Source of the DNA: a virus
Lineage: Duplodnaviria; Heunggongvirae; Uroviricota; Caudoviricetes
Virus record (IMG/VR): IMGVR_UViG_3300044719_000150
Length of the DNA stretch: 64,000 bases
Strand: one strand, 5' to 3'
Part shown: positions 1-64,000 of the stretch, piece after piece
Layout: each line of letters begins with the position of its first letter
How positions within the stretch are numbered: position 1 is the stretch's first letter
Notes under the pieces: model-generated
What the model was told of the DNA's origin: nothing
Databases searched by the model: none
The model's input: only the letters and a program-made list of their open reading frames with translations
Translations under genes and position numbers: made by a program

Positions 1-470
1 TCGCCGCCCAGCATCGCCTCAACCGAGGTGGTGCGCGTGTCGGTATAGCGGTCGTGCTCCAGCTCCAGGGTGAGCCGTATCGGAATGTCGCTCATATCCC
101 AGTCGCCATCGTCGGTCAGGCCCAGCGTGCAGTCCACGTAGTCGAGGATCATGTGCCCGACCTCGTCGATGGTGCACGCCTGTGTCGCGCCGTTCATGAT
201 GCCCGGCCCGTTGATGCGGAAGATCTCCCAGCCGTGAATCCAGGGCCGGATCACCGCGTCGTAGCCCTCGTCCAGGGCCCGCTTGCGCATGTGCAGCAGG
301 CCGGGGGTGGGGTCGTCCATCTCATCCTCCAGTTCGTCTCTCAGGTAGCGCCGTAGAGCGCTCTTGGCGGCCTTGCGCTGGTCCCTCACGGACCGCGAGG
401 AGTCCGGGCAGTCCAAACCTGCGGGGGCATGGCAGGCGGGGCACCACGAGCGAGCGTAGCGCCCCGCCAT
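1..470 (-). CDS. hypothetical protein, partial (C-terminus beyond window start); ATG at 470
   Basis: Minus-strand translation from 470 continues past position 1 as a protein-like sequence (MAGRYARSWCPACHAP...); the plus-strand ORF 54..356 is the GC-rich antisense frame. Confidence 0.5.
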   Translation of the reverse strand, partial: MAGRYARSWCPACHAPAGLDCPDSSRSVRDQRKAAKSALRRYLRDELEDEMDDPTPGLLHMRKRALDEGYDAVIRPWIHGWEIFRINGPGIMNGATQACTIDEVGHMILDYVDCTLGLTDDGDWDMSDIPIRLTLELEHDRYTDTRTTSVEAMLGG

Positions 471-490
471 CCGGTCGCGCGAGGGGAGCA

Positions 491-1522
491 TTACTTCAGG
501 ATCACGCCCTGCTGTCCGGCCACCATCTTGCGGTTGGACGAGGTGGATTCGATGTAGAGATCGTAATCCGGATTCCAGTCCGGCTTGACGCGCACGGTCA
601 TCGCAGGCAGCCCGACGATGTTGCGAGCATCGGGACCGGTGAAAGCCTTCCCCGTCCTGCGCTCCAGCACGATGACACGCTTCTGTGGCTGGATCGTCTC
701 CGTCTTGATCAACTGATAGAAACAGCTGCCCGTGCGGTACTCGCGCCCGGTCACGCTGCGCGCCCACTCGTTGATCGGCATATCCCGCTCAACCTTGTGC
801 AGGTCGTAGCTCGACGGGTCCAGCGGAGTCAGGGTGCTGACGGTCTGCTTGTTGACCGCGTCCGCGCCGGTGGAGAACAGCGAGCGCGTGCCCCGCACGC
901 CGGAGGCGCGGCTGGTCATGTACGTCTCGGTGGCCGCGCGGATCATGTCTCCGCCGCGCGCCACGCCCGCCGCCGAGGTGGGCTCCCAGATCGCGATGTT
1001 ATCGGAGGGGAAGCCGAAGCGAACCGCGTTCCTGCGGCCCTCCTGGTCCGGCACCAGCAGGGCGTTGGTCCAGTTGTCCGGCAGTGCCTTCAGCTTGTTC
1101 TCCAGCTTGCGCTGCGCGTCAGGCCTGCTTCGGTTCTCCTCGCCGTCGGTCGCGCCGTAGATCAGGAACGCGTGGTCGCCGTACAGCTGCGCCGTCTTCT
1201 CCAGGTCATCGATGGCCTTGAGGTAGGCGTCCAGCAGCGGCGTGCCGCCGTCCGGCTTGTAGTGATTCTTGATGCTCGGCAGGCGCAGCGCGTCCTTGTC
1301 GTAGAAGACGCACTGGATATTCGGGCGCGGAGCCCCCCATCCGCCCAGGTCGTTGAAGGTGTAGACGGTGATGCGCGTCTCCTGGTCCAGTTCCTGGGAC
1401 CGCTTCGCGAGGTAGCCGGTCAGGTCGTCGATCACCGAGACGAGATCGTTGCGATACGGATTCATGGACCAGCTCGCGTCCAGCACGAACGCGACGTGGT
1501 TGATGTAGTTCTGAGTACTCAT
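491..1522 (-). CDS. von Willebrand factor A (vWA) domain protein
   Basis: 343-aa ORF; MIDAS-type motif DxSxS near the N-terminus (FVLDASWSM); antisense GC-rich ORFs rejected. Confidence 0.7.
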   Translation of the reverse strand: MSTQNYINHVAFVLDASWSMNPYRNDLVSVIDDLTGYLAKRSQELDQETRITVYTFNDLGGWGAPRPNIQCVFYDKDALRLPSIKNHYKPDGGTPLLDAYLKAIDDLEKTAQLYGDHAFLIYGATDGEENRSRPDAQRKLENKLKALPDNWTNALLVPDQEGRRNAVRFGFPSDNIAIWEPTSAAGVARGGDMIRAATETYMTSRASGVRGTRSLFSTGADAVNKQTVSTLTPLDPSSYDLHKVERDMPINEWARSVTGREYRTGSCFYQLIKTETIQPQKRVIVLERRTGKAFTGPDARNIVGLPAMTVRVKPDWNPDYDLYIESTSSNRKMVAGQQGVILK

Positions 1523-1903
1523 GGGTTCCTAACGCTGAGGTTTTCCCGGAAACGCGGCGTCCCCCGCCCAGTATCCGAGGACGGGGGACAACTTAATAGG
1601 GTTGGTGATCAGCACCACAAGGCTGACGGCCACTTTTTCAGAGAGGCCATTCCCTGCCGCGTTGGCCACGAGACTCCGGCACTGCTGAATGAAACCCGAC
1701 GAGCTACCACTGCTCTACCAGACCATGGAGAGGTCTGGGCCAGGATCGAACTGGCGACCTTCGGATGTCTCATGCCTCGGTTCCCGTGTTCACTCCACGC
1801 TGTCGCATTGTTCAGTCTGGAGCGATAGCCTGAGTCTCAGCCCTCTTTAAGTCGGGCATTCAGTCTAAGCTTCAGTCTCAACTTGCGCTCGTGGACTATC
1901 GTA

Positions 1904-2647
1904 TCACAGCAACGGGCTGAAGACAAACCCCGTAACCGCGTGGCCGACGTTCTGGTCACGCGCCTCGACCGAGTTGGCCTCCTCGCGGGCGTGCAGCACG
2001 GCCAGGCGCAGCTTGACCAGCCGCTCCTGAACCTCGCGGACGGCAGCGGCCGGGAACGCGCCGGAGAACTTCACGGCGGTCCAGGTGCCCACCATGACGT
2101 CCTCGGAGACCTCCTTGACCTGCGCCGGGTGCTTGTCCGTGGCGGGGTACAGCACGACCGGCTTCGTGGTCTTCTTGTTGCGCACGGTCTGCTCGGGGTC
2201 GGAGCGCCACATGCCCGCCGTGGTCTCGTCGCGGGTCCAGTGGACCGCCGGGTCCAGAGTCGGCAGCGCGGCGACGAACCGCTCCCACTCGGCGATCTGC
2301 TTCTCCAGGAACAGCAGGTAGCTGACGGGCGCCTCGGGGACCAGCACCTGGCCGTCGATCTTCACGTCGGCCTTGGCCTCGGTGTTGGCGTACTCGGTGG
2401 TCGCGGTGATGTCCAGCAGGCGGGCGAGGTTCTCGCCGACCAGGGCCATCACGTCGGCGGCACTCAGCTGCGCGAGCTTGGTCTCGGCCGGAAGGCGGTC
2501 ACCTTCGTCGTCCTTGGGCGCGTAGGTGCGGCTCAGGCCCTCCAGCCAGTCGCGGCGGGACAGGCCGGTGCGGGCCTCGGCCAGGGCCTTGGCGGTGGTC
2601 TCCTGGATGGTCTTGCGCAGGGGCAGGAGCTGGTGCAGTCGTGACAT
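1904..2647 (-). CDS. hypothetical protein
   Basis: 247-aa ORF; strong RBS GAGGAGG 6 nt upstream of the ATG (revcomp of 2648-2665). Confidence 0.65.
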   Translation of the reverse strand: MSRLHQLLPLRKTIQETTAKALAEARTGLSRRDWLEGLSRTYAPKDDEGDRLPAETKLAQLSAADVMALVGENLARLLDITATTEYANTEAKADVKIDGQVLVPEAPVSYLLFLEKQIAEWERFVAALPTLDPAVHWTRDETTAGMWRSDPEQTVRNKKTTKPVVLYPATDKHPAQVKEVSEDVMVGTWTAVKFSGAFPAAAVREVQERLVKLRLAVLHAREEANSVEARDQNVGHAVTGFVFSPLL

Positions 2648-2788
2648 GGGTTTCCTCCTCGGGTGAGTATGAGTCTAAAGCGGCGGACGACATCTGGGTT
2701 TCGTCACGGGTTCGGCCGCATGGATTAGCGTAGCACGAACGCCCCGCAGGAGGGGAAGATCCTGACGGGGCGTTCGCGGTGTCCGGAG

Positions 2789-3046
2789 CTAGAACCGGTC
2801 GGGGTCAGTGTACTTGGCGTACCCGTCGATGTTCTCCGGGCGCCCGAAGAGAACGGCGCACACCTTCAGCGTGGCGCCCGCCCTGCGGACCTCCGCGCGG
2901 GCCTGGTCCTCGGCGTACCGGGCGTTGCTGGTCGGGTAGCGCTCCAGCCAGCGCTCGTCGCTCTCTACGACCACCCCAACGACTGTGCACCAGTCATCGT
3001 CCCGGATCTCGGCTTCGAGCCGCTCGGCTGCGGTCTGGGGCCTCAC
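2789..3046 (-). CDS. hypothetical small protein (GTG start overlapping upstream stop, GTGA)
   Basis: In-frame tail of ORF 2789..3589; GTG overlaps the TGA of the lipoprotein gene. Confidence 0.4.
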   Translation of the reverse strand: MRPQTAAERLEAEIRDDDWCTVVGVVVESDERWLERYPTSNARYAEDQARAEVRRAGATLKVCAVLFGRPENIDGYAKYTDPDRF

Positions 3047-3657
3047 TTGCGCCCCGCGCTGTAGCCGGAGTAGCTGCGGCCGGAGCTGTAGCCGCCGGTT
3101 CCGCCGCCGTGGCAGCTGATGCACGAGCGCGAGCCGCCGCCGTAGGTGGTCCCGTTGCGCGAGCCGCCGCCGTAGGTCTTCGCGCCCACCGGCGCAGTCG
3201 AAGTGAAGCTGCTCTTGCCGATCGAGCTGTACCCGCGCACAGTGGAGCCGTTGGAGCCCCGGTAGACCGCCGACGCCGAGTATCTGCGCACGCCGCTGGT
3301 GAAGGATGGGGTGTGGTTGTACTTGACGACCGTGACGCTGATGTAGGTGTGGCGCACGGAGACCGGCATGTACGTGTTGTAATACGCCGGGCTCTCGTAG
3401 TAGTTCCAGTAGGTCTCCAGCCAGACCTGCGGCGCCAGCGTGGGGATGGAGGACGGGCACAGGCCCGCGCGCATCAGCGCCGTCGCCTCGGCCGGATCCT
3501 GCACGTAGTAGCACTCGTTGACGTTGTTCACGACCTGGTAGTACGCGGCGGGCGCGTAACTGACCGGGGCGTTGCTGCTCGGGCCGCACGCGGACAGTGC
3601 GCTCGCGGCGACGGCGAGGCCGAGCGCGGCGGCAAGGCGCCGAAGGGTTCTGATCAT
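3043..3657 (-). CDS. putative lipoprotein with Tyr/Gly/Ser-rich C-terminal region
   Basis: Signal peptide plus LSAC lipobox; RBS GAGGAGG before the ATG; upstream TAACGT promoter motif at 3697-3710. Confidence 0.65.
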   Translation of the reverse strand: MIRTLRRLAAALGLAVAASALSACGPSSNAPVSYAPAAYYQVVNNVNECYYVQDPAEATALMRAGLCPSSIPTLAPQVWLETYWNYYESPAYYNTYMPVSVRHTYISVTVVKYNHTPSFTSGVRRYSASAVYRGSNGSTVRGYSSIGKSSFTSTAPVGAKTYGGGSRNGTTYGGGSRSCISCHGGGTGGYSSGRSYSGYSAGRK

Positions 3658-3855
3658 GTAGCCTCCTCGGAGTCGGACGGATCGGTCGGGCGGAGCGTAT
3701 TACGTTATGCCGCCCGGCGCAAGTGTCAGAACGATGCCGAGCATGTTTGCCAACCTACAGTCGTCGTGATACGTTCTCCCTACCGGCGGCCAGAAGCAGA
3801 CCGTGACCCATCTTCCTTCGCGCCGCCGGACCTCGACCGAAAGGAGGCCCTGACC

Positions 3856-4131
3856 TTGGATGGTATCGCTGATCCGCAAGGTGATGGCGGCGCCTGGCAC
3901 CAGGTGCGCGTCTACGTGGACACCAGCATCGGCTCCGACGGCGTCGAGCGCCCCGTGCTGACCTACGACCTGCCGAAGTGCGACGAGGCCTGCGACCGGC
4001 CCGGCCACTGCTTCCTGCTGACCACCATGTGGCCGCCGGAAGCCTGGGAAGCCCCGACCGGCCCCGGCGACTTCCGCGTGCGCTGGGTCGTCAACGGCTA
4101 CGGCGAGACCCTCGAATGGGAGGAGCGGTGA
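3856..4131 (+). CDS. hypothetical protein (TTG start)
   Basis: RBS AAGGAGG at 3841-3847, then TTG at 3856; protein-like C-terminal part of the long GC ORF 2779..4131. Confidence 0.45.
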   Translation: MDGIADPQGDGGAWHQVRVYVDTSIGSDGVERPVLTYDLPKCDEACDRPGHCFLLTTMWPPEAWEAPTGPGDFRVRWVVNGYGETLEWEER

Positions 4132-4133
4132 TC

Positions 4134-4481
4134 GTGGGCGCACTGTTCACTGGGCTTTCCTGGCTCTTCTGCGGAGCCGTGGCGGCTCGTTGGAACTACT
4201 CCTACTTCCGCACGAAAGGGATCAACGAGGGGGTTGCGCGTAAGCGCCTAGACCCAGTCAAGTACTGGGAGGAGTGGGACCGGTTCGACGTCATCGGGGG
4301 CAGCGTGCTGGCATTTCTCGCGGGACCGCTCTACGTGACCCTGGCGATCATCGTGCGGTTCGTGGCCTCCGGCGTCCGTAAGACGGACTATGAGAAGGAG
4401 CTGGAGCTGGCCGCCGCGCGCAAGAAGATCGACGACATGGAGAAGGAAGCCAAGCGACTCCAGAAACTGCTCGGCGCATGA
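4134..4481 (+). CDS. hypothetical membrane protein
   Basis: GTG at 4134 after AGGAG; hydrophobic N-terminal helix (GALFTGLSWLFCGAVAA). Confidence 0.5.
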   Translation: MGALFTGLSWLFCGAVAARWNYSYFRTKGINEGVARKRLDPVKYWEEWDRFDVIGGSVLAFLAGPLYVTLAIIVRFVASGVRKTDYEKELELAAARKKIDDMEKEAKRLQKLLGA

Positions 4482-4966
4482 GGTGGACCACGGTGTACGT
4501 CCATCCGGAGCACGAGGACATCCAGCGCCGCGCGCTCGTGGTCACAGCCCCGATCGACGACGTGTCCGGTCCGCTGAAGCACGGCCAGATTGTGCGTATA
4601 CACATCTTTGACGCCGACAACCGGCCGGGGTATGGACAGGAATGCCTGGCCATCGCGCTCGGCGGCGACGCTGGTGACGAGGTACGCATCAGTCCGTCGT
4701 GGCACACCCTCGGCCCCGAGCCGGACTGGGACACCTCCACGCGGCACGACGGCACGCGCAATCACCTGACCTTCGGCTGGCGCTGGCAGTATCACCCGGC
4801 GCGCACGATGAATCTGCCGTGGTGGAAGTGGACCTGGAACGGCCACACCGACGAGTTCTGCAACAAGGCCTGGTGGTTCCGGCTGCCGTGGGCTTCGATC
4901 GCAGTGTTCTACAAGCGTCCGTACCGGACCAGGGAAGATGGGAGGTGCGAGGAATGTCAATGCTGA
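4478..4966 (+). CDS. hypothetical protein
   Basis: 162-aa ORF; ATGA overlap with the previous gene. Confidence 0.55.
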   Translation: MRWTTVYVHPEHEDIQRRALVVTAPIDDVSGPLKHGQIVRIHIFDADNRPGYGQECLAIALGGDAGDEVRISPSWHTLGPEPDWDTSTRHDGTRNHLTFGWRWQYHPARTMNLPWWKWTWNGHTDEFCNKAWWFRLPWASIAVFYKRPYRTREDGRCEECQC

Positions 4967-5163
4967 CCCCGGAAGAGCACGCCGACGACATGCTGATCAA
5001 CGCTGAGATGCGCGTCGGCGGAAACCTTGGGGTAGGAACCAAGGAAGGCGCGGCCGTCCTGCGGGAGCGCGGTTTCATTGGTCCGCAGGGCTGTCTGACG
5101 CGCGCTGGATTGGCCGAGGCCCGCAAGCTCTACCGCGAGTACTGGGAAGCGGGTGAAGGTTAA
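4954..5163 (+). CDS. hypothetical protein
   Basis: ATG 4954 preceded by GGGAGG; ends with a TAATG overlap to the next gene. Confidence 0.5.
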   Translation: MSMLTPEEHADDMLINAEMRVGGNLGVGTKEGAAVLRERGFIGPQGCLTRAGLAEARKLYREYWEAGEG

Positions 5164-5387
5164 TGGCCGAGCCGATGACCCCCGCTGACATCCTGGCCAG
5201 CGCGGAATTGGACGGCTGGCACGGTTTCTTCGACTGGGGGCTGAAGCCCGAGCACAGCGACGACCCGGCGATCCAGGTGCTGATCCGCAACGCCCGCGAT
5301 TATTTCGAGGCGTTCGAACGCTCCTGCAAGGAGCTGGGCGGCGCGTTGGAGCTGATCGTCGGGCCGGAGGTGCGCGATGAGTGCTGA
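5163..5387 (+). CDS. hypothetical protein
   Basis: 74-aa ORF, start coupled to the upstream stop. Confidence 0.55.
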   Translation: MAEPMTPADILASAELDGWHGFFDWGLKPEHSDDPAIQVLIRNARDYFEAFERSCKELGGALELIVGPEVRDEC

Positions 5388-5604
5388 AGGCAGGCTGCGC
5401 GACGAGCTGCGTCAGCAACTTGGGCATCGTTTTGGCCCCGGCGAGGACGAGGTAATGGAGAGCTTGCTGGACGAGGTCATGCGGACCTTCAAGGAGCGCG
5501 AGCTGCTGATCACTGGCGGCACGATCCTGGAAGTCGAGTCCGCACGGCCGCAGTCCGGCGTCTTCACGGACCCCGAATGGCGGGTGCGCCTTGCCCAAGA
5601 CTGA
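5377..5604 (+). CDS. hypothetical protein
   Basis: 75-aa ORF overlapping the neighbouring genes. Confidence 0.5.
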   Translation: MSAEGRLRDELRQQLGHRFGPGEDEVMESLLDEVMRTFKERELLITGGTILEVESARPQSGVFTDPEWRVRLAQD

Positions 5605-6007
5605 GCGCCCCGGCACGCGGTGCCCGTCCTGCAAGCGCTACGTGCCGCTGCTGAAGGACGGGCGCACGTTCAGCAAGCACACGACGCTGGAGAAGGGCTT
5701 TCAGGACTGCCCGATGTCCCGGCGCAAGGCGCCGAGCGACGCGGCCGAGAGGCGCCTGATCGAGGCGTTGGAGGCAGCGTTCTTCGAGTACTTCGGGCTC
5801 TCCTCGAACGAGTGGAACCCGGACGCCGACGAGGCTTCGGCGGCTCGTGCGGCGCTGGACGCGCTGCGCGCTGTGAATTTCCTGGTCGTGGACGGCCAGG
5901 TGTATCTCGTGACGGCAAGCCACGAGGTGGATGAATCCGGCGGCGAACGCCAATGGAGGATCACGACCGACGATGAAGGAGGAGGATACGCTGATGACGT
6001 GGACTGA
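5591..6007 (+). CDS. hypothetical protein (TTG start), CxxC motif
   Basis: 138-aa ORF; CPSC motif. Confidence 0.45.
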   Translation: MPKTERPGTRCPSCKRYVPLLKDGRTFSKHTTLEKGFQDCPMSRRKAPSDAAERRLIEALEAAFFEYFGLSSNEWNPDADEASAARAALDALRAVNFLVVDGQVYLVTASHEVDESGGERQWRITTDDEGGGYADDVD

Positions 6008-6533
6008 TCGGATGTGGGAGCAGCAGCCGGGCGTTCCGGTGCTGGGCAAGAGCCGCCTGACGAAGGAGGAGCAGGCGGTCGTGCTCGCGTACGCGCTGGG
6101 CGCGGACAACAGGGGCGCGGCCGATGCCGCGAAGGTGACGGAAGGCGTCCTCAAGGGCACCGTGCTGCCGCAGGCGCAGGCGAAACTGAAAGGCTTCACG
6201 GCCCCGAAGCTGGTCAAGCGCGGCTACCAGACCGGTGTGCTGCTGCTGGACTATCCGGGGGAGCACCCGAAGGGCGTGCGCGAACTGATGCAGGAGGAGG
6301 TTCCTGATCTGCTGGAAGTACTGCTGCTGATCGCCGACGGCTACAACAACAAGGAGATCTCCAGGGAGCTGGACGGCATCCCGGAGCCGACGGTCCGTAA
6401 CCGCGTGCTGACTCTGGCGCGGGGTTTCGCGGTGCAGCGCGGCATCGGCGGCCGGACGCAGCTGGCGTCGCGCGTCTTCGAGTTCGGCATCGTGGAGGGC
6501 GCGCAGGAGGCGCCCAGGAAGAACGGCAAGTAG
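5994..6533 (+). CDS. LuxR/GerE-type helix-turn-helix transcriptional regulator
   Basis: RBS AAGGAGGAGG upstream of ATG 5994; C-terminal HTH (LLEVLLLIADGYNNKEISRELDGIPEPTVRNRV). Confidence 0.6.
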   Translation: MTWTDRMWEQQPGVPVLGKSRLTKEEQAVVLAYALGADNRGAADAAKVTEGVLKGTVLPQAQAKLKGFTAPKLVKRGYQTGVLLLDYPGEHPKGVRELMQEEVPDLLEVLLLIADGYNNKEISRELDGIPEPTVRNRVLTLARGFAVQRGIGGRTQLASRVFEFGIVEGAQEAPRKNGK

Positions 6534-6783
6534 GACGACGGCGGGCCTGGGGCCACGAACCGAGCGCAGCGGGCAGGAAGGCCGCGCCCCAGGTTTTCGC
6601 CAAAAAATCAAGGTGCCCATTTTTTCAAATTGTTGCCGATAGTCAGGCGTCATGCTAGGATTAACGTATACCGCCCGGCCAGCCGCCACGCGAAACCCCT
6701 GGGTGTAACGCCGGACCCTAGAGCGGCCCGTACGACCCCGAAACCCATGTGCCGCGCGCCGCCCTTGACGAAAGGAGCCGTAC

Positions 6784-7332
6784 ATGAACCCCGAATCTGA
6801 AGCCCTGCTCGCTGAAGCCCTGGAGCGCGTCATGCGTGGCGTCGCCTACCTGGACGCCGAATTCCCCGGCTGGGAGGCGCATGCGAAGGTTGACTTCATC
6901 GACATGGAGAGCGGCGAGGATTGCGTCTTCGCGCAGCTCGTGCGCAGCATGCCCGCACTGGCCGATGTGCCGCTGGACCCCACCGGATGGTGCACGGCGT
7001 ATGCTCGCGGCGTTGTCCACCTGTTCCCAGCTTTTGACGGAGATCAGCGTGACGCCTGGGGGAAGCTTCACGGCTTCTTGGACGGCCGCACGCAGGAGGG
7101 CGGCCCCTGGGTCGGCTATCACACTCTGGGGCCGCTCTGGAAGCGCATCATCCGGGAGCGCCAGGAGGCTTTCGCGGTCAAGCCCGGCTCGACGCTGACC
7201 GCACCTTCCACGACGGCCGAGGAGGACCGCGAGTTCAACGACGCGTACCAGGAGCGTGGGATCTTCGCGGACGAGCCCACCTATGGTGACGTAGCCTACG
7301 ACGACGCTTTCGACGAGGAGGGCGACGACTGA
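6784..7332 (+). CDS. hypothetical acidic protein
   Basis: 182-aa ORF; RBS GAAAGGAG before the ATG. Confidence 0.6.
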   Translation: MNPESEALLAEALERVMRGVAYLDAEFPGWEAHAKVDFIDMESGEDCVFAQLVRSMPALADVPLDPTGWCTAYARGVVHLFPAFDGDQRDAWGKLHGFLDGRTQEGGPWVGYHTLGPLWKRIIRERQEAFAVKPGSTLTAPSTTAEEDREFNDAYQERGIFADEPTYGDVAYDDAFDEEGDD

Positions 7333-7364
7333 GGGCCCTGATTCACGTAGCCGGGGTCCTCGTC

Positions 7365-7664
7365 ATGTGCGCGGGCCTCGGCTACCTTGTCGGCTACACA
7401 ATGCACATCGCGAGAATGGAGGCACACCGGGTGGCGGTGAAGTATGTCCGCAACGGCCAGGAAGTGGTGTTCACGCGGGAGCCGGACCGGCTGCTGGAGC
7501 GCTGGGGCGAGGGTCACGACCGCGTCCTGTTCCAGAGCGCGCTGCCGGAGGACCTGCGCCAGCGCATGGAGCACCGCGACGAGGTTCTGCGCCACCAGGG
7601 CTTCGAGCCGGAAACCCCGTGGGTGGCGCTGTTCGAGGTTGACTTGCCGTCCCCAACGGACTAA
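7365..7664 (+). CDS. hypothetical protein
   Basis: 99-aa ORF; start uncertain (ATG 7365 or 7401). Confidence 0.45.
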   Translation: MCAGLGYLVGYTMHIARMEAHRVAVKYVRNGQEVVFTREPDRLLERWGEGHDRVLFQSALPEDLRQRMEHRDEVLRHQGFEPETPWVALFEVDLPSPTD

Positions 7665-7668
7665 CGTA
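7641..7668 (+). promoter_or_regulatory. sigma70-like promoter: -35 TTGACT, 16-nt spacer, -10 TAACGT (part of the GGACTAACGTATGC motif)
   Basis: Hexamers and spacing read directly; lies upstream of the gene starting at 7741. Confidence 0.55.
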
Positions 7669-7740
7669 TGCATTACCGGCGGCCCGAGAGCCCACGAAAC
7701 CCATTCTTGCATCGCTGCCGGATCATCGGAAGGAGGCGCT

Positions 7741-7986
7741 ATGAGCATCATGGAGGGAGATCGGCTGACCAGGGAATACTTCGTCGTATTGGTCGGTGAG
7801 GCATGGGGGGCTGGCGGGCTCGGCAAGTACAGGTTGGCCGAGACCATTCAGGTCGGCTACTGGTCCACCGCCGAAGAGGTATACTTCGCGGCACTGAACA
7901 AGCTGGCAGACATGAACGACTTCCTGCCCTCGCAGTTCAACGTGTCGTCCTACTTCTGTGCCCGGAACAACGTGGGCGGCGACTGA
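7741..7986 (+). CDS. hypothetical protein
   Basis: RBS GGAAGGAGG before ATG 7741. Confidence 0.55.
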   Translation: MSIMEGDRLTREYFVVLVGEAWGAGGLGKYRLAETIQVGYWSTAEEVYFAALNKLADMNDFLPSQFNVSSYFCARNNVGGD

Positions 7987-8339
7987 TGAGCGACTGGCGT
8001 GACGGATTCAACCAGGCGGCCTTGGACTACATGGTCCTCAACGGCGGCGTGGCGAACATGACCGAGCGGTACGGTCACCGCGATTTCGACGTCTACGACC
8101 CGTGGAACCGCACCCCTGCGGCGATGCTGGAGCACATCGTGGCCTGCGGCATCGACTATGGCAAGTCCGGGCCCGTCTCGGGTTGCGAGTGGTCTCAGTT
8201 CGAGGACACCTACACGACCAACTCTGACCACGTCGGGCTGACCGGCCCCGTGCGCTGCACCTGCGGTAAGGTGGACGAGCAGTTCGTGATCGAGGGCTCG
8301 TTCTCTGAGATCCTATCCGGAATCCTCCTGAAGGGTTGA
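7986..8339 (+). CDS. hypothetical protein
   Basis: ATG 7986 overlaps the upstream TGA. Confidence 0.55.
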   Translation: MSDWRDGFNQAALDYMVLNGGVANMTERYGHRDFDVYDPWNRTPAAMLEHIVACGIDYGKSGPVSGCEWSQFEDTYTTNSDHVGLTGPVRCTCGKVDEQFVIEGSFSEILSGILLKG

Positions 8340-8341
8340 TC

Positions 8342-8575
8342 ATGGATACTCGGCTGGTCACCATCAAGGACATCGCTCTGTTCAAGGGCTGGCCCGAGGA
8401 GCGCATCCTGATCGACGGCTCCAAGATCGGTAAGGCGATGGCGGCCCGCTACCGCGCGCTGACCGGCATGGAGCCCGAGAAGGTTCCGCAGCTGATCCGG
8501 GGCAAGGAGCGGCTGGTGTGTGCCTACCCGCAGCAGTTCATGAAACAACTGGGACAGGTCTGGCGCAGGAGCTAA
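8342..8575 (+). CDS. hypothetical protein
   Basis: RBS GAAGGG; GATCATG start context. Confidence 0.5.
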   Translation: MDTRLVTIKDIALFKGWPEERILIDGSKIGKAMAARYRALTGMEPEKVPQLIRGKERLVCAYPQQFMKQLGQVWRRS

Positions 8576-8891
8576 ACTGAAGGCGCGTCCGTATACCCTC
8601 GCCCTACGAAGGCGCTGAAAGGTTAACTGGACACATGCGGGTTCGACTCCCGCCGGGCGCACTGCACGGCCAATAGCGCTCCACTACCCAGTACTCTTGC
8701 GCTGTGCTACGCTAATCCCGGTATCGGTTGGGCGCAAAGCCCCGCTTCCTTGACATGAGGTGGCGGGGCTCTGTTATGCTGGCGCTACGCCCCACCCAGG
8801 CGCCGCAATTCTCTTATTTACGTAAATCCCCTGTTGCTCGCCATGCGACGCGCAAACGTTTATCATCTGCATCAAGATGAAAGGCGTTTTC

Positions 8892-9155
8892 ATGCAACAG
8901 TTGCGATTCCAATCGCCTGCGGAGGACGAGCCCGACGAGGGCGATCACCTGATCATGGGTTTCGCGCCGGACAGCCCATGGCGAGCCCTTGATGCTCCGT
9001 TCATGCAATACGGGGACTGGTCTCGACAAGTAGAGGCCGGTACGTGCACACTATGCGGTAGGCCCGCACAGCGTGGCATCAAGCGCTGGTGGCACACAGA
9101 AGAATCGTGCTGGCCTGTCAAACCTGGCAGGATCGCTAAATTCCGAGGTGAGTGA
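8892..9155 (+). CDS. hypothetical protein (CxxC)
   Basis: ATG after GAAAGG; lies in an AT-richer region. Confidence 0.45.
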   Translation: MQQLRFQSPAEDEPDEGDHLIMGFAPDSPWRALDAPFMQYGDWSRQVEAGTCTLCGRPAQRGIKRWWHTEESCWPVKPGRIAKFRGE

Positions 9156-9157
9156 CA

Positions 9158-9429
9158 TGAATAAGATTGAAACCATCTGGCACGACCTGGTCCAGAAGAT
9201 CGAGAACCTGCGTCACCACCTCGACCCGCAGCTGCACCAGTCTCTCGACGAGATCAGCCTGCACGCCGCCCAGCTGAAGAACGCTGCCACGGCCGAGGCC
9301 GCGAAGGTCGAGACGGACACCAGCAAGTTCGTCGGCGCCGAGGTCAAGACGGTGTCCGAGGACGCCCTCAAGGCCGCGCAGAGCGTCCAGGCCCAGGCTC
9401 CGGCGGTCGTGAAGGACATCCTGAAGTAA
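9158..9429 (+). CDS. hypothetical helical protein
   Basis: RBS GAGGTGAG before ATG 9158. Confidence 0.55.
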
Positions 9430-9653
9430 TGGCCTCGCCGAACATGCGCGCCCTGCGCGCGAAGCTCGACGGCCTCCAGCCAACCGTGATCACCGAGGTC
9501 GAGCACCCCGGCACGAACCGCTGGACCCGGCGGCATTTCGTCACCAAGGAAAAGAAGGTCGTCAACACGGTGGCGCGCCCGAACTGGACCGAGCGCTTCC
9601 GTGAGGAGTACCGTGTCCGGCGCTGGAACGCGATGCACGGGGTGAATCAGTGA
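9429..9653 (+). CDS. hypothetical basic protein
   Basis: TAATG coupling to the upstream gene. Confidence 0.5.
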   Translation: MASPNMRALRAKLDGLQPTVITEVEHPGTNRWTRRHFVTKEKKVVNTVARPNWTERFREEYRVRRWNAMHGVNQ

Positions 9654-9820
9654 AGGTGATGGTCTCTTCCGGCGACCGGCACGTCCAGGTCTGGATCAAG
9701 GGTTCGAACCCTGAGAAGCTGCGCAAGGCCGAGAAGACCGCCAAGCGCCTGCTCGCGGAAACCGTCCAGCCGACCGTGGAGAAGCCGAAGATGGGCTTCG
9801 CGCCAAAGGAAGAGGGCTGA
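9650..9820 (+). CDS. hypothetical small protein (GTG start)
   Basis: GTGA overlap with the upstream stop; 56 codons. Confidence 0.35.
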   Translation: MKVMVSSGDRHVQVWIKGSNPEKLRKAEKTAKRLLAETVQPTVEKPKMGFAPKEEG

Positions 9821-9999
9821 TGGCCGACAAGCCTGAGCTGCCGACCTCGCCATTGACCGAGGCCGCCGCCGCGTTCGTGGGTATCCACGAGCTTTTCAAG
9901 ACTCTCATGGCCGCTGGCTTCACGGAGAACCAGGCGCTCAAGTACCTGGCTTACACGACCTCGCAGGCGCAGCCCCAGCCACCGGATATCCCCGAGTGA
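9820..9999 (+). CDS. hypothetical small protein
   Basis: ATG overlapping the upstream TGA; 59 codons. Confidence 0.4.
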   Translation: MADKPELPTSPLTEAAAAFVGIHELFKTLMAAGFTENQALKYLAYTTSQAQPQPPDIPE

Positions 10000-10214
10000 A
10001 GGAACTCCCAGCCGGTAGCCATGAACACGCTCCGGGTCAGCTGGCGTGCGAGCACTGTTCGGAGCAGTGGCGTGCCTGCGTGACCGCCGACTACCTGTCG
10101 ATTGCCTTCGGCCCCTTCGCGCCGATCGAGCCGGTGCCGGTAGAGGAGATGCCCAACACGGCGCATCCATTCTTCCGGCCGGAACCCCGTGGCTTCGACT
10201 ATCCAGTCTGCTAG
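9996..10214 (+). CDS. hypothetical protein
   Basis: GTGA overlap with the upstream stop; 72 aa. Confidence 0.4.
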   Translation: MKELPAGSHEHAPGQLACEHCSEQWRACVTADYLSIAFGPFAPIEPVPVEEMPNTAHPFFRPEPRGFDYPVC

Positions 10215-10223
10215 ATTCAGGCC

Positions 10224-10817
10224 ATGACGCGGTTTTTCTTCGACACGGAATTCGTGGACACAGGTGAACTGATCCGACTGATCTCGTTCGGCCTGGTGCG
10301 CGAGGACCGCAAGGCCTGGTACTGGATCAACGGAGACGACTCGATCATCGACGAGGCCGTCTACCATCGCTGGCTGAATCCGAACGTCACGAGGCACTTG
10401 CCGATCCGGGTGCACCACAAGGTCAAGGGCGGCGAGATTTACGCGCCCGGCAAGGAGCCCATCTCGGGCTGGGACTGGGACGACGGCAACCCCGAGATCG
10501 TCTGCGTCAAACCCAAGAAACTGATCTCCTTGCAGGTGCAGCGCGTGCTGGCCACCGAGGGCGACGGCGCACCCGAACTGTGGGCCTGGTACTCCGCCTA
10601 TGATCACGTCGTGTTCGCACAGCTGTTCGGCACGATGGTGAACCTGCCGCATGGCTTCCCCATGCTCACCCGCGACCTGAAGGACTGGGCGCTTCGCCTC
10701 GGCGACCCGCAGGTCCCGCAGCACACCGGCCGTGAACACCACGCCCTCGACGACGCGGCTCACGACCTGGATATCTACGAGTTCCTGCGAGAATATGAGG
10801 CCAAGGCGCCTCGTTAG
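10224..10817 (+). CDS. DEDD-family 3'-5' exonuclease (DnaQ/RNase T-like)
   Basis: N-terminal FFDTEFVDTGE (Exo I), a central YD motif, and C-terminal HALDDAAHD (Exo III, DEDDh). Confidence 0.65.
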   Translation: MTRFFFDTEFVDTGELIRLISFGLVREDRKAWYWINGDDSIIDEAVYHRWLNPNVTRHLPIRVHHKVKGGEIYAPGKEPISGWDWDDGNPEIVCVKPKKLISLQVQRVLATEGDGAPELWAWYSAYDHVVFAQLFGTMVNLPHGFPMLTRDLKDWALRLGDPQVPQHTGREHHALDDAAHDLDIYEFLREYEAKAPR

Positions 10818-10824
10818 GAGGCGT

Positions 10825-11322
10825 GTGCCACAGCGCTACGAACCGGGCCGCTACGTGTGCGTCAGCGGCACCGGTTTCGGCGACCGCATTATCCAGCTCG
10901 GCACGCACAGCTGGTACAGCCACGTGTTCGGTATCGAGACCGAGGACGGCGGCATCATCCAGGCGATGCCAGGCGGTGTGGTGCGGGCGCACATCACGGA
11001 CTACGCGGGGCGCCGCATGCTGATCAACACCGACCCGATGGACGCGAACCAGCAGCTTGAGATGCTCGCAGCGATGCAGCAGGCGGTCGGCGAGTCATAC
11101 AACTTCCTCGGCATCGTGGACGATGGCCTCGAATCACTAGGCCTGGTTTCCAAGTGGCTGGCGAAGGTGGCCAGCAGCGACCAGGAGGTCATCTGCTCCC
11201 AACTGATGGTGCTGGTCGGCAGGACGGCCGGATACGACTGGCTGTGCGGCAAGCGGCAGCCCTCCGAGGTCACCCCCGCAAACCTGGCCCGCCGACCCGG
11301 CATGCAGCCGCTGACCGCCTAA
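10825..11322 (+). CDS. hypothetical protein (possible Cys/His peptidase fold)
   Basis: GTG after TAGGAGG; conserved Cys and His residues; function is inferred only. Confidence 0.45.
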   Translation: MPQRYEPGRYVCVSGTGFGDRIIQLGTHSWYSHVFGIETEDGGIIQAMPGGVVRAHITDYAGRRMLINTDPMDANQQLEMLAAMQQAVGESYNFLGIVDDGLESLGLVSKWLAKVASSDQEVICSQLMVLVGRTAGYDWLCGKRQPSEVTPANLARRPGMQPLTA

Positions 11323-11330
11323 AGGAATGT

Positions 11331-11696
11331 GTGGCCCAGACCTTCAATTGGACGGTTCAGCTCGGTTCGACCCAGAACGCCAGTTTCGTCTTTCAGAACG
11401 CTGACGGCACCCCGTATAACATCGTGGGCATGACCTGGGAGTACGTGGTCCGGCTCGACGGCGACGACACCAGTATCACACCCCTGATCAAGGTGACCAC
11501 CACGGCGAACGCGCAGGGCGTACTCGCCGTGAATACGGGAACTGCCACGGTATCCCTGACGCTTTATCCGGCAGCTACGGCATCCTTGCCCAGCCGCTCC
11601 CTGTACTCCCACACCCTGTGGGGCAATCCTGGCACCACCAGCGCGACAGCGTGGGTCACCGGCCAGTTCCTGACCAGCGCCATCGCGCAGCCGTAG
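11331..11696 (+). CDS. putative minor tail protein
   Basis: GTG after AAAGGAA; Thr/Ser-rich, beta-strand-like composition; sits immediately upstream of the tail fibre gene. Confidence 0.45.
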   Translation: MAQTFNWTVQLGSTQNASFVFQNADGTPYNIVGMTWEYVVRLDGDDTSITPLIKVTTTANAQGVLAVNTGTATVSLTLYPAATASLPSRSLYSHTLWGNPGTTSATAWVTGQFLTSAIAQP

Positions 11697-11703
11697 GGGG
11701 TGT

Positions 11704-14700
11704 GTGGCAGATCCGATCATCATCATCCAGCCCGTCCAGAACACCGTCCAGGTTTCGGCGAATACGATCCCGCCGATCGCCAGCACCGGCAGCCTCGGCG
11801 TCATCCAGCTGGCGGGAGATCTCGGCGGCGTAGCCGCCGCGCCCACCGTCCAGAAGATCCAGGGCACCACGATCCAGACGCCTCCAGGGGTGAACACCAA
11901 GTTCCTGGCGGGCGACGGCTCCTGGCAGACCGGCGCGGGCGGCGTGCAGGTTGGTGGGGACATCGGCGGCACGAACAACAGCCCCACGGTCATCTCCACG
12001 CACCTGAGCAGCCCTCTGCCGATCGCACAGGGCGGCACCGGCCAGAGCACCCAGGCCGCCGCGCTGACGGCCTTGACCGGCACGCAGGTCGCCGGGCGGT
12101 ATTTGCGCTCGGACGGCACGAACACAGCCCTGTCTGCGATTCAGGCTGCTGATATCCCAACGCTGAATCAGAATACGACCGGCACGGCGGCGGGACTGAG
12201 CGCCACGCTCGCCATAGGATCCGGTGGAACCGGCCAGACGACGCAGCAGAACGCCATCAATGCGCTGACGGGAACGCAGGTCAGCGGCAGGTATCTGCGC
12301 TCGGACGGCACCAACGCGACATTGTCCGCCATTCAGGCTGGCGATGTTCCGACGTTGAACCAGAACACCACGGGAACGGCGGCAGGGCTCAGTGCTACGC
12401 TCGCCATCGGCTCGGGCGGAACGGGTCAGACCTCTGCTTCGGCGGCGTTCAACGCACTCTCCCCGGTCACGACGCTGGGCGACCTGATCTACGGGTCGGG
12501 CTCCAACGCGAACAGCCGCCTGGCGGGCTCCACGTCCTCGACGAAGCAGTTCTTGACGCAGACCGGCACGGGCACCGTCTCGGCGGCACCGGCCTGGGGT
12601 GCGATTCAGGCCGCCGACGTACCGACGCTGAACCAGAACACCACGGGAACCTCCGCCAATGTGACCGGCGTCGTCGCGATTGCCAACGGCGGCAGTGGCC
12701 AGAGCACGCGCCAGAACGCGATCAATGCCCTCACCGGCACGCAGAGCGCGGGAACCTATCTTCGCTCCGACGGCACCAACGCCACGCTCACGGCTATCCA
12801 GGCTGCCGATGTTCCAGTCCTGAATCAGAATACGACCGGCACCGCGAGCAATGTCACGGGTACGGTGGCCATCGCCAATGGCGGCACGGGCCAGACGTCC
12901 GCCGCCGCCGCGTACAACGCCCTGTCGCCGATGACCACGCTGGGCGATATCGAGTACGAGTCCGGCGCGAACACGGCGGCTCGACTGCCAGGCAACACCA
13001 CCGCCACGAAGCAGTTCCTGAGCCAGACGGGCACCGGAAGCGTGTCCGCCGCACCGGCGTGGACCGCACTGGCCTCCAGCGACATCCCGTATCCGGCGTG
13101 GGTCTTCTCTGTGCTGGTCCAGGGCGCCAAGGGCGACGGCAAGATCTCCAATACCGGCGCCACGACGGCTTCCTCCGCGACGGTCACCATCGGCGAATCA
13201 GTGCTGACCCAGGCTGATGTCGGCAAGATCGTCATGGTGAAGAACGCCTTGAACAGCAACAGCACCAGCGGACAGACCACCTCCGTCGGCACGATCACGA
13301 CGGTGAACTCGGCGACCAGCTTCACGGCGACCTGGAACACGACCCCGACTCAGACGAGCACGGGCCTCCAGGTACTCTGGGCGACCGATGACACTGTGGC
13401 CATTCAGGCGGCTATCGCCGCCGCGAACACCTACGCCCAGAACCACGGCGGATACGCGGAAGTCTTTTTCCCGCCCGGCGCGGGCCTGTATTACGGCGTG
13501 GGCGGTGCGCTGAAGTCCACCGACGGTGTAAACGCCGTCTATAATTCGCAGCTCACCATTCCAGTGAATGCCGAGACGAACAACGGCGTTACGCTGGTCT
13601 TCCGGGGTCCAGGGGATGCCGGGCAGTCCCGGTATTGGAACTCCGACTATCCCGTATGGAACGGCGGAATCCAGAGTTTCGGCTGCTTCACCACCGCCCT
13701 CAACCAGAGCAACAACATCGGCGCTGGCGGAAACCCGTCAGTCATCGGCGGCCCGACCGGTAAATTCAATTACGGCGTGTTGCAGGGCGCGAATACCACT
13801 CCTACCTACACGAACACCTGCGTCGTTTTCCAAGATTTCACGGTTCTGACGACGCATGTGAATTCCGGGTGGACGTACAGCGCATTCAATTTCTTCGGAT
13901 GCGCGCGTTTTCACGCAAAGAACTTCACGTACGGCACCAACGGTACCGTGCAGTTCTATAAGTACACTCCGAACCTCGGCGACTTCACGAATGTAACGCT
14001 GCTGTCCGGCGGACTTTCCATCGGCGGACTCATGCCGTCGAACGGAAACAACGCGTCGAACTATTTGCAGAATGTCGTCTGCAACGGCGGATACACCTAC
14101 GGCTTGTACGCCATGGAGCACACAGTCGCCAATAGCTTGACCATCCTGTACTGCTGGTCTGGCATCTGCCCGGTCGGCTCATACAGCGATTCGGCGGCCA
14201 GCGGAACCGTTTCGGCCCTGCACGCGATGTATTTCGACCAGGCATGCGTCGAAGGCTGCACATTCCATGTGAATATCGTCGGGGTCGGGCAGTCCGGCAT
14301 CGGCCCGATCATCCATATGGTGCTGGACACGGAAGGCACAGTCCAGCTGCGCGACTCGCAGGCCGCTGGCGCGAATACCGGCGCTGGTCTCGCGGCGGCG
14401 ATGGGCGAGATCCGGCTCGTCGGCTCCCCGTCCACGATCACCATCCAGACAGGCACCGGCGCGGGCGGCCTGGGCACTGGGCTGCGGATCATCAAAGAGC
14501 AGAACCTTCCCGGCGTGCCCTCTTCCGGCATTCCGACACTGGTGGACGGAACCTCCGTGTCGAATACCCTCTGGCGTCCGGCCACGGTGTATCTGTCCGG
14601 CGGCACGAACGTCACCACCGTGGCAGTCTCCCGATTGGCTGGCGGAGTGAACACGGTCGCAGTATCCAATGTCATCAGCCAGACCGCCGCGCCCATTGCC

Positions 14701-14793
14701 GCAAACACCCCGATCCGGCTTGGCCCTGGCCAGTGGATCAAGGTGACAACCAGTGCGGGTACGCTGCCCACGGCGGTGTGGGTTCTCGATTAG
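11704..14793 (+). CDS. tail fibre or tailspike with a C-terminal pectate-lyase-like beta-helix (putative depolymerase)
   Basis: 1029 aa; about 6 tandem ~43-aa repeats (AIQAADVPTLNQNTTGT..IANGGTGQT); QGAKGDGK...DDTVAIQAAI hallmark of the pectate lyase superfamily; GTG start after TAGGGGG. Confidence 0.8.
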   Translation: MADPIIIIQPVQNTVQVSANTIPPIASTGSLGVIQLAGDLGGVAAAPTVQKIQGTTIQTPPGVNTKFLAGDGSWQTGAGGVQVGGDIGGTNNSPTVISTHLSSPLPIAQGGTGQSTQAAALTALTGTQVAGRYLRSDGTNTALSAIQAADIPTLNQNTTGTAAGLSATLAIGSGGTGQTTQQNAINALTGTQVSGRYLRSDGTNATLSAIQAGDVPTLNQNTTGTAAGLSATLAIGSGGTGQTSASAAFNALSPVTTLGDLIYGSGSNANSRLAGSTSSTKQFLTQTGTGTVSAAPAWGAIQAADVPTLNQNTTGTSANVTGVVAIANGGSGQSTRQNAINALTGTQSAGTYLRSDGTNATLTAIQAADVPVLNQNTTGTASNVTGTVAIANGGTGQTSAAAAYNALSPMTTLGDIEYESGANTAARLPGNTTATKQFLSQTGTGSVSAAPAWTALASSDIPYPAWVFSVLVQGAKGDGKISNTGATTASSATVTIGESVLTQADVGKIVMVKNALNSNSTSGQTTSVGTITTVNSATSFTATWNTTPTQTSTGLQVLWATDDTVAIQAAIAAANTYAQNHGGYAEVFFPPGAGLYYGVGGALKSTDGVNAVYNSQLTIPVNAETNNGVTLVFRGPGDAGQSRYWNSDYPVWNGGIQSFGCFTTALNQSNNIGAGGNPSVIGGPTGKFNYGVLQGANTTPTYTNTCVVFQDFTVLTTHVNSGWTYSAFNFFGCARFHAKNFTYGTNGTVQFYKYTPNLGDFTNVTLLSGGLSIGGLMPSNGNNASNYLQNVVCNGGYTYGLYAMEHTVANSLTILYCWSGICPVGSYSDSAASGTVSALHAMYFDQACVEGCTFHVNIVGVGQSGIGPIIHMVLDTEGTVQLRDSQAAGANTGAGLAAAMGEIRLVGSPSTITIQTGTGAGGLGTGLRIIKEQNLPGVPSSGIPTLVDGTSVSNTLWRPATVYLSGGTNVTTVAVSRLAGGVNTVAVSNVISQTAAPIAANTPIRLGPGQWIKVTTSAGTLPTAVWVLD

Positions 14794-14801
14794 GAGGACG
14801 C

Positions 14802-15344
14802 GTGCATTCCCTTCTCGACCAGATCGAGCGCGTCTCGATCATGTCCCTCCAGCTGTACCCCGGCAATCCGAACGAGGGCGACGTGCCGTCGATCGCGGAG
14901 TCGCTGGAGGAGAACGGCCAGGTGCTGCCGGTCGTGGTCGAGAAGGGGACGCGGCGCATCCTGTCGGGCAACCACACGGTGATCGCCGCCGCCGGGTTGG
15001 GCTGGACCGAGATCGACGCGGTGTTCGTGGACGTCACCGAGGACCGGGGGCGCAGGATTCTGCTGGCACTCAACCACACCCGCGACAAGGCGCGCACGAA
15101 CAATGACGCGCTGGCCGAGTTCCTGTCCTACCTGGACGACGACTACAGCGGCACCGGCTACACGGAGTACGACGTGGAGCGCCTCCTGGACGTCAGCGCG
15201 CTGGACCCGCAGGGCGTCATCACGGTGGACCCCGAGCTGGCCGAGATGGCGGCCACGGCGCAGCCCGCGACACAGCAGCGCGGGCATCTGTGCCCGAAGT
15301 GCGGGTACGATGTACGCAGCGACCCGGAAGGGTTCAGGCTGTAG
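14802..15344 (+). CDS. ParB-like nuclease domain protein
   Basis: GTG after AGGAGG; ParB N-terminal domain pattern LYPGNPNEGDV...ILSGNHTVIAAAGLGWTEIDAVFVDV. Confidence 0.7.
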   Translation: MHSLLDQIERVSIMSLQLYPGNPNEGDVPSIAESLEENGQVLPVVVEKGTRRILSGNHTVIAAAGLGWTEIDAVFVDVTEDRGRRILLALNHTRDKARTNNDALAEFLSYLDDDYSGTGYTEYDVERLLDVSALDPQGVITVDPELAEMAATAQPATQQRGHLCPKCGYDVRSDPEGFRL

Positions 15345-15393
15345 GCGGCCTTCTGTGCGCGCGAAAAACCAGGGTGGAATCGCCGCCGAAGCT

Positions 15394-15408
15394 GTGATAC
15401 GCTAGTCC
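15394..15408 (-). promoter_or_regulatory. conserved motif GTGATACGCTAGTCC (reverse orientation of GGACTAACGTATCAC)
   Basis: One of >=26 copies; similar copies at 16818-16831, 17333-17348, 19685-19699, 22316-22329 and 24789-24803 within the tRNA island. Confidence 0.45.
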
Positions 15409-15552
15409 TAGCTCGGGTGGCCGGGGGACTCCCCGAAACTCCGGCCACCTGGGCAGGCCAAAGCTAGAGCGCAAGCCCATAGGAGTCCCGCCAGATTGCA
15501 GGCGAAAGCCCAATGGACAGTCGCGGGAAACGTGATACAGTAGGACAAGCGA

Positions 15553-15630
15553 CGCGGGATGGAGCAGCTCGGTCAGCTCGCTGGGCTCATAACCCAGAGG
15601 TCGAGGGTTCAAATCCCTCTCCCGCTACCA
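15553..15630 (+). tRNA. tRNA-fMet (initiator, anticodon CAT), CCA encoded
   Basis: Close match to bacterial initiator tRNA: three G-C pairs closing the anticodon stem (GGGCTCATAACCC), 1-72 mismatch, T-loop GGTTCAAATCC. Confidence 0.75.
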
Positions 15631-15759
15631 GGGCGAGTGCCACTGGCATTTAGCCCGAAGGATCTCTGGCAAGAGACCTGCCGACGCTCGTGAGCTTGGA
15701 ACTGGATAGCGAGCTAGTAAGTCCGGACGTAAGTGCCGGGCCGGTGTCCAAGCGTTAAT

Positions 15760-15830
15760 TCCCGATTGGTGTAGTGGCAGCACGCGACCGTCTGGTGGTC
15801 GTAGCCGGGGTTCGAATCCTTGATCGGGAG
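15760..15830 (+). tRNA. tRNA-Gln (CTG)
   Basis: Cloverleaf folded by hand; acceptor TCCCGAT/ATCGGGA; T-loop GGTTCGAATCC. Confidence 0.55.
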
Positions 15831-15948
15831 CGAGGTAGAGGCGAGCGCCTGCCAGCGCGGACCTCGGGGCAGGGAGCCGGGGTGGCAGTCCCGTCTCAGC
15901 CCTGGCGTGCACCTCATCCCCGCCTTACGGCGGGCAGCACGCCACCTT

Positions 15949-16024
15949 GGCGCGGTATCCCAACTGGCAGTAGGAGCCTGGCTCAGACCCAGGTAATGTG
16001 TGGGTTCGACTCCCACCCGCGTCA
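15949..16024 (+). tRNA. atypical tRNA, anticodon CAG (Leu codon) but class-I length
   Basis: Acceptor GGCGCGG/CCGCGTC, anticodon stem CCTGG/CCAGG with loop CTCAGAC, T-loop GGTTCGACTCC; no long variable arm. Confidence 0.4.
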
Positions 16025-16153
16025 CGCAGCAGGCAGATTGCGCTGCCGGGGCGGCGCCTCCTCGCGGGGGGTGCTGGAAGATCGCTCTAAAATAGCCGCT
16101 ATTCGGTGGAAGCGTCCGCGAGACCCCAGACCGCGTGTGGCTATACGCACCAT

Positions 16154-16236
16154 GCATCCGTGGTGGAATTTGGCAGACACGCCAGGTTGAGGGCCTGGTG
16201 CCTTCGGGTGTGCGGGTTCAAATCCCGCCGGGTGCA
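16154..16236 (+). tRNA. tRNA-Leu (GAG), class II
   Basis: Long variable arm TGCCTTCGGGTGT; T-loop GGTTCAAATCC; anticodon loop TTGAGGG. Confidence 0.65.
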
Positions 16237-16312
16237 CGACACGGCCATCGACACCACGAGAGCCATCACTCTCTCGCCGTGTTTTCTGTCGGATCGAGGA
16301 AAGGGGAACGCA

Positions 16313-16515
16313 TGGCACTGTTCGGTGGTAGCAAGGGCAACGAGGACGCGGGCAAGGAAGCCCGTAGGCGCGCCGACGAGCACAGGACGCGCTCCCAGGA
16401 GCGCCAGTGGCATCCCACTGACGGCCGGGAAGAGGCTGAGAGGGAGGATGAAGCCTTCAGGGAGGGCCGCAGGCGCCAGTGGGTGGACCCCGCCGACAGC
16501 ACGGACGACGACTGA
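16313..16515 (+). CDS. hypothetical highly charged small protein
   Basis: RBS GAGGAAAGGGG before the ATG; 67 aa, Arg/Glu/Asp-rich; sits between tRNAs. Confidence 0.45.
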
Positions 16516-16569
16516 AGCATCACCGGCGGCTAGCGAGTCTGCGAAACCCAATGTGATCCCGCCACTACC

Positions 16570-16644
16570 GCCCCCGTACGCCAACTGGCAGAGCGGCCAT
16601 CCTCAAAAGGTGGTGGATCTCGGTTCGACTCCGAGCGCGGGGCA
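16570..16644 (+). tRNA. atypical tRNA, anticodon CAA (Leu codon) but class-I length, with an extra nucleotide between the T-stem and acceptor
   Basis: Shares the D-loop CCAACTGGCAG with the 15949 tRNA; T-arm CTCGG-TTCGACT-CCGAG. Confidence 0.35.
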
Positions 16645-16695
16645 CTGGACGCCCATAGGAGTGCCGCGCCCCATGGCGTCACCGGCGTCCTGCAC

Positions 16696-16769
16696 GGCTC
16701 CGTACCTCAGCTGGTAGAGGGCCCGGCTCATAACCGGTGAAGTCGGTGGATCGAGACCACCCGGAGCCA
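16696..16769 (+). tRNA. tRNA-Met or Ile2 (CAT), elongator type
   Basis: Acceptor GGCTCCG/CGGAGCC; anticodon loop CTCATAA; non-canonical T-loop ATCGAGA. Confidence 0.55.
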
Positions 16770-16925
16770 CTGCGGCCATGTTCCTCACGTAAACCAATGC
16801 CTAGTCGTCGTAAACCGTGATACGCTAGCCGTGTCCATTGATCCACCGCAAGCCCAATGGTTGCACGACGCACCACCTGGCGGCCAGGTTGACTCCATAG
16901 TCCAATAGATGCGCGCCGCCAGTAC

Positions 16926-16999
16926 CGGCCTGTAGCTCAGCTTGGAAGAGCAGCGCCTTCACACGGCGCGTGTCAGGGGTTCAAATCCCTTCGGGCCGA
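16926..16999 (+). tRNA. tRNA-Val (CAC)
   Basis: Cloverleaf folded by hand; T-loop GGTTCAAATCC. Confidence 0.6.
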
Positions 17000-17003
17000 C
17001 GAG

Positions 17004-17077
17004 CGGAATGTGGCGCAGCTTGGCAGCGCACCTGGCTGGGGGTCAGGGGGTCGCCGGTTCGAATCCGGCCATTCCGA
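17004..17077 (+). tRNA. tRNA-Pro (GGG)
   Basis: Acceptor CGGAATG/CATTCCG; anticodon loop CTGGGGG. Confidence 0.6.
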
Positions 17078-17131
17078 CGAGGTGGTGTCCGTGCTTGATT
17101 CGTGCTCCATGGGAGAACCGGCACCGCCCAC

Positions 17132-17204
17132 CGCCCCGTAGCTCATAGGGTAGAGCGCTTCCTTGACACGGAAGAAGCGGAAGGTTCGAGTCCTTCCGGG
17201 GCGA
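17132..17204 (+). tRNA. tRNA-Val (GAC)
   Basis: Acceptor CGCCCCG/CGGGGCG; anticodon loop TTGACAC. Confidence 0.65.
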
Positions 17205-17205
17205 C

Positions 17206-17277
17206 GCGCCCGTAGCTCAGGGGAAGAGCGTTCGCCTCCTAAGCGAAGGGCCGAGGGTTCGACTCCCTCCGGGCGCA
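17206..17277 (+). tRNA. tRNA-Arg (CCT)
   Basis: Acceptor GCGCCCG/CGGGCGC; anticodon loop CTCCTAA. Confidence 0.65.
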
Positions 17278-17509
17278 CGGCGTTCCTGGCCAAACTGGGT
17301 TCGAAAGACCATCTTGCGGAACCGCTGGGAACGTGATACGTTAGGACCTGTTGGCAGCCAAGTGCGGAACTTCGCACAGAACAAAGTCGCTGCCAGTGCA
17401 CCACCGATAACTTCAAGGTTGAACTCTCGTTGTCTAAGCCCTTGGTTATCGGATAATCGGCGGTTTCAAGGTTGGAGATTCTTCTGCCAAGCCCTTGGCC
17501 GCCGAACAT

Positions 17510-17582
17510 AGGGGTATAGCTCAGCGGCCAGAGCAGCGCTCTCCAAAGGCGCGTGTCGTAGGTTCGAGTCCTACTACCCCTG
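17510..17582 (+). tRNA. tRNA-Trp (CCA)
   Basis: Perfect acceptor AGGGGTA/TACCCCT; anticodon loop CTCCAAA. Confidence 0.65.
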
Positions 17583-17584
17583 CG

Positions 17585-17656
17585 GTGGCCATGGCCGAGC
17601 GGCTTAGGCACTGGTTTGTGGAACCAGGCAGGTGGGTTCGACCCCCACTGGCCACA
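17585..17656 (+). tRNA. tRNA-His (GTG), with a G at -1
   Basis: Acceptor GTGGCCA/TGGCCAC; anticodon loop TTGTGGA; starts 2 nt after tRNA-Trp. Confidence 0.6.
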
Positions 17657-17667
17657 CAATTGAATAT

Positions 17668-17738
17668 GGCCCTGTAGCTCAGGGGATGAGCAGCGCTCTA
17701 CGGAAGCGCGGACGCAGGTTCGAATCCTGTCAGGGCCT
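17668..17738 (+). tRNA. tRNA-Arg (ACG)
   Basis: Acceptor GGCCCTG/CAGGGCC; anticodon loop CTACGGA. Confidence 0.65.
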
Positions 17739-17879
17739 CTAGCCGCCTATACGACGCGCGCTTAGTATGCGGTGACTGGGTTCACGGAGAGAGAACGAAG
17801 TGCTGTTACTGGTAAGACCAGGACGGCTCTCGGCCCGTGTATGTCGGTAGGGTGGGCAGGCCGACGTTAACTGAATGAT

Positions 17880-17964
17880 GCGCTGAATCCCGAGGCATAG
17901 GGTATGCGGTCCGCAAGATCGCGGGGAGAGAATCCCCTCGCAGGTTCGAATCCTGCTCAGTGCA
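17880..17964 (+). tRNA. tRNA-like element, 85 nt (class-II-like; anticodon uncertain)
   Basis: Acceptor GCGCTGA/TCAGTGC and T-arm GCAGG-TTCGAAT-CCTGC are canonical; the D and anticodon arms are irregular; preceded by the leader TTAACTGAATGA. Confidence 0.35.
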
Positions 17965-18091
17965 CGGCACCGCCCGTAGCTCAAAGCCCTCTTCGCGAGG
18001 AGGGGTAAACGCAAGAGCCCTTGGGGTCTGTTCGCGCAGGCATCCCGAGGAGATCCGGAAGTGACCGGCGGCGGTGACCTTAACTGAATGA

Positions 18092-18162
18092 GCCGGGATA
18101 CCTCAATGGGCAGAGGACTCCTCTACAGAGGGGGCGCGCTGGTTCGAACCCAGCTCCTGGCG
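18092..18162 (+). tRNA. tRNA-like element (anticodon possibly ACA; 3-nt variable loop)
   Basis: Acceptor GCCGGGA/TCCTGGC; T-arm GCTGG-TTCGAAC-CCAGC; also preceded by TTAACTGAATGA. Confidence 0.35.
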
Positions 18163-18423
18163 CGGCTGGTGGCCGCCGGAACCCTTACCCGGCGGGCGCG
18201 GAGGCCAACTTGGGTTGATCCCCACCAGAGCCGCTCAAGCGGCGGCTCGCGCTAACGCATAGCGGAGGCGGTAGGGCTCTCACCCGAGCAAGATCCGCGT
18301 ACTCGTAGTAGCGGGCCCAGCACTTTGTTCCCGTGGCCTTCGGGCGTGCGGGAGGAGCGGGAAGTCTGACGCCGTTGCAGGGGGTCGGACCAGGTCGGAT
18401 GACGCGGGTTAGGCCGACCACAT

Positions 18424-18550
18424 GCGGAGGTGCCAGAGAGCAGTGAATGGGTGGACCGGAAGGTGTGCACGCCGGATGGTCCAGCTGGACAGTCATGCGG
18501 ACGCGTACGTGTGACGCTGGTCCTCGCGGGTGCAAATCCCGCTCTCCGCT
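18424..18550 (+). ncRNA. 127-nt tRNA-like RNA: canonical acceptor and T-arm flanking a ~50-nt extra segment
   Basis: GCGGAGG...GCGGG-TGCAAAT-CCCGC-TCTCCGC; possibly an intron-containing tRNA, a degenerate tRNA or another ncRNA. Confidence 0.3.
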
Positions 18551-18604
18551 CGATCCGCCGATTGCAAGCGGCGGTGATGGCCGTGCGTTGCGCAGCGTAC
18601 GGAA

Positions 18605-18699
18605 TGGGATTGGGTGCGTTGGAGCACAGGGAAACGAGTCAAACCGGTCAACCGGGGCGATAGGAGTACCAGGACCAGGTTCGAATCCTGGAATCCCGC
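18605..18699 (+). ncRNA. 95-nt tRNA-like RNA
   Basis: Acceptor TGGGATT/AATCCCG; T-arm CCAGG-TTCGAAT-CCTGG; the interior does not fold canonically. Confidence 0.3.
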
Positions 18700-18979
18700 G
18701 ATCGGTGGCTATTGAAAAGCCGACAACCCGTCATGCAGCGCCACCGATGCTACAATGCATGAGTATCCCGCACGCATGGGGTGGTGCCCTTGCGGCGGGG
18801 TCCAGGTGAAAGCTCTGGCTAACGCCCCAGTGCCCGGCCACCCCCCCCGGCCGGGGATACGACATCACCTGGACAAGTCTGCCGGTCCGACTCACCGGCA
18901 GATCGGGAGCCATGTAGTCGGGTTGGGCATGGCAAGCCGGAGACGTGGGTTAGTCCGGCGCTACGCAAGGAGGAAGGCA

Positions 18980-19129
18980 ATGGAATCGGTCGCAGAGGCG
19001 CCCCTGGTGGACATCATGGTGGTGTCCAAGGTGCGTGTCGCGAGAGGCGTGCCGCTCGGCGAGCTGGCCGACCGCGCCGCCGAGGCGCGCGCGGAACGCT
19101 CGGGCGTCCGCTTCAATTCGTCGATCTAG
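18980..19129 (+). CDS. hypothetical small protein
   Basis: Very strong RBS AAGGAGGAAGG 5 nt before the ATG; 49 aa. Confidence 0.45.
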   Translation: MESVAEAPLVDIMVVSKVRVARGVPLGELADRAAEARAERSGVRFNSSI

Positions 19130-19202
19130 TCCGCCGCCTCGGGGTCGGGGAAGCGGGCGAACCGGCGGCCAGGGCGCTCGCGTAAGTCAAAATCGCAGCC
19201 GC

Positions 19203-19275
19203 CGCCGGTCAAGGCACTGTAGCTCAGTTGGAAGAGCGTCCGGTTGAAGCCCGGAAGCGCGGCCGTTCGAACCGG
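19203..19275 (+). tRNA. tRNA-Phe (GAA)
   Basis: Acceptor GGCACTG/CGGTGCC; D-arm TAGCTCAGTTGGAAGAGC; anticodon loop TTGAAGC. Confidence 0.7.
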
Positions 19276-19304
19276 TCCGGTGCCACGCGAAGGGAGGTGC
19301 AGCG

Positions 19305-19589
19305 ATGGATCATCAGCGTGTCGAGGTGCGCTTCGAGCAGGAGCGCTTCGGCCCGAAGGCCGACGTGTGCTGGGAGTGCTCGGACCCCGAGGACAGGGTG
19401 TGGGTGCCGGTGACGTTCTGCGCGAGTGCCTCCCGGACGATGCCGGGCTGGGGCGAGGCGGACATGGAGCTGGGCTTCTACACGGTGCCGAACGCGCCGA
19501 GCATGTGGGACGAGCCCGAGTATGACGCGCTGGAGCGCTGGGACCAGTACGATCCTGACGCTTACTGGAGAGGTCGCCTAGCGGCCTAG
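19305..19589 (+). CDS. hypothetical protein
   Basis: RBS GAAGGGAGG before the ATG; 94 aa; its 3' end overlaps the first ~23 nt of tRNA-Ser(GCT). Confidence 0.45.
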   Translation: MDHQRVEVRFEQERFGPKADVCWECSDPEDRVWVPVTFCASASRTMPGWGEADMELGFYTVPNAPSMWDEPEYDALERWDQYDPDAYWRGRLAA

Positions 19590-19655
19590 GGCGCGGTCCT
19601 GCTAAGACCGTGGGCCCCGAAAGGGGCCCCGTGGGTTCGAATCCCACCCTCTCCG
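19567..19655 (+). tRNA. tRNA-Ser (GCT), class II
   Basis: GGAGAGG acceptor; D-arm CGCCTAGCGGCCTAGGGCG; long variable arm; T-loop GGTTCGAATCC. Confidence 0.7.
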
Positions 19656-19705
19656 CTTAATTGACTGGACAGCGCAACGTGGATGAGATACGTTAGTTCT
19701 CATGA

Positions 19706-19787
19706 GGCAGGTTGCCCGAGCGGCCAAAGGGAGCGCGCTGTAAACGCGTCGCGTCATGCTACGAAGGTTCGAATCCTTCACCTGCCA
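19706..19787 (+). tRNA. tRNA-Tyr (GTA), class II
   Basis: Acceptor GGCAGGT/ACCTGCC; D-arm CCCGAGCGGCCAAAGGG; long variable arm. Confidence 0.65.
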
Positions 19788-19835
19788 CGCACCACAACTC
19801 AAGGAGGACAGTAGGGACGGCGACAAGGAGGACGA

Positions 19836-20076
19836 GATGAAGCTCTTCAAGGACCGCAGTCCGGTCCAGGGACGCAGGATCGGTTCCAGGCTCACCGGCG
19901 AGGACGCGCGTAACGCTCTCGCGGAGGCGAAGCACCGAGGCGACCAGAGAGCCATCAGCGGCCTCCAGTACATCGAACGCAACGGTGGCTACATCAGCAT
20001 CGAAGATGATGCCGCCATCCGGCAAGACGTCGCAGCCGCCAAGCAAGTCCTACGCGATCTCGGCTACAAGCTCTGA
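19836..20076 (+). CDS. hypothetical small protein
   Basis: RBS CAAGGAGGACGAG before the ATG; 80 aa. Confidence 0.45.
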
Positions 20077-20128
20077 GCTTGTGCATGCCAACAGAATGCT
20101 TTTTGACAACTCCAGAGTGACGCGATAC

Positions 20129-20199
20129 GCGAATGTAGCTCAATGGTAGAGCGCCACCTTGCCATGGTGGATACGCGGGTTCGATTCCCGTCATTCGCT
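20129..20199 (+). tRNA. tRNA-Gly (GCC)
   Basis: Acceptor GCGAATG/CATTCGC; anticodon loop TTGCCAT. Confidence 0.7.
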
Positions 20200-20290
20200 C
20201 TACGGCGACCATTGCATCAACGCTTTCCAGAAGCGGTGCGTCGCCGGGCGCCTTGGATGCTCGCAGAATCCAAACCCTTAGCGGCGCCGT

Positions 20291-20364
20291 GGCCCGGTAG
20301 AGTAGCGGCCTATCTCATTTCCCTCTCAAGGAAAAGACCACGGGTTCGAATCCCGTTCGGGCTA
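20291..20364 (+). tRNA. tRNA-Glu (CTC), irregular D-arm
   Basis: Anticodon stem-loop TTTCC-CTCTCAA-GGAAA; T-arm ACGGG-TTCGAAT-CCCGT. Confidence 0.45.
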
Positions 20365-20479
20365 CAATCCGGTGGCCAAGAAAAACACGCACGCCAGATA
20401 GGCTGCGCCACCGGGAAACATTCGACGGCTAACGGCGGTTCAATACCCAATCTAGGCACGCCGTCGATACTCGTTCATT

Positions 20480-20553
20480 CGTCCCATCGTCTAGCGGCCT
20501 AGGATCCCACCCTTTCAAGGTGCGAGGCACGGGTTCGAATCCCGTTGGGACGA
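20480..20553 (+). tRNA. tRNA-Glu (TTC)
   Basis: Acceptor CGTCCCA/TGGGACG; D-arm GTCTAGCGGCCTAGGAT; anticodon loop CTTTCAA. Confidence 0.6.
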
Positions 20554-20676
20554 CCAGGTCAGGCTCGCAGGGAGCCTGCGACGTGAGGGCCCTACGGCCG
20601 TAGGGTTTCCGCCGCGAGAAGCGCGCGTAAAAGCCTCAGACCGGAACCGCATGTAGCTTGCATGCGGACCTGTAAT

Positions 20677-20750
20677 GCAGGTGTGGTGTAATTGGCAGCA
20701 CGTCACGCTTCCAACGTGAAGGCCTGCGGGTTCAAGTCCCGTCACCTGCT
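20677..20750 (+). tRNA. tRNA-Gly (TCC)
   Basis: Acceptor GCAGGTG/CACCTGC; anticodon loop CTTCCAA. Confidence 0.65.
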
Positions 20751-20751
20751 C

Positions 20752-20824
20752 CGGGCTGTCGCCTAATGGTATGGCACTGCATTTGGGATGCAGCATAACG
20801 CAGGTTCGATTCCTGCCAGTCCGA
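20752..20824 (+). tRNA. tRNA-Pro (TGG)
   Basis: Acceptor CGGGCTG/CAGTCCG; anticodon loop TTTGGGA. Confidence 0.6.
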
Positions 20825-20835
20825 CTGCATGACAA

Positions 20836-20911
20836 CGGCGCGTGGCCAAACTTGGTAAGGCACCTCGTTCGGGACGAGGAAATTTTGCAGGTTCAAATCC
20901 TGTCGCGCCGA
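20836..20911 (+). tRNA. tRNA-Pro (CGG)
   Basis: Acceptor CGGCGCG/CGCGCCG; anticodon loop TTCGGGA. Confidence 0.6.
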
Positions 20912-20923
20912 CTTGTAAAATAT

Positions 20924-20995
20924 GCGCCCTTGGCCGAGTGGTTTAGGCACAGCCCTGCAAAGGCTGATACACCCGTTCGAACCGGGTAGGGCGCT
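20924..20995 (+). tRNA. tRNA-Cys (GCA)
   Basis: Perfect acceptor GCGCCCT/AGGGCGC; anticodon loop CTGCAAA. Confidence 0.65.
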
Positions 20996-21091
20996 CAAGG
21001 TGGCCAATGGTTGGTGCGCAAACCAATGACCGAACGCCACCGACCTCCGGCTAAGTTTCCTACGCAAGACCATGTCAGCTTCGCCGGACAT

Positions 21092-21165
21092 GCCCTCATT
21101 GCCTAGCGGCCTAAGGCGGCTCACTTGGTAGGTGAGACACGGGTGTTCGAATCACCCTGAGGGCT
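21092..21165 (+). tRNA. tRNA-Thr (GGT)
   Basis: Acceptor GCCCTCA/TGAGGGC; anticodon loop TTGGTAG. Confidence 0.65.
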
Positions 21166-21246
21166 CAATGGCGGCCACTTTGCGCACGTTGCACCATTTA
21201 CGTGGCGCCGCCAGACGTGTCGTACCGTTGATATACTGTTCGATGC

Positions 21247-21648
21247 ATGGAGAAGAAGTGTAACTGGTGCGGTGAGATAAAGCCGCTCAACAAGTTCCAT
21301 CGGCGTGGTCCGAATGGACGCCAGGCGGTTTGCATCCCATGCAAGCAGGAGTACGACAAGGCGAACTATCGCAAGAAGGCAGAGCATCACAAGGGGGTCG
21401 TGGCGGCACGAGTGCAAGAAGTGAAGCTCTGGGCTCGCACACTCAAGGACGGCCCATGCACTGATTGTGGTGGCCAGTTCCATCCTGAAGCTATGCAGTG
21501 GGATCACGTCTCCGGAAGTAAGCGCTGGGATGTGGGCGCTATGACGCACGCCGGTTACGCAAAAGAGACAATCCTGAAGGAAATCGCGAAGTGCGAGCTG
21601 GTCTGCGCGAACTGCCATGCAGTGCGAACGGCCAGTCGTCGCGAGTAA
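21247..21648 (+). CDS. HNH endonuclease
   Basis: CxxC...WDHV...N...CxxCH pattern (CNWCG, WDHVSG, LVCANCH); 133 aa; embedded in the tRNA array. Confidence 0.75.
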   Translation: MEKKCNWCGEIKPLNKFHRRGPNGRQAVCIPCKQEYDKANYRKKAEHHKGVVAARVQEVKLWARTLKDGPCTDCGGQFHPEAMQWDHVSGSKRWDVGAMTHAGYAKETILKEIAKCELVCANCHAVRTASRRE

Positions 21649-21657
21649 GGTAGTTTT

Positions 21658-21731
21658 GCCGGGCTAGCTCAATTGGCAGAGCGGCGCACTCGTAATGCGC
21701 AGGTTTCGGGGTTCAAATCCCCGGTCCGGCT
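21658..21731 (+). tRNA. tRNA-Thr (CGT)
   Basis: Acceptor GCCGGGC/GTCCGGC; anticodon loop CTCGTAA. Confidence 0.6.
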
Positions 21732-21889
21732 CCAGCAGTGGCCATTCACTCGGCTCCGCACCCAATGGACGCCCGCCACTGCGTAGATCCGGCAGCCATG
21801 TTCGACTCGGTGCCCAACGCCACCGCGCTGCCACAAACCTCGACAGCCATATAGATCACGTAGGACCAAAACATACTCGCTGTCGATAT

Positions 21890-21964
21890 GGGGGTGTAGC
21901 TCAGCCCGGTTAGAGCATTTCGCTGATAACGAAAAGGTCACAGGTTCAAATCCTGTCATCCCCA
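21890..21964 (+). tRNA. tRNA-Ile (GAT)
   Basis: Acceptor GGGGGTG/CATCCCC; anticodon loop CTGATAA. Confidence 0.65.
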
Positions 21965-21968
21965 CCTT

Positions 21969-22041
21969 GGGCCCGTAACTCAGTCGGAAGAGTACCGTCC
22001 TTTTAAGTCGGGAGTCGTGGGTTCGAGCCCCACCGGGCTCA
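21969..22041 (+). tRNA. tRNA-Lys (TTT)
   Basis: Anticodon loop CTTTTAA; T-loop GGTTCGAGCCC. Confidence 0.6.
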
Positions 22042-22045
22042 CTTT

Positions 22046-22119
22046 GTGCCGTTAACTCAATTGGTCAGAGTACCGTCCTCTTAAGTCGGGAGTTGGGGGT
22101 TCAAGTCCCTCACGGCACA
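22046..22119 (+). tRNA. tRNA-Lys (CTT)
   Basis: Perfect acceptor GTGCCGT/ACGGCAC; anticodon loop CTCTTAA. Confidence 0.65.
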
Positions 22120-22128
22120 CTACACTTC

Positions 22129-22201
22129 GGGGTCGTAGCTCAATTGGTAGAGCATCCGCTTCGCGAGCGGAAGGTTGAGTGTTCAAGTCACTTCGACTCC
22201 A
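22129..22201 (+). tRNA. tRNA-Ala (CGC)
   Basis: G3:U70 identity pair; anticodon loop TTCGCGA. Confidence 0.6.
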
Positions 22202-22243
22202 CTTAAGGCACCGGCGTGAAGCCATGGCTGCGTCCGGTGACCT

Positions 22244-22315
22244 GGGGCATACAGCCAGGGAGGCGGACCGGCCTTGCAAGCCGTGTCGTGGTCGGTTCGA
22301 TGCCGACATGCTCCA
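22244..22315 (+). tRNA. tRNA-Ala (TGC)
   Basis: Acceptor GGGGCAT/ATGCTCC with G3:U70; anticodon loop CTTGCAA. Confidence 0.55.
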
Positions 22316-22326
22316 CGTATACGTTA

Positions 22327-22398
22327 GGGCCCGTAGCTCAAAAGTAGAGCACCTGCATGGCACGCAGGAGGCTGGGATTGCGAAATTCCTCGGGTCCA
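22327..22398 (+). tRNA. tRNA-Ala (GGC)-like with a non-canonical T-arm (possible pseudogene)
   Basis: Acceptor GGGCCCG/CGGGTCC with G3:U70; anticodon stem-loop CCTGC-ATGGCAC-GCAGG; T-loop TGCGAAA mismatched. Confidence 0.4.
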
Positions 22399-22683
22399 CT
22401 ACCGCCGCGCGGTCGGCGGACAAGCCCGTTCGGAGCGTGGCCTCTGTGAAGGAACAAACCGTGGGATGCAGTGATTCCGAATAGCGGTCCCAGGTGCTTG
22501 ACCATCCGTACAGCCGCCTTGCGGGGCGGAGCCTGACCCGCCGCACACGGGTTGGGCTGATGGGTGTCCCGCAGGGGATCACCGTTCAGCGCACAGGGCG
22601 TCGGGCCCTGGTAAGCGGGTCCGGCCCCCTGCGGGCTCCACGAGTGAGTCGCCCGGCACTCTATAATCCCTACCGGCGAGCCT

Positions 22684-22770
22684 GGAGAATTGGCCGAGTG
22701 GACTATGGCGCCGTCTTGGAAAGGCGGTGGGTGCTTCGGTGCCCCACAGGTTCGAATCCTGTATTCTCCG
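22684..22770 (+). tRNA. tRNA-Ser (GGA), class II
   Basis: Perfect acceptor GGAGAAT/ATTCTCC; long variable arm; TATAAT hexamer 16 nt upstream (22663-22668). Confidence 0.7.
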
Positions 22771-23036
22771 CTGGGCGACCACCTCCAGTCCGATTTCCAT
22801 GTACCGCACGTCGCCCCACCTTTTAGCGGCTAGTGATGTGTCGATATCCAAAGCACGAACGCCGCCTTGTTTCACCCGGTAGCCATTCAGAGCTCGTGCA
22901 CCGCACCTCAACCGCTACCGGTATCATTGCCCTCGACGGCCAGCCATGATCCGATTCCCATACATGGCCCGCTGTCGATATCCTGCCGGTGGCCACGATG
23001 TGGGTCGTTTTCCATAGCATGCACGCCGCCGGTTTT

Positions 23037-23113
23037 GGGGATGTAGCTCAGTCTGGTCTAGAGCGCTCGCCTGTCACGCGAGAGGTTCGCGGGTTCAAAT
23101 CCCGTCATCCCCG
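23037..23113 (+). tRNA. tRNA-Asp (GTC)
   Basis: Perfect acceptor GGGGATG/CATCCCC; anticodon loop CTGTCAC. Confidence 0.7.
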
Positions 23114-23154
23114 CTAGTGCGGCAGTTGAGACGCATCGGCAAGCCGGGTCGCAC

Positions 23155-23225
23155 TACCCCGTAACTCAGCGGAAGAGGCCGCCAAGCGCAGGCGGAGGGC
23201 GCAGGTTCGAGTCCTGCCGGGGAGC
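23155..23225 (+). tRNA. tRNA-like, anticodon possibly GCG (Arg); A32/A33 in the loop
   Basis: Canonical T-arm GCAGG-TTCGAGT-CCTGC and D-arm; one acceptor mismatch; unusual anticodon loop AAGCGCA. Confidence 0.35.
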
Positions 23226-23251
23226 TGGCACAAGCGCAAGGAGCGCATGCA

Positions 23252-23479
23252 GTGGCAAAGGGAGAACGGGTTCTGAGTGTCACCCTCGCCGACTGCCGGG
23301 TGGATACGTTCCGCTCGGGCGGCAAGGGCGGCCAGAACCAGAACAAGCGCGAGACCGGCGTGCGGATCGTGCACGAGCCGTCCGGCGCGGTGGGCGAGTC
23401 CCGCGAGGAGCGTTCGCAGCTCCAGAACAAGCGGACGGCTTTCAAGCGCATGGCCGCTCATCCGCGTTTCAAGGTTTGA
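23252..23479 (+). CDS. GGQ-motif peptidyl-tRNA hydrolase domain protein (class-I release factor / ArfB-like), 75 aa
   Basis: GTG after AAGGAG; DTFRSGGKGGQNQNKRETGVRIVHEPSG...ERSQLQNKRTA matches the RF-1/ArfB catalytic GGQ domain; ends at a TGA followed in frame by a coding-like segment. Confidence 0.7.
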   Translation: MAKGERVLSVTLADCRVDTFRSGGKGGQNQNKRETGVRIVHEPSGAVGESREERSQLQNKRTAFKRMAAHPRFKV

Positions 23480-23641
23480 CTGAATCGGCAGCTCTACGGT
23501 CTGTCCGGTGATGGGAACCGTGGCTATGCCTGGAAGTTCGAGGGCGGCAAGTGGGTGCCGAACAGCACTCCGGGCACGCCGAAGGACATCAAGGTGGAGG
23601 TCAAGGTGAACGGCCGGTGGGTCGAGGTGCCTGCCGAGTAG
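23480..23641 (+). other. in-frame 53-codon coding-like extension downstream of the UGA of the GGQ gene (possible readthrough or recoding)
   Basis: Same frame as the GGQ CDS; high GC at third positions; no ATG or GTG start with an RBS near its beginning; ends at TAG 23639-23641. Confidence 0.35.
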
Positions 23642-23648
23642 CAGGCTA

Positions 23649-23721
23649 TGCTCCGTAGCTCAGTGGAAAGAGCAGCAGCTTCCGAGGCTGAAGGTCGCGG
23701 GTTCGAATCCCGCTGGGGCAA
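23649..23721 (+). tRNA. tRNA-Arg (CCG)
   Basis: Anticodon loop TTCCGAG; T-arm GCGGG-TTCGAAT-CCCGC. Confidence 0.55.
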
Positions 23722-23772
23722 CTGTGGCGTCCATATCAAGGACAGGATCCAGAGCAGTGCGACGCCACGTTT

Positions 23773-23863
23773 GGAAGGGTGGACCGAGTGGACTATGGCG
23801 CACGCCTCGAAAGCGTCGCGGGTCGCGCGAGCGGCCTCGTGGGTTCGAATCCCACCCCTTCCG
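23773..23863 (+). tRNA. tRNA-Ser (CGA), class II
   Basis: Perfect acceptor GGAAGGG/CCCTTCC; D-arm GGACCGAGTGGACTATGGC; long variable arm. Confidence 0.65.
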
Positions 23864-24020
23864 CTGCTGGTGGCCAGCGTACGATCCATCACCAATGATC
23901 CAGCGCCACCGGCCCCTTTTCGATAGCCAGCATGCATGCGACCTCCAGACTTCATGCGCTATCGAATTCTTGTGGCGGCCAGACCTTCGCACGTCCTCCA
24001 AGACGAGCGCGCCGCCCTTT

Positions 24021-24106
24021 GGAGAGTTGCCCGAGTGGTAATGGGTGCCGCCTTGAAAGCGGATGACGGGCGAAAGCCCGCGCGGGTTCGAATCCTGCAC
24101 TCTCCG
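24021..24106 (+). tRNA. tRNA-Ser (TGA), class II
   Basis: Perfect acceptor GGAGAGT/ACTCTCC; D-arm GCCCGAGTGGTAATGGGT; anticodon loop CTTGAAA. Confidence 0.65.
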
Positions 24107-24202
24107 CTGGCGTCCATGCCTTGATCCGCAAGCCCAAAGTACGCCCGACGCCACCAGCGCCTATCAGTTCTTCGGATGACCAAGTCCCAGACGGCGCTGC
24201 GT

Positions 24203-24276
24203 TCCTCCGTCGCCCAATAGGTAGGGCACCGGATTGTTAATCCGCCCAGGTGCAGGTTCGAATCCTGCCGGAGGAG
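24203..24276 (+). tRNA. tRNA-Asn (GTT)
   Basis: Perfect acceptor TCCTCCG/CGGAGGA; anticodon loop TTGTTAA. Confidence 0.6.
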
Positions 24277-24293
24277 CTTGCCGGGAGGTGTCC

Positions 24294-24836
24294 ATGGCCC
24301 TCTCGGAGCAAGAACGTGAGTATCAGCGCCAGTACAAGCAGCGTATCCGTGACGCGTTCGTGGCCTCGCGTGGGGGGGCTTGCGAGCGCTGCGGGGCTGA
24401 TCCTGGCGCGTACGGGCTGGTGGTGGACTACGCCGACCTGAGCACCAAGCCGGGCTATGCGAGCAAGATCTGGAGCATGGGCCGCGAGCGGCGCGAAGCG
24501 GAGCTGGAGAAGTGCATCGTCCTGTGCCGAGCGTGCCACCTCGTCCACACCGAGCCGCCACACGGGACGCTGGCTCGTGCTCGCCGCTTCAAGGACAAGT
24601 GCACCTGCCAAGGCTGCAAAGACGCGGAGAACGTCTACCAGCGCTCCTGGGCGGCGCGCAGGCGTGCGTATAAGCCGAGGCGTATCAGCACCAAGATGCT
24701 GGACGAGCCGTGGCGCGAGGAGCTAAAGCACTTCCCGACCGAGGCGCCGCAGGTGCCGGAGAACGGATGGTGGAACGATCTTGGGCGCGATGATACGCTA
24801 GCCGACGACGCCCTAGGGAACTCGCAAACCCAATGA
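24294..24836 (+). CDS. HNH-like zinc-finger endonuclease-related protein
   Basis: RBS GGAGGTG before the ATG; CERCG...LCRACH pattern; the catalytic His region is degenerate. Confidence 0.5.
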   Translation: MALSEQEREYQRQYKQRIRDAFVASRGGACERCGADPGAYGLVVDYADLSTKPGYASKIWSMGRERREAELEKCIVLCRACHLVHTEPPHGTLARARRFKDKCTCQGCKDAENVYQRSWAARRRAYKPRRISTKMLDEPWREELKHFPTEAPQVPENGWWNDLGRDDTLADDALGNSQTQ

Positions 24837-24848
24837 TAGCCCGGCGTC

Positions 24849-25223
24849 ATGAGGAGCGGCATGTTCGTCCTTGTGGTTACGCGTGTGGGGTCGTCACAGA
24901 CGAAGCCCCTGGTGTACGGCCCCTTCGACACCGAGGATGAGGCTGAGCAGCAGTGGGAGCGCCTGAACGACCTGCGCACCCTGATCGGCGACCTGATCAC
25001 CTACCATGTGGTGCCGCTATGCACCGACGCGCCCGTGCTGGAGCCGAAGCAACCGGAGTTGTGGAAGCAGTCGGCCACTCCGCCAGTGATCATCTACTAC
25101 CCGCAGCCGTCGATCTCGCCGCTGCCGAACTACTACCCGTGGATTTACTACAACCAACCGGTCACTTATCGCGTCACCTGGGGTAACAACACCGATCCCG
25201 GCGATGGGGTGTATAGAGCATGA
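24849..25223 (+). CDS. hypothetical protein (Pro/Tyr-rich C-terminus)
   Basis: 124-aa ORF. Confidence 0.45.
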   Translation: MRSGMFVLVVTRVGSSQTKPLVYGPFDTEDEAEQQWERLNDLRTLIGDLITYHVVPLCTDAPVLEPKQPELWKQSATPPVIIYYPQPSISPLPNYYPWIYYNQPVTYRVTWGNNTDPGDGVYRA

Positions 25224-25678
25224 TGCCAGAGGATGAACTCAAGGAGCGCCAGCTGGCCCTGGGCCGCTCCTGCGTGCAGGCCCTGGCGCAGATGCAGGAC
25301 GCCGGGATGATGGACTGGCTCAGCGCGGTGCACCGCCTAAGCGAGATGGGCCACGAGGCGGACAAGCTGCTGGCCGACTACTACGACGCGATGACCCCCG
25401 AGGAGCTGGAGGCCGACTTCGGCGACGGCGAGGAGGTCGCGGCGAAGGTCTCGCCGGACCTGTGCGTGAGCTTCGCGTGCCGCTTCACGCGCCCCGAGCT
25501 GGCCGAGGTGCGCAAGTGGGATAACAGCCGCTACACCGGCGATGTAGTGCGCGACGCGGCACTGGCCCACATTCGCGAGGCCGAGGGCGTGCGCGTGGTA
25601 CTGACCAAGCTCAAGGGCACTGCCCCGACACGAGCCGAGATCCTTAGCGGCCTAACCTTGCGAGCTGCCGATGAATAA
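25220..25678 (+). CDS. hypothetical protein
   Basis: 152-aa ORF overlapping the upstream stop. Confidence 0.5.
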   Translation: MMPEDELKERQLALGRSCVQALAQMQDAGMMDWLSAVHRLSEMGHEADKLLADYYDAMTPEELEADFGDGEEVAAKVSPDLCVSFACRFTRPELAEVRKWDNSRYTGDVVRDAALAHIREAEGVRVVLTKLKGTAPTRAEILSGLTLRAADE

Positions 25679-25679
25679 G

Positions 25680-26290
25680 CGCCGAGGCTCCTTCAGCTCT
25701 TCCCAGTACATCATTCGCCTTCGCCGTCGAGCGTTCCTGGAGAACAGTCCGAGCGCGCGCTACCTGGTGGCCCGCCGAGGCTCCTTGGTGGTGCGCCACT
25801 GCGAGGCACGCCCGCAGAGGCCGCGCCGGGCTCCTTCTGATCTTTCCGGAATATGATGGCGATCAACTTCGACCGCTACCGCGTCTTCACCTGGGACGGG
25901 TTCGTGCGCCTGTGGTGCGAGGAGTGTTACACCGAGGGCGATGAGCTGCACCTGTGGTCCGAGACGGCCGAGCCGGTCTCCCTCCTGGAGTTCATCGCGT
26001 ACGCGGCCGAGCATGAGCTGGCTTGCCACGAGAGCTCGCAAGACCGTTTCCGTCGGCGACAGGAGGAGCGCATCCTGGCCTCCTTCGCGGACGGTGACCA
26101 TCCTTTGGAGTCGATTTCGGAGGGTGACCCTCCTTTGGAGTGATTCCAAAACGCCCTCCTTTTCTGGTCGCGCGAGGCTCCTTCACTCTTTCCTGAATAT
26201 TATTCGGTCGGGCTCCTTCTGGGCTCCTTCAGTTAACTTTCTTAGCTATTATTCAGGCTCCTTCAGTCCTTTCCTGAGCTATATACAGCC
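25680..26290 (+). repeat. cluster of >=9 direct repeats GGCTCCTTC / CCCTCCTTT (anti-Shine-Dalgarno-like CCTCCTT core) interspersed with AT-rich elements (AATATTATTC, AGCTATTATTC, GCTATATACAG)
   Basis: Counted directly; copies in both intergenic segments flanking ORF 25853..26143. Confidence 0.6.
25853..26143 (+). CDS. hypothetical protein
   Basis: 96-aa ORF flanked by the repeat cluster; no obvious RBS. Confidence 0.4.
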   Translation: MMAINFDRYRVFTWDGFVRLWCEECYTEGDELHLWSETAEPVSLLEFIAYAAEHELACHESSQDRFRRRQEERILASFADGDHPLESISEGDPPLE

Positions 26291-26808
26291 TCGCCCCGGC
26301 CGCCCCCACCGGCCGCCGGGCCCGCGCTGGCGATCATGGTCGCCCGCCGCTCCTCGGTCTCCGCCTCGATACGTCCACCGGCGGATGTAAACCACTGGAT
26401 ATCAATTCCGTTGTGGTCCAACAGGGCGTGTACGGCTCTGGACATACTCCACCCGTCGTTAATAGCCTGGCGCCATGGAGTGAACAGATTGGCGATCGGA
26501 CCGTGATGCGCCGGGGCGTACCCTCCCGCGCACTCGATCACGTGGCCCAGGGCGTACGGGCCCAGGGAAGCGACCCATACCCGCGCGCCGGTACGGCGGT
26601 ACAGCCGGAGCCTGACGATCGGCCGGTGCGCCTCGCGTATGTGGCCCAGTGCGCCGTCATAGGCGCCCGGCAGTGTGCGGGAGCGCCCTCCACGGCCACA
26701 GTCGGCGCGGCTGCATTTCCAGTGCCACACGGCGCCGAACGGGTACACGCGTGCCCGGTATTGGGCGAGTAGGTCTCTAAGCGTGGCGTCCCTCCAATCT
26801 CTAGGCAT
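26263..26808 (-). CDS. hypothetical protein (atypical codon usage; start uncertain)
   Basis: 181-aa ORF; its ATG directly abuts the CTGGCGCCCCGTCAAGG motif. Confidence 0.35.
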   Translation of the reverse strand: MPRDWRDATLRDLLAQYRARVYPFGAVWHWKCSRADCGRGGRSRTLPGAYDGALGHIREAHRPIVRLRLYRRTGARVWVASLGPYALGHVIECAGGYAPAHHGPIANLFTPWRQAINDGWSMSRAVHALLDHNGIDIQWFTSAGGRIEAETEERRATMIASAGPAAGGGGRGEAVYSSGKD

Positions 26809-26810
26809 CC

Positions 26811-26838
26811 TTGACGGGGCGCCAGGGCGCCCCTGGGG
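26811..26838 (+). promoter_or_regulatory. inverted copy of the TTGACGGGGCGCCAG element embedded in a perfect hairpin GGGGCGCC-AG-GGCGCCCC
   Basis: Read directly; no -10 element 17 bp downstream; may act as a terminator or operator rather than a promoter. Confidence 0.4.
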
Positions 26839-27085
26839 CGCGTTCAGGGTGCGAGGCAGCTTACCCTACGCGCAACGAAAGATCTTGCCTCTACGGCGCT
26901 CTGCGCGCCTCGCCCGAATCCGAGCATGCCTAGGCGCCGTACCCGCCTCGCAGGTACGGCATCATGTCGGCGCTCACATCGGTGCCTACGCTCGATTGCT
27001 CTGCCTCCCGTCCGTCGTCTCGGTACCGCACACACAAGCCGTAACGCGCGCCCCTGGGAGCGCGCGCTACAGCCACCGTGAGCGG

Positions 27086-27766
27086 TTAGAAGTCCACGCG
27101 CCCCGCGAGGCTACGCAGGGCCACGGCAAGCCACCGGCGGGCCCGCTGACGGCGCGTTACGGCTGGTGTCGGCTCCGGCGCCGGAAGGGTGCGCGGGTCG
27201 GGCTGTGCCTCCTGACTGCCGGAGAGTACGCGGTAGGTCCCTTCGGACACGTACGCAAGCGGCATGTGCGCCCAGGATTCGCCCGGATAGGGTGTGTGCA
27301 TGATCAGGTACGGGTCACCTTCGGCCGGAGTGACGCGCCGGACCGTCATGGCGAACGCGCCGCGCGGGTCGCCTACGCTGATCGTCACCGTGGCGGAGTC
27401 GTCGCGCGCGTCAACGTCGATGGCGCAGGAGTTCAGCCAATCCAGCGCGGGAGCCACGGGCGAGTGTGCGCCGAAGGTCTCGCGCGTGTAGTGGTCCTCG
27501 CCCCCGTCGTTCCCGTCCAGCGGGCAGTCCGGTCCGCAGTCGGGCCACTCGTCGCCATCGTGCGCGTACCCGTCGGAGTTCTCCGGGCACTCGGTTTCGC
27601 CGCTCTCGTCGGTGCCATCCTCGTCCACCGGCGCGTCGCAGTGCTCGCACCGGTGGCTGCAACTGTCGCCGTAGTCGCTCTCCACCTGCACACGGAAACC
27701 TTCGGACGCGTACAGCTCGGAATCGACCCAATCACCATTGACCGAAAGCGCCATCATGTCGGACAT
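27086..27766 (-). CDS. hypothetical acidic Cys-rich protein
   Basis: RBS CAGGAGG before the ATG at 27766 (MSDMMALSV...). Confidence 0.55.
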   Translation of the reverse strand: MSDMMALSVNGDWVDSELYASEGFRVQVESDYGDSCSHRCEHCDAPVDEDGTDESGETECPENSDGYAHDGDEWPDCGPDCPLDGNDGGEDHYTRETFGAHSPVAPALDWLNSCAIDVDARDDSATVTISVGDPRGAFAMTVRRVTPAEGDPYLIMHTPYPGESWAHMPLAYVSEGTYRVLSGSQEAQPDPRTLPAPEPTPAVTRRQRARRWLAVALRSLAGRVDF

Positions 27767-27853
27767 GCGTACCTCCTGAGTAAGAGTTCTCCGATACTCC
27801 ACCGGAGAGCACGGCACACGGAACGGGCCCGCGTGCCATGCGAACCGGTCGGC

Positions 27854-28405
27854 TCAGTCCAGCCACCCTGTTGCAGCTTCCCGCACACCGGCAAGCCACG
27901 TACCGCAACCGTCGCACTGCGACCGGCTGAACTCGTCCCGCTCGCAGTCGCACTCGAAATCGCCCGGTAGCGGCGCGTGCGTGCCGTAGATGTTGACCGG
28001 ACATGCGGAGTCGTGCTCCTCGGCAAGCGACCCTAGGGTGATGTGGTCGCCCTCCAGGCGCCTCATAAGGCCGCTAGGGTGCTGCTCTCCGTCGTCAGGG
28101 CACTGGCACGGGTCACCATTCGCAAGCATGATCATGCAGCACCCGCACAGTTCCACCGTGTAGTAACGGGCAGGGTCGCAGGGTGGCTCAGGCTCGATCA
28201 GTTCGAACCGGGCCCGGAACGCCCCTTTGCCCATGGTGGAGGGCATGGCGCACGGTACGCCGATCGAGTGGCGCTCTGAGCACTGGATAGTGTCGAGATT
28301 CACGGCGCGGTATTCGACGTCCCAGGGGCGAACGATCGTCAGCGGGTCGTCACGGTCGGCGTAGTACCGGTCAACCAAAATCGGCTTACGGGCCATGCGA
28401 ATCAC
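27854..28405 (-). CDS. hypothetical Cys-rich protein
   Basis: 183-aa ORF. Confidence 0.55.
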   Translation of the reverse strand: MIRMARKPILVDRYYADRDDPLTIVRPWDVEYRAVNLDTIQCSERHSIGVPCAMPSTMGKGAFRARFELIEPEPPCDPARYYTVELCGCCMIMLANGDPCQCPDDGEQHPSGLMRRLEGDHITLGSLAEEHDSACPVNIYGTHAPLPGDFECDCERDEFSRSQCDGCGTWLAGVREAATGWLD

Positions 28406-28482
28406 TTCCCTTCGGTTTCCGATATCGGACTGAATACCGGCCGGTTAGGGCGCCTCGCGCGAGGCGCCCCCCGGTCGCCTAC

Positions 28483-29633
28483 TCAGGCGAGTTGCTTGCA
28501 GCGGGTCAGGACGGTCGCCTTAATGCCGTTGTACTCGTCCAGCTTCTTCACGGTGCCCTTAATGGTCACCGTGACTCCGGTTTCTTCGCCCAGGGCCGGG
28601 CGCGAGGCGAACCACTTGACGACGGCGCCGGTTTCCCCGTTGCGGATCGTGTAGAGCGCAGTGCTACCGAAATCGTTCTCCAGCCACCGAAGGGACTCGA
28701 TCACACCGGTAAAGGAAGCGATCTTGTCACCTTCGGCGCCGATCCACTCAGACAGTTTGCTTTCCTTGGCCCGGCGCACAAGGTCACGCTCGGTTGCGCG
28801 GGCCCAGGCTTGCGGCGCTGATGCCAGGATGCCCAGGTAACGCGCGGTCACCAGGTCACCAGCCGCAATCGCCTTAAGGTTGATCACGTACTCGGAATTG
28901 CCGTTGAACGCGTCGGAGAGCAGAAACGCGCGCAACTCCTGGGCCCGCTCCATTGCCTCATCCGCAAGCGGACGCATCCGGTCCGCAAACTCACGATCGT
29001 AACGGTTGCGCCCAGGGTTCAGGACCGTACGCACGGCGGAAACCGTGGAGTTGCTGTATCCGCTACGGACGAAACCGTACGCCTTCACTACGGCCCATGC
29101 GATAGCGAGCACTGATTCAACCGTGTAGACGCGCTCACCGTACGCCCCGCACCAGTCGCCTAGTTCGGATTCTTCCGGAGCGTCCAGCCATGCAATGCTG
29201 GCGGACCAGCCAAGGAAGTCCTTAAGGCACGTGCTACCGACTTGCAGCTGTCGCCCGTCCGCGTGGCGCACGAGGTAGGTAACCTTGCGGTCGCGCACGG
29301 TCTTGCAGTGGTCGCACCAGCCCTCGCGCACGGTGCTGCGGTCCACGCTCTCAACGCCCGGCGCCGTGGCGACGATCAGACCAGCAAACTCGTCCCAATC
29401 GAGCCGCGCCGCGAAAGTCCAGTCACCGTACTTCGGCGCCTCGCCCGTGATCGAGCACTCAAACGCGCTGTACTCCACAGTGAAGCCAAACGCGTTCGTT
29501 TCGGTCACGGTGACCGGCTCCGCTGTCAACTCCAGGCGCCCTGCCAGGCCACGGCGCGCGGCGCGCTCGTTGATCTTGGCGAACTTCGCGCGCGTCGCTT
29601 CGACCTGATCGGCAGAGAGCTGGACGGTCATGA
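28483..29633 (-). CDS. hypothetical protein (383 aa)
   Basis: ATG at 29633 with RBS GAAGGGAAA and GATCATG context; preceded by the sigma70-like promoter at 29669-29697. Confidence 0.65.
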
Positions 29634-29668
29634 TCGTTTCCCTTCGGTTGACTGACCTTGCAACGCAT

Positions 29669-29697
29669 ACGCTAGTCGCGCACTGGCGCCCCGTCAA
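29669..29697 (-). promoter_or_regulatory. sigma70-like promoter: -35 TTGACG, 17-nt spacer, -10 TAGCGT
   Basis: Minus-strand reading GACTTGACGGGGCGCCAGTGCGCGACTAGCGTATGCG; ~35-nt leader to the ATG. Confidence 0.6.
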
Positions 29698-29727
29698 GTC
29701 GCATGGCGAGGCGCCTCGCGTCGCAGG

Positions 29728-30132
29728 TCAGGACTTGCGGGCCCGCATGGTCACACACTGCCAGTCGGCATTGTGCGCGCCGTACCATTCGCGACCGTCC
29801 GGAGTGACCGCGCGCACGTACTCCATGCGCCAGTCGCCCTGCCGGTCACTCCACCGGCGTGGGCCCTTCCATAGCGCCGTCACCGTGGCGAGAGTGCCAC
29901 CGGTCCACGTAGTCAGCGTCCGGCCGGTTTCGCTGACGTACGCGCCGAACCGGTCGGCGCCGTCAGCGATTGCCTGACGCTCCCGCGCGTCAGCACACGC
30001 GTAGCACAGCGTCTCACCGGTCGGGCCCCAGGTGGCGTATCCGGTGCCAACCGAGGCAAGCGCCGTGCCCGGCTCCGATACGGTCGGCGCGTGTCCGCAC
30101 GACAGGATCGTCTCGGAAGTGATCTTGTTCAT
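29728..30132 (-). CDS. hypothetical protein
   Basis: RBS GTGAGGAC; CTGATCATG start. Confidence 0.55.
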   Translation of the reverse strand: MNKITSETILSCGHAPTVSEPGTALASVGTGYATWGPTGETLCYACADARERQAIADGADRFGAYVSETGRTLTTWTGGTLATVTALWKGPRRWSDRQGDWRMEYVRAVTPDGREWYGAHNADWQCVTMRARKS

Positions 30133-30134
30133 GA

Positions 30135-30527
30135 TCAGTTGTCCTCACAGTCGCAGAGTTCTGAGATGGTGAAGCCGTAACCGGCTGGTGAGTGCGCCGT
30201 ACCGGGGAACGTCCGGGCGAACCCTTCGGCGCCTCGGTAGGTCGCTAGCGCCGTCCGCACCGTCGCGTCCGGGTATTTGTCGAATACCGCTTGCAGGACG
30301 TCTCGGAACGCGTGCCAACAGGCCCAGGGACCGCGCCGACCGGAGCCGCTACGGCGGGAACCGGGCGCCCCCGTCTCGGAATCGATCTTGACTCGGAACG
30401 TGTTGCCGTTGCGCGTCTCACTGACCGGCTCGATATCCACCGTGAGCACGTACCCGCGCACACGCGCGGCGTAATCGACCAGACTGCGCAGGTCACCGGC
30501 CGTCAAGTCTTTCGCGCGAATGATCAT
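30135..30527 (-). CDS. hypothetical protein
   Basis: RBS GGGAGGC; ATGATCATT start. Confidence 0.55.
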   Translation of the reverse strand: MIIRAKDLTAGDLRSLVDYAARVRGYVLTVDIEPVSETRNGNTFRVKIDSETGAPGSRRSGSGRRGPWACWHAFRDVLQAVFDKYPDATVRTALATYRGAEGFARTFPGTAHSPAGYGFTISELCDCEDN

Positions 30528-30529
30528 GG

Positions 30530-30919
30530 TTAGAAGCCTCCCGTCCGGGGACCAAAGGGCGAGTGCGGACTGTCCGACTGTCCAGCCTGAGAGCGCCGGG
30601 CCATGACGCTGACGCGCTCTCCGGACCGGTCGGCGCCGGTCAGGGCGTACTCGACTCCGCGCTGATGATTCGACGTGGTTACCGAGTAGGTCACCGGCGG
30701 AATGCGCCATGTCCCGTCCGGTCGGCGCCACGCAATCGGAGTGTCGTAACTCCGGATCACGTAGTCGGCGCCGGAGTTACGGAACTCGGTACGGTACGGC
30801 TCCGGAAGTTCTCCGCAGTCTCCGAAGTACGGAGCCGGGCCACCGTGCAAGTTACTGCGCCCCTCCCGGAAATAGGTGTCACGCTCGATACCTTCTGTCA
30901 ATGTCTTGGCATCCGCCAT
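30530..30919 (-). CDS. hypothetical protein
   Basis: RBS AAAGGAG; GATCATG start. Confidence 0.55.
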   Translation of the reverse strand: MADAKTLTEGIERDTYFREGRSNLHGGPAPYFGDCGELPEPYRTEFRNSGADYVIRSYDTPIAWRRPDGTWRIPPVTYSVTTSNHQRGVEYALTGADRSGERVSVMARRSQAGQSDSPHSPFGPRTGGF

Positions 30920-30999
30920 GATCATCTCCTTTGTCAGTGTCCTGATTGGACATGGAACCGGGCCGACCGGATGCGACCGGCCCGGAACCAAACCCACGA

Positions 31000-32661
31000 T
31001 CAGAACTCGTCCAGCACGTATCGGTACTCTCCGCACAGTTCACACTCGGAGACGTGCTCCCGGATACGCTCCCGGTCCGGAGTGCTGTTGTAGTGGCGCG
31101 CGGTGTCGAAGATCAGGAAAATCCCGTCACACTCACCGGTGGGAAACGCATCCTCAATCGCGGCCATGCACAGCCGCTCATACTCGCGCGCCATCTCATC
31201 CCAGCGGGCCCGCGCGTCGCGCTCCGACTCGAAACCCTCGGCGTAGATGAATCCCTGCGAGTCGCACGACATGATGCCGTGCCACGGCGCCGAGATGAAC
31301 AGCGAGTGATGTCCGAAACCGACGCCGGAGTCACCCATGGCGTCGGATTCGCATCCGTCCATAGAGATATCCCAGAGCCGTTCCGCCAGTCCGTTGCTGA
31401 ACCTCTCGGACGTGGGAGGCCAATTGCACGGATCGGCGTAGTAGCGCCATTCCTCGTCCGAGATACCGAGCGAGCGCGCGTTCACCGGCCGGACGTTGTA
31501 ACCGATGCCCAGCAGGGCCCGCACCGGCGCGTCAGCGTCGCTACCCTCCACGGGCGTGAACTCCAACAGCGTCCCGTCATCCGCGCGGTACACGATGATG
31601 CCCAGGGCGCCGGTTGACTCGTTGTCCACGGTGACCGCGTACACGTCCACATCGGGCCAGTAGGGCGACGGCTCGAAACCGTCCGGCAGGGCCACCGGCT
31701 CCGGCGCGAGAGCGGCGCGCACGCCGTTGAACTGGTCGGCGGCGATGCTGAGCCACTTGGTTTCGCTGTGAGCGGATGTGATCTTGACCGCGTAGGCGCC
31801 ATGATCGTTCGCCACTCTGGACAACTGGGCACGCTCATACCAGTACGGGTCAGCTTGAATAGCGCGCTCCCGCCTGACTTGCGCAATGGATTCAATCCAT
31901 TGAATCGCGTTCGGTTCACCCTGCGAGTCCTGACGCGCTGCGATCAGGGCCAGCTGATCGGCGCTGTATCCGTCGCTTCCCTCGATCATCTCGCGCCAAC
32001 CGGGGAAGTGATCGTTTAGCCACGCCTCGCCCCGCGTGATGTCAGCCGCGCGGGAGTCGAGCGCCGCAAGGTGCCCAAACGGGTCGCTCTGCGCCTCGCT
32101 GACGGCCGGAGCCGCGCCGGTGGCAGTCTCGGGCGCCGGAGCCGCTGAAATGGCCGGAGCGTCGCTCTGGGCGGTTTCCGGGATGAGTCCACAGTTCCGG
32201 GCCCATTCGGTACGGTGCGCCCGGCAAGCGGCGTACGCGTCCAGCGGATCGGCGTGTGAGCTGATCGTCTCGCGCTCGAAAAACGCCGTGTATCCAGGCG
32301 CGTTCCATGCCTTGCCAACCGTGTAGCGCGCGTCCGGAACGCTATCCGGGTGTACGCCACTCGGGACTACTGCCACGATGCGCGCGCCGGTGGACTCCCG
32401 CACGATGCGTGCGAGCAACGTACCGCCGTGCCAGAGTTCGAAGTACGCGATTCGGTTGCGCTTCCACTCGGTACGCACGCCGACCGGAGCCGACTGCGTA
32501 CGCTGAATCCAGCCGGACGCAATTCCGGCACTCCGGCCGGTCGCCCAAACCGCAGTGTCGTATTCGCCCGTCTCGGCGAACAGGCGGTCGTATTCGCGCG
32601 TGTCCGCGCTGTACTGGCGCAACATCTCGCCCCGCGCGTTGAATGCGTGCAAGTAATACAT
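31000..32661 (-). CDS. hypothetical protein (553 aa)
   Basis: ATG (MYYLHAF...) preceded by CAGGAGG; the longer upstream extension to 32703 has no RBS. Confidence 0.6.
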   Translation of the reverse strand: MYYLHAFNARGEMLRQYSADTREYDRLFAETGEYDTAVWATGRSAGIASGWIQRTQSAPVGVRTEWKRNRIAYFELWHGGTLLARIVRESTGARIVAVVPSGVHPDSVPDARYTVGKAWNAPGYTAFFERETISSHADPLDAYAACRAHRTEWARNCGLIPETAQSDAPAISAAPAPETATGAAPAVSEAQSDPFGHLAALDSRAADITRGEAWLNDHFPGWREMIEGSDGYSADQLALIAARQDSQGEPNAIQWIESIAQVRRERAIQADPYWYERAQLSRVANDHGAYAVKITSAHSETKWLSIAADQFNGVRAALAPEPVALPDGFEPSPYWPDVDVYAVTVDNESTGALGIIVYRADDGTLLEFTPVEGSDADAPVRALLGIGYNVRPVNARSLGISDEEWRYYADPCNWPPTSERFSNGLAERLWDISMDGCESDAMGDSGVGFGHHSLFISAPWHGIMSCDSQGFIYAEGFESERDARARWDEMAREYERLCMAAIEDAFPTGECDGIFLIFDTARHYNSTPDRERIREHVSECELCGEYRYVLDEF

Positions 32662-32739
32662 CTCAGCCTCCTGAGTTGGCATCATCAGGCCAGCGGGAAT
32701 CACCCGGCTGACGACGGGCCACGGTGGGCCCGTTTCGCC

Positions 32740-32976
32740 CTAGGCTGTCAGCGCGCGGTAGGTCGTGACTGCCTCGCGGGCCCAGGGCTCCGAACCGTGC
32801 GCGTGCCCGGACTGGTCCGCCAGCATTCCGGCGCTCTGCGCCACGCTTTCCCACGCGGAGCCGGTGACCGCGCTCACGATGCGAGACCATGCCTCGCGCA
32901 TGCTCTCACCGGTGCCGGTGACCGCGCGGCGCGGCGCGTTTCCGCCTCGCAGGGCGTTGCCATTCTTGCGTCCCAT
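32740..32976 (-). CDS. hypothetical small protein
   Basis: RBS GATAGGAG; CTGATCATG start; promoter at 33012-33040. Confidence 0.45.
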   Translation of the reverse strand: MGRKNGNALRGGNAPRRAVTGTGESMREAWSRIVSAVTGSAWESVAQSAGMLADQSGHAHGSEPWAREAVTTYRALTA

Positions 32977-33011
32977 GATCAGACTCCTATCGTCTCGGTA
33001 TTGCTCGGCTT

Positions 33012-33040
33012 ACGTTAGTCGGGTACTGGCGCCCCGTCAA
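33012..33040 (-). promoter_or_regulatory. sigma70-like promoter: -35 TTGACG, 17 nt, -10 TAACGT
   Basis: Minus-strand reading GCTTGACGGGGCGCCAGTACCCGACTAACGTAAGCC. Confidence 0.6.
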
Positions 33041-33041
33041 G

Positions 33042-33524
33042 CTACTCCGGAATGCCGTTCTGCCGGGCGTACGTCACCTGATCGTCCGACGGGTACAGTG
33101 CGCCGATCACGCGCGACTCGTTCGGCGCGTACGGGCCCGCATACAGCGCTTCGACGCGTGCCCGGATCAGGCGTAGGGCCGTCTCCGCCGTTTCCGCGCG
33201 CTCCCGCCAGTGATCCATAAGGCTGGACGCGATGGAGACGTTTTCCTGCGCCGAGTGCAACATCAGGCGCGTCGCCAGATTGCGCGCCCCCTCGTCCGGG
33301 ATATCGTCCACGGTCGGCAGGGTGGAGAACGGGCCGTAGTTGAGTACGGCATCCTCAGCGCTCATAGCGGACGATCCGCCTAGCGTGCCGTCTGATGCCA
33401 CCGGAATGAGCCACCGACCGCGCGCCGTGCCGATCACGTGCCAGTGGTCGCCCGATGCGTCAGCGATGATCGTTCCGGCCGGAAGTGTCTCGATATCGTC
33501 GAGCGTCAGTTCTCTGATTGCCAC
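33042..33524 (-). CDS. hypothetical protein
   Basis: GTG start overlapping the upstream TGA. Confidence 0.5.
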   Translation of the reverse strand: MAIRELTLDDIETLPAGTIIADASGDHWHVIGTARGRWLIPVASDGTLGGSSAMSAEDAVLNYGPFSTLPTVDDIPDEGARNLATRLMLHSAQENVSIASSLMDHWRERAETAETALRLIRARVEALYAGPYAPNESRVIGALYPSDDQVTYARQNGIPE

Positions 33525-33527
33525 GGT

Positions 33528-33989
33528 TCACGCGCCCAGGGCGTTGCGGCCCGCGATCGTGAGCACGATGCGCCGACCAGTGCGGCCGTTGTCCAGCATG
33601 GCGCGCGAGGCGCCGTTCACGCGGAGCATGCCCGCGCTGATCAGCTCCCGAATGCGCTCCCGCATGACGTCCGCCTGCGTGCCGTAGACGTTGCCGCTGT
33701 TGTCCACGTGGAAGTGTCGCCCGGACGAGTGGATCAGGCGCAAGGTGTCGTTTCCGTCCGGCTCCGGCTGGACCGGCTCCGGCGCCACGGTCGGCGCCGA
33801 CTCGCCCATCTCGCGGATGATCTTGGCGCAGGACTTGCACGTGATCGCCCCGTCCACGGACAGGTACGGACGCGACCCACCGGCCGGACGGCACAGCGTC
33901 GCGTGGGGATCGGTGCCTGCCTCCCGCCCGTGGACGGCATTCGAACCGATGAGGGAAACGCTGATGATGATCTTGGACATGTTGATCAA
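33528..33989 (-). CDS. hypothetical protein
   Basis: 153-aa ORF; start at 33989 or 33977. Confidence 0.5.
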   Translation of the reverse strand: MINMSKIIISVSLIGSNAVHGREAGTDPHATLCRPAGGSRPYLSVDGAITCKSCAKIIREMGESAPTVAPEPVQPEPDGNDTLRLIHSSGRHFHVDNSGNVYGTQADVMRERIRELISAGMLRVNGASRAMLDNGRTGRRIVLTIAGRNALGA

Positions 33990-34072
33990 CTCCAGGTGAG
34001 TTAGTGTTCTGATTCCGGCTGACTACCGGTGGCTGGAATGCGGACCAGGGCCCGCACTCCGCCATCTAGCGG

Positions 34073-34603
34073 TCAGAAACGGAGCAAGTTCTCCAGGGCC
34101 GGACAGTTGTCCGGCTGATCGGCCCGGAAATCCTCGTCCTGAATCCCGGCAGCCTCCAACAGGGCGTTGTACTCGTCCCACGCATCTTCAGCCGCGAGGC
34201 ACGCGCCGCATGACTCGTAACCATCGCACGTGCACGGCGCGTCACTCACAGCGTTAGCGTGATCGAAAGCGGCCTGCACCTGCGCCATGGCGCCCGAACC
34301 GGGGACCGGCGCCGACTCGTCCGACTCCGGAGCCGGGCCGACGTACGCGATTGCGTACCGGGCGACCCATGCGTTAACGCTGTTCTGCGCTTCGGCCGGA
34401 ATCGGGCCCGTGTAGATGATCTTGCAGCCGAGAAAGATCGTGATCTTGCCCTGGTACGCTTCGGCGGTCACGTGCTGGCCATCGATGTAGAGCGGCTTAG
34501 CGTCGCGCAGACTGGTCGCGCCCGGCGCACTCGGCTCATAGTGGACGTGTCCGACCGGAGCCGGGGCGATGTCGCTCGCGGGAGCCTCGCGGTACTCGAT
34601 CAT
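34073..34603 (-). CDS. hypothetical protein
   Basis: RBS GAAGGGTCAGG; GGATCATGATC start; promoter at 34642-34671. Confidence 0.55.
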   Translation of the reverse strand: MIEYREAPASDIAPAPVGHVHYEPSAPGATSLRDAKPLYIDGQHVTAEAYQGKITIFLGCKIIYTGPIPAEAQNSVNAWVARYAIAYVGPAPESDESAPVPGSGAMAQVQAAFDHANAVSDAPCTCDGYESCGACLAAEDAWDEYNALLEAAGIQDEDFRADQPDNCPALENLLRF

Positions 34604-34641
34604 GATCCTGACCCTTCGTCGTATCCAACCTTGCGACGCTT

Positions 34642-34671
34642 ACGTTAGTACCTCGACTGGCGCCCCGTCAA
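34642..34671 (-). promoter_or_regulatory. sigma70-like promoter: -35 TTGACG, 18 nt, -10 TAACGT
   Basis: Minus-strand reading GACTTGACGGGGCGCCAGTCGAGGTACTAACGTAAGCG. Confidence 0.55.
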
Positions 34672-34674
34672 GTC

Positions 34675-34872
34675 CTACGGCTTAGGGCGAATGCGAACGG
34701 CCGTCACCAGTCCGGGCCATGCCGCGCTGAACGCTTCCGGCGCGTTGAACTGTGCGAACGTGGCGTCAAAGTCGTCTCGGACCGCTTGCGCCGTCGCCTC
34801 CAGGTCGTACTCGCGGGCCCAGGCGTCTACGTCCACGGTGAATGTGATCTCTTGTTTGATCTTGATTTCCAT
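34675..34872 (-). CDS. hypothetical small protein
   Basis: RBS GGAG; GATCATG start. Confidence 0.5.
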   Translation of the reverse strand: MEIKIKQEITFTVDVDAWAREYDLEATAQAVRDDFDATFAQFNAPEAFSAAWPGLVTAVRIRPKP

Positions 34873-34884
34873 GATCGACTCCGA

Positions 34885-35274
34885 TCAGTAGTAGACGTGT
34901 CCGAAAGCGGCCCATTGCATGACCTCGTCTGCCGTGCACGCATCGAAATCGCACGCGTCACGATCGATCAGGAATAGGGCGCACTGACGCATGGTCTCCA
35001 GTCCTGCCGAGTCCAACAGGCCAGGCTTATATCCGGTCAGCGCGTACTCGATCCAGCCGCGCGCCAGAGTGCCTACGGCGCTCATGATGTGATCGTGGTC
35101 GAGCGTGTAAACGCGCTCCGGATTGTCTTGCGGGCCCGCGCAACCGTCGCGCACGGTGATCAGCCACGCGTCCGCCTCGGAGTTGTCCTCCACGATGTCC
35201 CAGTGCCCGTATTGCAGGGCGCCGGAGCCGACGAAGTGATCGCACGTGTCCGTACCGGTGATCTTGGTCTGCAT
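34885..35274 (-). CDS. hypothetical protein
   Basis: RBS GAGAGGAAA; CTGATCATG start. Confidence 0.55.
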   Translation of the reverse strand: MQTKITGTDTCDHFVGSGALQYGHWDIVEDNSEADAWLITVRDGCAGPQDNPERVYTLDHDHIMSAVGTLARGWIEYALTGYKPGLLDSAGLETMRQCALFLIDRDACDFDACTADEVMQWAAFGHVYY

Positions 35275-35276
35275 GA

Positions 35277-35660
35277 TCAGATTTCCTCTCGATAGGCCAG
35301 GAGCCAACCGTCCGACTCATGCGGCTCCGGCAGGGACGGAATCAGGGCGACCCAATAACCGGGCGTGGCCCAAATGTGATCTTCGAGCGCGCCCCCGATG
35401 TACTCGGACGCGTGCATAAAGGCGCCGTTGTAAGAGTACTGACCCGTCCAGCCGGTCAAGATCTCCCAGCCCTGGGCGCGCGCTTGCTCGATCATCGCGG
35501 ACTCATGCTCTGGCAGGATCGAGCCGCAATCGTCGTCAAGACAGTCGCAGTCCAACTCCGGCGCGTACACACCAGGGTTACTGTCCACGGTGCCATCCGG
35601 CAGGATGCGAATCACGTGATCGAATCCCATAAGGTCGTTAAGGGTCGTTTCCCTCATGAT
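35277..35660 (-). CDS. hypothetical protein
   Basis: RBS CCGAGGAG; ATGATCATG start. Confidence 0.55.
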   Translation of the reverse strand: MMRETTLNDLMGFDHVIRILPDGTVDSNPGVYAPELDCDCLDDDCGSILPEHESAMIEQARAQGWEILTGWTGQYSYNGAFMHASEYIGGALEDHIWATPGYWVALIPSLPEPHESDGWLLAYREEI

Positions 35661-35851
35661 CATTTCTCCTCGGAGTCGTCGGGACGGGGCGAACGCGCAC
35701 AGTCCCAGAGCATGAACCCAAACAGGGCCAGGAACACTAGGGCCACGGCGCCTAGGACGATCAGGTACGGCAGGGTGGACCAGTCGAAGGGAACGGCCGG
35801 GCCGTAACCTCCACCGTGTGGCATCCTGCCGGGCCCGTGCGGGCCTACCAT
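35660..35851 (-). CDS. hypothetical small membrane protein
   Basis: 63 aa with a hydrophobic helix. Confidence 0.4.
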   Translation of the reverse strand: MVGPHGPGRMPHGGGYGPAVPFDWSTLPYLIVLGAVALVFLALFGFMLWDCARSPRPDDSEEK

Positions 35852-36261
35852 GAGCGCCGACCGTTCGGAATGCGGGGCGACCCTGCGTAGAGGCCTGGCA
35901 GGGCCCTACGGCGCCCCCTGGGCCGGGCGAGGCGCACTGGCGCGTGTCCGTGGCGCCTGACGTACCAGCGCCAGCCAACGAGCGCGTACACGGGCACCGA
36001 AAGCCAGTAGACGGGCAGGATCGAGACCAGGAGCCAACCGAGAATGATCCGGTAGGCCACCGGGTGGCGCTCACGCCACTTGCGCACGGGAACCGGGGCG
36101 ATCAGCAGGGCGCGCGGCGCGAGTTCGGTCACCTGAAAACCGGCGCCGATCAGGAGCACGCGCGCACGTTCGGCCGTGAACACGTGGCCGAAGGTGACCA
36201 TGGTCCCGTTCGGGCCGGTCGCTTCGGTGTGCGGGATGCCCAGCTGAGTCAGAAACAGCAT
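35845..36261 (-). CDS. hypothetical membrane protein
   Basis: RBS GGAGGGT; CGATCATG start; promoter at 36298-36326. Confidence 0.45.
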   Translation of the reverse strand: MLFLTQLGIPHTEATGPNGTMVTFGHVFTAERARVLLIGAGFQVTELAPRALLIAPVPVRKWRERHPVAYRIILGWLLVSILPVYWLSVPVYALVGWRWYVRRHGHAPVRLARPRGRRRALPGLYAGSPRIPNGRRSW

Positions 36262-36297
36262 GATCGTTTACCCTCCATGTGATCGAACTTACCGCGT

Positions 36298-36326
36298 ACG
36301 CTAGTCCCCTACTGGCGCGCCGTCAA
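36298..36326 (-). promoter_or_regulatory. sigma70-like promoter: -35 TTGACG, 17 nt, -10 TAGCGT
   Basis: Minus-strand reading GACTTGACGGCGCGCCAGTAGGGGACTAGCGTACGCG. Confidence 0.55.
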
Positions 36327-36327
36327 G

Positions 36328-36645
36328 TCAGTTGGCGTCCGGGCCGAAGAATCCCGGACCGGCGGGCCCGTACGTCTCGTAACCGACGGTCCAACCGGCC
36401 GGAGTTCCGGGCGTGTGCCAGTAGAAACCGCCGTTGAGCGCGTGCCCGTAGCCGTACACATGGAGGGACACTGCGAGCAAGACTGCGAACAGCGCCAGCG
36501 CGCCCCAGAGCGCGGCCCAGAGCCACGGTGAGCGCGGCTTGCGGTGCGACACGCGCGCCGGACCCTGCGAGGCGTTCGGCGCGGCCGTGCGGGCCCGCAC
36601 CATGGCGACGGTTGACAAGTCGTTGAGTCCCAGGGCGTCAATCAT
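36328..36645 (-). CDS. hypothetical membrane protein
   Basis: RBS GGAGAAA; CGATCATG start. Confidence 0.5.
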   Translation of the reverse strand: MIDALGLNDLSTVAMVRARTAAPNASQGPARVSHRKPRSPWLWAALWGALALFAVLLAVSLHVYGYGHALNGGFYWHTPGTPAGWTVGYETYGPAGPGFFGPDAN

Positions 36646-36731
36646 GATCGTTTCTCCAATCGATCGAGGGTTCCGGCTGACCACCGGTGGCTACCGGGCG
36701 TGCGAGACGTCCGGCGCCATCACGTGATCAG

Positions 36732-37049
36732 TTAGAGGATGATCCACTCGCCTACGCCACTTGCGGTCAGTTGCTCCGGGCCACCGGCCGGATGCGTGAC
36801 CAGTTGGCCTAGACCTTCACCGCGTAGCGCGTCCGTACCGAGTGCGAGACGCGGACGGATGATCATCTCACCGATGATCAGCTGGTGCGTACGCTCACTG
36901 CCGTAGCGCAACGGGTGACCGGCGCCGACACCTTCGATGCGCGAGGCGCCGACGAAAGACACAATATCCGGACCCTGATTCTGTACGTACAGCCACGCGG
37001 GAACGTGGAGAGCGTGCTCACCGTAGAGGGCGCTTGTGTAGTCGGTCAT
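36732..37049 (-). CDS. hypothetical protein
   Basis: RBS GGGAGG; TGATCATG start. Confidence 0.5.
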   Translation of the reverse strand: MTDYTSALYGEHALHVPAWLYVQNQGPDIVSFVGASRIEGVGAGHPLRYGSERTHQLIIGEMIIRPRLALGTDALRGEGLGQLVTHPAGGPEQLTASGVGEWIIL

Positions 37050-37051
37050 GA

Positions 37052-37261
37052 TCAGACCTCCCGCACGTCGGCGTGAATGACGCGCTCCGCCGGTACATCC
37101 TCGATCAACTCTCCGCCGGACGAAACCGCCAGCTTGGAGCCGATACCGACGATAACGCCCGTGTACGTGTCAGAGCCCTGCCGGACCGTGACATACACGG
37201 TGTGACGGGCGTGGAGAGCGCGCAGTAGGGCGAGTGAGTAGGGCGAGTCATGCATGATCAA
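37052..37261 (-). CDS. hypothetical small protein
   Basis: RBS CTGGAG; TGATCATG start. Confidence 0.45.
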   Translation of the reverse strand: MIMHDSPYSLALLRALHARHTVYVTVRQGSDTYTGVIVGIGSKLAVSSGGELIEDVPAERVIHADVREV

Positions 37262-37342
37262 CTCCAGTGAGTCAGTGGCTTGCCATCATCAGGGCGCAGG
37301 TAGCCAACCGTGCGCCGACCGGCCGGAGCCGGTTTCGGCGAT

Positions 37343-37690
37343 TCACCAGCCCATAGCGCGTTCTTCGTCTGCGGTCGGGTAATGGTTCGGACCCCAGCAC
37401 AGATCCGCTGAAAGACCGTGCTCGCACGTCGGGAACAACAGCCGGTCAAGCGCTTCCCATGACTCGGGTAGCGGGCAGTCCTCCACGGGCGACCATGAGT
37501 AGCCACCGCTGTAGGTGCCCGCAGCGGCTAGCGATTCGTTCACGGCCATGCGCCGTTGAATGAAATCGATCACGTCGCACTCGCGATGGAACGTGGCGCG
37601 GTAGCTGTGGCTCCCGCACACGGAGACGACCAGCGTGAACGGTTCCGCCACCGGCGCGCCCGTGGCTACGGTCGGGAAGTGCATGATCAT
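37343..37690 (-). CDS. hypothetical protein
   Basis: RBS GAAGGGGA; CGATCATGATCATG start; promoter-like element at 37729-37758. Confidence 0.55.
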   Translation of the reverse strand: MIMHFPTVATGAPVAEPFTLVVSVCGSHSYRATFHRECDVIDFIQRRMAVNESLAAAGTYSGGYSWSPVEDCPLPESWEALDRLLFPTCEHGLSADLCWGPNHYPTADEERAMGW

Positions 37691-37728
37691 GATCGATTCC
37701 CCTTCGTTGCGGTGGATGTGCAACGCAG

Positions 37729-37758
37729 AGACTAGTCCCCGTACTGGCGCCCCGTCAA
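37729..37758 (-). promoter_or_regulatory. sigma70-like promoter variant: -35 TTGACG, ~18 nt, -10 TAGTCT
   Basis: Minus-strand reading CCTATTGACGGGGCGCCAGTACGGGGACTAGTCTCTGC. Confidence 0.45.
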
Positions 37759-37790
37759 TAGGCAGTGACCTGCGAAAAGGATGGTAATAC

Positions 37791-38363
37791 GTGGTCATAA
37801 AGAGGCAGGATGCCGTCAAGTCGCTCACGATCGCGGAACGGCGCACCAAGGCGATCGAAATGCGCCGTGTCGGTATCCCCTGGGAACGCATCAGCGATGA
37901 AGTCGGGTATTCCAGCCCAGCGGTAGCAGCGGCCGATATCTACAAAGTCTTGGCCGATCGCACCCGCGAAATGGGCGAGGCGGTAGCAGGCTTGCGCTCC
38001 ATTGAAGCGGACAAGCTCGACGCCATGGAACGCGTGATCATCAACATCATGCGCAAAAGCCATTTCATCGTTTCCGCACAACAGGGGCGCATCGTCACCG
38101 GCCCCGACGGACAGCCCTTGGAAGATCCGGCGCCGGTATTCCAGTGCATCGACCGTTTGCTGAGGATTGCCGAACGGCGCGCAAAGCTGCTCGGTTTGGA
38201 CTCGCCCGTTAAGGCGCAGGTTGAGGTTAAGGCGGTAGGCATTGACGCCGAAATTGCCGGACTCCTGGCAGGAATGGCCAGAACCGGAGAAGAAACGGCT
38301 CCTGGCGACGCTGAAATTCGCGCAGTGGCGCAAATCAGCGCGACCGGACCAGCTCCCGCCTAG
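37791..38363 (+). CDS. putative terminase small subunit
   Basis: GTG after AAGGATGG; 190 aa; lies immediately upstream of, and overlaps, the large terminase gene; the call rests on position alone. Confidence 0.45.
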   Translation: MVIKRQDAVKSLTIAERRTKAIEMRRVGIPWERISDEVGYSSPAVAAADIYKVLADRTREMGEAVAGLRSIEADKLDAMERVIINIMRKSHFIVSAQQGRIVTGPDGQPLEDPAPVFQCIDRLLRIAERRAKLLGLDSPVKAQVEVKAVGIDAEIAGLLAGMARTGEETAPGDAEIRAVAQISATGPAPA

Positions 38364-39669
38364 CGGACCGTGGACAACGCTCTACCTGCGAGGCGGGCGA
38401 GGCTCAGGCAAGACATGGAGCGGCGCGCATATCCTCCTGGAGCGGGTTCTGAGCGACCCTGAACCCGGAGAATGGGCCGTAGTCGCCCCCACCTATGAAG
38501 ATGCGTGGGCAACGTGCTGTGAGGGCCCTAGCGGCATTCTCGCGGCACTCGGGACAAACGCTGTAGAGGTCAAACAGCACGAGTCCGCTCTCGTGCGGTA
38601 CTGGAATCGCACTATGGGCGAACTACGGATGAAAAACGGGCACCTTATCCGATTCGCCAGCGCTGACGACGGAGCGCTGAGGATTCAGGGAAAGAACCTC
38701 AAAGGCGTCTGGGCCGACGAAATCGGTCTATGGGACAAATGGCAAACCGCATGGGACGAGTCAATCCAGTACGCCGTCCGCATGGGCGACGCCATCCGGA
38801 TCGTCACCGGAACGCCTAAAGCCTCGCGTAAAGCGCGGGAACTCATCAAACGGCTAGTGGCCGATCCGAACGTCATAGTTCACGTCCTGCGCACCGTGGA
38901 CAACGCGCCCAACCTATCGCCCGCATTCATGGCGTCCGTCGTCGCAGCGGCCCAGGGAACGCGCCTAGAGCGTCAGGAGTTGGAGGGCGAACTCCTCGAA
39001 GATGTGGAGGGCGCGCTGTGGACACTCGACATGATCGAACGCGCACGGGTACGCCCCGACGAGGTGCCCGAACTCTCGCGCATCGTGGTCGCTGTGGACC
39101 CTGCCGTAACAGGCTCCGAAGATTCAGACGAGTCTGGCATCGTAGTAGTAGGCGAACACAAGGGCCATGGGTATGTCTTGGCTGATCACAGCTTTGTGGG
39201 CAGTCCGCAAGAGGTCATGGAAAAAGTCGTATGGGCATACCATGAATACGGCTGCGACAGGGTGCTAGCCGAGGTCAACAACGGCGGAGACTACATCGGG
39301 ACGCTCTTGAGAGTGGTTGATCCGAACGTGCCCTATCAGGCGGTACGGGCCACGCGAGGCAAGCTGTTGAGAGCCGAACCGGTGGCAGCGCTGTACGAAC
39401 AAGGGCGCATGCATCATGTAAGAATATTCACTCAGCTGGAAGATCAACAGGTCGGCTGGCATCCAGATTCGAGTAAGAGCCCTGATAGACTCGACGCTCT
39501 GGCCTGGGCCGTTGCCGGTCTTAAGACTCTCACATCCGGATCGTGGACGCAAGCGCACGGAGTCGTGTACTGCATAGTATGCGACATGCCGCTGCTGGTG
39601 AGCATCCATACGAGGATATGCCCGCACTGCCATGCAGAGCATGGTCGAAGCGCCGAGGCGGGGTCATAG
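38242..39669 (+). CDS. terL: terminase large subunit
   Basis: 475 aa; Walker A-like RGGRGSGKTW; N-terminal ATPase plus C-terminal nuclease-like organisation; TTG start. Confidence 0.85.
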   Translation: MTPKLPDSWQEWPEPEKKRLLATLKFAQWRKSARPDQLPPSGPWTTLYLRGGRGSGKTWSGAHILLERVLSDPEPGEWAVVAPTYEDAWATCCEGPSGILAALGTNAVEVKQHESALVRYWNRTMGELRMKNGHLIRFASADDGALRIQGKNLKGVWADEIGLWDKWQTAWDESIQYAVRMGDAIRIVTGTPKASRKARELIKRLVADPNVIVHVLRTVDNAPNLSPAFMASVVAAAQGTRLERQELEGELLEDVEGALWTLDMIERARVRPDEVPELSRIVVAVDPAVTGSEDSDESGIVVVGEHKGHGYVLADHSFVGSPQEVMEKVVWAYHEYGCDRVLAEVNNGGDYIGTLLRVVDPNVPYQAVRATRGKLLRAEPVAALYEQGRMHHVRIFTQLEDQQVGWHPDSSKSPDRLDALAWAVAGLKTLTSGSWTQAHGVVYCIVCDMPLLVSIHTRICPHCHAEHGRSAEAGS

Positions 39670-39926
39670 TGCCAACGTTGACATACCAGGGTGGACCGCA
39701 GGACGGCGCCGAGCACAAGGTGCCAGGCAAGCCACCGAGTGTAAGGCACTGGGCATCGCCGGGCGAACGTGCAGCTAAAGGCTGGTGTGACCTGCACCGA
39801 TACGTGTTCCGGCAGTGCGTCAAGCCAGGTACGTACGCCTATGAGTACACGGGTGTCACGGCGGTGGACGGGCCCAGACCGGCGCGCGCTGTGTACGGCG
39901 CCGAAGTGATCGAAGGTTGGGAGTAG
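39669..39926 (+). CDS. hypothetical protein
   Basis: GTG overlapping the terL stop (TAGTG). Confidence 0.45.
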   Translation: MPTLTYQGGPQDGAEHKVPGKPPSVRHWASPGERAAKGWCDLHRYVFRQCVKPGTYAYEYTGVTAVDGPRPARAVYGAEVIEGWE

Positions 39927-39929
39927 AGC

Positions 39930-40900
39930 CTCCGTTTTTCCGCAAGTCTCTGACCTGCGTAAAGGCTCACTCACTCACGGGCCGGTAAGCGAAGGGTGTA
40001 AGATCATCCTCCGTTTACCGGTTCGGCCGTTCTTAGCCTTACCTAAGTTCGCCTATCAATGGACTCGCGCGCACATGCGCGTCTGCGTTCCGCGCGCACG
40101 ATCGCAGACGCGCGCGCAGTAGGCGCCGACTGGAGTACCGCAGTAGGGCGAGGCGCCCCCCTGGGCCCTCCCATGCGTGCGGGAGGGTGCCCGGTCGGCC
40201 CTGTCATGCATAAGTATGATTATGCAGCATAGGAATGCACCCATAGGGGGCAAAGTGAATCCGATTCGAACGTGTGTATTGGAGTACCGCAGTACGGGCC
40301 ACGGTACGGCACTGTAGGCGCCCCGTAGGTACAGCCTGGCACTGAGAGACCAGCCACGGCTGTACGGCGCTCACAGACCACACTACGAGGCGTAGAAACG
40401 GCATCGTGGGATCGAGTGCCAGTGGAGTACTCCAGTTTGAAGATCATTTAGCCTTCCCCATACTGGTATACTCCAGTATTGAGGTACTCCAATTGAGGTA
40501 CCCCACCATGGGGAACGCCTCCACTGGAGTACTCCAGTAGGGCCCTGGTATGGCACTCCGGCGGGCGCCTAGTGCTAGGTGGGCACCTAGGTGAGTGCCA
40601 ACACGTTGCCCTACCTACAGTTCGGCTGTGTATGCCCACCTATGGTGGTGCCACCCTATAGTGACCATGGCTATGCGATCATGGTGCATGGGTGCTGTTG
40701 CGCATGTGGGCACTCATCTGTTGACGCGCGCGCAGATGTACACATCGCCGCATGTCAGGGCATGTATAGCGGCGCACATGTGTCAAGGGGATGATAAACG
40801 CACTTCAGGGGGCTGACGCGGGGGGAGCGCGGGGGCCACCATATTTACGCGGCCCCTCCTTTCCCGCCTTCCGCTTAACGTATCCGTGCCTCTGCTATCA
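39930..40900. repeat. non-coding palindrome-rich region: inverted repeats GCGCGTCTGCG..CGCAGACGCGC, CCTAGGTG..CACCTAGG and CCACCTATGGTGG, plus 5-6 copies of GGAGTAC(C/T)NCAGTA or TGGAGTACTCCAGT
   Basis: No ORF with an RBS across ~900 bp; lower GC; repeats counted directly. Confidence 0.55.
40874..40885 (+). promoter_or_regulatory. conserved motif CTTAACGTATCC followed by TATCAT and a leaderless-type ATG
   Basis: One of the right-arm copies; others at 41402-41412, 42857-42870, 43623-43633, 45251-45263, 49194-49205, 50194-50206, 51820-51834, 54161-54174, 56660-56675, 59575-59590 and 62098-62115. Confidence 0.5.
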
Positions 40901-40907
40901 TCTCTCC

Positions 40908-41132
40908 ATGGCCCGCAAATCCACCCTCTCCCTATGGTCCTCCCACGGGATCCGCCCCGGCAGTGTCCTGGACGTCGGCGGTGAGCACGTCCTGGTGCGT
41001 CGCGTCACCGGGAACTACCCTTCCACGCTCACCGTGGTGCGGGCCTCCTGGTGGCGCGTGTGGCCCCGCAAAGCCCTGTGGGCCGTGAAGCGTCTGCCCC
41101 ATAGGCGGAGGCAGCTGCTGGTCGGCGAGTAG
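40908..41132 (+). CDS. hypothetical protein
   Basis: ATG ~7 nt after TATCAT, no SD (leaderless-type). Confidence 0.45.
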   Translation: MARKSTLSLWSSHGIRPGSVLDVGGEHVLVRRVTGNYPSTLTVVRASWWRVWPRKALWAVKRLPHRRRQLLVGE

Positions 41133-41170
41133 GTGGGCCGGTGGCCGTCAACGGGTGGGCCTCGGCGTGC

Positions 41171-41392
41171 TCACTCCCAGATGCGCCGCAGCTGTTCTTC
41201 CCGCTGCTTGCGGTCTTTCGCCCACTGCACGCTTGCCTCGACCTCGGTCAGGGAGAGTCCCATGGCGGAGATCCGCCCGCCCCAGAGGTGGATGCAGTAG
41301 ACGCGTTTCGGCTTGTAGTGCCGGTCGCGGTGCAGAATGTACCCGTGGCGCAAGAGCCTGATTCTGGCGCCGAAAATCCTGATTCTCCACAT
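41171..41392 (-). CDS. hypothetical protein
   Basis: Divergent from the 41429 gene; its ATG is 10 nt from the motif (GATACGTTAGGCTAGGGGCATG). Confidence 0.4.
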   Translation of the reverse strand: MWRIRIFGARIRLLRHGYILHRDRHYKPKRVYCIHLWGGRISAMGLSLTEVEASVQWAKDRKQREEQLRRIWE

Positions 41393-41401
41393 GCCCCTAG
41401 C

Positions 41402-41412
41402 CTAACGTATCC
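41402..41412 (+). promoter_or_regulatory. motif CTAACGTATCC between divergent start codons 41392 (-) and 41429 (+)
   Basis: TAACGT (+) and TACGTT (-) -10-like hexamers overlap; TATACT lies 7 nt before the + ATG. Confidence 0.5.
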
Positions 41413-41428
41413 GTGCTATACTCTCCAC

Positions 41429-41722
41429 ATGGACTTCCCCGAACCTCCCGCCCTTGACGGCCCCGGCCCGTGGAAGAACACCCTGATGCTGTTCCTGGTG
41501 CCCGAGGAGGGCTCCGAGGTCGCCGTGAAGGATCTCATCCGTCCCCTCAACTGCCTGATCGACCTGTTCGAGTCGTGGGCGCCGGACAACCCGCAAGACG
41601 CGCTCCAGGTTGCCCGCCAGATCCACCTGCTGTGGCTGGAGATCCTGCAAGCCTTCTACGGGGACGAGTCCTTCTACGACCGGCCAGCTGTGGCTCCCAA
41701 GCACGTCGAGTGGAGCCTGTGA
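41429..41722 (+). CDS. hypothetical protein
   Basis: 97 aa; leaderless-type start. Confidence 0.5.
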   Translation: MDFPEPPALDGPGPWKNTLMLFLVPEEGSEVAVKDLIRPLNCLIDLFESWAPDNPQDALQVARQIHLLWLEILQAFYGDESFYDRPAVAPKHVEWSL

Positions 41723-41726
41723 CGTG

Positions 41727-42239
41727 ATAGAGTGGGAACCAACCAAACGCGGCGGTGTCCGTCGAGCAGGGGTAGCTCAGAGGAAGAGCGCTGGCCAGAT
41801 GAGCCAGAGGTCGGTGTCTCGAAAACATCCCCCTGCACTTCTCAAGTGGGCCGAGAAGCTCGGTCTGCCGGACTGCCCGTATGTGATCCGCTGGCGGCTG
41901 GAGCTGCCGTTCGGTTCGCTGCGGGTGCACCACTGGCTCGGTCCCGACGACGGCCGGGCGCCTCACGATCATCCCTGGTGGTTCCTGACCCTCGTGGTGC
42001 GCGGTGGATACACCGATGTCAGTCCTTCCGGCGACGAGCACCTGCGCGCCGGTTCGATCCGCTTCCGGCGGGCCCTGCACCAGCACACCGTGGTTCCCGA
42101 TCCCGGCGGGGCGTGGACGATCCTGGTCACCGGGCGCAAGCGCCGGGCGTGGGGCTTCTGGTTCGGCGGCCGGTTCCACAAGGCCAACCGGTGGTTCCTG
42201 CGCTACGGCCACCACCCGTGCGACAACGGCAAGCCCTAG
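41727..42239 (+). CDS. hypothetical His-rich protein
   Basis: GTG after GGAG; HHWLGPDDGRAPHDHPWW pattern (possible metal-binding fold). Confidence 0.45.
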   Translation: MEWEPTKRGGVRRAGVAQRKSAGQMSQRSVSRKHPPALLKWAEKLGLPDCPYVIRWRLELPFGSLRVHHWLGPDDGRAPHDHPWWFLTLVVRGGYTDVSPSGDEHLRAGSIRFRRALHQHTVVPDPGGAWTILVTGRKRRAWGFWFGGRFHKANRWFLRYGHHPCDNGKP

Positions 42240-42472
42240 CGCTTCCTGTTGCGGAACGGCGGGGGAACGGGGTAGATCAGCCTCGCGGGCTGGCTCAGGT
42301 CGAACCAGTCCACCGTCCCGAGGTCGGGGAAGTACACCCACGTGTGATCATGCTCGTCGCAGCGGTAGTGCTCGTGGTTGCGGTAGCCGTCGGTGCGCTG
42401 GGCGTAGTGGCACCGCTCGGGGCAGTCGATTCTCGCGTACGCCGAGTAGCATTCCATCACGCCACAATCGCC
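42236..42472 (-). CDS. hypothetical Cys/His-rich small protein
   Basis: CPERCHY...HEHYRCDEHDH. Confidence 0.4.
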   Translation of the reverse strand, partial: GDCGVMECYSAYARIDCPERCHYAQRTDGYRNHEHYRCDEHDHTWVYFPDLGTVDWFDLSQPARLIYPVPPPFRNRKR

Positions 42473-42837
42473 CGGTACAGCTCGATCCGGCGTCGGGCGA
42501 AAGACTCGTCGGCGAGCAGGGGCTCCGCCGCCACCAGTTCCATGGGATCGATCTCGCCGCTGTAGAGGGCGAGGTACTTGGTTCCCGCTGCGGCCGGGAA
42601 GACATGCACCTCGTAGGTGGCGGTGCCTGGGGCGAGGTGCAGTTCGCCGCCCTCGGTGGGGCTGGCGCCGGAGATGGCCAGCTCCTGACTGAACTCCCGG
42701 ATGAGCATGTCGGTCTGCGTGATGGCCAACGTGGACATCTTCATGATGCCGAGGGTGCGTTCCCAGCGGTTGCGCTGCTCCTGGTAGCGCGCGCAGTTCT
42801 CGCCCTGGCAGTCGGGGCACATTTCCACGGTGATCAT
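42457..42837 (-). CDS. hypothetical protein
   Basis: ATG MITVEMCPDC...; 126 aa. Confidence 0.5.
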   Translation of the reverse strand: MITVEMCPDCQGENCARYQEQRNRWERTLGIMKMSTLAITQTDMLIREFSQELAISGASPTEGGELHLAPGTATYEVHVFPAAAGTKYLALYSGEIDPMELVAAEPLLADESFARRRIELYRAIVA

Positions 42838-42929
42838 TGACAACCCCACACTCTATGGACTAACGTATCCCATATCCCAGTGGAGCACTTTCCACCAGGT
42901 TAATCATACCGCGAATGATCGGAGGCTGC

Positions 42930-43043
42930 CATGCCCGACGACCCGAAGGACCCGCAGACCGACAAGGACTTCAAAGAGGTGGACAAGAAGCTCAAGGAGG
43001 TCTTCCCGGACGGCAAGAAGCCGGACACGCCGAAGCGCCCCTA
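42930..43043 (+). CDS. hypothetical small Lys/Asp-rich protein
   Basis: RBS CGGAGG before the ATG; 37 aa. Confidence 0.4.
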
Positions 43044-43355
43044 GTCCTCGATCGGCCGCTCGATCCGCTCCCCCTTGCACGTCTCGCACAGGCGCTTCAC
43101 CCACTGCCCGTCCTCGTCTTTCGGCATGTCGTCGATGAAGGTGGGTTCCGGCAGCCGCATGACATTGCGACACTTGACGCACTGCACCTCGGAAACGATC
43201 AGCGGCAGCGAGTGCAGCACTGTGGACAGGTCGCTGATGAACTTGCCAGCCCCAGCGGAGCCGTGGGGGTACGGAAACTCCTTGTCGTCGTAAACGCCGA
43301 TGGAGGAGAACATCCACTTCCACAGCCTGGCGCCCGCCGCCGCGATCTCGCTCAC
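43041..43355 (-). CDS. hypothetical zinc-ribbon protein
   Basis: CVKC...CETC. Confidence 0.5.
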   Translation of the reverse strand: MSEIAAAGARLWKWMFSSIGVYDDKEFPYPHGSAGAGKFISDLSTVLHSLPLIVSEVQCVKCRNVMRLPEPTFIDDMPKDEDGQWVKRLCETCKGERIERPIED

Positions 43356-43449
43356 CGCTTACGCCTCCACAAGGGGTTGATGGCGATGGCGGCTCCGGCC
43401 GTGATGATCCCGGCGATGCCCAGGATGATGGCGATGGCGTTGTCGCTCA

Positions 43450-43614
43450 TCAGCTGGCTTTGCCGGGGTCGTGGCCCTTGTCGCCTTCCGGCACGCCCTC
43501 GGGGTTCTTGGCCCTGGCGGCGGCTTCGCTTTCCTTGCGCTCGGTCGCCGTCACGTCGTCGGACTCGTACCTGCGCAGCCCGTCCTGGTTCTTGTTCGGT
43601 TCGTCTCTGGTCAT
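43450..43614 (-). CDS. hypothetical small protein
   Basis: ATG preceded by GATACGTTAGGCTAGGGGC, the same 19-mer as upstream of the 41392 gene. Confidence 0.35.
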   Translation of the reverse strand: MTRDEPNKNQDGLRRYESDDVTATERKESEAAARAKNPEGVPEGDKGHDPGKAS

Positions 43615-43623
43615 GCCCCTAGC

Positions 43624-43914
43624 CTAACGTATCTCGTCCACGATGTCACGCACCTCCCACTGCATCGGCTTCAGGTGCACGATCTGCCACGGCTGCGGCT
43701 CGGGATTCGTGGAGCGCTCGCCCCAGACCGGGCCACCGTAGGGCGGACTCACGAACCATACGATGGCGTCCAGTTCGGTGCCCTCCGAGGGCTCGAACGC
43801 GATCACCTCGTCGCCGACCTCCAACCCCCAGCTAGCCGGTACCCGTCGCCGCAGGCACTGGCCGGTGCGGTCGCGGGCGTTGTAATCCACCTGGATGCGT
43901 CTCACATCGGGCAT
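43624..43914 (-). CDS. hypothetical protein
   Basis: ATG (MPDVRR...) after GAGTGAGGG; its stop codon lies inside the motif CTAACGTATC. Confidence 0.45.
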   Translation of the reverse strand: MPDVRRIQVDYNARDRTGQCLRRRVPASWGLEVGDEVIAFEPSEGTELDAIVWFVSPPYGGPVWGERSTNPEPQPWQIVHLKPMQWEVRDIVDEIR

Positions 43915-44383
43915 GAAGGCCCTCACTCTCTCGGGTGATGTTGACGTTATATATGTCCACACGTTAGTGTGGATGGTGGCGGGTGGGTAGCGGGCAGTAG
44001 ACTGGACCGAAGAACAGACCGCAGCTTACGAGGGTAGTTCCGGGGGCGGATGCCCCCGCTGTGTCTCCACCCAAATCACGAAATCATCACGGCGTCGCAC
44101 CCTTCTCCTCGGTGCCGCCGCTTTTTTTATGCCCCCAGGGTCACGATTCGGCATCTTTCGGCCTCTGACCTGCGACGTCTCAGTATATGAGATGCTCTCG
44201 ATACCCTTTCGTGGAGGGCATCCGAGACCCTAACCCTCTCCCATACCCCCACCGATACCCTTTCGGCTCCGTCTCACATACTGAGAAAACCGGTTTAGTG
44301 CCCTGCTAGCGCCATCCCAAGGATCAGCCCCCACATGGCCCCGTAGACGAAGACCCCGATGACCACCAGCCACTCCCCGCCCC

Positions 44384-44893
44384 TCATTTCCACAGCTCCT
44401 TCAGCGCCCAGCGGTCGCTCACCGGCTTCTTGCCGGGCTGCAACTCGCAGGCGTCGCCCCAGAAGGTCCGGCCGACCTCGAACAGTTCGATGTCCTGCGC
44501 GCCGGGACGGGTGTGCAGCCAGGCGGCGCGCTCGTAGACCACACGCGGCAGTCTGCCTTTGACGATGACCCACAACTGCCGCTCTTCGATCGGAACGGTG
44601 CGCGGGTACTGCACGACGCTGATCTCGGCGACCTCCATCTTGTCGCCGTTCTTGACGCACGCCACGCCCAGGCCCTCGCAGGCGGCCAGCACCGTGAGCG
44701 ACCGCGCGCTCAACACGATGTCGGCGGTGATCTCCAGCCCGTGGTCCTCCTGCTGCACGAGCCCGAACACCCGGCCGACCGGGTACTGCCGCTGGTCGTG
44801 GTTGACCCGCAGCGTCATGTCCGGCCAGAAGGTGCAGGACAGATTCCATCCGGGATGGCGCACCACCCCGCCGATCACCAGTTCCCCAAGCAT
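44384..44893 (-). CDS. hypothetical protein
   Basis: ATG after GGAGGG. Confidence 0.5.
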   Translation of the reverse strand: MLGELVIGGVVRHPGWNLSCTFWPDMTLRVNHDQRQYPVGRVFGLVQQEDHGLEITADIVLSARSLTVLAACEGLGVACVKNGDKMEVAEISVVQYPRTVPIEERQLWVIVKGRLPRVVYERAAWLHTRPGAQDIELFEVGRTFWGDACELQPGKKPVSDRWALKELWK

Positions 44894-45234
44894 CAGTGCC
44901 CTCCATCCCAGCGCCGCAGCGCCGCCTTGGTCCTCGGCCGGTAGCCGGGCCCGTTGCAGCCGCACGAGCTGTAGCGAACCCCCTGAGCCAGGAGGCTAAT
45001 GACCGTAGCCCAGCCGCTCTTGTCCCGCTTGCGCGGCGGCTTGAAGTCCCGGCCCGCGTCGATCATGGGTCGCTGGCAGTGCGGGCACCTCCTGGGCGCC
45101 ATGGGCTCCGGGTCGAGGCCGATCAAGACGGCAACCGTGGGGTCCATGCTGTAGTCCGGCTGGTGTTTGAAGCTGACACAGCAGGTCGTGCAGACCCAGT
45201 GCGTCTTGTAGAACTTCATCGCGTATCTGCACAT
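44893..45234 (-). CDS. hypothetical Cys-rich protein
   Basis: Multiple CxxC pairs. Confidence 0.5.
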   Translation of the reverse strand: MCRYAMKFYKTHWVCTTCCVSFKHQPDYSMDPTVAVLIGLDPEPMAPRRCPHCQRPMIDAGRDFKPPRKRDKSGWATVISLLAQGVRYSSCGCNGPGYRPRTKAALRRWDGGH

Positions 45235-45348
45235 GCCCCGAGACTAGCATGACTAACGTATCCGTGCTAGGCTCCTCCCATCCGGGCAAGTGCGCCTGCG
45301 GAACCCAATCCACATCCGCCCGGACCCCCGACCGGAAGGAGTTCCCGT

Positions 45349-45660
45349 ATGGCTGCAACGCCCGCCGAGATCGCTGTGGACGTCAAGAGGGTGCTACGCG
45401 AACAGCTGAGCCACCTCGCGGTGGCCCGCGCGCAGTCCCACGTGCCCTTCCCGGCTCTTCGCGACCTGTACGTCTTCGAGGAGGTCGAGGATGGCGAGGT
45501 GGTCGGCGTCTACGTGGCCATCAACCTGATGCGATGCACGACCTTCGACGGCGCTCGCATGTTCGCCGCCCGCGTCAACGAGATTCTGACCGACGCGGGC
45601 TACGAGACGATCGCCGAAGACCTCTCCGTCCAGGTGATGGGGGAGGCGTTCGGCCTGTGA
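45349..45660 (+). CDS. hypothetical protein
   Basis: RBS GGAAGGAG before the ATG. Confidence 0.55.
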   Translation: MAATPAEIAVDVKRVLREQLSHLAVARAQSHVPFPALRDLYVFEEVEDGEVVGVYVAINLMRCTTFDGARMFAARVNEILTDAGYETIAEDLSVQVMGEAFGL

Positions 45661-45980
45661 TCACCCACGACTACTCCCCCAGCTTCATCGGCCAGGTCAT
45701 CAAGGCCACCCTGGACAGCGCACTGCCGTCCGGCGACGTGGTCGTTCTCAAGCGCCCCGGCTGGCGCTTCGGCTTGCTGGCCGACTACTACATCATCGAC
45801 GCCGAGGAGGAGGACGGCACGCCGGACATCGTGATCCTGGTCGTCCCGCGCTGTGGCGACAGCTACCACACGGTCATGAGCCGCGCCGATACCGTGGAGA
45901 AGATCCTGACCGCGAAGGGAATCAAGGCTGAGGCCGAGGGCTCCGTGGTCCACGTGACCGGCGGGACGGTGACGTTTTGA
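45657..45980 (+). CDS. hypothetical protein
   Basis: GTGA overlap with the upstream stop. Confidence 0.5.
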   Translation: MITHDYSPSFIGQVIKATLDSALPSGDVVVLKRPGWRFGLLADYYIIDAEEEDGTPDIVILVVPRCGDSYHTVMSRADTVEKILTAKGIKAEAEGSVVHVTGGTVTF

Positions 45981-46318
45981 GCTTCCGCACATTCCAGGCC
46001 CAGGTGGGGATGAAGGCGTTCCCGCTGGCGGGGGCCGTCGATCTTTACCTGGGTCCGGCCCGTCAGCCGCTTCCGGTCTACGTCGGCATGCTCGTCGTCG
46101 CCTGCGTCGGCCTGGCGCTGTCCATCGTGCAGTACTTGCGCTCGGTCGCCGTCGAGCCGGTCGAGATGCCTGCGGTCGAACCCCCGGTGCCCAGGGCGCG
46201 GGACCGGGTGTGCATACGCTGTCAGCAGCAGATCCTCGCCGAGCATCGCGTCAAGTACGAAGGCGAGATCGGCCGCCGCTACAACCGCGACGGCAGTGTC
46301 TCCATTGAGTTCGACTAG
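45977..46318 (+). CDS. hypothetical protein (start TTG 45977 or ATG 46010)
   Basis: 113-aa ORF. Confidence 0.45.
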   Translation: MSFRTFQAQVGMKAFPLAGAVDLYLGPARQPLPVYVGMLVVACVGLALSIVQYLRSVAVEPVEMPAVEPPVPRARDRVCIRCQQQILAEHRVKYEGEIGRRYNRDGSVSIEFD

Positions 46319-46539
46319 GGCTGCGCCCGGTTGCCGAACCACCGGTCCCGCACGCCGATCTCACGGAAGTATGTGGATGGGCACGGCGCCTTGTCCAGGT
46401 CGTATTCGTCGGTGAAGTTGATGCGCCAGAGCTTGCGCAGCTCCTGCCAGTCCGGGTATTTGTCGCAGTGCTGGCAGGCGCCGGGGGCGTGAAGGATCGA
46501 CTGGTCGCAGTGCGGCGCGAAGCAGCGCTCCTCGCTCAT
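46315..46539 (-). CDS. hypothetical Cys/His-rich protein
   Basis: RBS CAGGGGG before the ATG. Confidence 0.45.
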   Translation of the reverse strand: MSEERCFAPHCDQSILHAPGACQHCDKYPDWQELRKLWRINFTDEYDLDKAPCPSTYFREIGVRDRWFGNRAQP

Positions 46540-47040
46540 ATCAACCCCCTGATTGTCGAGTATGTCCGGCATGGCCAGTCCACTGGCTCGGCCTCGTAGC
46601 CGATCCCTGAGTCGAAGCACTCCGCGCACACCACTCGCTGACCCTTCGCCGCTGGATGGTGGACATATAGGACAGCGACCGCCACTGTGTTGCGCCGCAC
46701 CTCCCAGGTCGTGCGAGTGCCCGCCCACTCGGCTTGTGCCGTGGTCACCGCATCGTGCAGTTGCGCTTCCCGCCGCGCCTGCTCCAGTTGCCGGTCGGTG
46801 CGCGCCATCCTCTCGGCGTGCGTCTCCGGCCTGCCGGGGATGGGCCCGCGCAGCGGTGACCAGTTGGCTATGGGTGGCGGATCTATGGGCGCCTGGAGGT
46901 CGTACGGGATGAGATCCGGGGCCTTCGGCAGATCCACGCAGATATACCTACCCTCCAACGCCGAGAACCCCGTGACGTGGCGCACCTCGGACACGCCTTC
47001 GCGCCCGCATATCGAACAGTTCCAGGCCTCTTCGCTCATG
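46536..47040 (-). CDS. hypothetical protein
   Basis: 168 aa; CSICG and CAEC motifs. Confidence 0.5.
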
Positions 47041-47461
47041 GCGCACCGAACATGGACTCGCGCTCCGGCCCGGCCGCCTCGATCAACGCCGCCGCTGCCC
47101 CCAGCTCCGCCTGGTGCACCTGCATCCACCGGTTCATGGGCCGCATCCCGCGCTTGCGGGCGCAGTACAGCTCGGCCAGCCACACCTCGCTGTAGTCCCC
47201 AGCGGCCTTGAGGTCGTCCAGGCATTCGCGCAGCATCGGGAGATCCTCCAGCGCGATCTCCTCGGCATCCGCGCAGCCCCAGGCGAAGGTGTCGCTGCAC
47301 ACCATGGCGAACGTCATCCGGCCGTTGCCGTCTTTGCTCCAGATCAACGGCGTGCTATCCACCATCAGATCGGCGTCACGCAGGATCTGGAACAGCTCGG
47401 TGATATACGCCAGATGCTCGCTGTCCATCAACGCCTTGGCGATCTGCTTCGTGTCGATCAT
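47036..47461 (-). CDS. hypothetical protein
   Basis: RBS GAAGGGGAG before the ATG. Confidence 0.5.
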   Translation of the reverse strand: MIDTKQIAKALMDSEHLAYITELFQILRDADLMVDSTPLIWSKDGNGRMTFAMVCSDTFAWGCADAEEIALEDLPMLRECLDDLKAAGDYSEVWLAELYCARKRGMRPMNRWMQVHQAELGAAAALIEAAGPERESMFGAP

Positions 47462-47703
47462 GCCCAACTCCCCTTCGTGGCCCAGTGGCCGTCGTCCGGC
47501 AGTCCCCATACCGTGCCCCAGGATTTCGCATGGGGCACGAGTCCTGCCTCAACCGGGTCCAGGCAGACCGTCCTGTAGTTGACGCTGCGCTGGTGCTTGT
47601 CGAACGCCGAGAGGCTGGTGAAGGTCCAGTGGCAGCCGCCGCAGTGCGCTGTGCGCGTGCCGGACCAGTGAGCGCCACAGGCGTGTCGGTGCAGTTCGGG
47701 CAT
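47458..47703 (-). CDS. hypothetical Cys/His-rich protein
   Basis: RBS GGAGATAGG. Confidence 0.45.
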   Translation of the reverse strand: MPELHRHACGAHWSGTRTAHCGGCHWTFTSLSAFDKHQRSVNYRTVCLDPVEAGLVPHAKSWGTVWGLPDDGHWATKGSWA

Positions 47704-47705
47704 GA

Positions 47706-47933
47706 CTACAGCCTATCTCCCAGCAGCCTCTTGCCGCAGCGGTCGCAGCGTGTCTCGCGCTTCAGCTCGGTCATCACCAGGTCGAAGCTCCAGGGGCCGT
47801 CCGTGCGCTCGCGCACCCACGGGTTCGGGTGGCTGTCTTTCGGGATCAGCGAGACGCCTTCCAGCTTGCCATCGACGATGACGCGCACCACCTGGTGTCC
47901 GCGCACACGACAGATCAACCTCTTGATGTTCAT
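47706..47933 (-). CDS. hypothetical protein
   Basis: RBS GGCGAAGG. Confidence 0.45.
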   Translation of the reverse strand: MNIKRLICRVRGHQVVRVIVDGKLEGVSLIPKDSHPNPWVRERTDGPWSFDLVMTELKRETRCDRCGKRLLGDRL

Positions 47934-48223
47934 CCTTCGCCGAACCCCTCCCGCTCGGACAGGCCCGCCGGACCGCCCTTGCCCATCCCCAGCGACTTCG
48001 GGTACGGCCTCGGCTTGCGCTGGATGCTGACGCTCTCGGTGCCCTCCGGCAGCTCCAGCGGCATGCTCTGGATCATGATCCACTTGTCGGTGCGGTTGTT
48101 GTCAACCCACCGCATCGCGGCGTCGCCGGGCGGGAACGGACCGATGATCCGCTCAGAGGGTGCATCCAGCTGGACGACGCGCACGACACGCCACATGCTC
48201 GCGTAGTCCGGTTCAGGTGTCAT
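47930..48223 (-). CDS. hypothetical protein
   Basis: RBS GTGAAGG. Confidence 0.5.
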   Translation of the reverse strand: MTPEPDYASMWRVVRVVQLDAPSERIIGPFPPGDAAMRWVDNNRTDKWIMIQSMPLELPEGTESVSIQRKPRPYPKSLGMGKGGPAGLSEREGFGEG

Positions 48224-48494
48224 CCTTCACCGCCTTCGCATGTTCCCGCAGGAACGCCTCGACCTGCGCGAACTTCTCGTCTTCGTCGCCTGCGAAGCTC
48301 CATGGCTCGCTGCCGTCACCGAACAGTTGCCAGCCGCCTGCGGCTTTGTCGCCGTTAGTGTCTTCATTCCATTGGAGCGCCAGAGCGTAGCCGCGAGGAT
48401 GGAAGACGACGCGGTTGATCAGCCACAGCAGGCCGGTGTCACGCAGATCGCTGAACGGATGTACCGCTCGGTCGAGGAATTCGTCAGCGGACAC
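48213..48494 (-). CDS. hypothetical protein (GTG start)
   Basis: 93-aa ORF. Confidence 0.45.
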   Translation of the reverse strand: MSADEFLDRAVHPFSDLRDTGLLWLINRVVFHPRGYALALQWNEDTNGDKAAGGWQLFGDGSEPWSFAGDEDEKFAQVEAFLREHAKAVKDDT

Positions 48495-48687
48495 GGTACA
48501 TCAGCCTTGCCTGAGCGCGGGCGACATCGCCGATGGCGCAGTCCAAGTGGTCCCGGACAGCCTTCCACGGCGAACCCTTGGGCGCGTCCCGCAGCTTGTA
48601 GAGCAGTAGCTCCAACTGCTGCCCGAGCGAGAGGACGTCCGCCATCAGCTCGTCGGTACTCGGCAGGCCATTCTCCATTCCCATCAA
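48484..48687 (-). CDS. hypothetical small protein
   Basis: Weak RBS; 67 aa. Confidence 0.3.
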   Translation of the reverse strand: MMGMENGLPSTDELMADVLSLGQQLELLLYKLRDAPKGSPWKAVRDHLDCAIGDVARAQARLMYRVR

Positions 48688-49184
48688 GCCATCTTGACAT
48701 ACACAGAATTGCGCCACCAGGCTTGGGCGTATGCGGCGTTGAGCGCCTTGCACACGTTCTGTGCGTCGCGTTTGCGCATCGGGTCCAGGAAAACGACATC
48801 GCGCCCCCCCTGCCGCACCACCCACCGCCGTCCGAGTAGCGCGTCGAGCGCATTGTGGCGCCGTGTTGTCCAGTAGCCCGCCTCCGCCCGGCCGACCGTG
48901 TAGAGGGCCTCCTCGGGAGGCTTCGGCCGCACATAGACCTCCGCCTCCGGCGGGTCGGTTCTCCCCGGCGCGGCGAGGGCCGCCACCCAGGCGCGCAGCT
49001 TGTCGGACTCGCTGTGCGGCATGCGCGCCGTGACGCCCCCGAGTTCGCCTCCCACGCTAACGCTGATGCGCCCGGCCGTGGGGGTGTAGACGAGCCCCAC
49101 CCTGCCATCGTGTGGGGATGACCAGTAGAAGCCCACTGCTTCCACCGGGCCCGCGCCGGGCCTCTCGATCGCCGGGGTTTCCAT
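48684..49184 (-). CDS. hypothetical protein
   Basis: 166 aa; its ATG is 30 nt from the divergent ATG 49214, with the motif in between. Confidence 0.55.
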   Translation of the reverse strand: METPAIERPGAGPVEAVGFYWSSPHDGRVGLVYTPTAGRISVSVGGELGGVTARMPHSESDKLRAWVAALAAPGRTDPPEAEVYVRPKPPEEALYTVGRAEAGYWTTRRHNALDALLGRRWVVRQGGRDVVFLDPMRKRDAQNVCKALNAAYAQAWWRNSVYVKMA

Positions 49185-49193
49185 TCGACCAGC

Positions 49194-49205
49194 TTAACGT
49201 ATACC
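49194..49205 (+). promoter_or_regulatory. motif CTTAACGTATACC shared by divergent genes (ATG 49184 on -, ATG 49214 on +), both apparently leaderless
   Basis: Read directly; overlapping TAACGT and TACGTT hexamers. Confidence 0.5.
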
Positions 49206-49213
49206 CTACCTCC

Positions 49214-49762
49214 ATGCCCGGACTTTACGTAAAGAAACCCCTACCGGTCGAAGCTATGCAGTACACCGGCGACAACTTCGCCGAGATCGACGCATGGGTG
49301 GGCGAGGACCGCTTCCGTCCCCGCGACGACGGCTCCGTCTATACCGCCCGCGTGTACGACGCTCTGCATGACACCTGGGTCGGCGTGCGTGACGGGGACT
49401 GGATCATCAAGGGCGTGCACGGCGAGTTCTACCCCTGCAACAGCTCGGTGTTCGCCGAGACGTACCAGGAGGCCACCGGCGCGACCGGCTCGTACTTCGG
49501 CGACGAATACCAGTTCCTGCGCCAGGAGCGCGCCGTCGGCTTCGTGACCGCGATCGACACCGATGGTTATTTCGAAGTCAAGGAGCTGGGTGGCTCGGGC
49601 CCCTCCGAGCGTTGGTTTCCGCCGGAGATGCTCCTGCCGGTGGAGTTCGAGCGCCTCAAGGAGGGCGCCAAGGTCATCTACACCAGCGAGGTCGCCCTGT
49701 GGCCCTTCGGCCGCCGCGTGGGACTCGACACGATCGTCCTGGCGGAGGACCCGACGCAGTGA
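49214..49762 (+). CDS. hypothetical protein
   Basis: 183 aa. Confidence 0.55.
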   Translation: MPGLYVKKPLPVEAMQYTGDNFAEIDAWVGEDRFRPRDDGSVYTARVYDALHDTWVGVRDGDWIIKGVHGEFYPCNSSVFAETYQEATGATGSYFGDEYQFLRQERAVGFVTAIDTDGYFEVKELGGSGPSERWFPPEMLLPVEFERLKEGAKVIYTSEVALWPFGRRVGLDTIVLAEDPTQ

Positions 49763-50199
49763 CTAATCCGCTGCGTCCCCAGTGCAGCCATTTCTTCGGC
49801 GGCTTCCTGGAGCCCTGCGAGGTGCTCACGGAGACCGTCTGGGACGGCGTGGTGCTGCGCATCGACCAGGAGGACGACCGGTTCGCGGCGAGTATCAGGC
49901 AGTGGATACGCACGGACGAGTTCGGCTCTTACACCCTGTCCGAGGAGATCGACATCTCCTTCGACGCAGTCCGTGAAGGCCAGCGGGTACGCAAGGGCGA
50001 CACGTTCACCTACATCGTCCAGGTGGTGATCACGCCGTACACCTATGCACTGGGCAAGAGCGTGCTCTCCCGCTCGATCGCGGTGTTCCCGTCTCGGAAG
50101 GCGACGGGCGGGTACCCGCCCCTGAGCTTCACCTCGATCCCGAAGGAGAGCGCTTTCGGGGTGCCGGTGCCGACGACTTGGCTCGACACCTTCGACTAA
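49759..50199 (+). CDS. hypothetical protein
   Basis: GTGA overlap with the upstream stop. Confidence 0.5.
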   Translation: MTNPLRPQCSHFFGGFLEPCEVLTETVWDGVVLRIDQEDDRFAASIRQWIRTDEFGSYTLSEEIDISFDAVREGQRVRKGDTFTYIVQVVITPYTYALGKSVLSRSIAVFPSRKATGGYPPLSFTSIPKESAFGVPVPTTWLDTFD

Positions 50200-50213
50200 C
50201 GTATACTGCCTCC

Positions 50214-50555
50214 ATGATACCCGAGCAGATCGAGGATGCCATCCGCGCTTTCGACTTCGACGAGTACGATCTCCCCAGGGACCTGCCGCAGTACGGGGAC
50301 GGTCAGTGGGTCACGGATCTCGCCGAGAAGATCGCCCGTCTCTGGCTCCACCCGGTGCCCATGAACGCCGAGACGCTCTCCGAGGTGTTGGCCGACATGA
50401 GCGAAGCAGTGAAGATCCACGACTCGTTCGACGGCTCGATCTCCTACGAGATGAGTGACCGGCGGGAGAACGAATACGACGTCATGTTCGCCTACCGCTA
50501 CGGCAACGCCACGCACGGCCAGGGCTTCATGAGGATGGGCAGGGGGGACCTGTGA
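50214..50555 (+). CDS. hypothetical protein
   Basis: TATACT 7 nt before the ATG; motif at 50194-50206. Confidence 0.55.
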   Translation: MIPEQIEDAIRAFDFDEYDLPRDLPQYGDGQWVTDLAEKIARLWLHPVPMNAETLSEVLADMSEAVKIHDSFDGSISYEMSDRRENEYDVMFAYRYGNATHGQGFMRMGRGDL

Positions 50556-50794
50556 GGGACCTGCGCTCCCGCATTGCCGAGGCGCTGGCGGAGCACGAAG
50601 ACGTCGCCGCTGAACATGGGCACGCCGGATCGGTCGGCAACGACATGTACGATTCGTGCTGCCTTGATGTGATCATGGCCGCTGTCGAGCCAGACCTGGA
50701 AGAATTGAAGATCCTCGACGCGCTCTACGCCGCCGGGGTGGACAACTGGGATGGCTACAGCGAGGCCATGCGACTGATGCGGAGCGGATCGTGA
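50552..50794 (+). CDS. hypothetical protein
   Basis: GTGA overlap with the upstream stop. Confidence 0.5.
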   Translation: MRDLRSRIAEALAEHEDVAAEHGHAGSVGNDMYDSCCLDVIMAAVEPDLEELKILDALYAAGVDNWDGYSEAMRLMRSGS

Positions 50795-51255
50795 AATTCA
50801 CCGTAGACCTCGGAGATGGCCCGGTCTCCCTGGAGGACCACGACTGGGCGCTGCTCAAGCCCTGCGGCTGCGCTGTGGCGATCACCCTGTCCGTGGTGAG
50901 CGAGGAGGAGGTTCTGGCGACGGCGGAGATGGCCTTCGCGGCGCTGGAACCACACAAGCGGATGCGCGAACGACTGACCCGCTACGGGTACACCGTCCGG
51001 CTTTTGCCGCGCAAGCAGGCCTCCGCGCTCTTCCTGGCGAAGTGCACGCACGAGCTGATCTACCGTGCGGTCATCACCCACAAGCGGGAGAACGGCCCCA
51101 GCTGGACGAACACCTACGGTCCCTACCGGACCCTGAACACGGCACGCGGCGTGGCCACCCAGAAGACGCGCTCCCGCTGGCGCTGGGGCAACGAGCCGGA
51201 CCCCACCACCACCGTCGCCATCCAGCAGGGCATCGTCACCTGGGGGGATATGTGA
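50791..51255 (+). CDS. hypothetical protein
   Basis: GTGA overlap with the upstream stop. Confidence 0.5.
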   Translation: MKFTVDLGDGPVSLEDHDWALLKPCGCAVAITLSVVSEEEVLATAEMAFAALEPHKRMRERLTRYGYTVRLLPRKQASALFLAKCTHELIYRAVITHKRENGPSWTNTYGPYRTLNTARGVATQKTRSRWRWGNEPDPTTTVAIQQGIVTWGDM

Positions 51256-51611
51256 TCATCAAGTGGGCTATCGCGGGCAGCGACGACGCTCCCGACCACC
51301 CCGAGTACCACCTGGTCTACCGGCAGGGCGCCGAGGACGGCGAGCCGCTCAACCAGGAACAGTACGACGACCTGCGCGAGCGCCTCGGACTGAAGGGCGT
51401 TGACGCGCGTTCGCGGATCTCCAACGCGGTACTGACCGCCCTGGACTGGGCCTTCACCGACAACCCGCGCACCCTGCACTGGGTCATCGACCAGATGCTG
51501 GAGGATCTGCTGGACGAGGACGAGTACCGGGACCTCATCTTCGAGGCCTGTCACACGCCGCTCGGCGACAAGCCGGACTACCGTGAGTGGGACAGGGGCG
51601 AGGCGCCGTGA
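51252..51611 (+). CDS. hypothetical protein
   Basis: GTGA overlap with the upstream stop. Confidence 0.5.
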   Translation: MIIKWAIAGSDDAPDHPEYHLVYRQGAEDGEPLNQEQYDDLRERLGLKGVDARSRISNAVLTALDWAFTDNPRTLHWVIDQMLEDLLDEDEYRDLIFEACHTPLGDKPDYREWDRGEAP

Positions 51612-51826
51612 ACCGCTTCAAGCCCGGTGACCGTGTCACCACCCTCGACTGCCCGTCAGAGGGCATCGTCCTGCGGGCCGAGTACAACGGCCTCCAGGGG
51701 ATCTGGGAGTACGTGATGGATTGGCCGGACTTCCCAGACGACAGCCGGATCTACGTGGAGGGCGAGCTGAAGTTCGCCCCGACCTCCGGTAAGTGGTGGG
51801 AAGAGGGCCCCGACCTCTTGGATTAA
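51608..51826 (+). CDS. hypothetical protein
   Basis: GTGA overlap; its TAA stop lies inside the motif GGATTAACGTATATC. Confidence 0.5.
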   Translation: MNRFKPGDRVTTLDCPSEGIVLRAEYNGLQGIWEYVMDWPDFPDDSRIYVEGELKFAPTSGKWWEEGPDLLD

Positions 51827-51919
51827 CGTATATCGCGTGCTACTCTAACGTCATCCGGGCTATTGAGCGTGCGAAACCCAACCCTGAACCGCCCGGACAT
51901 CAACGAGAGGAGGCCAGAT

Positions 51920-52072
51920 ATGCAGGTCGTCATCGCAGTGCTCATCGCCGCCGTCACAGCGGTCTTCATTATTCACATCTACGGCTATCTGCCCGAGCAC
52001 GACTACGACTACCCTGCGTGGGTGCACCGCATCGCCGTGGCGATCCGCTCCCACTGGAGGGCACATGCCTAG
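51920..52072 (+). CDS. hypothetical small membrane protein
   Basis: RBS GAGAGGAGG before the ATG; hydrophobic. Confidence 0.4.
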   Translation: MQVVIAVLIAAVTAVFIIHIYGYLPEHDYDYPAWVHRIAVAIRSHWRAHA

Positions 52073-52472
52073 CTTCCTGCACCTCAAAAATCAGGCTCGC
52101 GAGATGCAGCAGCGCGCCGCCGACATGATCCTGGCGGCCCGAGCTGGCGTGCAGGAAAGTGCTGAGGAGCTGCCCTGCGGCTTCTTCCCCGTAGGTCCGA
52201 CACGCCTGCGCGGAGGTTGGATCGCACTCCCAGGCGAATTGCGCGATGTCGAGTGCCCCACCTGCGAAGTCGGGTGGACCGCGAACCTCGACGAGGAAGT
52301 GGCGGCCTGTTGGCTGTGCGGCGCCATCGAGAGTACGCGCCTGCTGGCCGACCAAGATCTAGCTGTCAGGAATTACGATCGCTATCTGGACGTGCTAGAA
52401 CAGCGCTCCCTGCACCGTATCGGCTGGCACCGCAGGCTGGCTATGGAGCTGATCGGCGAGAAAGTCAGCTAG
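52065..52472 (+). CDS. hypothetical protein (CPTC and CWLC motifs)
   Basis: 135 aa. Confidence 0.55.
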   Translation: MPSFLHLKNQAREMQQRAADMILAARAGVQESAEELPCGFFPVGPTRLRGGWIALPGELRDVECPTCEVGWTANLDEEVAACWLCGAIESTRLLADQDLAVRNYDRYLDVLEQRSLHRIGWHRRLAMELIGEKVS

Positions 52473-52806
52473 ACCCGTCGCAGTCTAGTCGGGAAGAACC
52501 CCCGGAACCGCACACGAAGCACCAGTGCAAGCGGGTGCAGAACGGCAGCGGGTTCGAGTGGTCATGCCGGTCGGTGAACCGGCACAGCTCGAATCTCCCG
52601 TTGTCGGCGCACGCGAGGCACTGCACCTTCGACTCGGGGTAGTCTCCGCCGCAGGTCAGTACTCCCGTCTCGACGGCGTAACAGAACGAGCATGAGTAGA
52701 TGACGTCGCAGCGGGGGAAATTGCCATCGTGATCATGGAATTCCTGGCGCTTCATCGCCCGGATGATCCCCTGATTGGTCAGGCAGTTGTAGCAATCCAT
52801 GGTCAC
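52465..52806 (-). CDS. hypothetical Cys-rich protein
   Basis: 113 aa, more than 12 Cys. Confidence 0.45.
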   Translation of the reverse strand: MTMDCYNCLTNQGIIRAMKRQEFHDHDGNFPRCDVIYSCSFCYAVETGVLTCGGDYPESKVQCLACADNGRFELCRFTDRHDHSNPLPFCTRLHWCFVCGSGGSSRLDCDGSS

Positions 52807-52950
52807 TCATCTTGATGCGTCGTACAGGTACTGGCCCTCGTGTCAGAGCCTTGTTGAGCGCTTCGATCTCTTCAGCTGTCCACGGGCGGCAGATCGCCCA
52901 GCGATATCGCTTCGCCGCCGCCCGCTCGGGGATGCGCCTCGGCGCCGGTC

Positions 52951-53391
52951 TCATGGCTGCTTGATCCATCTCTTGACACCTTCGCCCAGGGGCCAGCAGC
53001 CCGGCTCCCGCAGGATATGCGCGCGCCACAGGTGTCTCAGGAAGACGAAGTGCCGTGCCAGCAAGGGCTCGTGGCCGCCCTGAGCCGCGACGATCCGACA
53101 CAGCTCCTGCTCGGCCAGGCACCGCACACAGTACACCCAGCGCCGCCTAGGCCCACTGAGCTGAGAGAGGAGTTCGGGTGTGTTTGTGTCCAGCCGCCAC
53201 CGGCGCACGCACTCCCGGCCGTCTCGCACACCGCGCCGATCACCTCCTTGATAAAAGTTCGAGAACGGTCGCACCATGAGGACCCAGTGCTGCGCGTGCA
53301 CGACCACCTCGATAGGGTGGTCGTAGAGATGGTGATCGCTGTCCCACCAGGGCGTCCAGAATACGTGCGCCTTCACGCCGGGGATCTTCAC
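52951..53391 (-). CDS. hypothetical His/Trp-rich protein (GTG start)
   Basis: 146 aa; preferred over the overlapping ORF 52733..53122. Confidence 0.45.
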   Translation of the reverse strand: MKIPGVKAHVFWTPWWDSDHHLYDHPIEVVVHAQHWVLMVRPFSNFYQGGDRRGVRDGRECVRRWRLDTNTPELLSQLSGPRRRWVYCVRCLAEQELCRIVAAQGGHEPLLARHFVFLRHLWRAHILREPGCWPLGEGVKRWIKQP

Positions 53392-53858
53392 GACTTGCCC
53401 CAGTTCCCATGCCCCCAGCTGGGGTCGTACTCCTTATAGGCTTCCGGGTGGCAGCACCCCTCGCCATCACAGGCGCACCCAAGTGAGTGGTTGCCGAACA
53501 CACAGCACTGGCAAGTGGCTTTGGCCCAGTTCTTCTCGCACTCCTCGATTCTGGCCAGCTCCTCGTCGAACTCGCCGCTGTACGCAGCCCATCGCCGCAC
53601 GTCGGTCTTGTCGATGAGATCCCCGTAGGCGCTCATCAATTCGAGGCCGACCTCGTCCATGTCGCGGTAGGCCTTGTGCTGCGCCCGCAGAATCCGGAAC
53701 GCCTCTTCGCTCTCAGCGCGCACCGCCTCCTCGTGCACGGTCAGAATCTCCGCCAGCGCGGTCATCACTGAGCCGGTCGCGGAGTGGTCCTTCCCGGCCG
53801 CTCGGTCGAGGATTTCCTTGAGCTGCGGCGGAACGTCTTCAGGCTTCATCGTCCTCAT
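53388..53858 (-). CDS. hypothetical protein
   Basis: 156 aa; C-terminal Cys cluster. Confidence 0.5.
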   Translation of the reverse strand: MRTMKPEDVPPQLKEILDRAAGKDHSATGSVMTALAEILTVHEEAVRAESEEAFRILRAQHKAYRDMDEVGLELMSAYGDLIDKTDVRRWAAYSGEFDEELARIEECEKNWAKATCQCCVFGNHSLGCACDGEGCCHPEAYKEYDPSWGHGNWGKS

Positions 53859-54144
53859 CCGGCTCGTAGGGCGCCCAGGTCTCGTACTGGTTCGGTTCCC
53901 GCACCGGCGGCAGCTCGTGCCCTAGCGCGATGACGCCCTGCTTGGCCTTGGCGCGCAGGCAGTGGTCGCAGATGTTTGTCTCCAGGAACCGGCGACCCAT
54001 CTCGTCGAACACCGTGGAGCCGTAGTGGCCGAACGAGGTGAACGTCGTGGCGCCGTACGGCTGGCGCTGGTCATGGTCCGGCCATACCGGCTCGGGCACG
54101 CGCCCGCACAGCAGGCACGGCAGTGGCCAGGTGATCTCAGGCAT
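53839..54144 (-). CDS. hypothetical protein
   Basis: Its ATG is divergent from the 54191 gene, with the motif GGACTAACGTAGAC in between. Confidence 0.5.
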   Translation of the reverse strand: MPEITWPLPCLLCGRVPEPVWPDHDQRQPYGATTFTSFGHYGSTVFDEMGRRFLETNICDHCLRAKAKQGVIALGHELPPVREPNQYETWAPYEPDEDDEA

Positions 54145-54190
54145 GACCTCATTCTAGCACGGACTAACGTAGACGCGCTATAGTGGAGAA

Positions 54191-55714
54191 GTGATGATCA
54201 CCCCGAAACGAACGCTCGCAGTCGCCTGCACCCTCGCCCTCGCCCTCCCCGCTACGGCGCGCGCCTCAGTGCAGGTGGGCGGCCCCTTCGTCGGCTCGAC
54301 CGGCTTCTACGACTACTCGCCCTCCTCCATCCGCGACGCGAACACCGAGACCGTGTGGTGGTGCGGCGACACGGCCAGCCATCAGACCGACTCCATCCTC
54401 GAAGAGCAGTACAGCCTCGCGGGGTGGACCGTCGCGGTCCCCGAGCGCCAGGTGCTCGCTGAAGGCCCTGCGGGCAGCTGGGATTCCATGTTCACCTGCA
54501 ATCCGAGCGTGGTTGAGGGCAGTTTCGCCAATCCGTTCGGCGACGGGCAGAACTACACGTACGCGATGTACTACGTCGGCACGACCAGCGGCTCGGACAA
54601 CTCGATCGGGGCCGCGTTCTCGAACGACGGCGGCACGTGGCGCAAGTACCCGACGCCGGTCGTGCGGTTCACGGACACCGGCCACGGCTACTACGGGTAC
54701 GGCCAGCCGAACGCGGCGATCGTGAACGGCCAAGTCGAACTTTTGTTCGAGGATAGCGACGCCTCGCCCCAGTCGGGGCCGGTGCGCTCCCACGCCGCGT
54801 TTCCGGCTCGCCCGCAGGCCCAGCACGTCCTCGGCCGGGCAGTGGCTGCGGCGTTGACAACGCATTGGTACACGGTCAGCAGCGACGGCGCGCACTTCGG
54901 TCCGCCGGTCCCGATCGCCTCGTCCGGACTGCCCGATCCGACGCCCTCCTGGGGCGGCGCGGCATTCGACCCCCAGGACGGCCGGTGGTACGCGCTCTTC
55001 AACGGACCGTTCCGCCCGGCGGCAACCACAGGTTCTGTCGCGGAGCGCGGGCAGGTCGGCGTCACGCTCTACGCGACCAGCAGCCTGGCCAGCGGCCCGT
55101 GGATCGAGCTGGGCACCATCGACACGGCCGTCACGGGCAGCGAGGCGAACTTCATCGCAGGCATGGTGCGCGATCCGGGCGGCAACCTGTCGCCAGCTTT
55201 CCTGCCCGGAATCAAGATCGACCTGTCCCAGTCGTGGCCGCGACCGGCGTACAACGCGTTCGGCCCCCAGCTCGGCGCCAGCGGCGCGTTCAACAACTGG
55301 CAGATCGGTTGGGCGCTTTGGAACCAGGGCGCGCCGTACCGCGCCCTGCAACGCGTGGACTACTCCGGCGGCCACCACGAGGTCACCACCGGCTGGTGGG
55401 ACGCGTCGGTCTACCACCTGGAGAACGTGAACCTCGGCAAGCTCGCCGAAGCCCCTACCAGTACCGCGACCGTCCCGGTGTACTTGTGCAAGGCGGCGGC
55501 CACCGACTACGTGGACACGCTTCACGCGGACTGCACTGGCTGGTATCAGGCCGGGCTGCTCGGCTACATCTCCCCGGCGCCCGGCACGGGGCTGATCCCG
55601 ATCTACTCGTGCATCAGCCCCGCCGGGCATTTCGTCTCTCCGGATCCGGCTTGCGAAGGTCAGAGCACTGACACTCTTGAACCGGGCGGCCTACTGGGCT
55701 ACGCCCAGCCCTGA
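54191..55714 (+). CDS. secreted protein (signal peptide; possible glycoside-hydrolase-like beta-propeller)
   Basis: N-terminal signal peptide MITPKRTLAVACTLALALPATARA; 507 aa; TATAGT and GGAGAAG lie upstream. Confidence 0.6.
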   Translation: MMITPKRTLAVACTLALALPATARASVQVGGPFVGSTGFYDYSPSSIRDANTETVWWCGDTASHQTDSILEEQYSLAGWTVAVPERQVLAEGPAGSWDSMFTCNPSVVEGSFANPFGDGQNYTYAMYYVGTTSGSDNSIGAAFSNDGGTWRKYPTPVVRFTDTGHGYYGYGQPNAAIVNGQVELLFEDSDASPQSGPVRSHAAFPARPQAQHVLGRAVAAALTTHWYTVSSDGAHFGPPVPIASSGLPDPTPSWGGAAFDPQDGRWYALFNGPFRPAATTGSVAERGQVGVTLYATSSLASGPWIELGTIDTAVTGSEANFIAGMVRDPGGNLSPAFLPGIKIDLSQSWPRPAYNAFGPQLGASGAFNNWQIGWALWNQGAPYRALQRVDYSGGHHEVTTGWWDASVYHLENVNLGKLAEAPTSTATVPVYLCKAAATDYVDTLHADCTGWYQAGLLGYISPAPGTGLIPIYSCISPAGHFVSPDPACEGQSTDTLEPGGLLGYAQP

Positions 55715-55727
55715 CGCGCAGGCGGCA

Positions 55728-55901
55728 TTAGTCGTGGAAGACTAGGATCAGCAGCGCGACGGCGCAGAGCCATACCGCGAACACGCCGACGGCGAAGCCG
55801 CCCATGCACGCCAGCGCCATCGCAGGCGCCGAGAAGTGGAAGAACAGCACCGGCGAGAGCGTCGTGAAGCCGATCAGCATGCCAGCCAGGATGAGAGGCA
55901 T
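55728..55901 (-). CDS. hypothetical membrane protein (start uncertain; the ORF extends to 55976)
   Basis: Hydrophobic helices. Confidence 0.35.
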   Translation of the reverse strand: MPLILAGMLIGFTTLSPVLFFHFSAPAMALACMGGFAVGVFAVWLCAVALLILVFHD

Positions 55902-56401
55902 CAGGCGCTCACTTTCAAGGGCGCCAGCGGTTCGGTGATGCAGGTCCGGGTGCGCGGATGACTGGTCAGGTGCCACCAGCCGCAGCCGCGCTTCTCGCCC
56001 TGCGGGTCGCAGTAGTACGCGGCGACCGGGATGTGGTCCTCGGGCCCGTGCGTGCGCGCCAACACCGCCAGGGCGTCGGCGGCCTCCCGCTGGCTCCCAT
56101 AACGCTTCTTGTCCCAGAAGGGGCAGCGCTCCGCCCGCAGAGCCTGCTCCCGCGCCTTCTCCTCCGCCCGCGCCTTGAGGCGCTGCAAGACGGCTGCGGC
56201 CATCGCAAGCTCAGCGAGCCGCGCGCAATCCTCGGCCGTGGACCCCTCGACGTGGATCGCGCCGACGTGCTGCGGCAGGCCCTCCGCGTGGAGAGTCCAG
56301 TTCAGCTTCCCGCTCTCGTTGGTGACAATCAAAGAGACGTCCGCACCCTCCTGGATGCGGACGAGCCAATCAAGGAACTGAGACGGCGTCCTTTTCGCCA
56401 T
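55901..56401 (-). CDS. hypothetical protein
   Basis: RBS GAGGAGG before the ATG. Confidence 0.55.
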   Translation of the reverse strand: MAKRTPSQFLDWLVRIQEGADVSLIVTNESGKLNWTLHAEGLPQHVGAIHVEGSTAEDCARLAELAMAAAVLQRLKARAEEKAREQALRAERCPFWDKKRYGSQREAADALAVLARTHGPEDHIPVAAYYCDPQGEKRGCGWWHLTSHPRTRTCITEPLAPLKVSA

Positions 56402-56642
56402 TCGGGTCCTCCTCGGGGTCTAGGCCGGGCCGCCCAGCACCGGCGCACTCGTATAGCTTGCGGTCTCGCCACTCGCCGTGCCAGAGGATGGTGCGCTCCT
56501 CGGTGGCACAGCGCGGCGTGAAGCAGGTCGGGCACAGCAGCGTGAGGGGGGCGCGCTGGACCAGGCTCGGCGGCAGCTCGGCGACGCCCCTCTCCGGGCG
56601 TACTTTGCTGGCAAATCTTCCCTTGCCGGGAAATGCGGACAC
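56370..56642 (-). CDS. hypothetical Cys-rich protein (GTG start)
   Basis: RBS AAGGAAGG; motif GTGATACGTTAGTATC immediately upstream. Confidence 0.45.
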   Translation of the reverse strand: MSAFPGKGRFASKVRPERGVAELPPSLVQRAPLTLLCPTCFTPRCATEERTILWHGEWRDRKLYECAGAGRPGLDPEEDPNGEKDAVSVP

Positions 56643-56671
56643 GCGTCCTTCCTTTCATTGATACTAACGTA

Positions 56672-57055
56672 TCACAGCGACCTGCATCCCGCAGCAGCCA
56701 GGGCGCTCTCCAGAACGTCGAAATGCGGCATCGCCCGAGCCGTCCCGACTATCACATACGTCGATCCCGGCCGCTGGAAAATCTGCTGCGAGAACTGCAC
56801 CAACACTGCGTCGTGATACCGGTTCAGCTTACGGTAAGCGCAATACCGCTGATACTCGTCGTAGTTGCCCGCGATCACCATGAGCACGCCCCTCGACGGC
56901 TCCTGGTATATCGCCAGCCGCTGCGTATCCTCCTGGCCGTACTCGACGCGCCGCCGCCTGCTCCTGCGCCGGTGAACCCACCACACCACGGCCGCCACCA
57001 AGGCGGAGCCGAACATGGACGCGGCGAGCACCAGCTGCTCGACCACCGCGTTCAC
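56672..57055 (-). CDS. hypothetical membrane-anchored protein
   Basis: GTG after GGGGGAA. Confidence 0.4.
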   Translation of the reverse strand: MNAVVEQLVLAASMFGSALVAAVVWWVHRRRSRRRRVEYGQEDTQRLAIYQEPSRGVLMVIAGNYDEYQRYCAYRKLNRYHDAVLVQFSQQIFQRPGSTYVIVGTARAMPHFDVLESALAAAGCRSL

Positions 57056-57197
57056 GGACACTTCCCCCAACAGCTGTAGTTGTGCCTCGGGCACTGGTAG
57101 TCGTAGGAGGCGTACCGCCAGCACTTCAGGTGCAGCCGGTGCGAGCGGTGGTGGCAGCGCTGGTAGTATCCACGGCCGAGGATGAGGTCGATGATTC

Positions 57198-57401
57198 TCA
57201 CGGCGACCCCTGTGGTGACGGGTGGACGCACGTGTAGCTGCGGTAGTGCCGCGTCCACTGCCCGCCGGAATGCAAGCACGTGGCCCTCTCCTTGTCCCAC
57301 GCCTGGCCGATCCAGACCATCAGCCACACCATGGCGATGATCGTGAGCACGATCATCACGGCCGCCAGACCGGTCAGGCAGCCCTCACGCGCGCCCCTCA
57401 T
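57198..57401 (-). CDS. hypothetical small membrane protein
   Basis: 67 aa, hydrophobic. Confidence 0.4.
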   Translation of the reverse strand: MRGAREGCLTGLAAVMIVLTIIAMVWLMVWIGQAWDKERATCLHSGGQWTRHYRSYTCVHPSPQGSP

Positions 57402-57907
57402 CGCGACGCCCAGTCCTCGACCCAGTCCGCATCCTCCTGGCGCAGCCCTATCCTCGGGTCAACCCTCACCAGCAAGGTCGGTGTCTTCTTCGTGCGTTGC
57501 TTGCCCCACTCCAGGTCAACCTTCGTGAAGTCGTCGTCGAACCAGGCGAACGGCTCGCCGGGGACGAACTCGTCCACCACGTCGGCGGTCCACGGCCGGT
57601 TGTAGCGCTTCGGCGTGAAGTCGAGTACCGGCAACTCCGGCAGTCCGATCTTCGGCGCAATCAGCGTGTTCGCCAGCTCCATCCAACTCGTGAGCCACCA
57701 CAAATCCACCAGGCCGCCCAGCGCCAGCAGCATGGGTCCGTGCGCCGGGTTCAGCCACACGCGCATGCCGTGGCGCCCCTCGATCCACTGGCCATTGAAG
57801 TACCGGTATGTCAGGTACCCCTCCGGGCGTCGCGTCGGCTTGGCCGCGTACGGATTCAAAGGCCCATCGACGTCCAGAAACAATTTCGGCTTAACGATCA
57901 AAATCAA
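57398..57907 (-). CDS. HAD-superfamily phosphatase-like protein
   Basis: Motif I LFLDVDGPL (DxDGxL); TTG start after GGAGG. Confidence 0.55.
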   Translation of the reverse strand: MILIVKPKLFLDVDGPLNPYAAKPTRRPEGYLTYRYFNGQWIEGRHGMRVWLNPAHGPMLLALGGLVDLWWLTSWMELANTLIAPKIGLPELPVLDFTPKRYNRPWTADVVDEFVPGEPFAWFDDDFTKVDLEWGKQRTKKTPTLLVRVDPRIGLRQEDADWVEDWASR

Positions 57908-58116
57908 CCTCCGTAAATATTCGCGACGGTCCAGTACATCCTTTGCAGAAGGGCCAGCACCGTCTCTTCCGGAATACCCTGACTAACGAGCATCAGGGCG
58001 GTTTGTTCGAATTCCTCCTGCGCCCCCTTGTTCCACCAGCCATCCTCACCGGGGATCTCCTCGATCCACCACTGCAAGTAGTGGCTGAGCTGCTGCGGAG
58101 AGTCGTCGGATACCAT
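57904..58116 (-). CDS. hypothetical protein
   Basis: RBS GGGAGGG before the ATG. Confidence 0.45.
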   Translation of the reverse strand: MVSDDSPQQLSHYLQWWIEEIPGEDGWWNKGAQEEFEQTALMLVSQGIPEETVLALLQRMYWTVANIYGG

Positions 58117-58201
58117 GGGTGCCCTCCCGAAAGTAGAGGCACCCACGGTAACACCCGATCTTTGCCCTGGGATACGCTACGGCGAATTCACGCCATCGCG
58201 T

Positions 58202-58867
58202 TCAGGCGCCGTTGCACTCGCTCTTGGTGAAGGTTTCGTCCGGCCCGTACTTCGTGACCGGCTTCAGTTCGGTGGCGAACGGCGCGCCCTGCGACTTCGC
58301 GCCATTGTGGTACACGGCGTTGAACCCCCACACCCTCAGCGCCACGCGGTAGTGCCGGTCGGCCTTGCAGATCGAGTCCGAATGCAGCAGGTAGTAGTCC
58401 GGCGCCTGCGGTGGCAGGCGATTGTCCGTGAAAGTGGATTCCGGATCGTCGGCGAAGTCCCCCTCCGAGCACACGGTCCGCGAGCACGTCTGGATCGACA
58501 TGACAATCGTCACACTCCAGGGCTGGATGCGGCAGTAGCTGTGCCCCGTCCCGAGCACGACACCCGCGCCCGGCGTCAGGCCGACGCCGGGCGGAAACAG
58601 GTCGATCGAGCAGTCGCCGAACTCCATGTCGGCGGGTTGCGCCTGGCCGTGGGCGTACGCGTCCGCCGACGCGATCGGCTGGCCCCCCGCCGCGCCCGCG
58701 TTCGGCGGCGCGCTCTTGCAGGTGGTCGGCAGGCTGGGGATGCAGCCGGGGTCGGAGTTGCCGGAACCCCTCGAAGCGCCTCCCGTGGAGCCGGTGCTGC
58801 TCGCCGAGCAGGACGCTGCGCCAGCCGCGAGCATCACGGCACAAGCCGCTGAGATCATCCTCTTCAT
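58202..58867 (-). CDS. putative secreted lipoprotein, Cys-rich
   Basis: Signal peptide plus AASC lipobox; RBS GAGGGGAA. Confidence 0.6.
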   Translation of the reverse strand: MKRMISAACAVMLAAGAASCSASSTGSTGGASRGSGNSDPGCIPSLPTTCKSAPPNAGAAGGQPIASADAYAHGQAQPADMEFGDCSIDLFPPGVGLTPGAGVVLGTGHSYCRIQPWSVTIVMSIQTCSRTVCSEGDFADDPESTFTDNRLPPQAPDYYLLHSDSICKADRHYRVALRVWGFNAVYHNGAKSQGAPFATELKPVTKYGPDETFTKSECNGA

Positions 58868-58884
58868 TGGGCATTCCCCTCTCA

Positions 58885-59574
58885 TCAGGTCCAGTAGAAC
58901 AGTCGAACATCCTTGAGCCATCGCTCGACGGCGTCCCTGTCGGGTTCATCGGGCAGCACTGTGGGTGTCATGTCGAACAGCGTCTCGTAGGACGCGATCA
59001 GCTCCTCAGCCACGCCGATGTCACCTTCGGCCACCGCCTCCCCGAACTCCCGGAAGGTCTCCGGGTGCTCCAGCCGGATCACCAGCTCGCCGGTGGCGTA
59101 CAGGTGGAAGCCCTGGTAGCACAAGCGCATCAGGTGCCGGGCGTGTTTGGCGGTGCGCTTGCGGGTGTCGGCGCTGAACGAGCCGTCCCCCCGGTTCTTC
59201 AGCCGCGTGAACTGCTGCGTGGCGTAGCCGAGGTAGGCGTCGCGCACCAGCCTGGCCGACAGGAACCGGTCCCGGATGCGCAGCAGCTCCTGGCCCATGC
59301 GGGACATCTGCTCGTATCCGGACAGGAACAGCAGCTCCAGCACGGTCGGGTTGCACTTGAGTGCCAGGCGCACATACTTCAGCGCCTCGTGGAGCGTGAC
59401 GTCCGGCTCGTGCTCCACGATGCTGTCCTGTAACGCATTCAGTCCGAGCAGGTCGAGCGTGTTGTACGCGAACATGCCGAGCCGGTCTACGTCGGAGTCC
59501 GGACCAGCGAGTCCATACGCGGTCGATCCGACCACGCCGGACAGCATAATGTTGCGGTGCGGTGGGGTGTGCAT
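58885..59574 (-). CDS. putative nucleotidyltransferase (Pol-beta superfamily fold)
   Basis: GSxxxG...DSDVD pattern (SGVVGSTAYGLAGPDSDVDRLGMF); its ATG directly follows the motif GTGATACGTTAGTCCC (leaderless-type). Confidence 0.55.
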   Translation of the reverse strand: MHTPPHRNIMLSGVVGSTAYGLAGPDSDVDRLGMFAYNTLDLLGLNALQDSIVEHEPDVTLHEALKYVRLALKCNPTVLELLFLSGYEQMSRMGQELLRIRDRFLSARLVRDAYLGYATQQFTRLKNRGDGSFSADTRKRTAKHARHLMRLCYQGFHLYATGELVIRLEHPETFREFGEAVAEGDIGVAEELIASYETLFDMTPTVLPDEPDRDAVERWLKDVRLFYWT

Positions 59575-59614
59575 GGGACTAACGTATCACATACACACCC
59601 CTGCGCGCCAGGCC

Positions 59615-60520
59615 TCAGAACGCGCCGAAAGCGACCTGGTTACAGTGCAGCTTCAGCCCGTTCCGCCACATGGAGACGACCCTGTTGCGATCATCCCAGA
59701 CGCCGAGCACGTTGTAGTTGTCACGGATGTACTTATCGAACATCCACAGCTTGACAATGTCGTCGGCGTCATTGTTGTCCAACGGGCGCATGAATAGGTC
59801 ATGGTAAGGGATCAGCTTGCGGTTGGCCGCCAGCCAGCGCTCAGTGTGCTCTCGGAACTCACTCTTGCGTCCTGAGAACAGAATCACCAGAATGCCCGCC
59901 TCGTAGTGCATGCGCAGCTGTCGTGCAACCTCCAGGTTGACCAGGTCCGTCTCGACCTTGTCGAACTCGTAAGGGCCACGCCCATCGTGCAGCGCGAGAC
60001 AACCGTCCAGGTCCCAGAGCGTGCACGCGGGCAGCGACGGGTCCGGCACATACGGCACCGCGATCGGCCGGTCGTTCATCCACTCGCTGGTCAGCCGCCA
60101 GCCGCCCTTGCGAGCACCCTCCATGCTCTTCGCGAGCTTCATGATGACGCCCTCGCCGACATGGCCGACGGTGCGCTGGGCGTCGCGTTCGACGCACTTC
60201 TCGATCGGCGTGCCGGTCAGGTCGTGCACGTCGAAGACCGCGTCCGGCAGGTCGTAGAACGTGTCCTTGTAGAGCTTCGGCAAACGCTTGGTGAGATGGG
60301 TGTTGTCCAGCACTATGTCAGTACCCATACTCGCCACCGCGTGCGCTCCTTGGACCATCGCCTTGACGGCGAGGCGCTCGCGCTCCCGGGACCAGTTCTC
60401 GCCGGTGAAACCCATCATCGCCCGGTAGTCGTCCAGATTGAAACGCGGAACGCCCAGCGTGCGGGCGAACGTACTTTTGCCCGAGGCTGGCAACCCACTC
60501 ATTACGTGAATTTTCTGCAT
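59615..60520 (-). CDS. pnkp: polynucleotide kinase-phosphatase (T4 Pnkp-like: N-terminal P-loop kinase, C-terminal DxDG phosphatase)
   Basis: Walker A GLPASGKST at the N-terminus; LWDLDGCLALHDGRGPY (DxDGxL) in the C-terminal half. Confidence 0.8.
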   Translation of the reverse strand: MQKIHVMSGLPASGKSTFARTLGVPRFNLDDYRAMMGFTGENWSRERERLAVKAMVQGAHAVASMGTDIVLDNTHLTKRLPKLYKDTFYDLPDAVFDVHDLTGTPIEKCVERDAQRTVGHVGEGVIMKLAKSMEGARKGGWRLTSEWMNDRPIAVPYVPDPSLPACTLWDLDGCLALHDGRGPYEFDKVETDLVNLEVARQLRMHYEAGILVILFSGRKSEFREHTERWLAANRKLIPYHDLFMRPLDNNDADDIVKLWMFDKYIRDNYNVLGVWDDRNRVVSMWRNGLKLHCNQVAFGAF

Positions 60521-60888
60521 CTACCCCTCCTCTCGCACCCTCTTGATGCCGAAGTTCTGGCCTGCTTTGGTCGGGATCCACAGCCCGTCGCGCACGCAGC
60601 CTAGCGCGATCATCGGCTCCTGCATCACCAGCGCGGTCATGTCGCTGGCGAACATCGGCCAGTCGCGCCGCTCCTCGTCCCTCCAGTAGAAGGTGATCGA
60701 GGAGCGGCCACGGCCGTAGCCGGAGAGGGTGAGCGTGGCCCGGAACGGCTCGACCGGCCGCCAATCCGGATCCACCATGTCACCCTCATACTCATACTGG
60801 TCCACGTTCCACACGACCCGGCGGCTCTTGCCCGGATACTCCATCAGGCAGCCGTTGGCGTCGAACGGGGCCGTGCGGTCCCAGGCCA
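60521..60888 (-). CDS. hypothetical protein between the ligase and kinase genes (GTG overlapping the ligase stop)
   Basis: In-frame protein-like segment coupled on both sides (TAGTG upstream, TAGATG downstream). Confidence 0.4.
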
Positions 60889-62070
60889 CTAGCCCTCCTC
60901 GTCGGTGGCGAAAGCCCGCAGCCCGCTCGGCTTGCACGCCTTCCATGCCAGCTCGTTGATCGATTTGTTGTCGTAGAGCCGGAACAGTGCGGAGCTGTAA
61001 CCGCTCGGGACCGCCTCGGCCGCGAACTCCCTGCGTCCATTGACGGCCTTGTCGAGCACCGCCGAGTACGCCATGAGCGCCGCGACCAGCCAGGCGTCGT
61101 GCTGCTGCTGGAGCCGGTCGGAGACGTCCTGCACCCAGCGCATGAACTCGTCCGGCACATCCTGGAGCAGGTCGTCGAAGCTGCTGCCGTGGGCGAGCAC
61201 CTCCCAGACCGTCTTCTCGTTCATGCCGGTCAACACCGCGTGCAGCCGGACGTAATCCGCGAGCTTGATCTTCACCCGCAGGCCATGATCTGGGTAGTGC
61301 AGGACGTAGCCCTCCAGGTCCGAGCCCGAGCGCACCGCGCCGTTGACATCGGCGCTGCGGCCCGCGAACTCGACCAGCACGTCCAGCGGCATCTGCGGCC
61401 AGGAGCGCACCACGGAGCCGATACGCATCCAGGTCGGCGCGTGGTAGTCCACCGCCAGCTCGCCGCCGTAGGCGTTGTAGACGCCGAGCAGGACGAGATC
61501 CTGCCGTCCGCCGTGGTTGACCACGATCCGGTTGGTCGGGTACACGATCTCCGCGAGGTACGTGTTCGCCGGGTCCAGCGGGTCGGTGACCGGCCGGTCG
61601 AACTGGTCGTGCCGATCGATCCACCGCTGCGCCCACTGCGCCTGCTCCGAGATGAACGAGCCGCGCGACGCGGCCCTCCACCGCAGCTGACGCCGGTCCC
61701 AGAAGACGATGCCGAGCGAGCCGTCCACCTTGTCGTAGATGGTGAACTCGGCGTCCTGGGGCAGGTCCGGAGCCCACGGGTTGCCGTGCCCGTGCTCGGA
61801 GTAGTTGAAGAACTTCGGGAACGGCCAGGCCACGATGCGGCCGGTCTCGTCCTCGGCGATCAGTCCCCGGCAGCGCGTGGTCACGTTGTTCCAGTGGTGC
61901 CCGTACTGGACGGCCTCGGTGTAGTTGTAGATGCTCAACCCGTCGCCGGACCGGCCGACGCGAATGTGGCCCGCGTCGATCTCAGCCTGGAGCGCGCCAG
62001 GACCGAACAGCTCGTCGAGCGTGGTCATCCAGACCCCCTCTCGTGAATCAGGCTGCGGCGTGTCATCCAT
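60889..62070 (-). CDS. ATP-dependent RNA ligase (T4 Rnl-like nucleotidyltransferase motif I KxDG)
   Basis: TIYDKVDGSLGIVFW motif I; 393 aa; alternative start at 62028 after GAGAGGGGG. Confidence 0.7.
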   Translation of the reverse strand: MDDTPQPDSREGVWMTTLDELFGPGALQAEIDAGHIRVGRSGDGLSIYNYTEAVQYGHHWNNVTTRCRGLIAEDETGRIVAWPFPKFFNYSEHGHGNPWAPDLPQDAEFTIYDKVDGSLGIVFWDRRQLRWRAASRGSFISEQAQWAQRWIDRHDQFDRPVTDPLDPANTYLAEIVYPTNRIVVNHGGRQDLVLLGVYNAYGGELAVDYHAPTWMRIGSVVRSWPQMPLDVLVEFAGRSADVNGAVRSGSDLEGYVLHYPDHGLRVKIKLADYVRLHAVLTGMNEKTVWEVLAHGSSFDDLLQDVPDEFMRWVQDVSDRLQQQHDAWLVAALMAYSAVLDKAVNGRREFAAEAVPSGYSSALFRLYDNKSINELAWKACKPSGLRAFATDEEG

Positions 62071-62097
62071 TGAGTAGAGACTCTTTCATGGCCGCAA

Positions 62098-62115
62098 CAG
62101 GACTAACGTATCAGG
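62098..62115 (+). promoter_or_regulatory. motif CAGGACTAACGTATCAGG upstream of the ligase operon (minus strand); it contains the stop codon of the HTH gene
   Basis: Read directly. Confidence 0.5.
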
Positions 62116-62310
62116 AATCTGTCCAGCCGGTCCAGGGGATAATCCAACTCCTCCATCAACGCGCGCACATCAGCCACCGCAAAGCGGAACTGGCCGCCCG
62201 GCGTACGCGACGCCGGAAGACGGCCAGACTTCGCCCACTGACGCACCGTGTCGTGCACCACGCTCAGCGCGCGGGCCACCTCGCCGGTACGCAGATACTC
62301 GACCACGTTA
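62103..62310 (-). CDS. helix-turn-helix DNA-binding protein (excisionase/MerR-like HTH)
   Basis: GTG after AAGGGCGAG; LRTGEVARALSVVHDTVRQWAKSGRLP pattern. Confidence 0.55.
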
Positions 62311-62604
62311 CTCGCCCTTGAGGGCCCGAGCCGCGTCCTCCAGGGTCTGGGCGACCCCGAACCTGAAGTCCTGCACCCGGCGCTGGACATCAGCGTGGAA
62401 CTCGTCGCTGCGCCGCCGCAGCTCGTCGAGCGGGCTGGGCGCCGCGTCCTGCGGCTGCGCCTGCTCCAGCGCCTCCACCTCGGGAATCAGTGAATTGAGC
62501 GCGGCGATCACCACCTGGAGCCCGGTGGCGGGGTTACGGTCCGAACTCTGCGCCACGACCAGCGCGGACTTCAGCTTCATGCTCGTGGACGGCTCTTCAG
62601 CCAT
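62308..62604 (-). CDS. hypothetical protein
   Basis: Strong RBS AAGGAGG before the ATG. Confidence 0.5.
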   Translation of the reverse strand: MAEEPSTSMKLKSALVVAQSSDRNPATGLQVVIAALNSLIPEVEALEQAQPQDAAPSPLDELRRRSDEFHADVQRRVQDFRFGVAQTLEDAARALKGE

Positions 62605-62678
62605 ATCAACCTCCTTGAGGTAGGCCCGGCGGCGGCGCGACACTGGATCGCGGCATGCCCTTTGGCCGCCGGGACAGG

Positions 62679-62992
62679 TTATCGGCGGGTGTTGCTGTTC
62701 AGGATCGAGACTTCAAGCTCGGCGGCCTCCTGTATGGCCAGGAGTCGATCCGTGTAATTGTCACCCGCACGCTCCACGCGGGCGAACTTATCGCGCTTGA
62801 CCTCCTTGCCGCCCACCTCTTTGTACAAGTAGACGACCGTTGCGTCACCGTTCGGCTCCATGCCGACCCTCCAGACCGCCTTCGCGGCCCTCTTCCGCGA
62901 TCTGTCTAGGCGCGAACCCCGGACGATCAGCCCCACCGCAACCGCGATGAGGCTGATCACCGGAAGCGCCACCAGGATGGCGTCTCCCATGG
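62679..62992 (-). CDS. hypothetical membrane-anchored protein
   Basis: RBS GGGGGCGAAG; a transmembrane helix after the ATG. Confidence 0.45.
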
Positions 62993-62995
62993 GGA

Positions 62996-64000
62996 CTACT
63001 TCGCCCCCACCGCGACGCCGCCCGCGCCGGGCGCGTACGTCGTCAGGTTCGGCGGGAGAGCCTTCAGCTCGTCGATGATCTGGCACGTCGGGCAGGCGTT
63101 GTATCCCTGCTGCCGGGCCGCGTTAGCCTGCGCGTCGAGCTGCGCCTGCTGGACCTCGGCCTGCTTCTGGGAGACCTGCGCGAACGCCGCCAGCGCGTTG
63201 TTCGCCGCGTCCTGCACGTTCTGCGGGATGTCGGCCTTGCGCAGCGTGAACCGGATGCCGGTCAGGTACCAGGTCTTCGGGTTGTTCGGATCGGCGCCGA
63301 GCTGAGCGTTGATGTCCCGCGCGAGGTCCGCGTTGATCGTGCTCTCCACCGCCGCGTAGTTCACGTTGGTGGACTGGCCCTTCGCGAGGGACGCCAGCTG
63401 AGTCGAGTCCTTGACCAGGGCACACGTGGCGTTCAGCTCCGAACAGGCGTGGTCGGCCACGGCCTGCCGGATGGCGCTGTCGATCGTGGGCCGCACCTGC
63501 GTGTTCATGAACGCGCCCCAGCCGTCGTCGCCGTCGTAGGCGTGGTAGGAGTCGTTGTTGAACGCGTAGGCCCGTGTGCCGTAGACGTTGTCGAACTTCG
63601 TCAGCACGCCGTGGTCGAGGTTCAGCTGGTAATACACCGTTCCTTCGATGCCCATCTGGACGCCGTCGGAGGAGGGCGTGGAGACCACGTCCACTCCCGG
63701 CGCGTCGCCCTGCTTGGGGTCGGCGGAGATGGTGTAGGTGCGCTGCTGAGATGGGTACTCGTGCAGCGTGGTGTAGAGCCCGGTGTTGGTCACCTTGTGC
63801 GCGGGGTCGATGATCCCGATGATGCCGTTACCACCGAACCACCCTCCGGCGCGGACGATCGCGACGTGTCCGGCGTCGGTGCTGTTGAACGCCATGGCCC
63901 ATGGGCCAGCGACGATGAAAACCAGCAGCACGACGACGAACGCGAGAATTCCGCATCCGACCTTGGCGGCGTAGTTGTCGGAGTTCGAGTAAGAAATCAT
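62996..64000 (-). CDS. SPFH/band-7 (stomatin/prohibitin-like) domain membrane protein, possibly partial at the window end
   Basis: N-terminal transmembrane helix then VAIVRAGGWFGG...; Ala/Gln-rich coiled-coil tail; the ORF reaches the window edge. Confidence 0.5.
   Translation of the reverse strand: MISYSNSDNYAAKVGCGILAFVVVLLVFIVAGPWAMAFNSTDAGHVAIVRAGGWFGGNGIIGIIDPAHKVTNTGLYTTLHEYPSQQRTYTISADPKQGDAPGVDVVSTPSSDGVQMGIEGTVYYQLNLDHGVLTKFDNVYGTRAYAFNNDSYHAYDGDDGWGAFMNTQVRPTIDSAIRQAVADHACSELNATCALVKDSTQLASLAKGQSTNVNYAAVESTINADLARDINAQLGADPNNPKTWYLTGIRFTLRKADIPQNVQDAANNALAAFAQVSQKQAEVQQAQLDAQANAARQQGYNACPTCQIIDELKALPPNLTTYAPGAGGVAVGAK

What the first reader, a model, noticed from the sequence alone, without database searches (positions are those of the whole stretch)
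17740..18960. ~1.2 kb of the tRNA island with no canonical tRNAs or ORFs but dense in tRNA-like arms and long tRNA-like RNAs
This stretch contains T-loops (GTTCGAAT/GTTCGAAC) and acceptor-like stems that delimit non-standard elements. There is an 85-nt element (17880-17964). There is a 71-nt element with a 3-nt variable loop (18092-18162). A 127-nt element (18424-18550) has a perfect acceptor and T-arm flanking a ~50-nt insert. A 95-nt element lies at 18605-18699. There is also a fragment beginning like a tRNA (GCCCGTAGCTCAAAG) with a CGC anticodon-like hairpin but no T-arm. Two elements are preceded by the same 12-nt leader TTAACTGAATGA. Candidates are intron-containing tRNAs, split or degenerate tRNAs, or a new structured ncRNA such as a tRNA-mimic decoy for anticodon nucleases.
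Basis: seen in the sequence. Interest (0 to 1): 0.6.

Follow-up and report, generated by a model that had tools for sequence, protein, structure and literature searches.

The report
Structured RNAs inside a phage tRNA array
This gap in a phage's block of 40 tRNA genes is not filler: it encodes tRNA look-alikes plus a previously undescribed, strongly conserved cloverleaf-shaped RNA that always sits flush against a tRNA gene and also occurs, unannotated, in cultured Streptomyces and Gordonia phages.

Summary
"No canonical tRNAs" is wrong: 18092-18162 passes Rfam's tRNA threshold. The region has two parts.

Part 1 (17867-18162) is a strain-variable cassette of tRNA-like genes. A genome that is 99.5-99.9% identical on both flanks has one different 84-nt element there.

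Part 2 (18164-18698) is a conserved block: an RNA I call X, a two-hairpin module (M1), tRNA-like element TLS2, a second two-hairpin module (M4), and tRNA-like element TLS3.

X (18164-18327) is a four-way junction with invariant loops AACCCUUAC, GAGGCCAAC, AAGAUC and GUAGUAGCG.
- 19 copies were found, including Gordonia phage Boopy and Streptomyces phages Satis and Frankenweenie.
- In the 16-copy alignment, 18 of 30 pairs show compensatory changes.
- In each of those 16 copies, X starts directly after a tRNA or tRNA-like 3' end.
- It matches no Rfam family.

The tRNA-like elements keep a covarying acceptor stem and T-arm but have no conserved anticodon.

Best reading: these RNAs are co-transcribed with the tRNAs and cut out by RNase P and RNase Z. 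Their function is unknown. Intron-containing tRNA, split tRNA, tmRNA and Y RNA readings are not supported. The decoy idea is untested.

The parts
17740..17866 (+). Spacer after tRNA-Arg(ACG). It ends in a degenerate copy of the M1 hairpin b (GTCGG-TAGGGTGGGCAG-GCCGAC, 17843-17865).
   Evidence: Read from the sequence. Its fold is no more stable than shuffled sequence (z = -0.22). Identical in L003/L059.
17867..17878 (+). Leader motif TTAACTGAATGA, copy 1. It marks the left edge of the strain-variable cassette.
   Evidence: The same AACTGAAT-type leader precedes tRNA-Arg(ACG), EA or TLS2 in L014, L064, L065 and L078.
17880..17964 (+). EA, an 85-nt tRNA-like RNA with a long variable arm (GGGGAGAGAAUCCCC). 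Its anticodon-position loop is CCGCAAG, with C33.
   Evidence: ARAGORN calls tRNA-Cys(GCA). Rfam tRNA-Sec scores 26.6 bits, below the gathering score of 47. The minimum-energy fold is a cloverleaf, z = -3.27. The orthologue at L064 14007-14094 has loop UCGCGAG. EA is absent from L003, L014 and L065.
17972..18079 (+). Fragment that begins like a tRNA (GCCCGTAGCTCAAAG). It is probably the 5' remnant of a larger tRNA-like element.
   Evidence: L014 17835-18116 keeps GCCGTAGCTCAAAGG, and a matching 3' strand CCTTTG follows a T-arm. The window copy lacks that 3' partner. Its fold is no better than shuffled sequence (z = 0.07).
18080..18091 (+). Leader motif TTAACTGAATGA, copy 2.
18092..18162 (+). 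Strain-specific tRNA with anticodon ACA and discriminator G. It abuts X.
   Evidence: Rfam tRNA 48.2 bits. ARAGORN calls Cys(ACA). The minimum-energy fold collapses the anticodon loop to 4 nt. L003/L059 carries a different 84-nt tRNA-like element without an anticodon loop at this position.
18164..18327 (+). X RNA, a four-way junction. P1 pairs 18165-18169 with 18317-18321. Hairpin H1 is 18173-18195 with loop AACCCUUAC. A long P2/P3 arm carries the internal loop GGCCAAC/CAAGA. Hairpin P4 is 18302-18315 with loop AGUA, inside the invariant GUAGUAGCG.
   Evidence: RNAalifold. The single-sequence fold gives the same helices. Covariance model R1 scores 130.6 bits. 19 copies found. On the 16-copy alignment, 95.8% of cells pair and 18 of 30 pairs show compensatory change. 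In those 16 copies X abuts a tRNA or tRNA-like 3' end.
18350..18423 (+). M1, a two-hairpin module. Hairpin a is GUCUGAC/GUCGGAC. Hairpin b is GGUCGG/CCGACC with the conserved loop GACGYGGGUUAG.
   Evidence: Homologues lie at L014 17668-17752 (there upstream of tRNA-Arg) and L065 7748-7827 (upstream of TLS2). Both stems differ between copies yet still pair. The loop motif occurs exactly twice in the window.
18424..18550 (+). TLS2, a 127-nt tRNA-like element. It has a 7-bp acceptor, a T-arm with loop UGCAAAU, and two long hairpins where the anticodon arm would be.
   Evidence: The positional counterpart L065 7828-8007 belongs to a conserved family also found in Streptomyces phages. The window copy lacks that family's core.
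18551..18605 (+). M4, two hairpins. The first has the invariant loop AUUGCAAG, followed by the linker UGAUGG.
   Evidence: Four lineages: 100% of cells pair and 5 of 11 pairs show compensatory change.
18606..18698 (+). TLS3, a tRNA-like element. It has a 6-bp acceptor GGGAUU/AAUCCC, a D-like arm with the CGU(U)GGAG motif, a canonical T-arm, and no anticodon loop.
   Evidence: Orthologues are at L014 18383-18462, L064 14356-14432 and L065 8062-8151. In the acceptor and T-stem, 93% of cells pair and 4 of 11 pairs show compensatory change.
18699..18979 (+). Structured extension found only in this lineage. It ends in a second M1 copy (M1b, about 18915-18965, loop GACGUGGGUUAG at 18942-18953) just before the ribosome-binding site of the 49-aa ORF at 18980-19129.
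   Evidence: Fold z = -2.54. Motif located. M1b aligns with the other M1 copies. No similarity to L014, L064 or L065. No coding bias.

Best explanation
The flagged stretch is a non-coding part of the phage's + strand tRNA operon. It encodes structured small RNAs rather than decoding tRNAs.

Its components are:
- a fast-changing cassette of tRNA-like genes (17867-18162);
- X (18164-18327), a conserved four-way-junction RNA of a family not in Rfam;
- two hairpin modules, M1 and M4;
- two tRNA 'top-half' mimics, TLS2 and TLS3. These keep the acceptor stem, T-arm and a GG-containing D-like loop, but the anticodon arm is replaced by variable hairpins.

Proposed mechanism (inferred, not shown): the whole array is transcribed as tRNA precursors. 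The host tRNA end-processing enzymes are RNase P at 5' ends and RNase Z at 3' ends; most tRNAs here lack an encoded CCA. These enzymes recognise the acceptor/T-arm halves of the flanking tRNAs and tRNA-like elements. In doing so they release X, M4 and the tRNA-like RNAs as discrete stable molecules.

The tRNA-like elements therefore retain exactly the parts those enzymes need. They act as punctuation or as scaffolds. X is the element most strongly under selection.

What X then does is unknown. Its cloverleaf-like shape and invariant loops point to binding a protein or RNA partner linked to tRNA metabolism.
For: Shown:
- Non-coding and strand-specific. There is no GC3 bias. The + strand folds with z = -4.07 against -1.13 for the - strand. 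Conserved G-U pairs in P4 would be A-C mismatches on the other strand.
- X structure. RNAalifold and the single-sequence fold agree. With 5 sequences, 8 pairs show compensatory change and 0 of 500 shuffles reach that. With 16 sequences, 95.8% of cells pair, 18 of 30 pairs show compensatory change, and sliding the partners drops pairing to 26-53%.
- Invariant loops.
- Flush junctions. In 14 of 16 loci an ARAGORN tRNA of any identity ends at gap 0 before X. In 13 of 16 the T-arm ends exactly 9 nt before X. In 6 of 16 a tRNA begins 1-2 nt inside X's modelled 3' end.
- In Gordonia phage Boopy, X exactly fills the 123-nt gap between the annotated tRNA-Val and tRNA-Thr.
- The P1 helix of X closes its own two ends.
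- tRNA-like elements: compensatory changes in the acceptor, T and D-like stems of TLS1 and TLS3. Their inner domains vary in length (77-93 nt for TLS3, 127 versus 180 nt for TLS2).
- M4: 100% of cells pair, with 5 compensatory pairs.
- Only 3 of the 39 array tRNAs end in CCA, so 3' maturation has to be endonucleolytic followed by CCA addition. That step rests on established knowledge of RNase Z.
- Precedent: phage T4 makes two small RNAs of unknown role, RNAC and RNAD, from its tRNA region (PMC3014915).
Against: - There are no expression or end-mapping data, so processing is inferred from geometry alone.
- In this window TLS1 is deleted. The 3' end of X is therefore not flush with a tRNA-like element; the next one starts 97 nt downstream.
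- EA and tRNA(ACA) are dispensable, being absent from the near-identical L003/L059.
- TLS3 of L064 has only 4 clean acceptor pairs.
- The TLS, M1 and M4 statistics rest on 3-4 sequences.
- The 16-sequence X alignment was fitted to the model, which inflates the paired fraction.
- If punctuation were the only need, ordinary tRNAs would do, and in many loci they do. The reason for keeping tRNA-like elements is therefore unexplained.
Confidence: 0.55

Rival explanations
1. Neutral debris. The stretch is a graveyard of decaying tRNA pseudogenes and recombination scars, produced by homing endonucleases and tRNA-gene swapping. It has no function of its own.
For: - The array carries HNH endonuclease genes at 21247-21648 and 24294-24836.
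- L014 has a tRNA-Phe 5' half, then an HNH ORF, then a replacement tRNA-Phe.
- The cassette 17877-18162 differs between 99.5-99.9% identical genomes.
- The fragment at 17972 lacks its 3' partner.
- TLS1 is deleted in the window.
- EA is present in only two lineages.
- 17740-17879 and 17972-18091 fold no better than shuffled sequence.
Against: - X, M4, TLS1 and TLS3 keep invariant loops and covarying stems. This holds across lineages whose neighbouring ParB-like protein is only 64-76% identical.
- X is conserved as far as Gordonia and Streptomyces phages.
- Debris would not hold a helix register across 16 sequences.
- This reading probably is right for the sub-region 17740-18091.
Confidence: 0.15
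2. Decoys. The tRNA-like RNAs, and perhaps X, are mimics that soak up host tRNA-cleaving defence nucleases or toxins and so protect the real tRNA pool.
For: - The phage carries a T4-type tRNA repair set: RNA ligase 1 (60889-62070), polynucleotide kinase-phosphatase (59615-60520), RlaP nucleotidyltransferase (58885-59574) and an SPFH protein.
- Whole tRNA genes (Glu-CTC, Glu-TTC, Thr-GGT) are replaced by diverged alleles between near-identical genomes. That fits an arms race over tRNAs (PMC10264068, listed).
- The loop of tRNA(ACA), CUACAGA, differs by one base from that of the nearby tRNA-Arg(ACG), CUACGGA.
- RNA-repair genes lie near TLS2-type or X loci in other phages.
Against: - Anticodon nucleases read the anticodon loop, and TLS1, TLS2 and TLS3 lack one.
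- The anticodon-bearing candidates, EA and tRNA(ACA), are the least conserved parts.
- No defence system or target is identified.
- Nothing here tests binding.
Confidence: 0.15
3. Unusual but functional tRNAs. The long elements are intron-containing, split or long-arm tRNAs (Sec-like or allo-tRNA-like) that mature into decoders.
For: - ARAGORN calls EA and tRNA(ACA) as tRNAs in the window. In relatives it calls TLS1 of L064 as 'tRNA-Asn(GTT)', 89 nt, and EA of L064 as 'tRNA-Arg(GCG)'.
- Weak tRNA-Sec matches of 17-27 bits.
- The acceptor and T-arm are intact.
Against: - No group I or II intron match at E<=10.
- The inserts replace the whole anticodon arm rather than interrupting a loop.
- EA has C33, and its anticodon changes between orthologues.
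- All tRNA-Sec scores are far below the gathering score of 47, and none has a UCA anticodon.
- The array already holds a normal tRNA-Cys(GCA) at 20924-20996.
Confidence: 0.05
4. A divergent tmRNA (one- or two-piece) or a bacterial Y RNA (YrlA-type), as found in some large actinophages.
For: - Large actinophages with tRNA arrays can encode tmRNA and Ro60/Y RNAs (PMC4201824).
- The elements have T-arms.
- X carries an invariant UAGUAG that resembles tandem stop codons.
Against: - ARAGORN finds no tmRNA in the window.
- The only Rfam tmRNA match is 9.5 bits on the end of tRNA-Arg.
- No acceptor has a G3:U70 pair.
- The frame ending in UAGUAG is not conserved as a peptide tag.
- YrlA (RF02553) gives no match in the window at E<=10. 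Its topology is the reverse of these elements: its ends sit in the Ro-binding stem and its acceptor-like stem is closed by a loop.
- No TROVE domain was found among 27 window proteins scanned.
Confidence: 0.03

Closest known systems
Phage T4 RNAC and RNAD (small stable RNAs from the T4 tRNA gene region)
   Same: They are small non-tRNA RNAs encoded inside a phage tRNA cluster and made with the tRNAs. Their role is still unknown (PMC3014915, PMC9697503). This is the best functional and positional analogy for X, M4 and the tRNA-like elements.
   Different: Unlike what those papers say of RNAC and RNAD, X is defined by a covarying four-way junction and by zero-nucleotide junctions with its flanking tRNAs.
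tmRNA and other tRNA-scaffold RNAs (tRNA-like domain carrying a foreign domain)
   Same: TLS2 and TLS3 pair their 5' and 3' ends into an acceptor stem stacked on a T-arm, and a non-tRNA domain replaces the anticodon arm. This is the tmRNA layout.
   Different: There is no G3:U70 pair, no tag reading frame, no pseudoknot series and no ARAGORN or Rfam tmRNA match. The elements are much shorter (77-180 nt).
Bacterial Y RNA YrlA (Rfam RF02553)
   Same: It is a tRNA mimic with T- and D-like arms, it occurs in actinobacteria and mycobacteriophages, and it can be cut by RNase P (PMC4201824).
   Different: The topology is permuted. In YrlA the ends form the Ro-binding stem and the 'acceptor' is a closed stem-loop. 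There is no RF02553 match in the window. The single 23-bit match in phage Gilson spans the junction of two adjacent tRNA-type genes. No Ro60 gene was seen in the window.
GOLLD and ROOL large RNAs (phage-associated and often next to tRNAs, from my own knowledge)
   Same: They are structured non-coding RNAs of unknown function that tend to lie beside tRNA genes in phage genomes.
   Different: No Rfam match to either at E<=10. X is only about 120-165 nt, against roughly 600-800 nt.
MALAT1/mascRNA-type tRNA-like processing signals
   Same: A tRNA-like structure is used as a cleavage signal for RNase P and RNase Z, and so defines the end of a neighbouring non-coding RNA. This is the mechanism proposed here.
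   Different: That system is eukaryotic and nuclear, and unrelated in sequence. The only mascRNA matches are weak hits on true tRNAs.

Membership tests
tRNA (Rfam RF00005) | Covariance-model score at or above the gathering score (29 bits) | tested here: met
   Met only for 18092-18162 (48.2 bits). EA, TLS2 and TLS3 give no RF00005 match at E<=10.
tRNA (Rfam RF00005) | 7-nt anticodon loop with U33 and an anticodon kept in orthologues | tested here: not met
   EA has loop CCGCAAG in the window and UCGCGAG in L064, so C33 and GCA versus GCG. tRNA(ACA) has U33. However, its minimum-energy fold collapses the loop to 4 nt, and the gene is replaced in L003/L059. TLS1, TLS2 and TLS3 have no 7-nt loop at that position.
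tRNA-Sec (RF01852) | Score at or above 47 bits, and a UCA anticodon | tested here: not met
   Best score is 26.6 bits for EA. The tRNA-like elements in relatives score 17-20 bits. None has a UCA anticodon.
tmRNA | Detection by ARAGORN or RF00023, a G3:U70 acceptor pair, and a tag reading frame | tested here: not met
   No tmRNA in the window. A 9.5-bit partial match lies on tRNA-Arg only. The acceptors read from sequence have no G3:U70. The frame ending in UAGUAG is not conserved as a peptide.
Group I / group II intron inside a tRNA | Match to an intron covariance model, with the insert inside an anticodon loop | tested here: not met
   No intron family appears at E<=10 in 17700-19250. The inserts are 50-110 nt and replace the whole arm.
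YrlA / bacterial Y RNA (RF02553) | Model match, RNA ends forming the Ro-binding stem, and a neighbouring Ro60 (TROVE) gene | tested here: not met
   No match in the window. The ends of the tRNA-like elements form the acceptor stem instead. No TROVE domain in 27 window proteins. The other half of the 120-kb genome was not examined.
GOLLD / ROOL | Match to RF01998 or RF03087 | tested here: not met
   No match at E<=10.
T4 RNAC/RNAD-type 'stable RNAs of the tRNA cluster' | Encoded within the tRNA cluster on the tRNA strand | tested here: met
   The region lies between tRNA-Arg(ACG) at 17668-17739 and tRNA-Phe at 19213-19286. Strand support comes from folding and from G-U pairs.
T4 RNAC/RNAD-type 'stable RNAs of the tRNA cluster' | Accumulates as a discrete processed RNA during infection | not testable with these tools
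   No transcriptome data are available for this uncultured phage.
X RNA (family defined here, model R1) | Four-way junction P1/H1/P2-P3/P4 with the invariants AACCCUUAC, GAGGCCAAC, AAGAUC and GUAGUAGCG, starting directly after a tRNA-type 3' end | tested here: met
   Window 18164-18327 scores 130.6 bits. Invariants listed. tRNA(ACA) ends at gap 0 before it.
TLS2-core family (Streptomyces phages Gilson, Moab, Satis; L065; L078) | Invariant core GCACCGGSACCGGGCC ... GGUUGGGGAACC ... CCCCCGGSAGGGAAGCGCG inside a tRNA top half | tested here: not met
   The window's TLS2 occupies the same position (after M1, before M4). The core is absent from the whole window even with 2-3 mismatches allowed.

The most novel reading that the evidence does not exclude
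X is a new functional RNA class tied to tRNA maturation or translation, not a passive spacer. One possibility is a self-cleaving ribozyme that cuts at its own 5' edge. That would make the upstream tRNA's 3' end without host enzymes, and the resulting cyclic phosphate could be resolved by the phage's own kinase-phosphatase. Another possibility is a tRNA-shaped cofactor that presents its invariant UAGUAG loop to the ribosome or to the small release-factor-domain (GGQ) protein encoded in the same array. The evidence does not exclude either. X is cloverleaf-shaped, its loops are invariant over 16 aligned lineages, it is always flush with a tRNA 3' end, and it matches no known ribozyme or RNA family.
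Probability: 0.12. Interest if true: 0.9.

Novelty: new variant of a known kind. Interest (0 to 1): 0.66.

Why it matters
Phage tRNA arrays are usually annotated as tRNAs plus empty spacers. This spacer instead holds a conserved RNA family (X). It occurs in at least 19 phage genomes or contigs. These include isolates that can be grown in the laboratory on Gordonia terrae and Streptomyces. In those records X is unannotated or overlaid with a 'hypothetical protein'. X is always wedged against a tRNA, which suggests phages use the tRNA-processing machinery to manufacture other RNAs. The question of what the non-tRNA RNAs of phage tRNA clusters do has been open since T4 RNAC and RNAD. It is now testable in tractable actinophages. 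The same data show whole tRNA genes being swapped between almost identical genomes. That bears on the current debate about phage tRNAs as countermeasures to tRNA-cleaving defences.

Tried and rejected
- DNA search of the region against 50,697 phage records found no match. Later searches with relatives' sequences did find cultured phages.
- The exact 23-mer of the TLS3 T-arm plus acceptor hit only an unrelated phage tRNA-Ile.
- The 19-mer GTACTCGTAGTAGCGGGCC hit 29 unrelated ~50% GC IMG/VR contigs that carry one shared sequence, apparently the end of a protein-coding gene. This is a chance match.
- The single metagenome scan, with an M1 pattern, returned only chance hits plus the known L014 contig.
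- Both genome-collection scans gave nothing or chance hits.
- The tail protein was a poor anchor. Seven look-ups of its homologues gave relatives without this locus downstream. The ParB-like gene just upstream of the array worked.
- Resemblances I noticed by eye were dropped because no Rfam match supports them, even at E<=10, and the order of the motifs is wrong. These were RNase P P4 (GGGAAGUC, AGAACCC) and SRP RNA (ACCAGGUC...GAUGACGCG).
- The tmRNA tag reading of UAGUAG was rejected.
- The sigma-70 promoter and terminator scan was uninformative.
- The 124-aa ORF at 18755-19129 was rejected as coding upstream of 18980. GC3 there is 0.71 against 0.88 downstream, and there is no Pfam match.
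- A possible 5-bp kissing contact between the X H1 loop (AACCC) and the M1 loop (GGGUU) was noted. It cannot be tested because both are invariant, and L064 lacks M1.
Full report
**Context.** The window is from a 64% GC tailed phage. It has a T4-type large terminase at 38242-39669 and a 1029-aa tail protein. A + strand array of about 40 tRNA genes runs from 15553 to 24277. The source contig is a 119,921-bp JGI metagenome contig (L058). The flagged stretch lies between tRNA-Arg(ACG) at 17668-17739 and tRNA-Phe at 19213-19286.

**Checking the observation.** Every listed element is present.
- ARAGORN calls 17880-17965 as tRNA-Cys(GCA) and 18092-18163 as tRNA-Cys(ACA).
- Rfam's tRNA model scores 18092-18162 at 48.2 bits, so 'no canonical tRNAs' is too strong.
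- EA (17880-17964) matches only tRNA-Sec, at 26.6 bits against a gathering score of 47.
- No intron, tmRNA or other family appears even at E<=10.
- No reading frame shows the third-position GC bias of this genome's genes. The 49-aa ORF at 18980-19129, which has an AAGGAGG ribosome-binding site, has GC3 of 0.88.
- The + strand of 18164-18980 folds far better than shuffled sequence (z = -4.07). The - strand does not (z = -1.13).

**Relatives.** A near-identical genome (L003 = L059, 118,920 bp) matches the window at 99.5-99.9% in blocks across the array. More distant relatives with the same synteny were reached through the ParB-like gene just upstream of the array. They are L014, L064 and L065, with 76%, 64% and 67% identity in that protein. 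All have a tRNA-poor interval before tRNA-Phe that aligns with the window in patches.

**Part 1: a variable cassette (17867-18162).**
- Between the window and L003/L059, the sequence is identical apart from one substitution on both sides over 17660-19300.
- The 286 nt from the first leader to the end of tRNA(ACA) are replaced in L003/L059. That genome has 84 nt holding a single tRNA-like element. It shares the D-arm of tRNA(ACA) but has a UUCG-capped hairpin where the anticodon loop should be.
- EA has an orthologue only in L064. Its acceptor covaries. Its loop is YCGCRAG with C33, and the 'anticodon' differs (GCA versus GCG).
- The fragment at 17972 matches the 5' end of a roughly 270-nt tRNA-like element in L014. 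That element's 3' strand (CCTTTG) is missing in the window.
- I read this sub-region as rapidly turning-over, partly degenerate tRNA-type cassettes.
- The same behaviour affects ordinary tRNA genes. Glu(CTC), Glu(TTC) and Thr(GGT) are each replaced by a diverged allele with the same anticodon, and the boundaries fall at the gene ends.

**Part 2: a conserved block (18164-18698).** Its centre is X.
- In the window, L014, L064 and L065, RNAalifold predicts a four-way junction. It consists of P1 (GCWGG/CCWGC) closing the two ends, hairpin H1, a long P2/P3 arm with an internal loop, and hairpin P4.
- The window's own minimum-energy fold gives the same helices.
- A covariance model (R1) found one copy per genome. 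It then found a fifth lineage, L078.
- A pattern built from the invariant loops found 14 IMG/VR contigs.
- R1 confirms 16 copies at 46-141 bits.
- On that alignment 95.8% of cells pair, and 18 of 30 pairs show changes on both sides. No shuffle out of 500 reaches the observed values. Sliding the partners drops pairing to 26-53%. The alignment was fitted to the model. The MAFFT-based five-sequence alignment gives the same picture, with 8 compensatory pairs and 0 of 500 shuffles.
- The loops AACCCUUAC, GAGGCCAAC, AAGAUC and GUAGUAGCG are invariant.
- Three more copies are in cultured phages.
  - In Gordonia phage Boopy, X exactly fills the 123-nt gap between the annotated tRNA-Val and tRNA-Thr.
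  - In Streptomyces phage Frankenweenie, X follows tRNA-Arg(CCG).
  - Streptomyces phage Satis also carries a copy.
  - In Kradal and EhyElimayoE, a 'hypothetical protein' is annotated over it.

**Position of X.**
- In 14 of 16 loci an ARAGORN tRNA ends at gap 0 before X. The tRNA identities are Arg, Cys(ACA), Ala, Glu, Ile, Tyr, Pro, Lys, Leu and Thr.
- In 13 of 16 the T-arm ends exactly 9 nt before X.
- In the remaining two loci a T-arm-bearing element sits at the same distance.
- In 6 of 16 a tRNA starts 1-2 nt inside the modelled 3' end of X. In several others a T-arm follows within about 20-60 nt.

**The other conserved modules.**
- TLS1 is about 85 nt and is present in L014, L064 and L065 but deleted in the window. 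98.5% of its cells pair, with 5 compensatory pairs in the acceptor, D-like, inner and T stems.
- TLS3 (window 18606-18698) has 93% pairing in the acceptor and T stems, with 4 compensatory pairs. It shares a CGU(U)GGAG motif in all four lineages.
- M4 (18551-18605) has 100% pairing and 5 compensatory pairs, with the invariant loop AUUGCAAG.
- M1 (18350-18423) has two hairpins whose stems differ between copies yet still pair. The conserved loop is GACGYGGGUUAG. It recurs at about 18915-18965 before the small ORF, and in degenerate form at 17843-17865.
- TLS2 in L065 belongs to a separate conserved family, described under 'Noticed in passing' below. The window's TLS2 lacks that family's core.

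**Mechanism.**
- Shown: non-coding, strand-specific, conserved structure, and flush junctions with tRNA-type units.
- Inferred: the array is transcribed as precursors. RNase P and RNase Z read the acceptor/T-arm half of a tRNA, and so release X, M4 and the tRNA-like RNAs. Only 3 of the 39 array tRNAs encode CCA. From established knowledge of RNase Z, this implies endonucleolytic 3' maturation followed by CCA addition.
- The tRNA-like elements keep just the acceptor, the T-arm and a GG-bearing D-like loop, while their inner domains drift in length.
- The function of X is open.

**Rivals.**
- Neutral debris probably explains 17740-18091 but not the covarying block.
- The decoy idea fits the RNA-repair genes at 58885-62070 and the tRNA allele swapping. 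It is untested, and the best-conserved tRNA-like elements lack anticodon loops.
- Intron-containing or split tRNA, tRNA-Sec, tmRNA and YrlA each fail a defining test.

**Comparison with known systems.** The nearest analogy is T4 RNAC and RNAD, small RNAs of unknown role from the T4 tRNA region (PMC3014915). Neither Rfam 15 nor the searched literature describes X. I class the finding as a new variant of a known kind, namely non-tRNA RNAs embedded in phage tRNA operons. There is a modest chance that X is something categorically new.

**Noticed in passing: the TLS2-core family.** The TLS2 of L065 is a tRNA top half carrying a 115-150-nt arm with an invariant core. The same family is present, unannotated, in Streptomyces phages Gilson, Moab and Satis, and in L078 and L080. 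RNAalifold finds 12 compensatory pairs in four members.

Noticed in passing
window 20293-20403, 20469-20553, 21096-21160 (and 15545-15826, 22407-22562) versus L059: Two genomes are 99.5-99.9% identical across the array. Even so, whole tRNA genes (Glu-CTC, Glu-TTC, Thr-GGT) are replaced by strongly diverged alleles with the same anticodon. The breakpoints fall at the gene ends. This looks like cassette-style allele replacement of tRNA genes.
   Followed up: partly
L065 7828-8007; L075 (Streptomyces phage Gilson NC_048742.1) 2484-2674; L076 (Moab) ~378-568; L077 (Satis) ~340-572; L078 6051-6237; L080 ~1208: A conserved, unannotated RNA family. It is a tRNA top half (acceptor, D-arm, T-arm) carrying a 115-150-nt arm with the invariant core GCACCGGSACCGGGCC...GGUUGGGGAACC...CCCCCGGSAGGGAAGCGCG. 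An anticodon-position hairpin has a covarying stem and the loop AAAAACGGAG. There are 12 compensatory pairs in 4 sequences and no Rfam match. In Moab a 'hypothetical protein' CDS is annotated over it.
   Followed up: partly
window 58885-64000 (- strand): An RNA-repair gene cluster: RlaP nucleotidyltransferase (58885-59574), polynucleotide kinase-phosphatase (59615-60520), T4-type RNA ligase 1 (60889-62070) and an SPFH/band-7 protein (62996-64000). Similar genes lie near the TLS2-type RNA in phage Gilson and in L080.
   Followed up: partly
window 23252-23479 (+): A 75-aa ORF inside the tRNA array. JGI's annotation gives it an RF-1 (peptide release factor) domain, and its translation contains a GGQ motif. 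It may be a minimal peptidyl-tRNA hydrolase or ribosome-rescue factor.
   Followed up: no
window 32670-32740 (- strand): A type II hammerhead ribozyme match at 37.7 bits, just above Rfam's gathering score of 37. It overlaps the start of the 567-aa ORF at 31000-32703 (- strand).
   Followed up: no
L014 18503-19131: A tRNA-Phe 5' half is followed by an HNH endonuclease ORF and then a complete, lower-GC replacement tRNA-Phe. This looks like a homing-endonuclease insertion that brought its own tRNA. The window itself has HNH-type ORFs at 21247-21648 and 24294-24836.
   Followed up: partly
window 8574-8662 (+): An isolated tRNA-like element about 7 kb upstream of the array. It has the leader AAACTGAAG, an internal TTAACTGGACA, the T-arm GCGGGTTCGACTCCCGC and a partly paired acceptor. 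Neither ARAGORN nor Rfam calls it.
   Followed up: no
window 22327-22398 (+): A tRNA found by Rfam (49.8 bits) but missed by ARAGORN.
   Followed up: no
L064 13483-13640 and L065 7084-7245: A conserved, apparently structured leader (CAGCGGMAACGCGAAACCGTGCGG...GATGAGGCGGGA...) lies upstream of a small ORF inside the tRNA array. It has no Rfam match and has no counterpart in the window.
   Followed up: no
Streptomyces phages Kradal MK620894.1 ~126837-126983 and EhyElimayoE MW291021.1 ~126840-126986: The X RNA is overlaid by an annotated 'hypothetical protein' CDS in these GenBank records. This is probably a mis-annotation of a non-coding RNA.
   Followed up: no

Follow-up and report, generated by a model that had tools for sequence, protein, structure and literature searches.

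A UGA at a conserved tryptophan codon of a phage GGQ-domain gene may be read through

Does the stop codon in the middle of a small release-factor-like phage gene end its protein, or do some ribosomes pass it? The gene lies in 64,000 nucleotides (64 kb) of DNA from a Caudoviricetes virus (IMG/VR record IMGVR_UViG_3300044719_000150), a stretch that we call the window. A 75-aa open reading frame (ORF) with a GGQ motif and a Pfam RF-1 match (23252–23479) closes at a TGA (23477–23479), after which 53 sense codons continue in the same frame to a TAG (23639–23641). An original prediction, made from the sequence alone, had described this ORF, its stop, the 53 codons, and the neighboring tRNA genes, and these coordinates and contents held. 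To explain them, it had offered programmed UGA readthrough with a likeness to prfB, a suppressor-dependent extension, or a sequencing error. We lean toward readthrough, in which the stop is decoded as tryptophan depending on its context rather than ending the protein; this view is only modestly favored and rests on comparison alone, with no protein-level data. The features on which the argument draws are as follows.

15553..24277, + strand: tRNA island around the GGQ gene (39 ARAGORN calls plus tRNA-Ala(GGC) at 22327-22398)
17510..17583, + strand: phage tRNA-Trp(CCA), candidate near-cognate UGA decoder (ARAGORN, Rfam; decoding role inferred)
23155-23225: tRNA-Arg(GCG), 5' of the GGQ gene
23238..23243, + strand: Shine-Dalgarno-like AAGGAG, read from the sequence, 8 nt 5' of the GTG start
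23252, + strand: GTG start codon, its position backed by a divergent relative (L085) with ATG at the same codon
23252..23476, + strand: codons 1-75, GGQ (RF-1) domain (PF00472, PHROG 3122, AlphaFold2 model of a relative)
23474..23482, + strand: context GTT TGA CTG, with U at -1 and CUG at +1 (the closest TGG relative reads GTG TGG CTC)
23477..23479, + strand: in-frame TGA, codon 76, at a near-invariant family Trp (alignment column; five assemblies)
23480..23638, + strand: codons 77-129, family C-terminal part, aligning with 26-30 intact relatives
23639..23641, + strand: TAG, terminator of the full-length frame, read from the sequence
23649-23722: tRNA-Arg(CCG), 3' of the GGQ gene

The island holding the gene contains about 40 tRNA genes (ARAGORN, Rfam), the extra Rfam match being the tRNA-Ala(GGC). 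RF-1 family genes have been reported in or near the tRNA arrays of mycobacteria and their phages (PMC5966550). The extension has a coding-type profile (GC1/2/3 = 0.57/0.47/0.82), and the TGA at 23477–23479 is the sole in-frame TGA of the window with such a profile on both flanks. The surroundings of the gene showed neither promoter-like nor terminator-like sites; an internal promoter made by TTGACT was ruled out, as there is neither a -10 element nor any promoter-like site. Pfam returned nothing usable for the ten ORFs adjoining the gene. Some relatives adjoin an RtcB-like ligase or PTH2, and RtcB, the partner in prophiT49-2, is absent from the window. When 25 kb of the window were searched by megablast among 50,697 phage records, nothing matched.

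The two sides of the stop belong to one protein family. Pfam RF-1 (PF00472) matches residues 9–69 of the 75-aa part well above its cut-off (E 1.3e-18, 67.4 bits vs. 35), and the catalytic motif, SGGKGGQNQNK at residues 22–32, includes G25, G26, and Q27, which are invariant in alignment A1. The PHROG 3122 profile matches the N-terminal part at positions 21–91 of 136 (E 2.4e-35), and a full-length relative that is 83% identical (P0002) spans positions 20–129. The extension alone did not match the PHROG 3122 profile. With a C-terminal HMM of intact relatives, it scored 99.7 bits, compared with 68.7–103.4 bits for those relatives under leave-one-out. The 53 codons are the ordinary C-terminal part of a phage family of 110–130 aa, PHROG 3122. 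The members Bxz1 gp200, Nanosmite gp140, prophiT49-2 gp135, and the WXIN protein are the same over both halves, and their genes share 74–82% DNA identity with that of the window. However, annotated members are uninterrupted and carry TGG where the window gene carries TGA. Readthrough requires that one homologous protein be encoded on either side of the stop in the same frame, and this is met here. The original prediction of a 75-aa minimal hydrolase therefore failed, the ORF being part of a ~129-aa family member interrupted at Trp76. The balance of evidence tips toward 23252–23641 being an intact member of PHROG 3122, about 129 aa long, in which the Trp76 codon has changed from UGG to UGA.

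At the TGA column of the homologue alignment, 305 of the 314 sequences have W, 6 have TGA, and 3 have Y, and W75 is invariant in alignment A1. Bxz1, WXIN, Nanosmite, prophiT49-2, and 30 closer relatives read ...KF[QK][VL]W[LV][KN]RQ... across the position. The original prediction had proposed looking for fused homologues without the stop, and these were found: where the window has TGA, all full-length homologues have Trp, and their C-termini align with the extension. Five assemblies carry the same TGA (JGI 3300061719, 3300044706, and 3300044684; Logan SRR23978766 and SRR35358768). The first of them, with a complete contig of 119,921 bp (Ga0466962_0000012), is 100% identical to the window across 6,228 nt.

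In a model of P0002 (AlphaFold2), codons 1–75 correspond to a beta-sheet, helix 1, and the first turns of helix 2, and codons 77–129 to the remainder of helix 2, a subfamily insert (GDGNRGYAWKFEGG; the subfamily of the window gene carries roughly 17 aa here), and a beta-hairpin (IKVEVKVNGRWVE). Searches with this model and against PDB profiles (Foldseek, PDB profiles) matched domain 3 of RF1/RF2 and PrfH. Only domain 3 aligns with the RF1/RF2 equivalogs, and the scores are far below cut-off (prfB 68 bits vs. 370, prfA 62 vs. 423); the readthrough product, only 129 aa long, lacks a full equivalog score as well as the domains 2/4 (PxT or SPF) that read codons in RF1/RF2, and so falls outside the class-I release factors. 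The curated prfH profile was not met either (56 bits vs. 167). The original prediction had suggested checking RF-1 and ArfB profiles, and ArfB membership is likewise not met (NCBIfam equivalog, 26.7 bits vs. a cut-off of 100). No ArfB chain appeared among PDB profile matches at E <= 1e-3, and the model has a helix and a beta-hairpin at the C-terminus, where ArfB would have a basic helix that fills the empty mRNA channel. The GGQ domain is nearer to domain 3 of RF1/RF2/PrfH than to ArfB.

An unbiased scan for internal stops covered 97 unique family genes, and found them only at two Trp-tolerant sites, here called main and second, where all were TGA. We widened the set of lineages with representatives of 50%-identity clusters that end exactly at Trp sites. 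Choosing later lineages in this way biases the position statistic, but not codon identity or context. In total, 13 lineages carry an internal stop, with 13 TGA, 0 TAG, and 0 TAA (binomial p = 1.2e-4 for 13/13 TGA, with TAG, likewise one step from TGG, as the only alternative). In 8 of the 13, the position is TGG, or at the second site TTC, in the closest relative found. The stop is both maintained and recurrent, being TGA in all five assemblies of the window lineage and all 13 family lineages. About ten other representatives seem frameshifted or otherwise truncated and were left outside the DNA-level counts. In two low-GC lineages (L391 and L418), a second stop comes within about 10 codons of the TGA and the C-terminal domain is missing, which shows that the same mutation can also lead to true truncation. 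Gene callers annotated the N-terminal half alone in most cases examined. Searching IMG/VR with an exact-codon DNA pattern (CAGCTNCAGAACAAG-N45-TGA) proved too strict, recovering only the sister phage and random matches. Partial protein-seeded scans of metagenome and genome collections gave no close relatives and no host assignment, and the genome-collection scan was swamped by cellular RF1/RF2.

The contexts of these stops are convergent, namely U/A-UGA-CUG at the main site and UGA-AGG at the second. Among the 10 TGA lineages of the main site, position -1 is T in 8 and A in 2, compared with T in 12 of 85 TGG genes; within the high-GC subset, the difference is complete (7/7 vs. 0/40 TGG genes, p = 1.6e-8). 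The +1 codon is CTG in 9/10 TGA lineages vs. 12/85 TGG genes (p = 2e-6), and at the second site, AGG follows in 3/3 vs. 9/96 (p = 0.0014). One TGA lineage (L413) reads CTT TGA CTG where its 95% identical TGG sister (L422) reads TCC TGG CTG. Of the other TGA stops in the window's 73 ORF-level genes, none has the form T-TGA-C. Readthrough is also expected to depend on a specific context, and the convergent contexts satisfy this, with their effect on readthrough being inferred. The preference for U at -1 is unexplained, because reporter data from E. coli point the opposite way, tying a T-rich upstream context to less readthrough rather than more (PMC11126739). No downstream RNA structure, stimulatory or SECIS-like, was supported (z-scores -1.45 to +1.15). 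Selenocysteine insertion is likewise not supported, given that no significant structure lies 3' of the UGA and that homologues have Trp rather than Cys. Taken together, these comparisons show that the TGA is real and inherited, that it replaces a near-invariant Trp, and that it recurs in many lineages, always as TGA and in similar context.

Downstream of the TGA shared by lineages L036 and L098, dS is 1.14 and dN is 0.044 (omega 0.04), with 24 synonymous and 6 non-synonymous differences (p = 5e-11). Omega is 0.12 downstream of the TGA shared by L183 and L182 (p = 0.003). Purifying selection on the downstream part is thus shown in sister lineages. We note that omega was testable in these two lineages only, neither of which is the window's. 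Only 3 nt separate the two haplotypes of the window lineage; these substitutions (1 synonymous, 2 non-synonymous) all fall in the extension, and with a local neutral divergence of about 0–1%, dN/dS is uninformative. Evidence for the window's own lineage is indirect, with no direct sign of selection there. As a control, 189 kb of non-redundant high-GC flanking phage DNA contained just two other in-frame TGAs flagged by the coding-profile scan; an adjacent same-frame gene accounts for one, and the second (L032) is ambiguous.

Readthrough is the likeliest explanation because the TGA sits at a near-invariant Trp, is repeated in similar context, and, in related phages, precedes sequence under protein-level selection. 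Programmed readthrough as originally predicted is therefore supported by recurrence, convergent context, and purifying selection downstream in sister lineages. UGA is the stop codon that tRNA-Trp misreads. In E. coli, mass spectrometry has found Trp at a read-through TGA (PMC11126739). In the mechanism that we propose, ribosomes would start at GTG 23252 and translate 75 codons up to GUU-UGA-CUG, where most would probably terminate via RF2 and release a 75-aa GGQ-only fragment. A context-dependent fraction would read the UGA with near-cognate Trp-tRNA(CCA), both the host's and the phage copy at 17510, restoring the ancestral residue at position 76, and would go on for 53 codons to the TAG to give a 129-aa protein. 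By homology, this full-length protein would be a codon-independent peptidyl-tRNA hydrolase acting on ribosomes. Because only readthrough ribosomes would yield it, the UGA would act as an expression throttle, with output set by the balance of tRNA-Trp and RF2. The phage tRNA-Trp(CCA) is conserved in a TGA-bearing sister phage and has a normal cloverleaf, with a 5-bp anticodon stem containing U31-G39, and C11-G24. Known suppressor features, Hirsh-type or a 4-bp anticodon stem, are absent from it. The role of tRNA-Trp as decoder, the efficiency of readthrough, and the validity of this scheme for the window's lineage are all inferred.

Four other explanations deserve consideration. A sequencing or assembly error at a TGG codon is made conceivable by the consensus residue being only one base away. 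However, it is all but excluded because five independent assemblies carry the TGA; their contigs were assembled separately and represent at least five samples and two data sources, and in one of them the 5' half of the gene diverges by 16%. The original prediction of an error thus failed, and its suppressor-dependent extension is unsupported. Cognate suppression or a code change would require a tRNA with a UCA anticodon in phage or host, an I34 tRNA-Cys, or a code in which UGA means Trp. In its favor are the phage's roughly 41 tRNA genes, which include an odd tRNA-Cys(ACA) at 18092-18163, and the fact that the evidence covers just 64 kb of a roughly 120-kb genome. Against it, none of the 41 tRNAs found in those 64 kb (ARAGORN, Rfam) has a UCA anticodon, and the stem of the tRNA-Trp is 5 bp, unlike the 4-bp readthrough type (PMC13092985). 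A recoded genome is contradicted by TGA being the main genuine stop of the window (45 of the 73 ORF-level genes) and by the single in-frame TGA with a coding profile there; the same family gene is also itself terminated by TGA in four lineages (L033, L099, L110, and L036). The tRNA-Cys(ACA) is not required as an I34 decoder because a TGA-bearing sister phage lacks that call, as it lacks both odd tRNA-Cys calls. We consider this family of explanations very unlikely.

Recent truncation, in which the TGA terminates, leaving a 75-aa fragment or nothing useful and an undecayed remnant downstream, appears unlikely. It would fit the window lineage, where two of the three substitutions in the extension are non-synonymous and none falls in the 225-nt N-terminal part, as well as L391 and L418, which have lost the C-terminal domain behind the same stop (with a terminator-like hairpin next to it in L391), and the existence of frameshift-type defective family members. 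By contrast, a mere remnant does not account for the U at -1 and CUG at +1 that the window gene shares with other TGA lineages and not with its nearest TGG relative, which differs at both flanking synonymous positions. Nor does it fit the low omega values downstream of shared TGAs in two other lineages, an extension that scores like intact homologues, a stop that cuts helix 2 of the modelled fold, or the lack of stops at any non-Trp codon in the 97 scanned genes. A split gene, with termination at the UGA and a restart just downstream giving two polypeptides, draws its support from other lineages of the family. The L110 lineage and all three second-site lineages have an ATG 3 codons past the TGA; the second-site sequences read TGA AGG CGT ATG, or TGA AGG AGA ATG, where the stretch is purine-rich and SD-like; the downstream ORFs of these lineages were predicted by gene callers; and both lineages in which downstream selection was measurable are among them. 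Yet the SD-like AGG lies 1–3 nt from the ATG, which is too close, and the second-site stop falls within core helix 1. In the window, no usable restart codon was found after the TGA: the original prediction had noted no start codon with an RBS of its own in the extension, and the first in-frame ATG, GTG, or TTG is GTG 23555, 26 codons downstream. In L414 and L419, the first such codon lies at +38 and +53, so that in all three cases a restart would miss most or all of the conserved part. ATG or GTG at +1 is seen in 0 of the 10 main-site lineages, compared with 10/40 (GTG) and 3/40 (ATG) of high-GC TGG relatives. Restarting would also leave unexplained why the stop is always at Trp and always TGA. 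A split gene is thus very unlikely.

Leaky UGA readthrough, our preferred reading, has partial precedents. The A1 protein of Qbeta arises from a leaky UGA that is read by tRNA-Trp with no dedicated suppressor, and it shares its N-terminus with the shorter product. The window gene would share with it a phage UGA, a near-cognate tRNA-Trp, the lack of a suppressor, and two products. However, the Qbeta UGA ends a complete coat protein to which readthrough adds a domain, whereas the UGA of the window replaces an internal Trp of a single fold. Moreover, the genome of the window phage is DNA, whereas that of Qbeta is RNA, and in the family of the window gene TGG has given rise to the stop repeatedly. 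The prfB gene (RF2) autoregulates through an in-frame UGA and a +1 frameshift at CUU UGA C. The resemblance is that both genes belong to the release-factor family and have an early in-frame UGA whose context, U-UGA-C, is weak (three lineages, L033, L413, and L419, even read CTT TGA C), and output would likewise hang on RF2 activity. Still, the likeness to prfB drawn in the original prediction is an analogy only, because there is no frame change: the downstream frame is zero and the TGA occupies a Trp codon. A prfB-type frameshift is not met, with no conserved SD-like stimulator 3 nt upstream and with P-site codons that vary (GTT, ACT, CTA, GCT) instead of being consistently slippery like CUU.

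Genes with a premature TGA, termed pseudo-pseudogenes, can give full-length protein (PMC9122581), and an E. coli reporter library found TGA to be read mainly as Trp at rates that depend strongly on context (PMC11126739). The stops in those studies are sporadic or engineered, whereas those of this family are confined to Trp codons in at least 13 lineages with convergent context, a context at odds with the E. coli upstream rule. In eukaryotes and their viruses, a short readthrough motif, UGA-CUA(G), has been described (PMC4207609). Like the family site, it has UGA followed by CU(G/A) and needs no downstream structure, but it belongs to eukaryotic ribosomes with eRF1, and the -1 U preference is extra in the phage family. 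To our knowledge, no bacterial equivalent of this motif has been described. As for the protein itself, ArfB/ICT1, PrfH, and C12orf65/mtRF-R are likewise small RF domain-3 GGQ modules without codon-reading domains, and PrfH and C12orf65 are among the sequence and fold matches of the GGQ domain. The curated scores nonetheless fall below cut-off for prfB, prfH, and ArfB, and where ArfB has a basic tail, the C-terminal part of the family has a helix and a beta-hairpin with a conserved Trp. We found no tested function for the PHROG 3122 family in the literature searched.

A bolder reading is that the UGA is a selected sensor and not just a tolerated leaky mutation, which we regard as unlikely. Synthesis of the full-length protein would then hinge on failure of RF2 termination or on supply of the phage tRNA-Trp, a speculative and improbable proposal. 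It would amount to prfB-like feedback or timing by readthrough, convergent at least 10 times, through an undescribed bacterial motif (U-UGA-CUG or UGA-AGG), and this too is doubtful.

If the readthrough reading is true, this would be a natural and recurrent use of UGA as Trp in DNA phages of high-GC bacteria, in a gene of the termination family itself. U-UGA-CUG and UGA-AGG would be short candidate contexts for bacterial readthrough. For annotators, the family offers a caution, as each 62–75-aa "RF-1 domain" ORF in a phage genome or metagenome is probably half of a full-length gene. For a family that accompanies phage tRNA arrays, the interrupted codon may also offer a way into its unknown function and its sensitivity to dosage.

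The GGQ gene opens 8 nt downstream of AAGGAG, and the product of its first open frame contains SGGKGGQ; its match to Pfam RF-1 (PF00472) has E 1.3e-18 (67.4 bits, cut-off 35). Its layout is as follows.

23252-23479 (+): GGQ ORF, 75 aa, GTG start
23477-23479 (+): in-frame TGA ending the 75-aa ORF
23639-23641 (+): TAG, reached after 53 in-frame sense codons past the TGA

The gene is flanked by tRNA-Arg(GCG) and tRNA-Arg(CCG) and sits in an island of 39 tRNAs called by ARAGORN plus one called by Rfam. In a scan of all 64 kb, no other TGA had a coding-type GC profile both before and after it. The original prediction's description of a 75-aa GGQ ORF, a TGA, 53 further codons, and tRNA neighbors therefore held. 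Of the two affinities it proposed, RF-1 was matched, but the protein reached no NCBIfam cut-off, and ArfB was the weakest match at 27 bits vs. 100.

The TGA is real. JGI contig Ga0466962_0000012 (119,921 bp) is 100% identical to the window over 6,228 nt, and the same TGA was found in four more assemblies: a sister phage (JGI 3300044706, 93.5% identical overall), two Logan assemblies, and a 1.3-kb contig from JGI 3300044684 whose copy of the gene diverges by 16% in its 5′ half, mostly synonymously. The suggestion of a sequencing error thus failed. On the last contig (locus L085, 1083-1335), the first 190 nt of the gene differ from the window at 30 positions, mostly synonymous, while the next 63 nt, TGA included, are identical, which suggests a recombination breakpoint within the gene.

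Some features of the surrounding island deserve mention in their own right. The tRNA-Ala(GGC) that ARAGORN missed (22327-22398, +; Rfam 49.8 bits) forms a cloverleaf with an unusual T-arm, and its homolog was called in L085. Divergence between the window and the sister phage is very patchy, with differences at 98/285 positions in spacer 22399-22683 and 21/114 in spacer 20366-20479 but none in most of the spacers around them, a pattern resembling mosaic replacement within the island. None of the ten ORFs flanking it (120-1029 aa, window 11704-32703) had an above-threshold Pfam match, and megablast of a 25-kb stretch against 50,697 phage records gave no match. Described phages are only distant relatives of this one.

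The 53 codons beyond the TGA encode the protein's ordinary C-terminus. The gene belongs to PHROG 3122, a phage family annotated “RF-1 domain peptide chain release factor,” and shares 74-82% DNA identity with Mycobacterium phage genes (e.g., Bxz1, Nanosmite, prophiT49-2, and WXIN). Those homologs (97-120 aa) read ...KFQ[VL]W[LV]KRQ...KTEVR..G.W..., with the first Trp at the exact position of the window TGA. Among ~1,900 relatives from a protein search, 30 full-length ones (122-133 aa, 66-85% identical) share with the window a long C-terminal form that includes GDGNRGYAWKFEGG as an insert, so the fused versions lacking the stop that the original prediction proposed to look for do exist, with Trp at the TGA position. 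That Trp is invariant in our family alignment A1 (n=49), and in a larger alignment (n=314) the column holds W 305 times, TGA 6 times, and Y 3 times. Against an HMM of C-termini from 26 intact relatives, the window extension scored 99.7 bits, within the leave-one-out range of the intact relatives themselves (68.7-103.4 bits), and it shows no sign of decay.

To survey internal stops, we translated past any stop in the family gene of every relative locus retrieved (97 unique genes). Only TGA occurred, and at only two positions: the near-invariant Trp (window clade, L033, L099, L110 clade, L363, and L391) and a second site in A[F/W]RRM (L036/L098), where 21 homologs have Trp. We also searched the 75-aa fragment against 1.84 billion representatives and took proteins ending exactly before either site; their contigs carried TGA in every case, adding L413, L414-417, L418, and L419 at the first site and L420 and L421 at the second. 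Across the 13 lineages, the stop was TGA 13 times and TAG or TAA never (binomial p = 1.2e-4, TAG being the other one-step change from TGG). Because the last six lineages were selected for ending at Trp sites, a selection in which codon identity and context played no part, the unbiased 97-gene scan is the proper basis for the position statistic. In the window gene, TGG-to-TGA makes up only 4/42 possible single-base nonsense changes. In 8/13 lineages, the closest relative found has TGG or, at the second site, TTC. L413, L419, and L363 form one neighborhood, with the TGG-bearing proteins P0205 and P0233 nested inside it. As a control, non-redundant high-GC flanking DNA (189 kb) was scanned and yielded two further in-frame TGA matches, one accounted for by an adjoining same-frame gene and one (L032) ambiguous. 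Roughly ten other representatives appeared frameshifted or otherwise truncated, judged at the protein level only; six 50%-identity cluster representatives (P0286, P0344, P0361, P0283, P0238, and P0305) look frameshifted or internally deleted and could be true pseudogenes or assembly errors.

Downstream of the TGA, purifying selection is evident in the two lineages that can be tested. L036 and L098, which have the TGA in common, differ by 24 synonymous and 6 non-synonymous changes over the following 60 codons (dS 1.14, dN 0.044, omega 0.04; p under neutrality 5e-11), and L183 vs. L182 gave omega 0.12 over 44 codons after their shared TGA (p = 0.003). The window lineage comprises two haplotypes with only three differences, all in the extension (one synonymous, plus G108D and V126M at variable positions), too few for such a test; neighboring spacers diverge by 0-1%.

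The TGA also sits in a short convergent context. Of the 10 main-site lineages, 8 have a preceding codon that ends in T (GTT, CTT, ACT, GTT, CTT, ACT, ACT, CTT) and 2 one that ends in A (CTA, GTA), compared with T in 12/85 unique TGG genes; among the high-GC members alone, T precedes 7/7 TGAs vs. 0/40 TGG codons (p = 1.6e-8). The next codon is CTG in 9/10 lineages and CTA in 1/10, vs. CTG in 12/85 TGG genes (p = 2e-6), and at the second site it is AGG in 3/3 vs. 9/96 (p = 0.0014). The window reads GTT TGA CTG and its nearest TGG relative, L006, GTG TGG CTC, differing at exactly these context positions; L413 reads CTT TGA CTG and its 95%-identical TGG sister TCC TGG CTG. T-TGA-C occurs at none of the window's other TGA stops, where +4 T is preferred. 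In E. coli reporter data, T-rich upstream sequence goes with less readthrough (PMC11126739), and given those data, the preference for -1 U has no explanation.

Several alternatives were weighed. A suppressor tRNA or code change, as in the suppressor-dependent extension originally proposed, is unsupported within the window, 64 kb of a roughly 120-kb genome: no UCA anticodon occurs among 41 tRNAs, TGA is the terminator of 45/73 ORF-level genes there, four other TGA lineages also use it to end the family gene, and the anticodon stem of the phage tRNA-Trp(CCA) is a normal 5 bp long, whereas the readthrough tRNA-Trp type in PMC13092985 has a 4-bp stem. Two odd tRNA-Cys calls were seen, one with anticodon ACA (A34; 18092-18163, +) and one of 86 nt with a long variable arm and GCA (17880-17965, +) that the Rfam tRNA model did not match; the sister phage, which has neither call and lacks segment 17877-18080, still carries the TGA. 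Selenocysteine insertion or a stimulatory RNA structure is not supported by folds of the 96 nt surrounding the stop in each of five lineages (z -1.45 to +1.15). A promoter created by TTGACT was rejected because there is no -10 element, and a prfB-like frameshift because the conserved C-terminus is in frame 0.

Termination followed by reinitiation downstream could use an ATG that the L110 lineage and the second-site lineages carry three codons past the TGA. In the window, though, no canonical in-frame start comes before +26 (the original prediction had noted none with its own RBS there), nor before +38 in L414 or +53 in L419, and no TGA lineage has ATG/GTG at +1, though these are common in TGG relatives; we regard this account as very unlikely. 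True truncation does occur in the family. Two low-GC (39-41%) genes with TGA at the Trp site, L391 (IMGVR_UViG_3300048574_000038) and L418 (Logan SRR30224794), have a second stop 8-10 codons further on, followed in L391 by a terminator-like hairpin. Both lack the C-terminal domain, and could represent either a GGQ-only form or a gene in decay. For the window gene, with its intact extension, truncation is unlikely.

As for function, Foldseek and a PDB profile search matched only domain 3 of RF1/RF2, PrfH, and C12orf65. An AlphaFold2 model of P0002, an 83%-identical relative (mean pLDDT 79.5), predicts a three-stranded sheet, helix 55-67, and helix 70-82 carrying the Trp, then a low-confidence insert and terminal beta-hairpin. 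From homology only, we infer codon-independent peptidyl-tRNA hydrolysis on ribosomes, possibly tied to tRNA-array biology (PMC5966550). The family gene adjoins an RtcB-like RNA ligase in prophiT49-2 (L001, 1539-3193), reminiscent of PrfH-RtcB, and a PTH2 peptidyl-tRNA hydrolase in L421 (1023-1851); tblastn found no RtcB in the window.

Readthrough of UGA as Trp remains the best-supported explanation, and we lean toward it on comparative evidence alone, strong at the level of the family and indirect where this phage itself is concerned; to this extent, the readthrough originally proposed is supported. Near-cognate tRNA-Trp would decode UGA at these Trp codons at a useful rate and regenerate the wild-type protein, so that TGG-to-TGA would be quasi-synonymous and expression-lowering, and selection may tolerate or favor it in a particular context. 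In E. coli, read-through TGA is filled mainly with Trp at strongly context-dependent rates (PMC11126739). Because over-expressing normal tRNA-Trp raises UGA readthrough (PMC13092985), the phage's own tRNA-Trp is a plausible, inferred contributor. No mention of an in-frame UGA in these genes turned up in the literature searched. Speculatively, the stop could be regulatory along prfB lines, raising output under RF2 limitation or as phage tRNAs build up. The short convergent context around the TGA is directly testable. Stop-codon readthrough is itself a known phenomenon; what stands out here is the recurrence, the restriction to Trp codons, and the setting in a release-factor-like gene.
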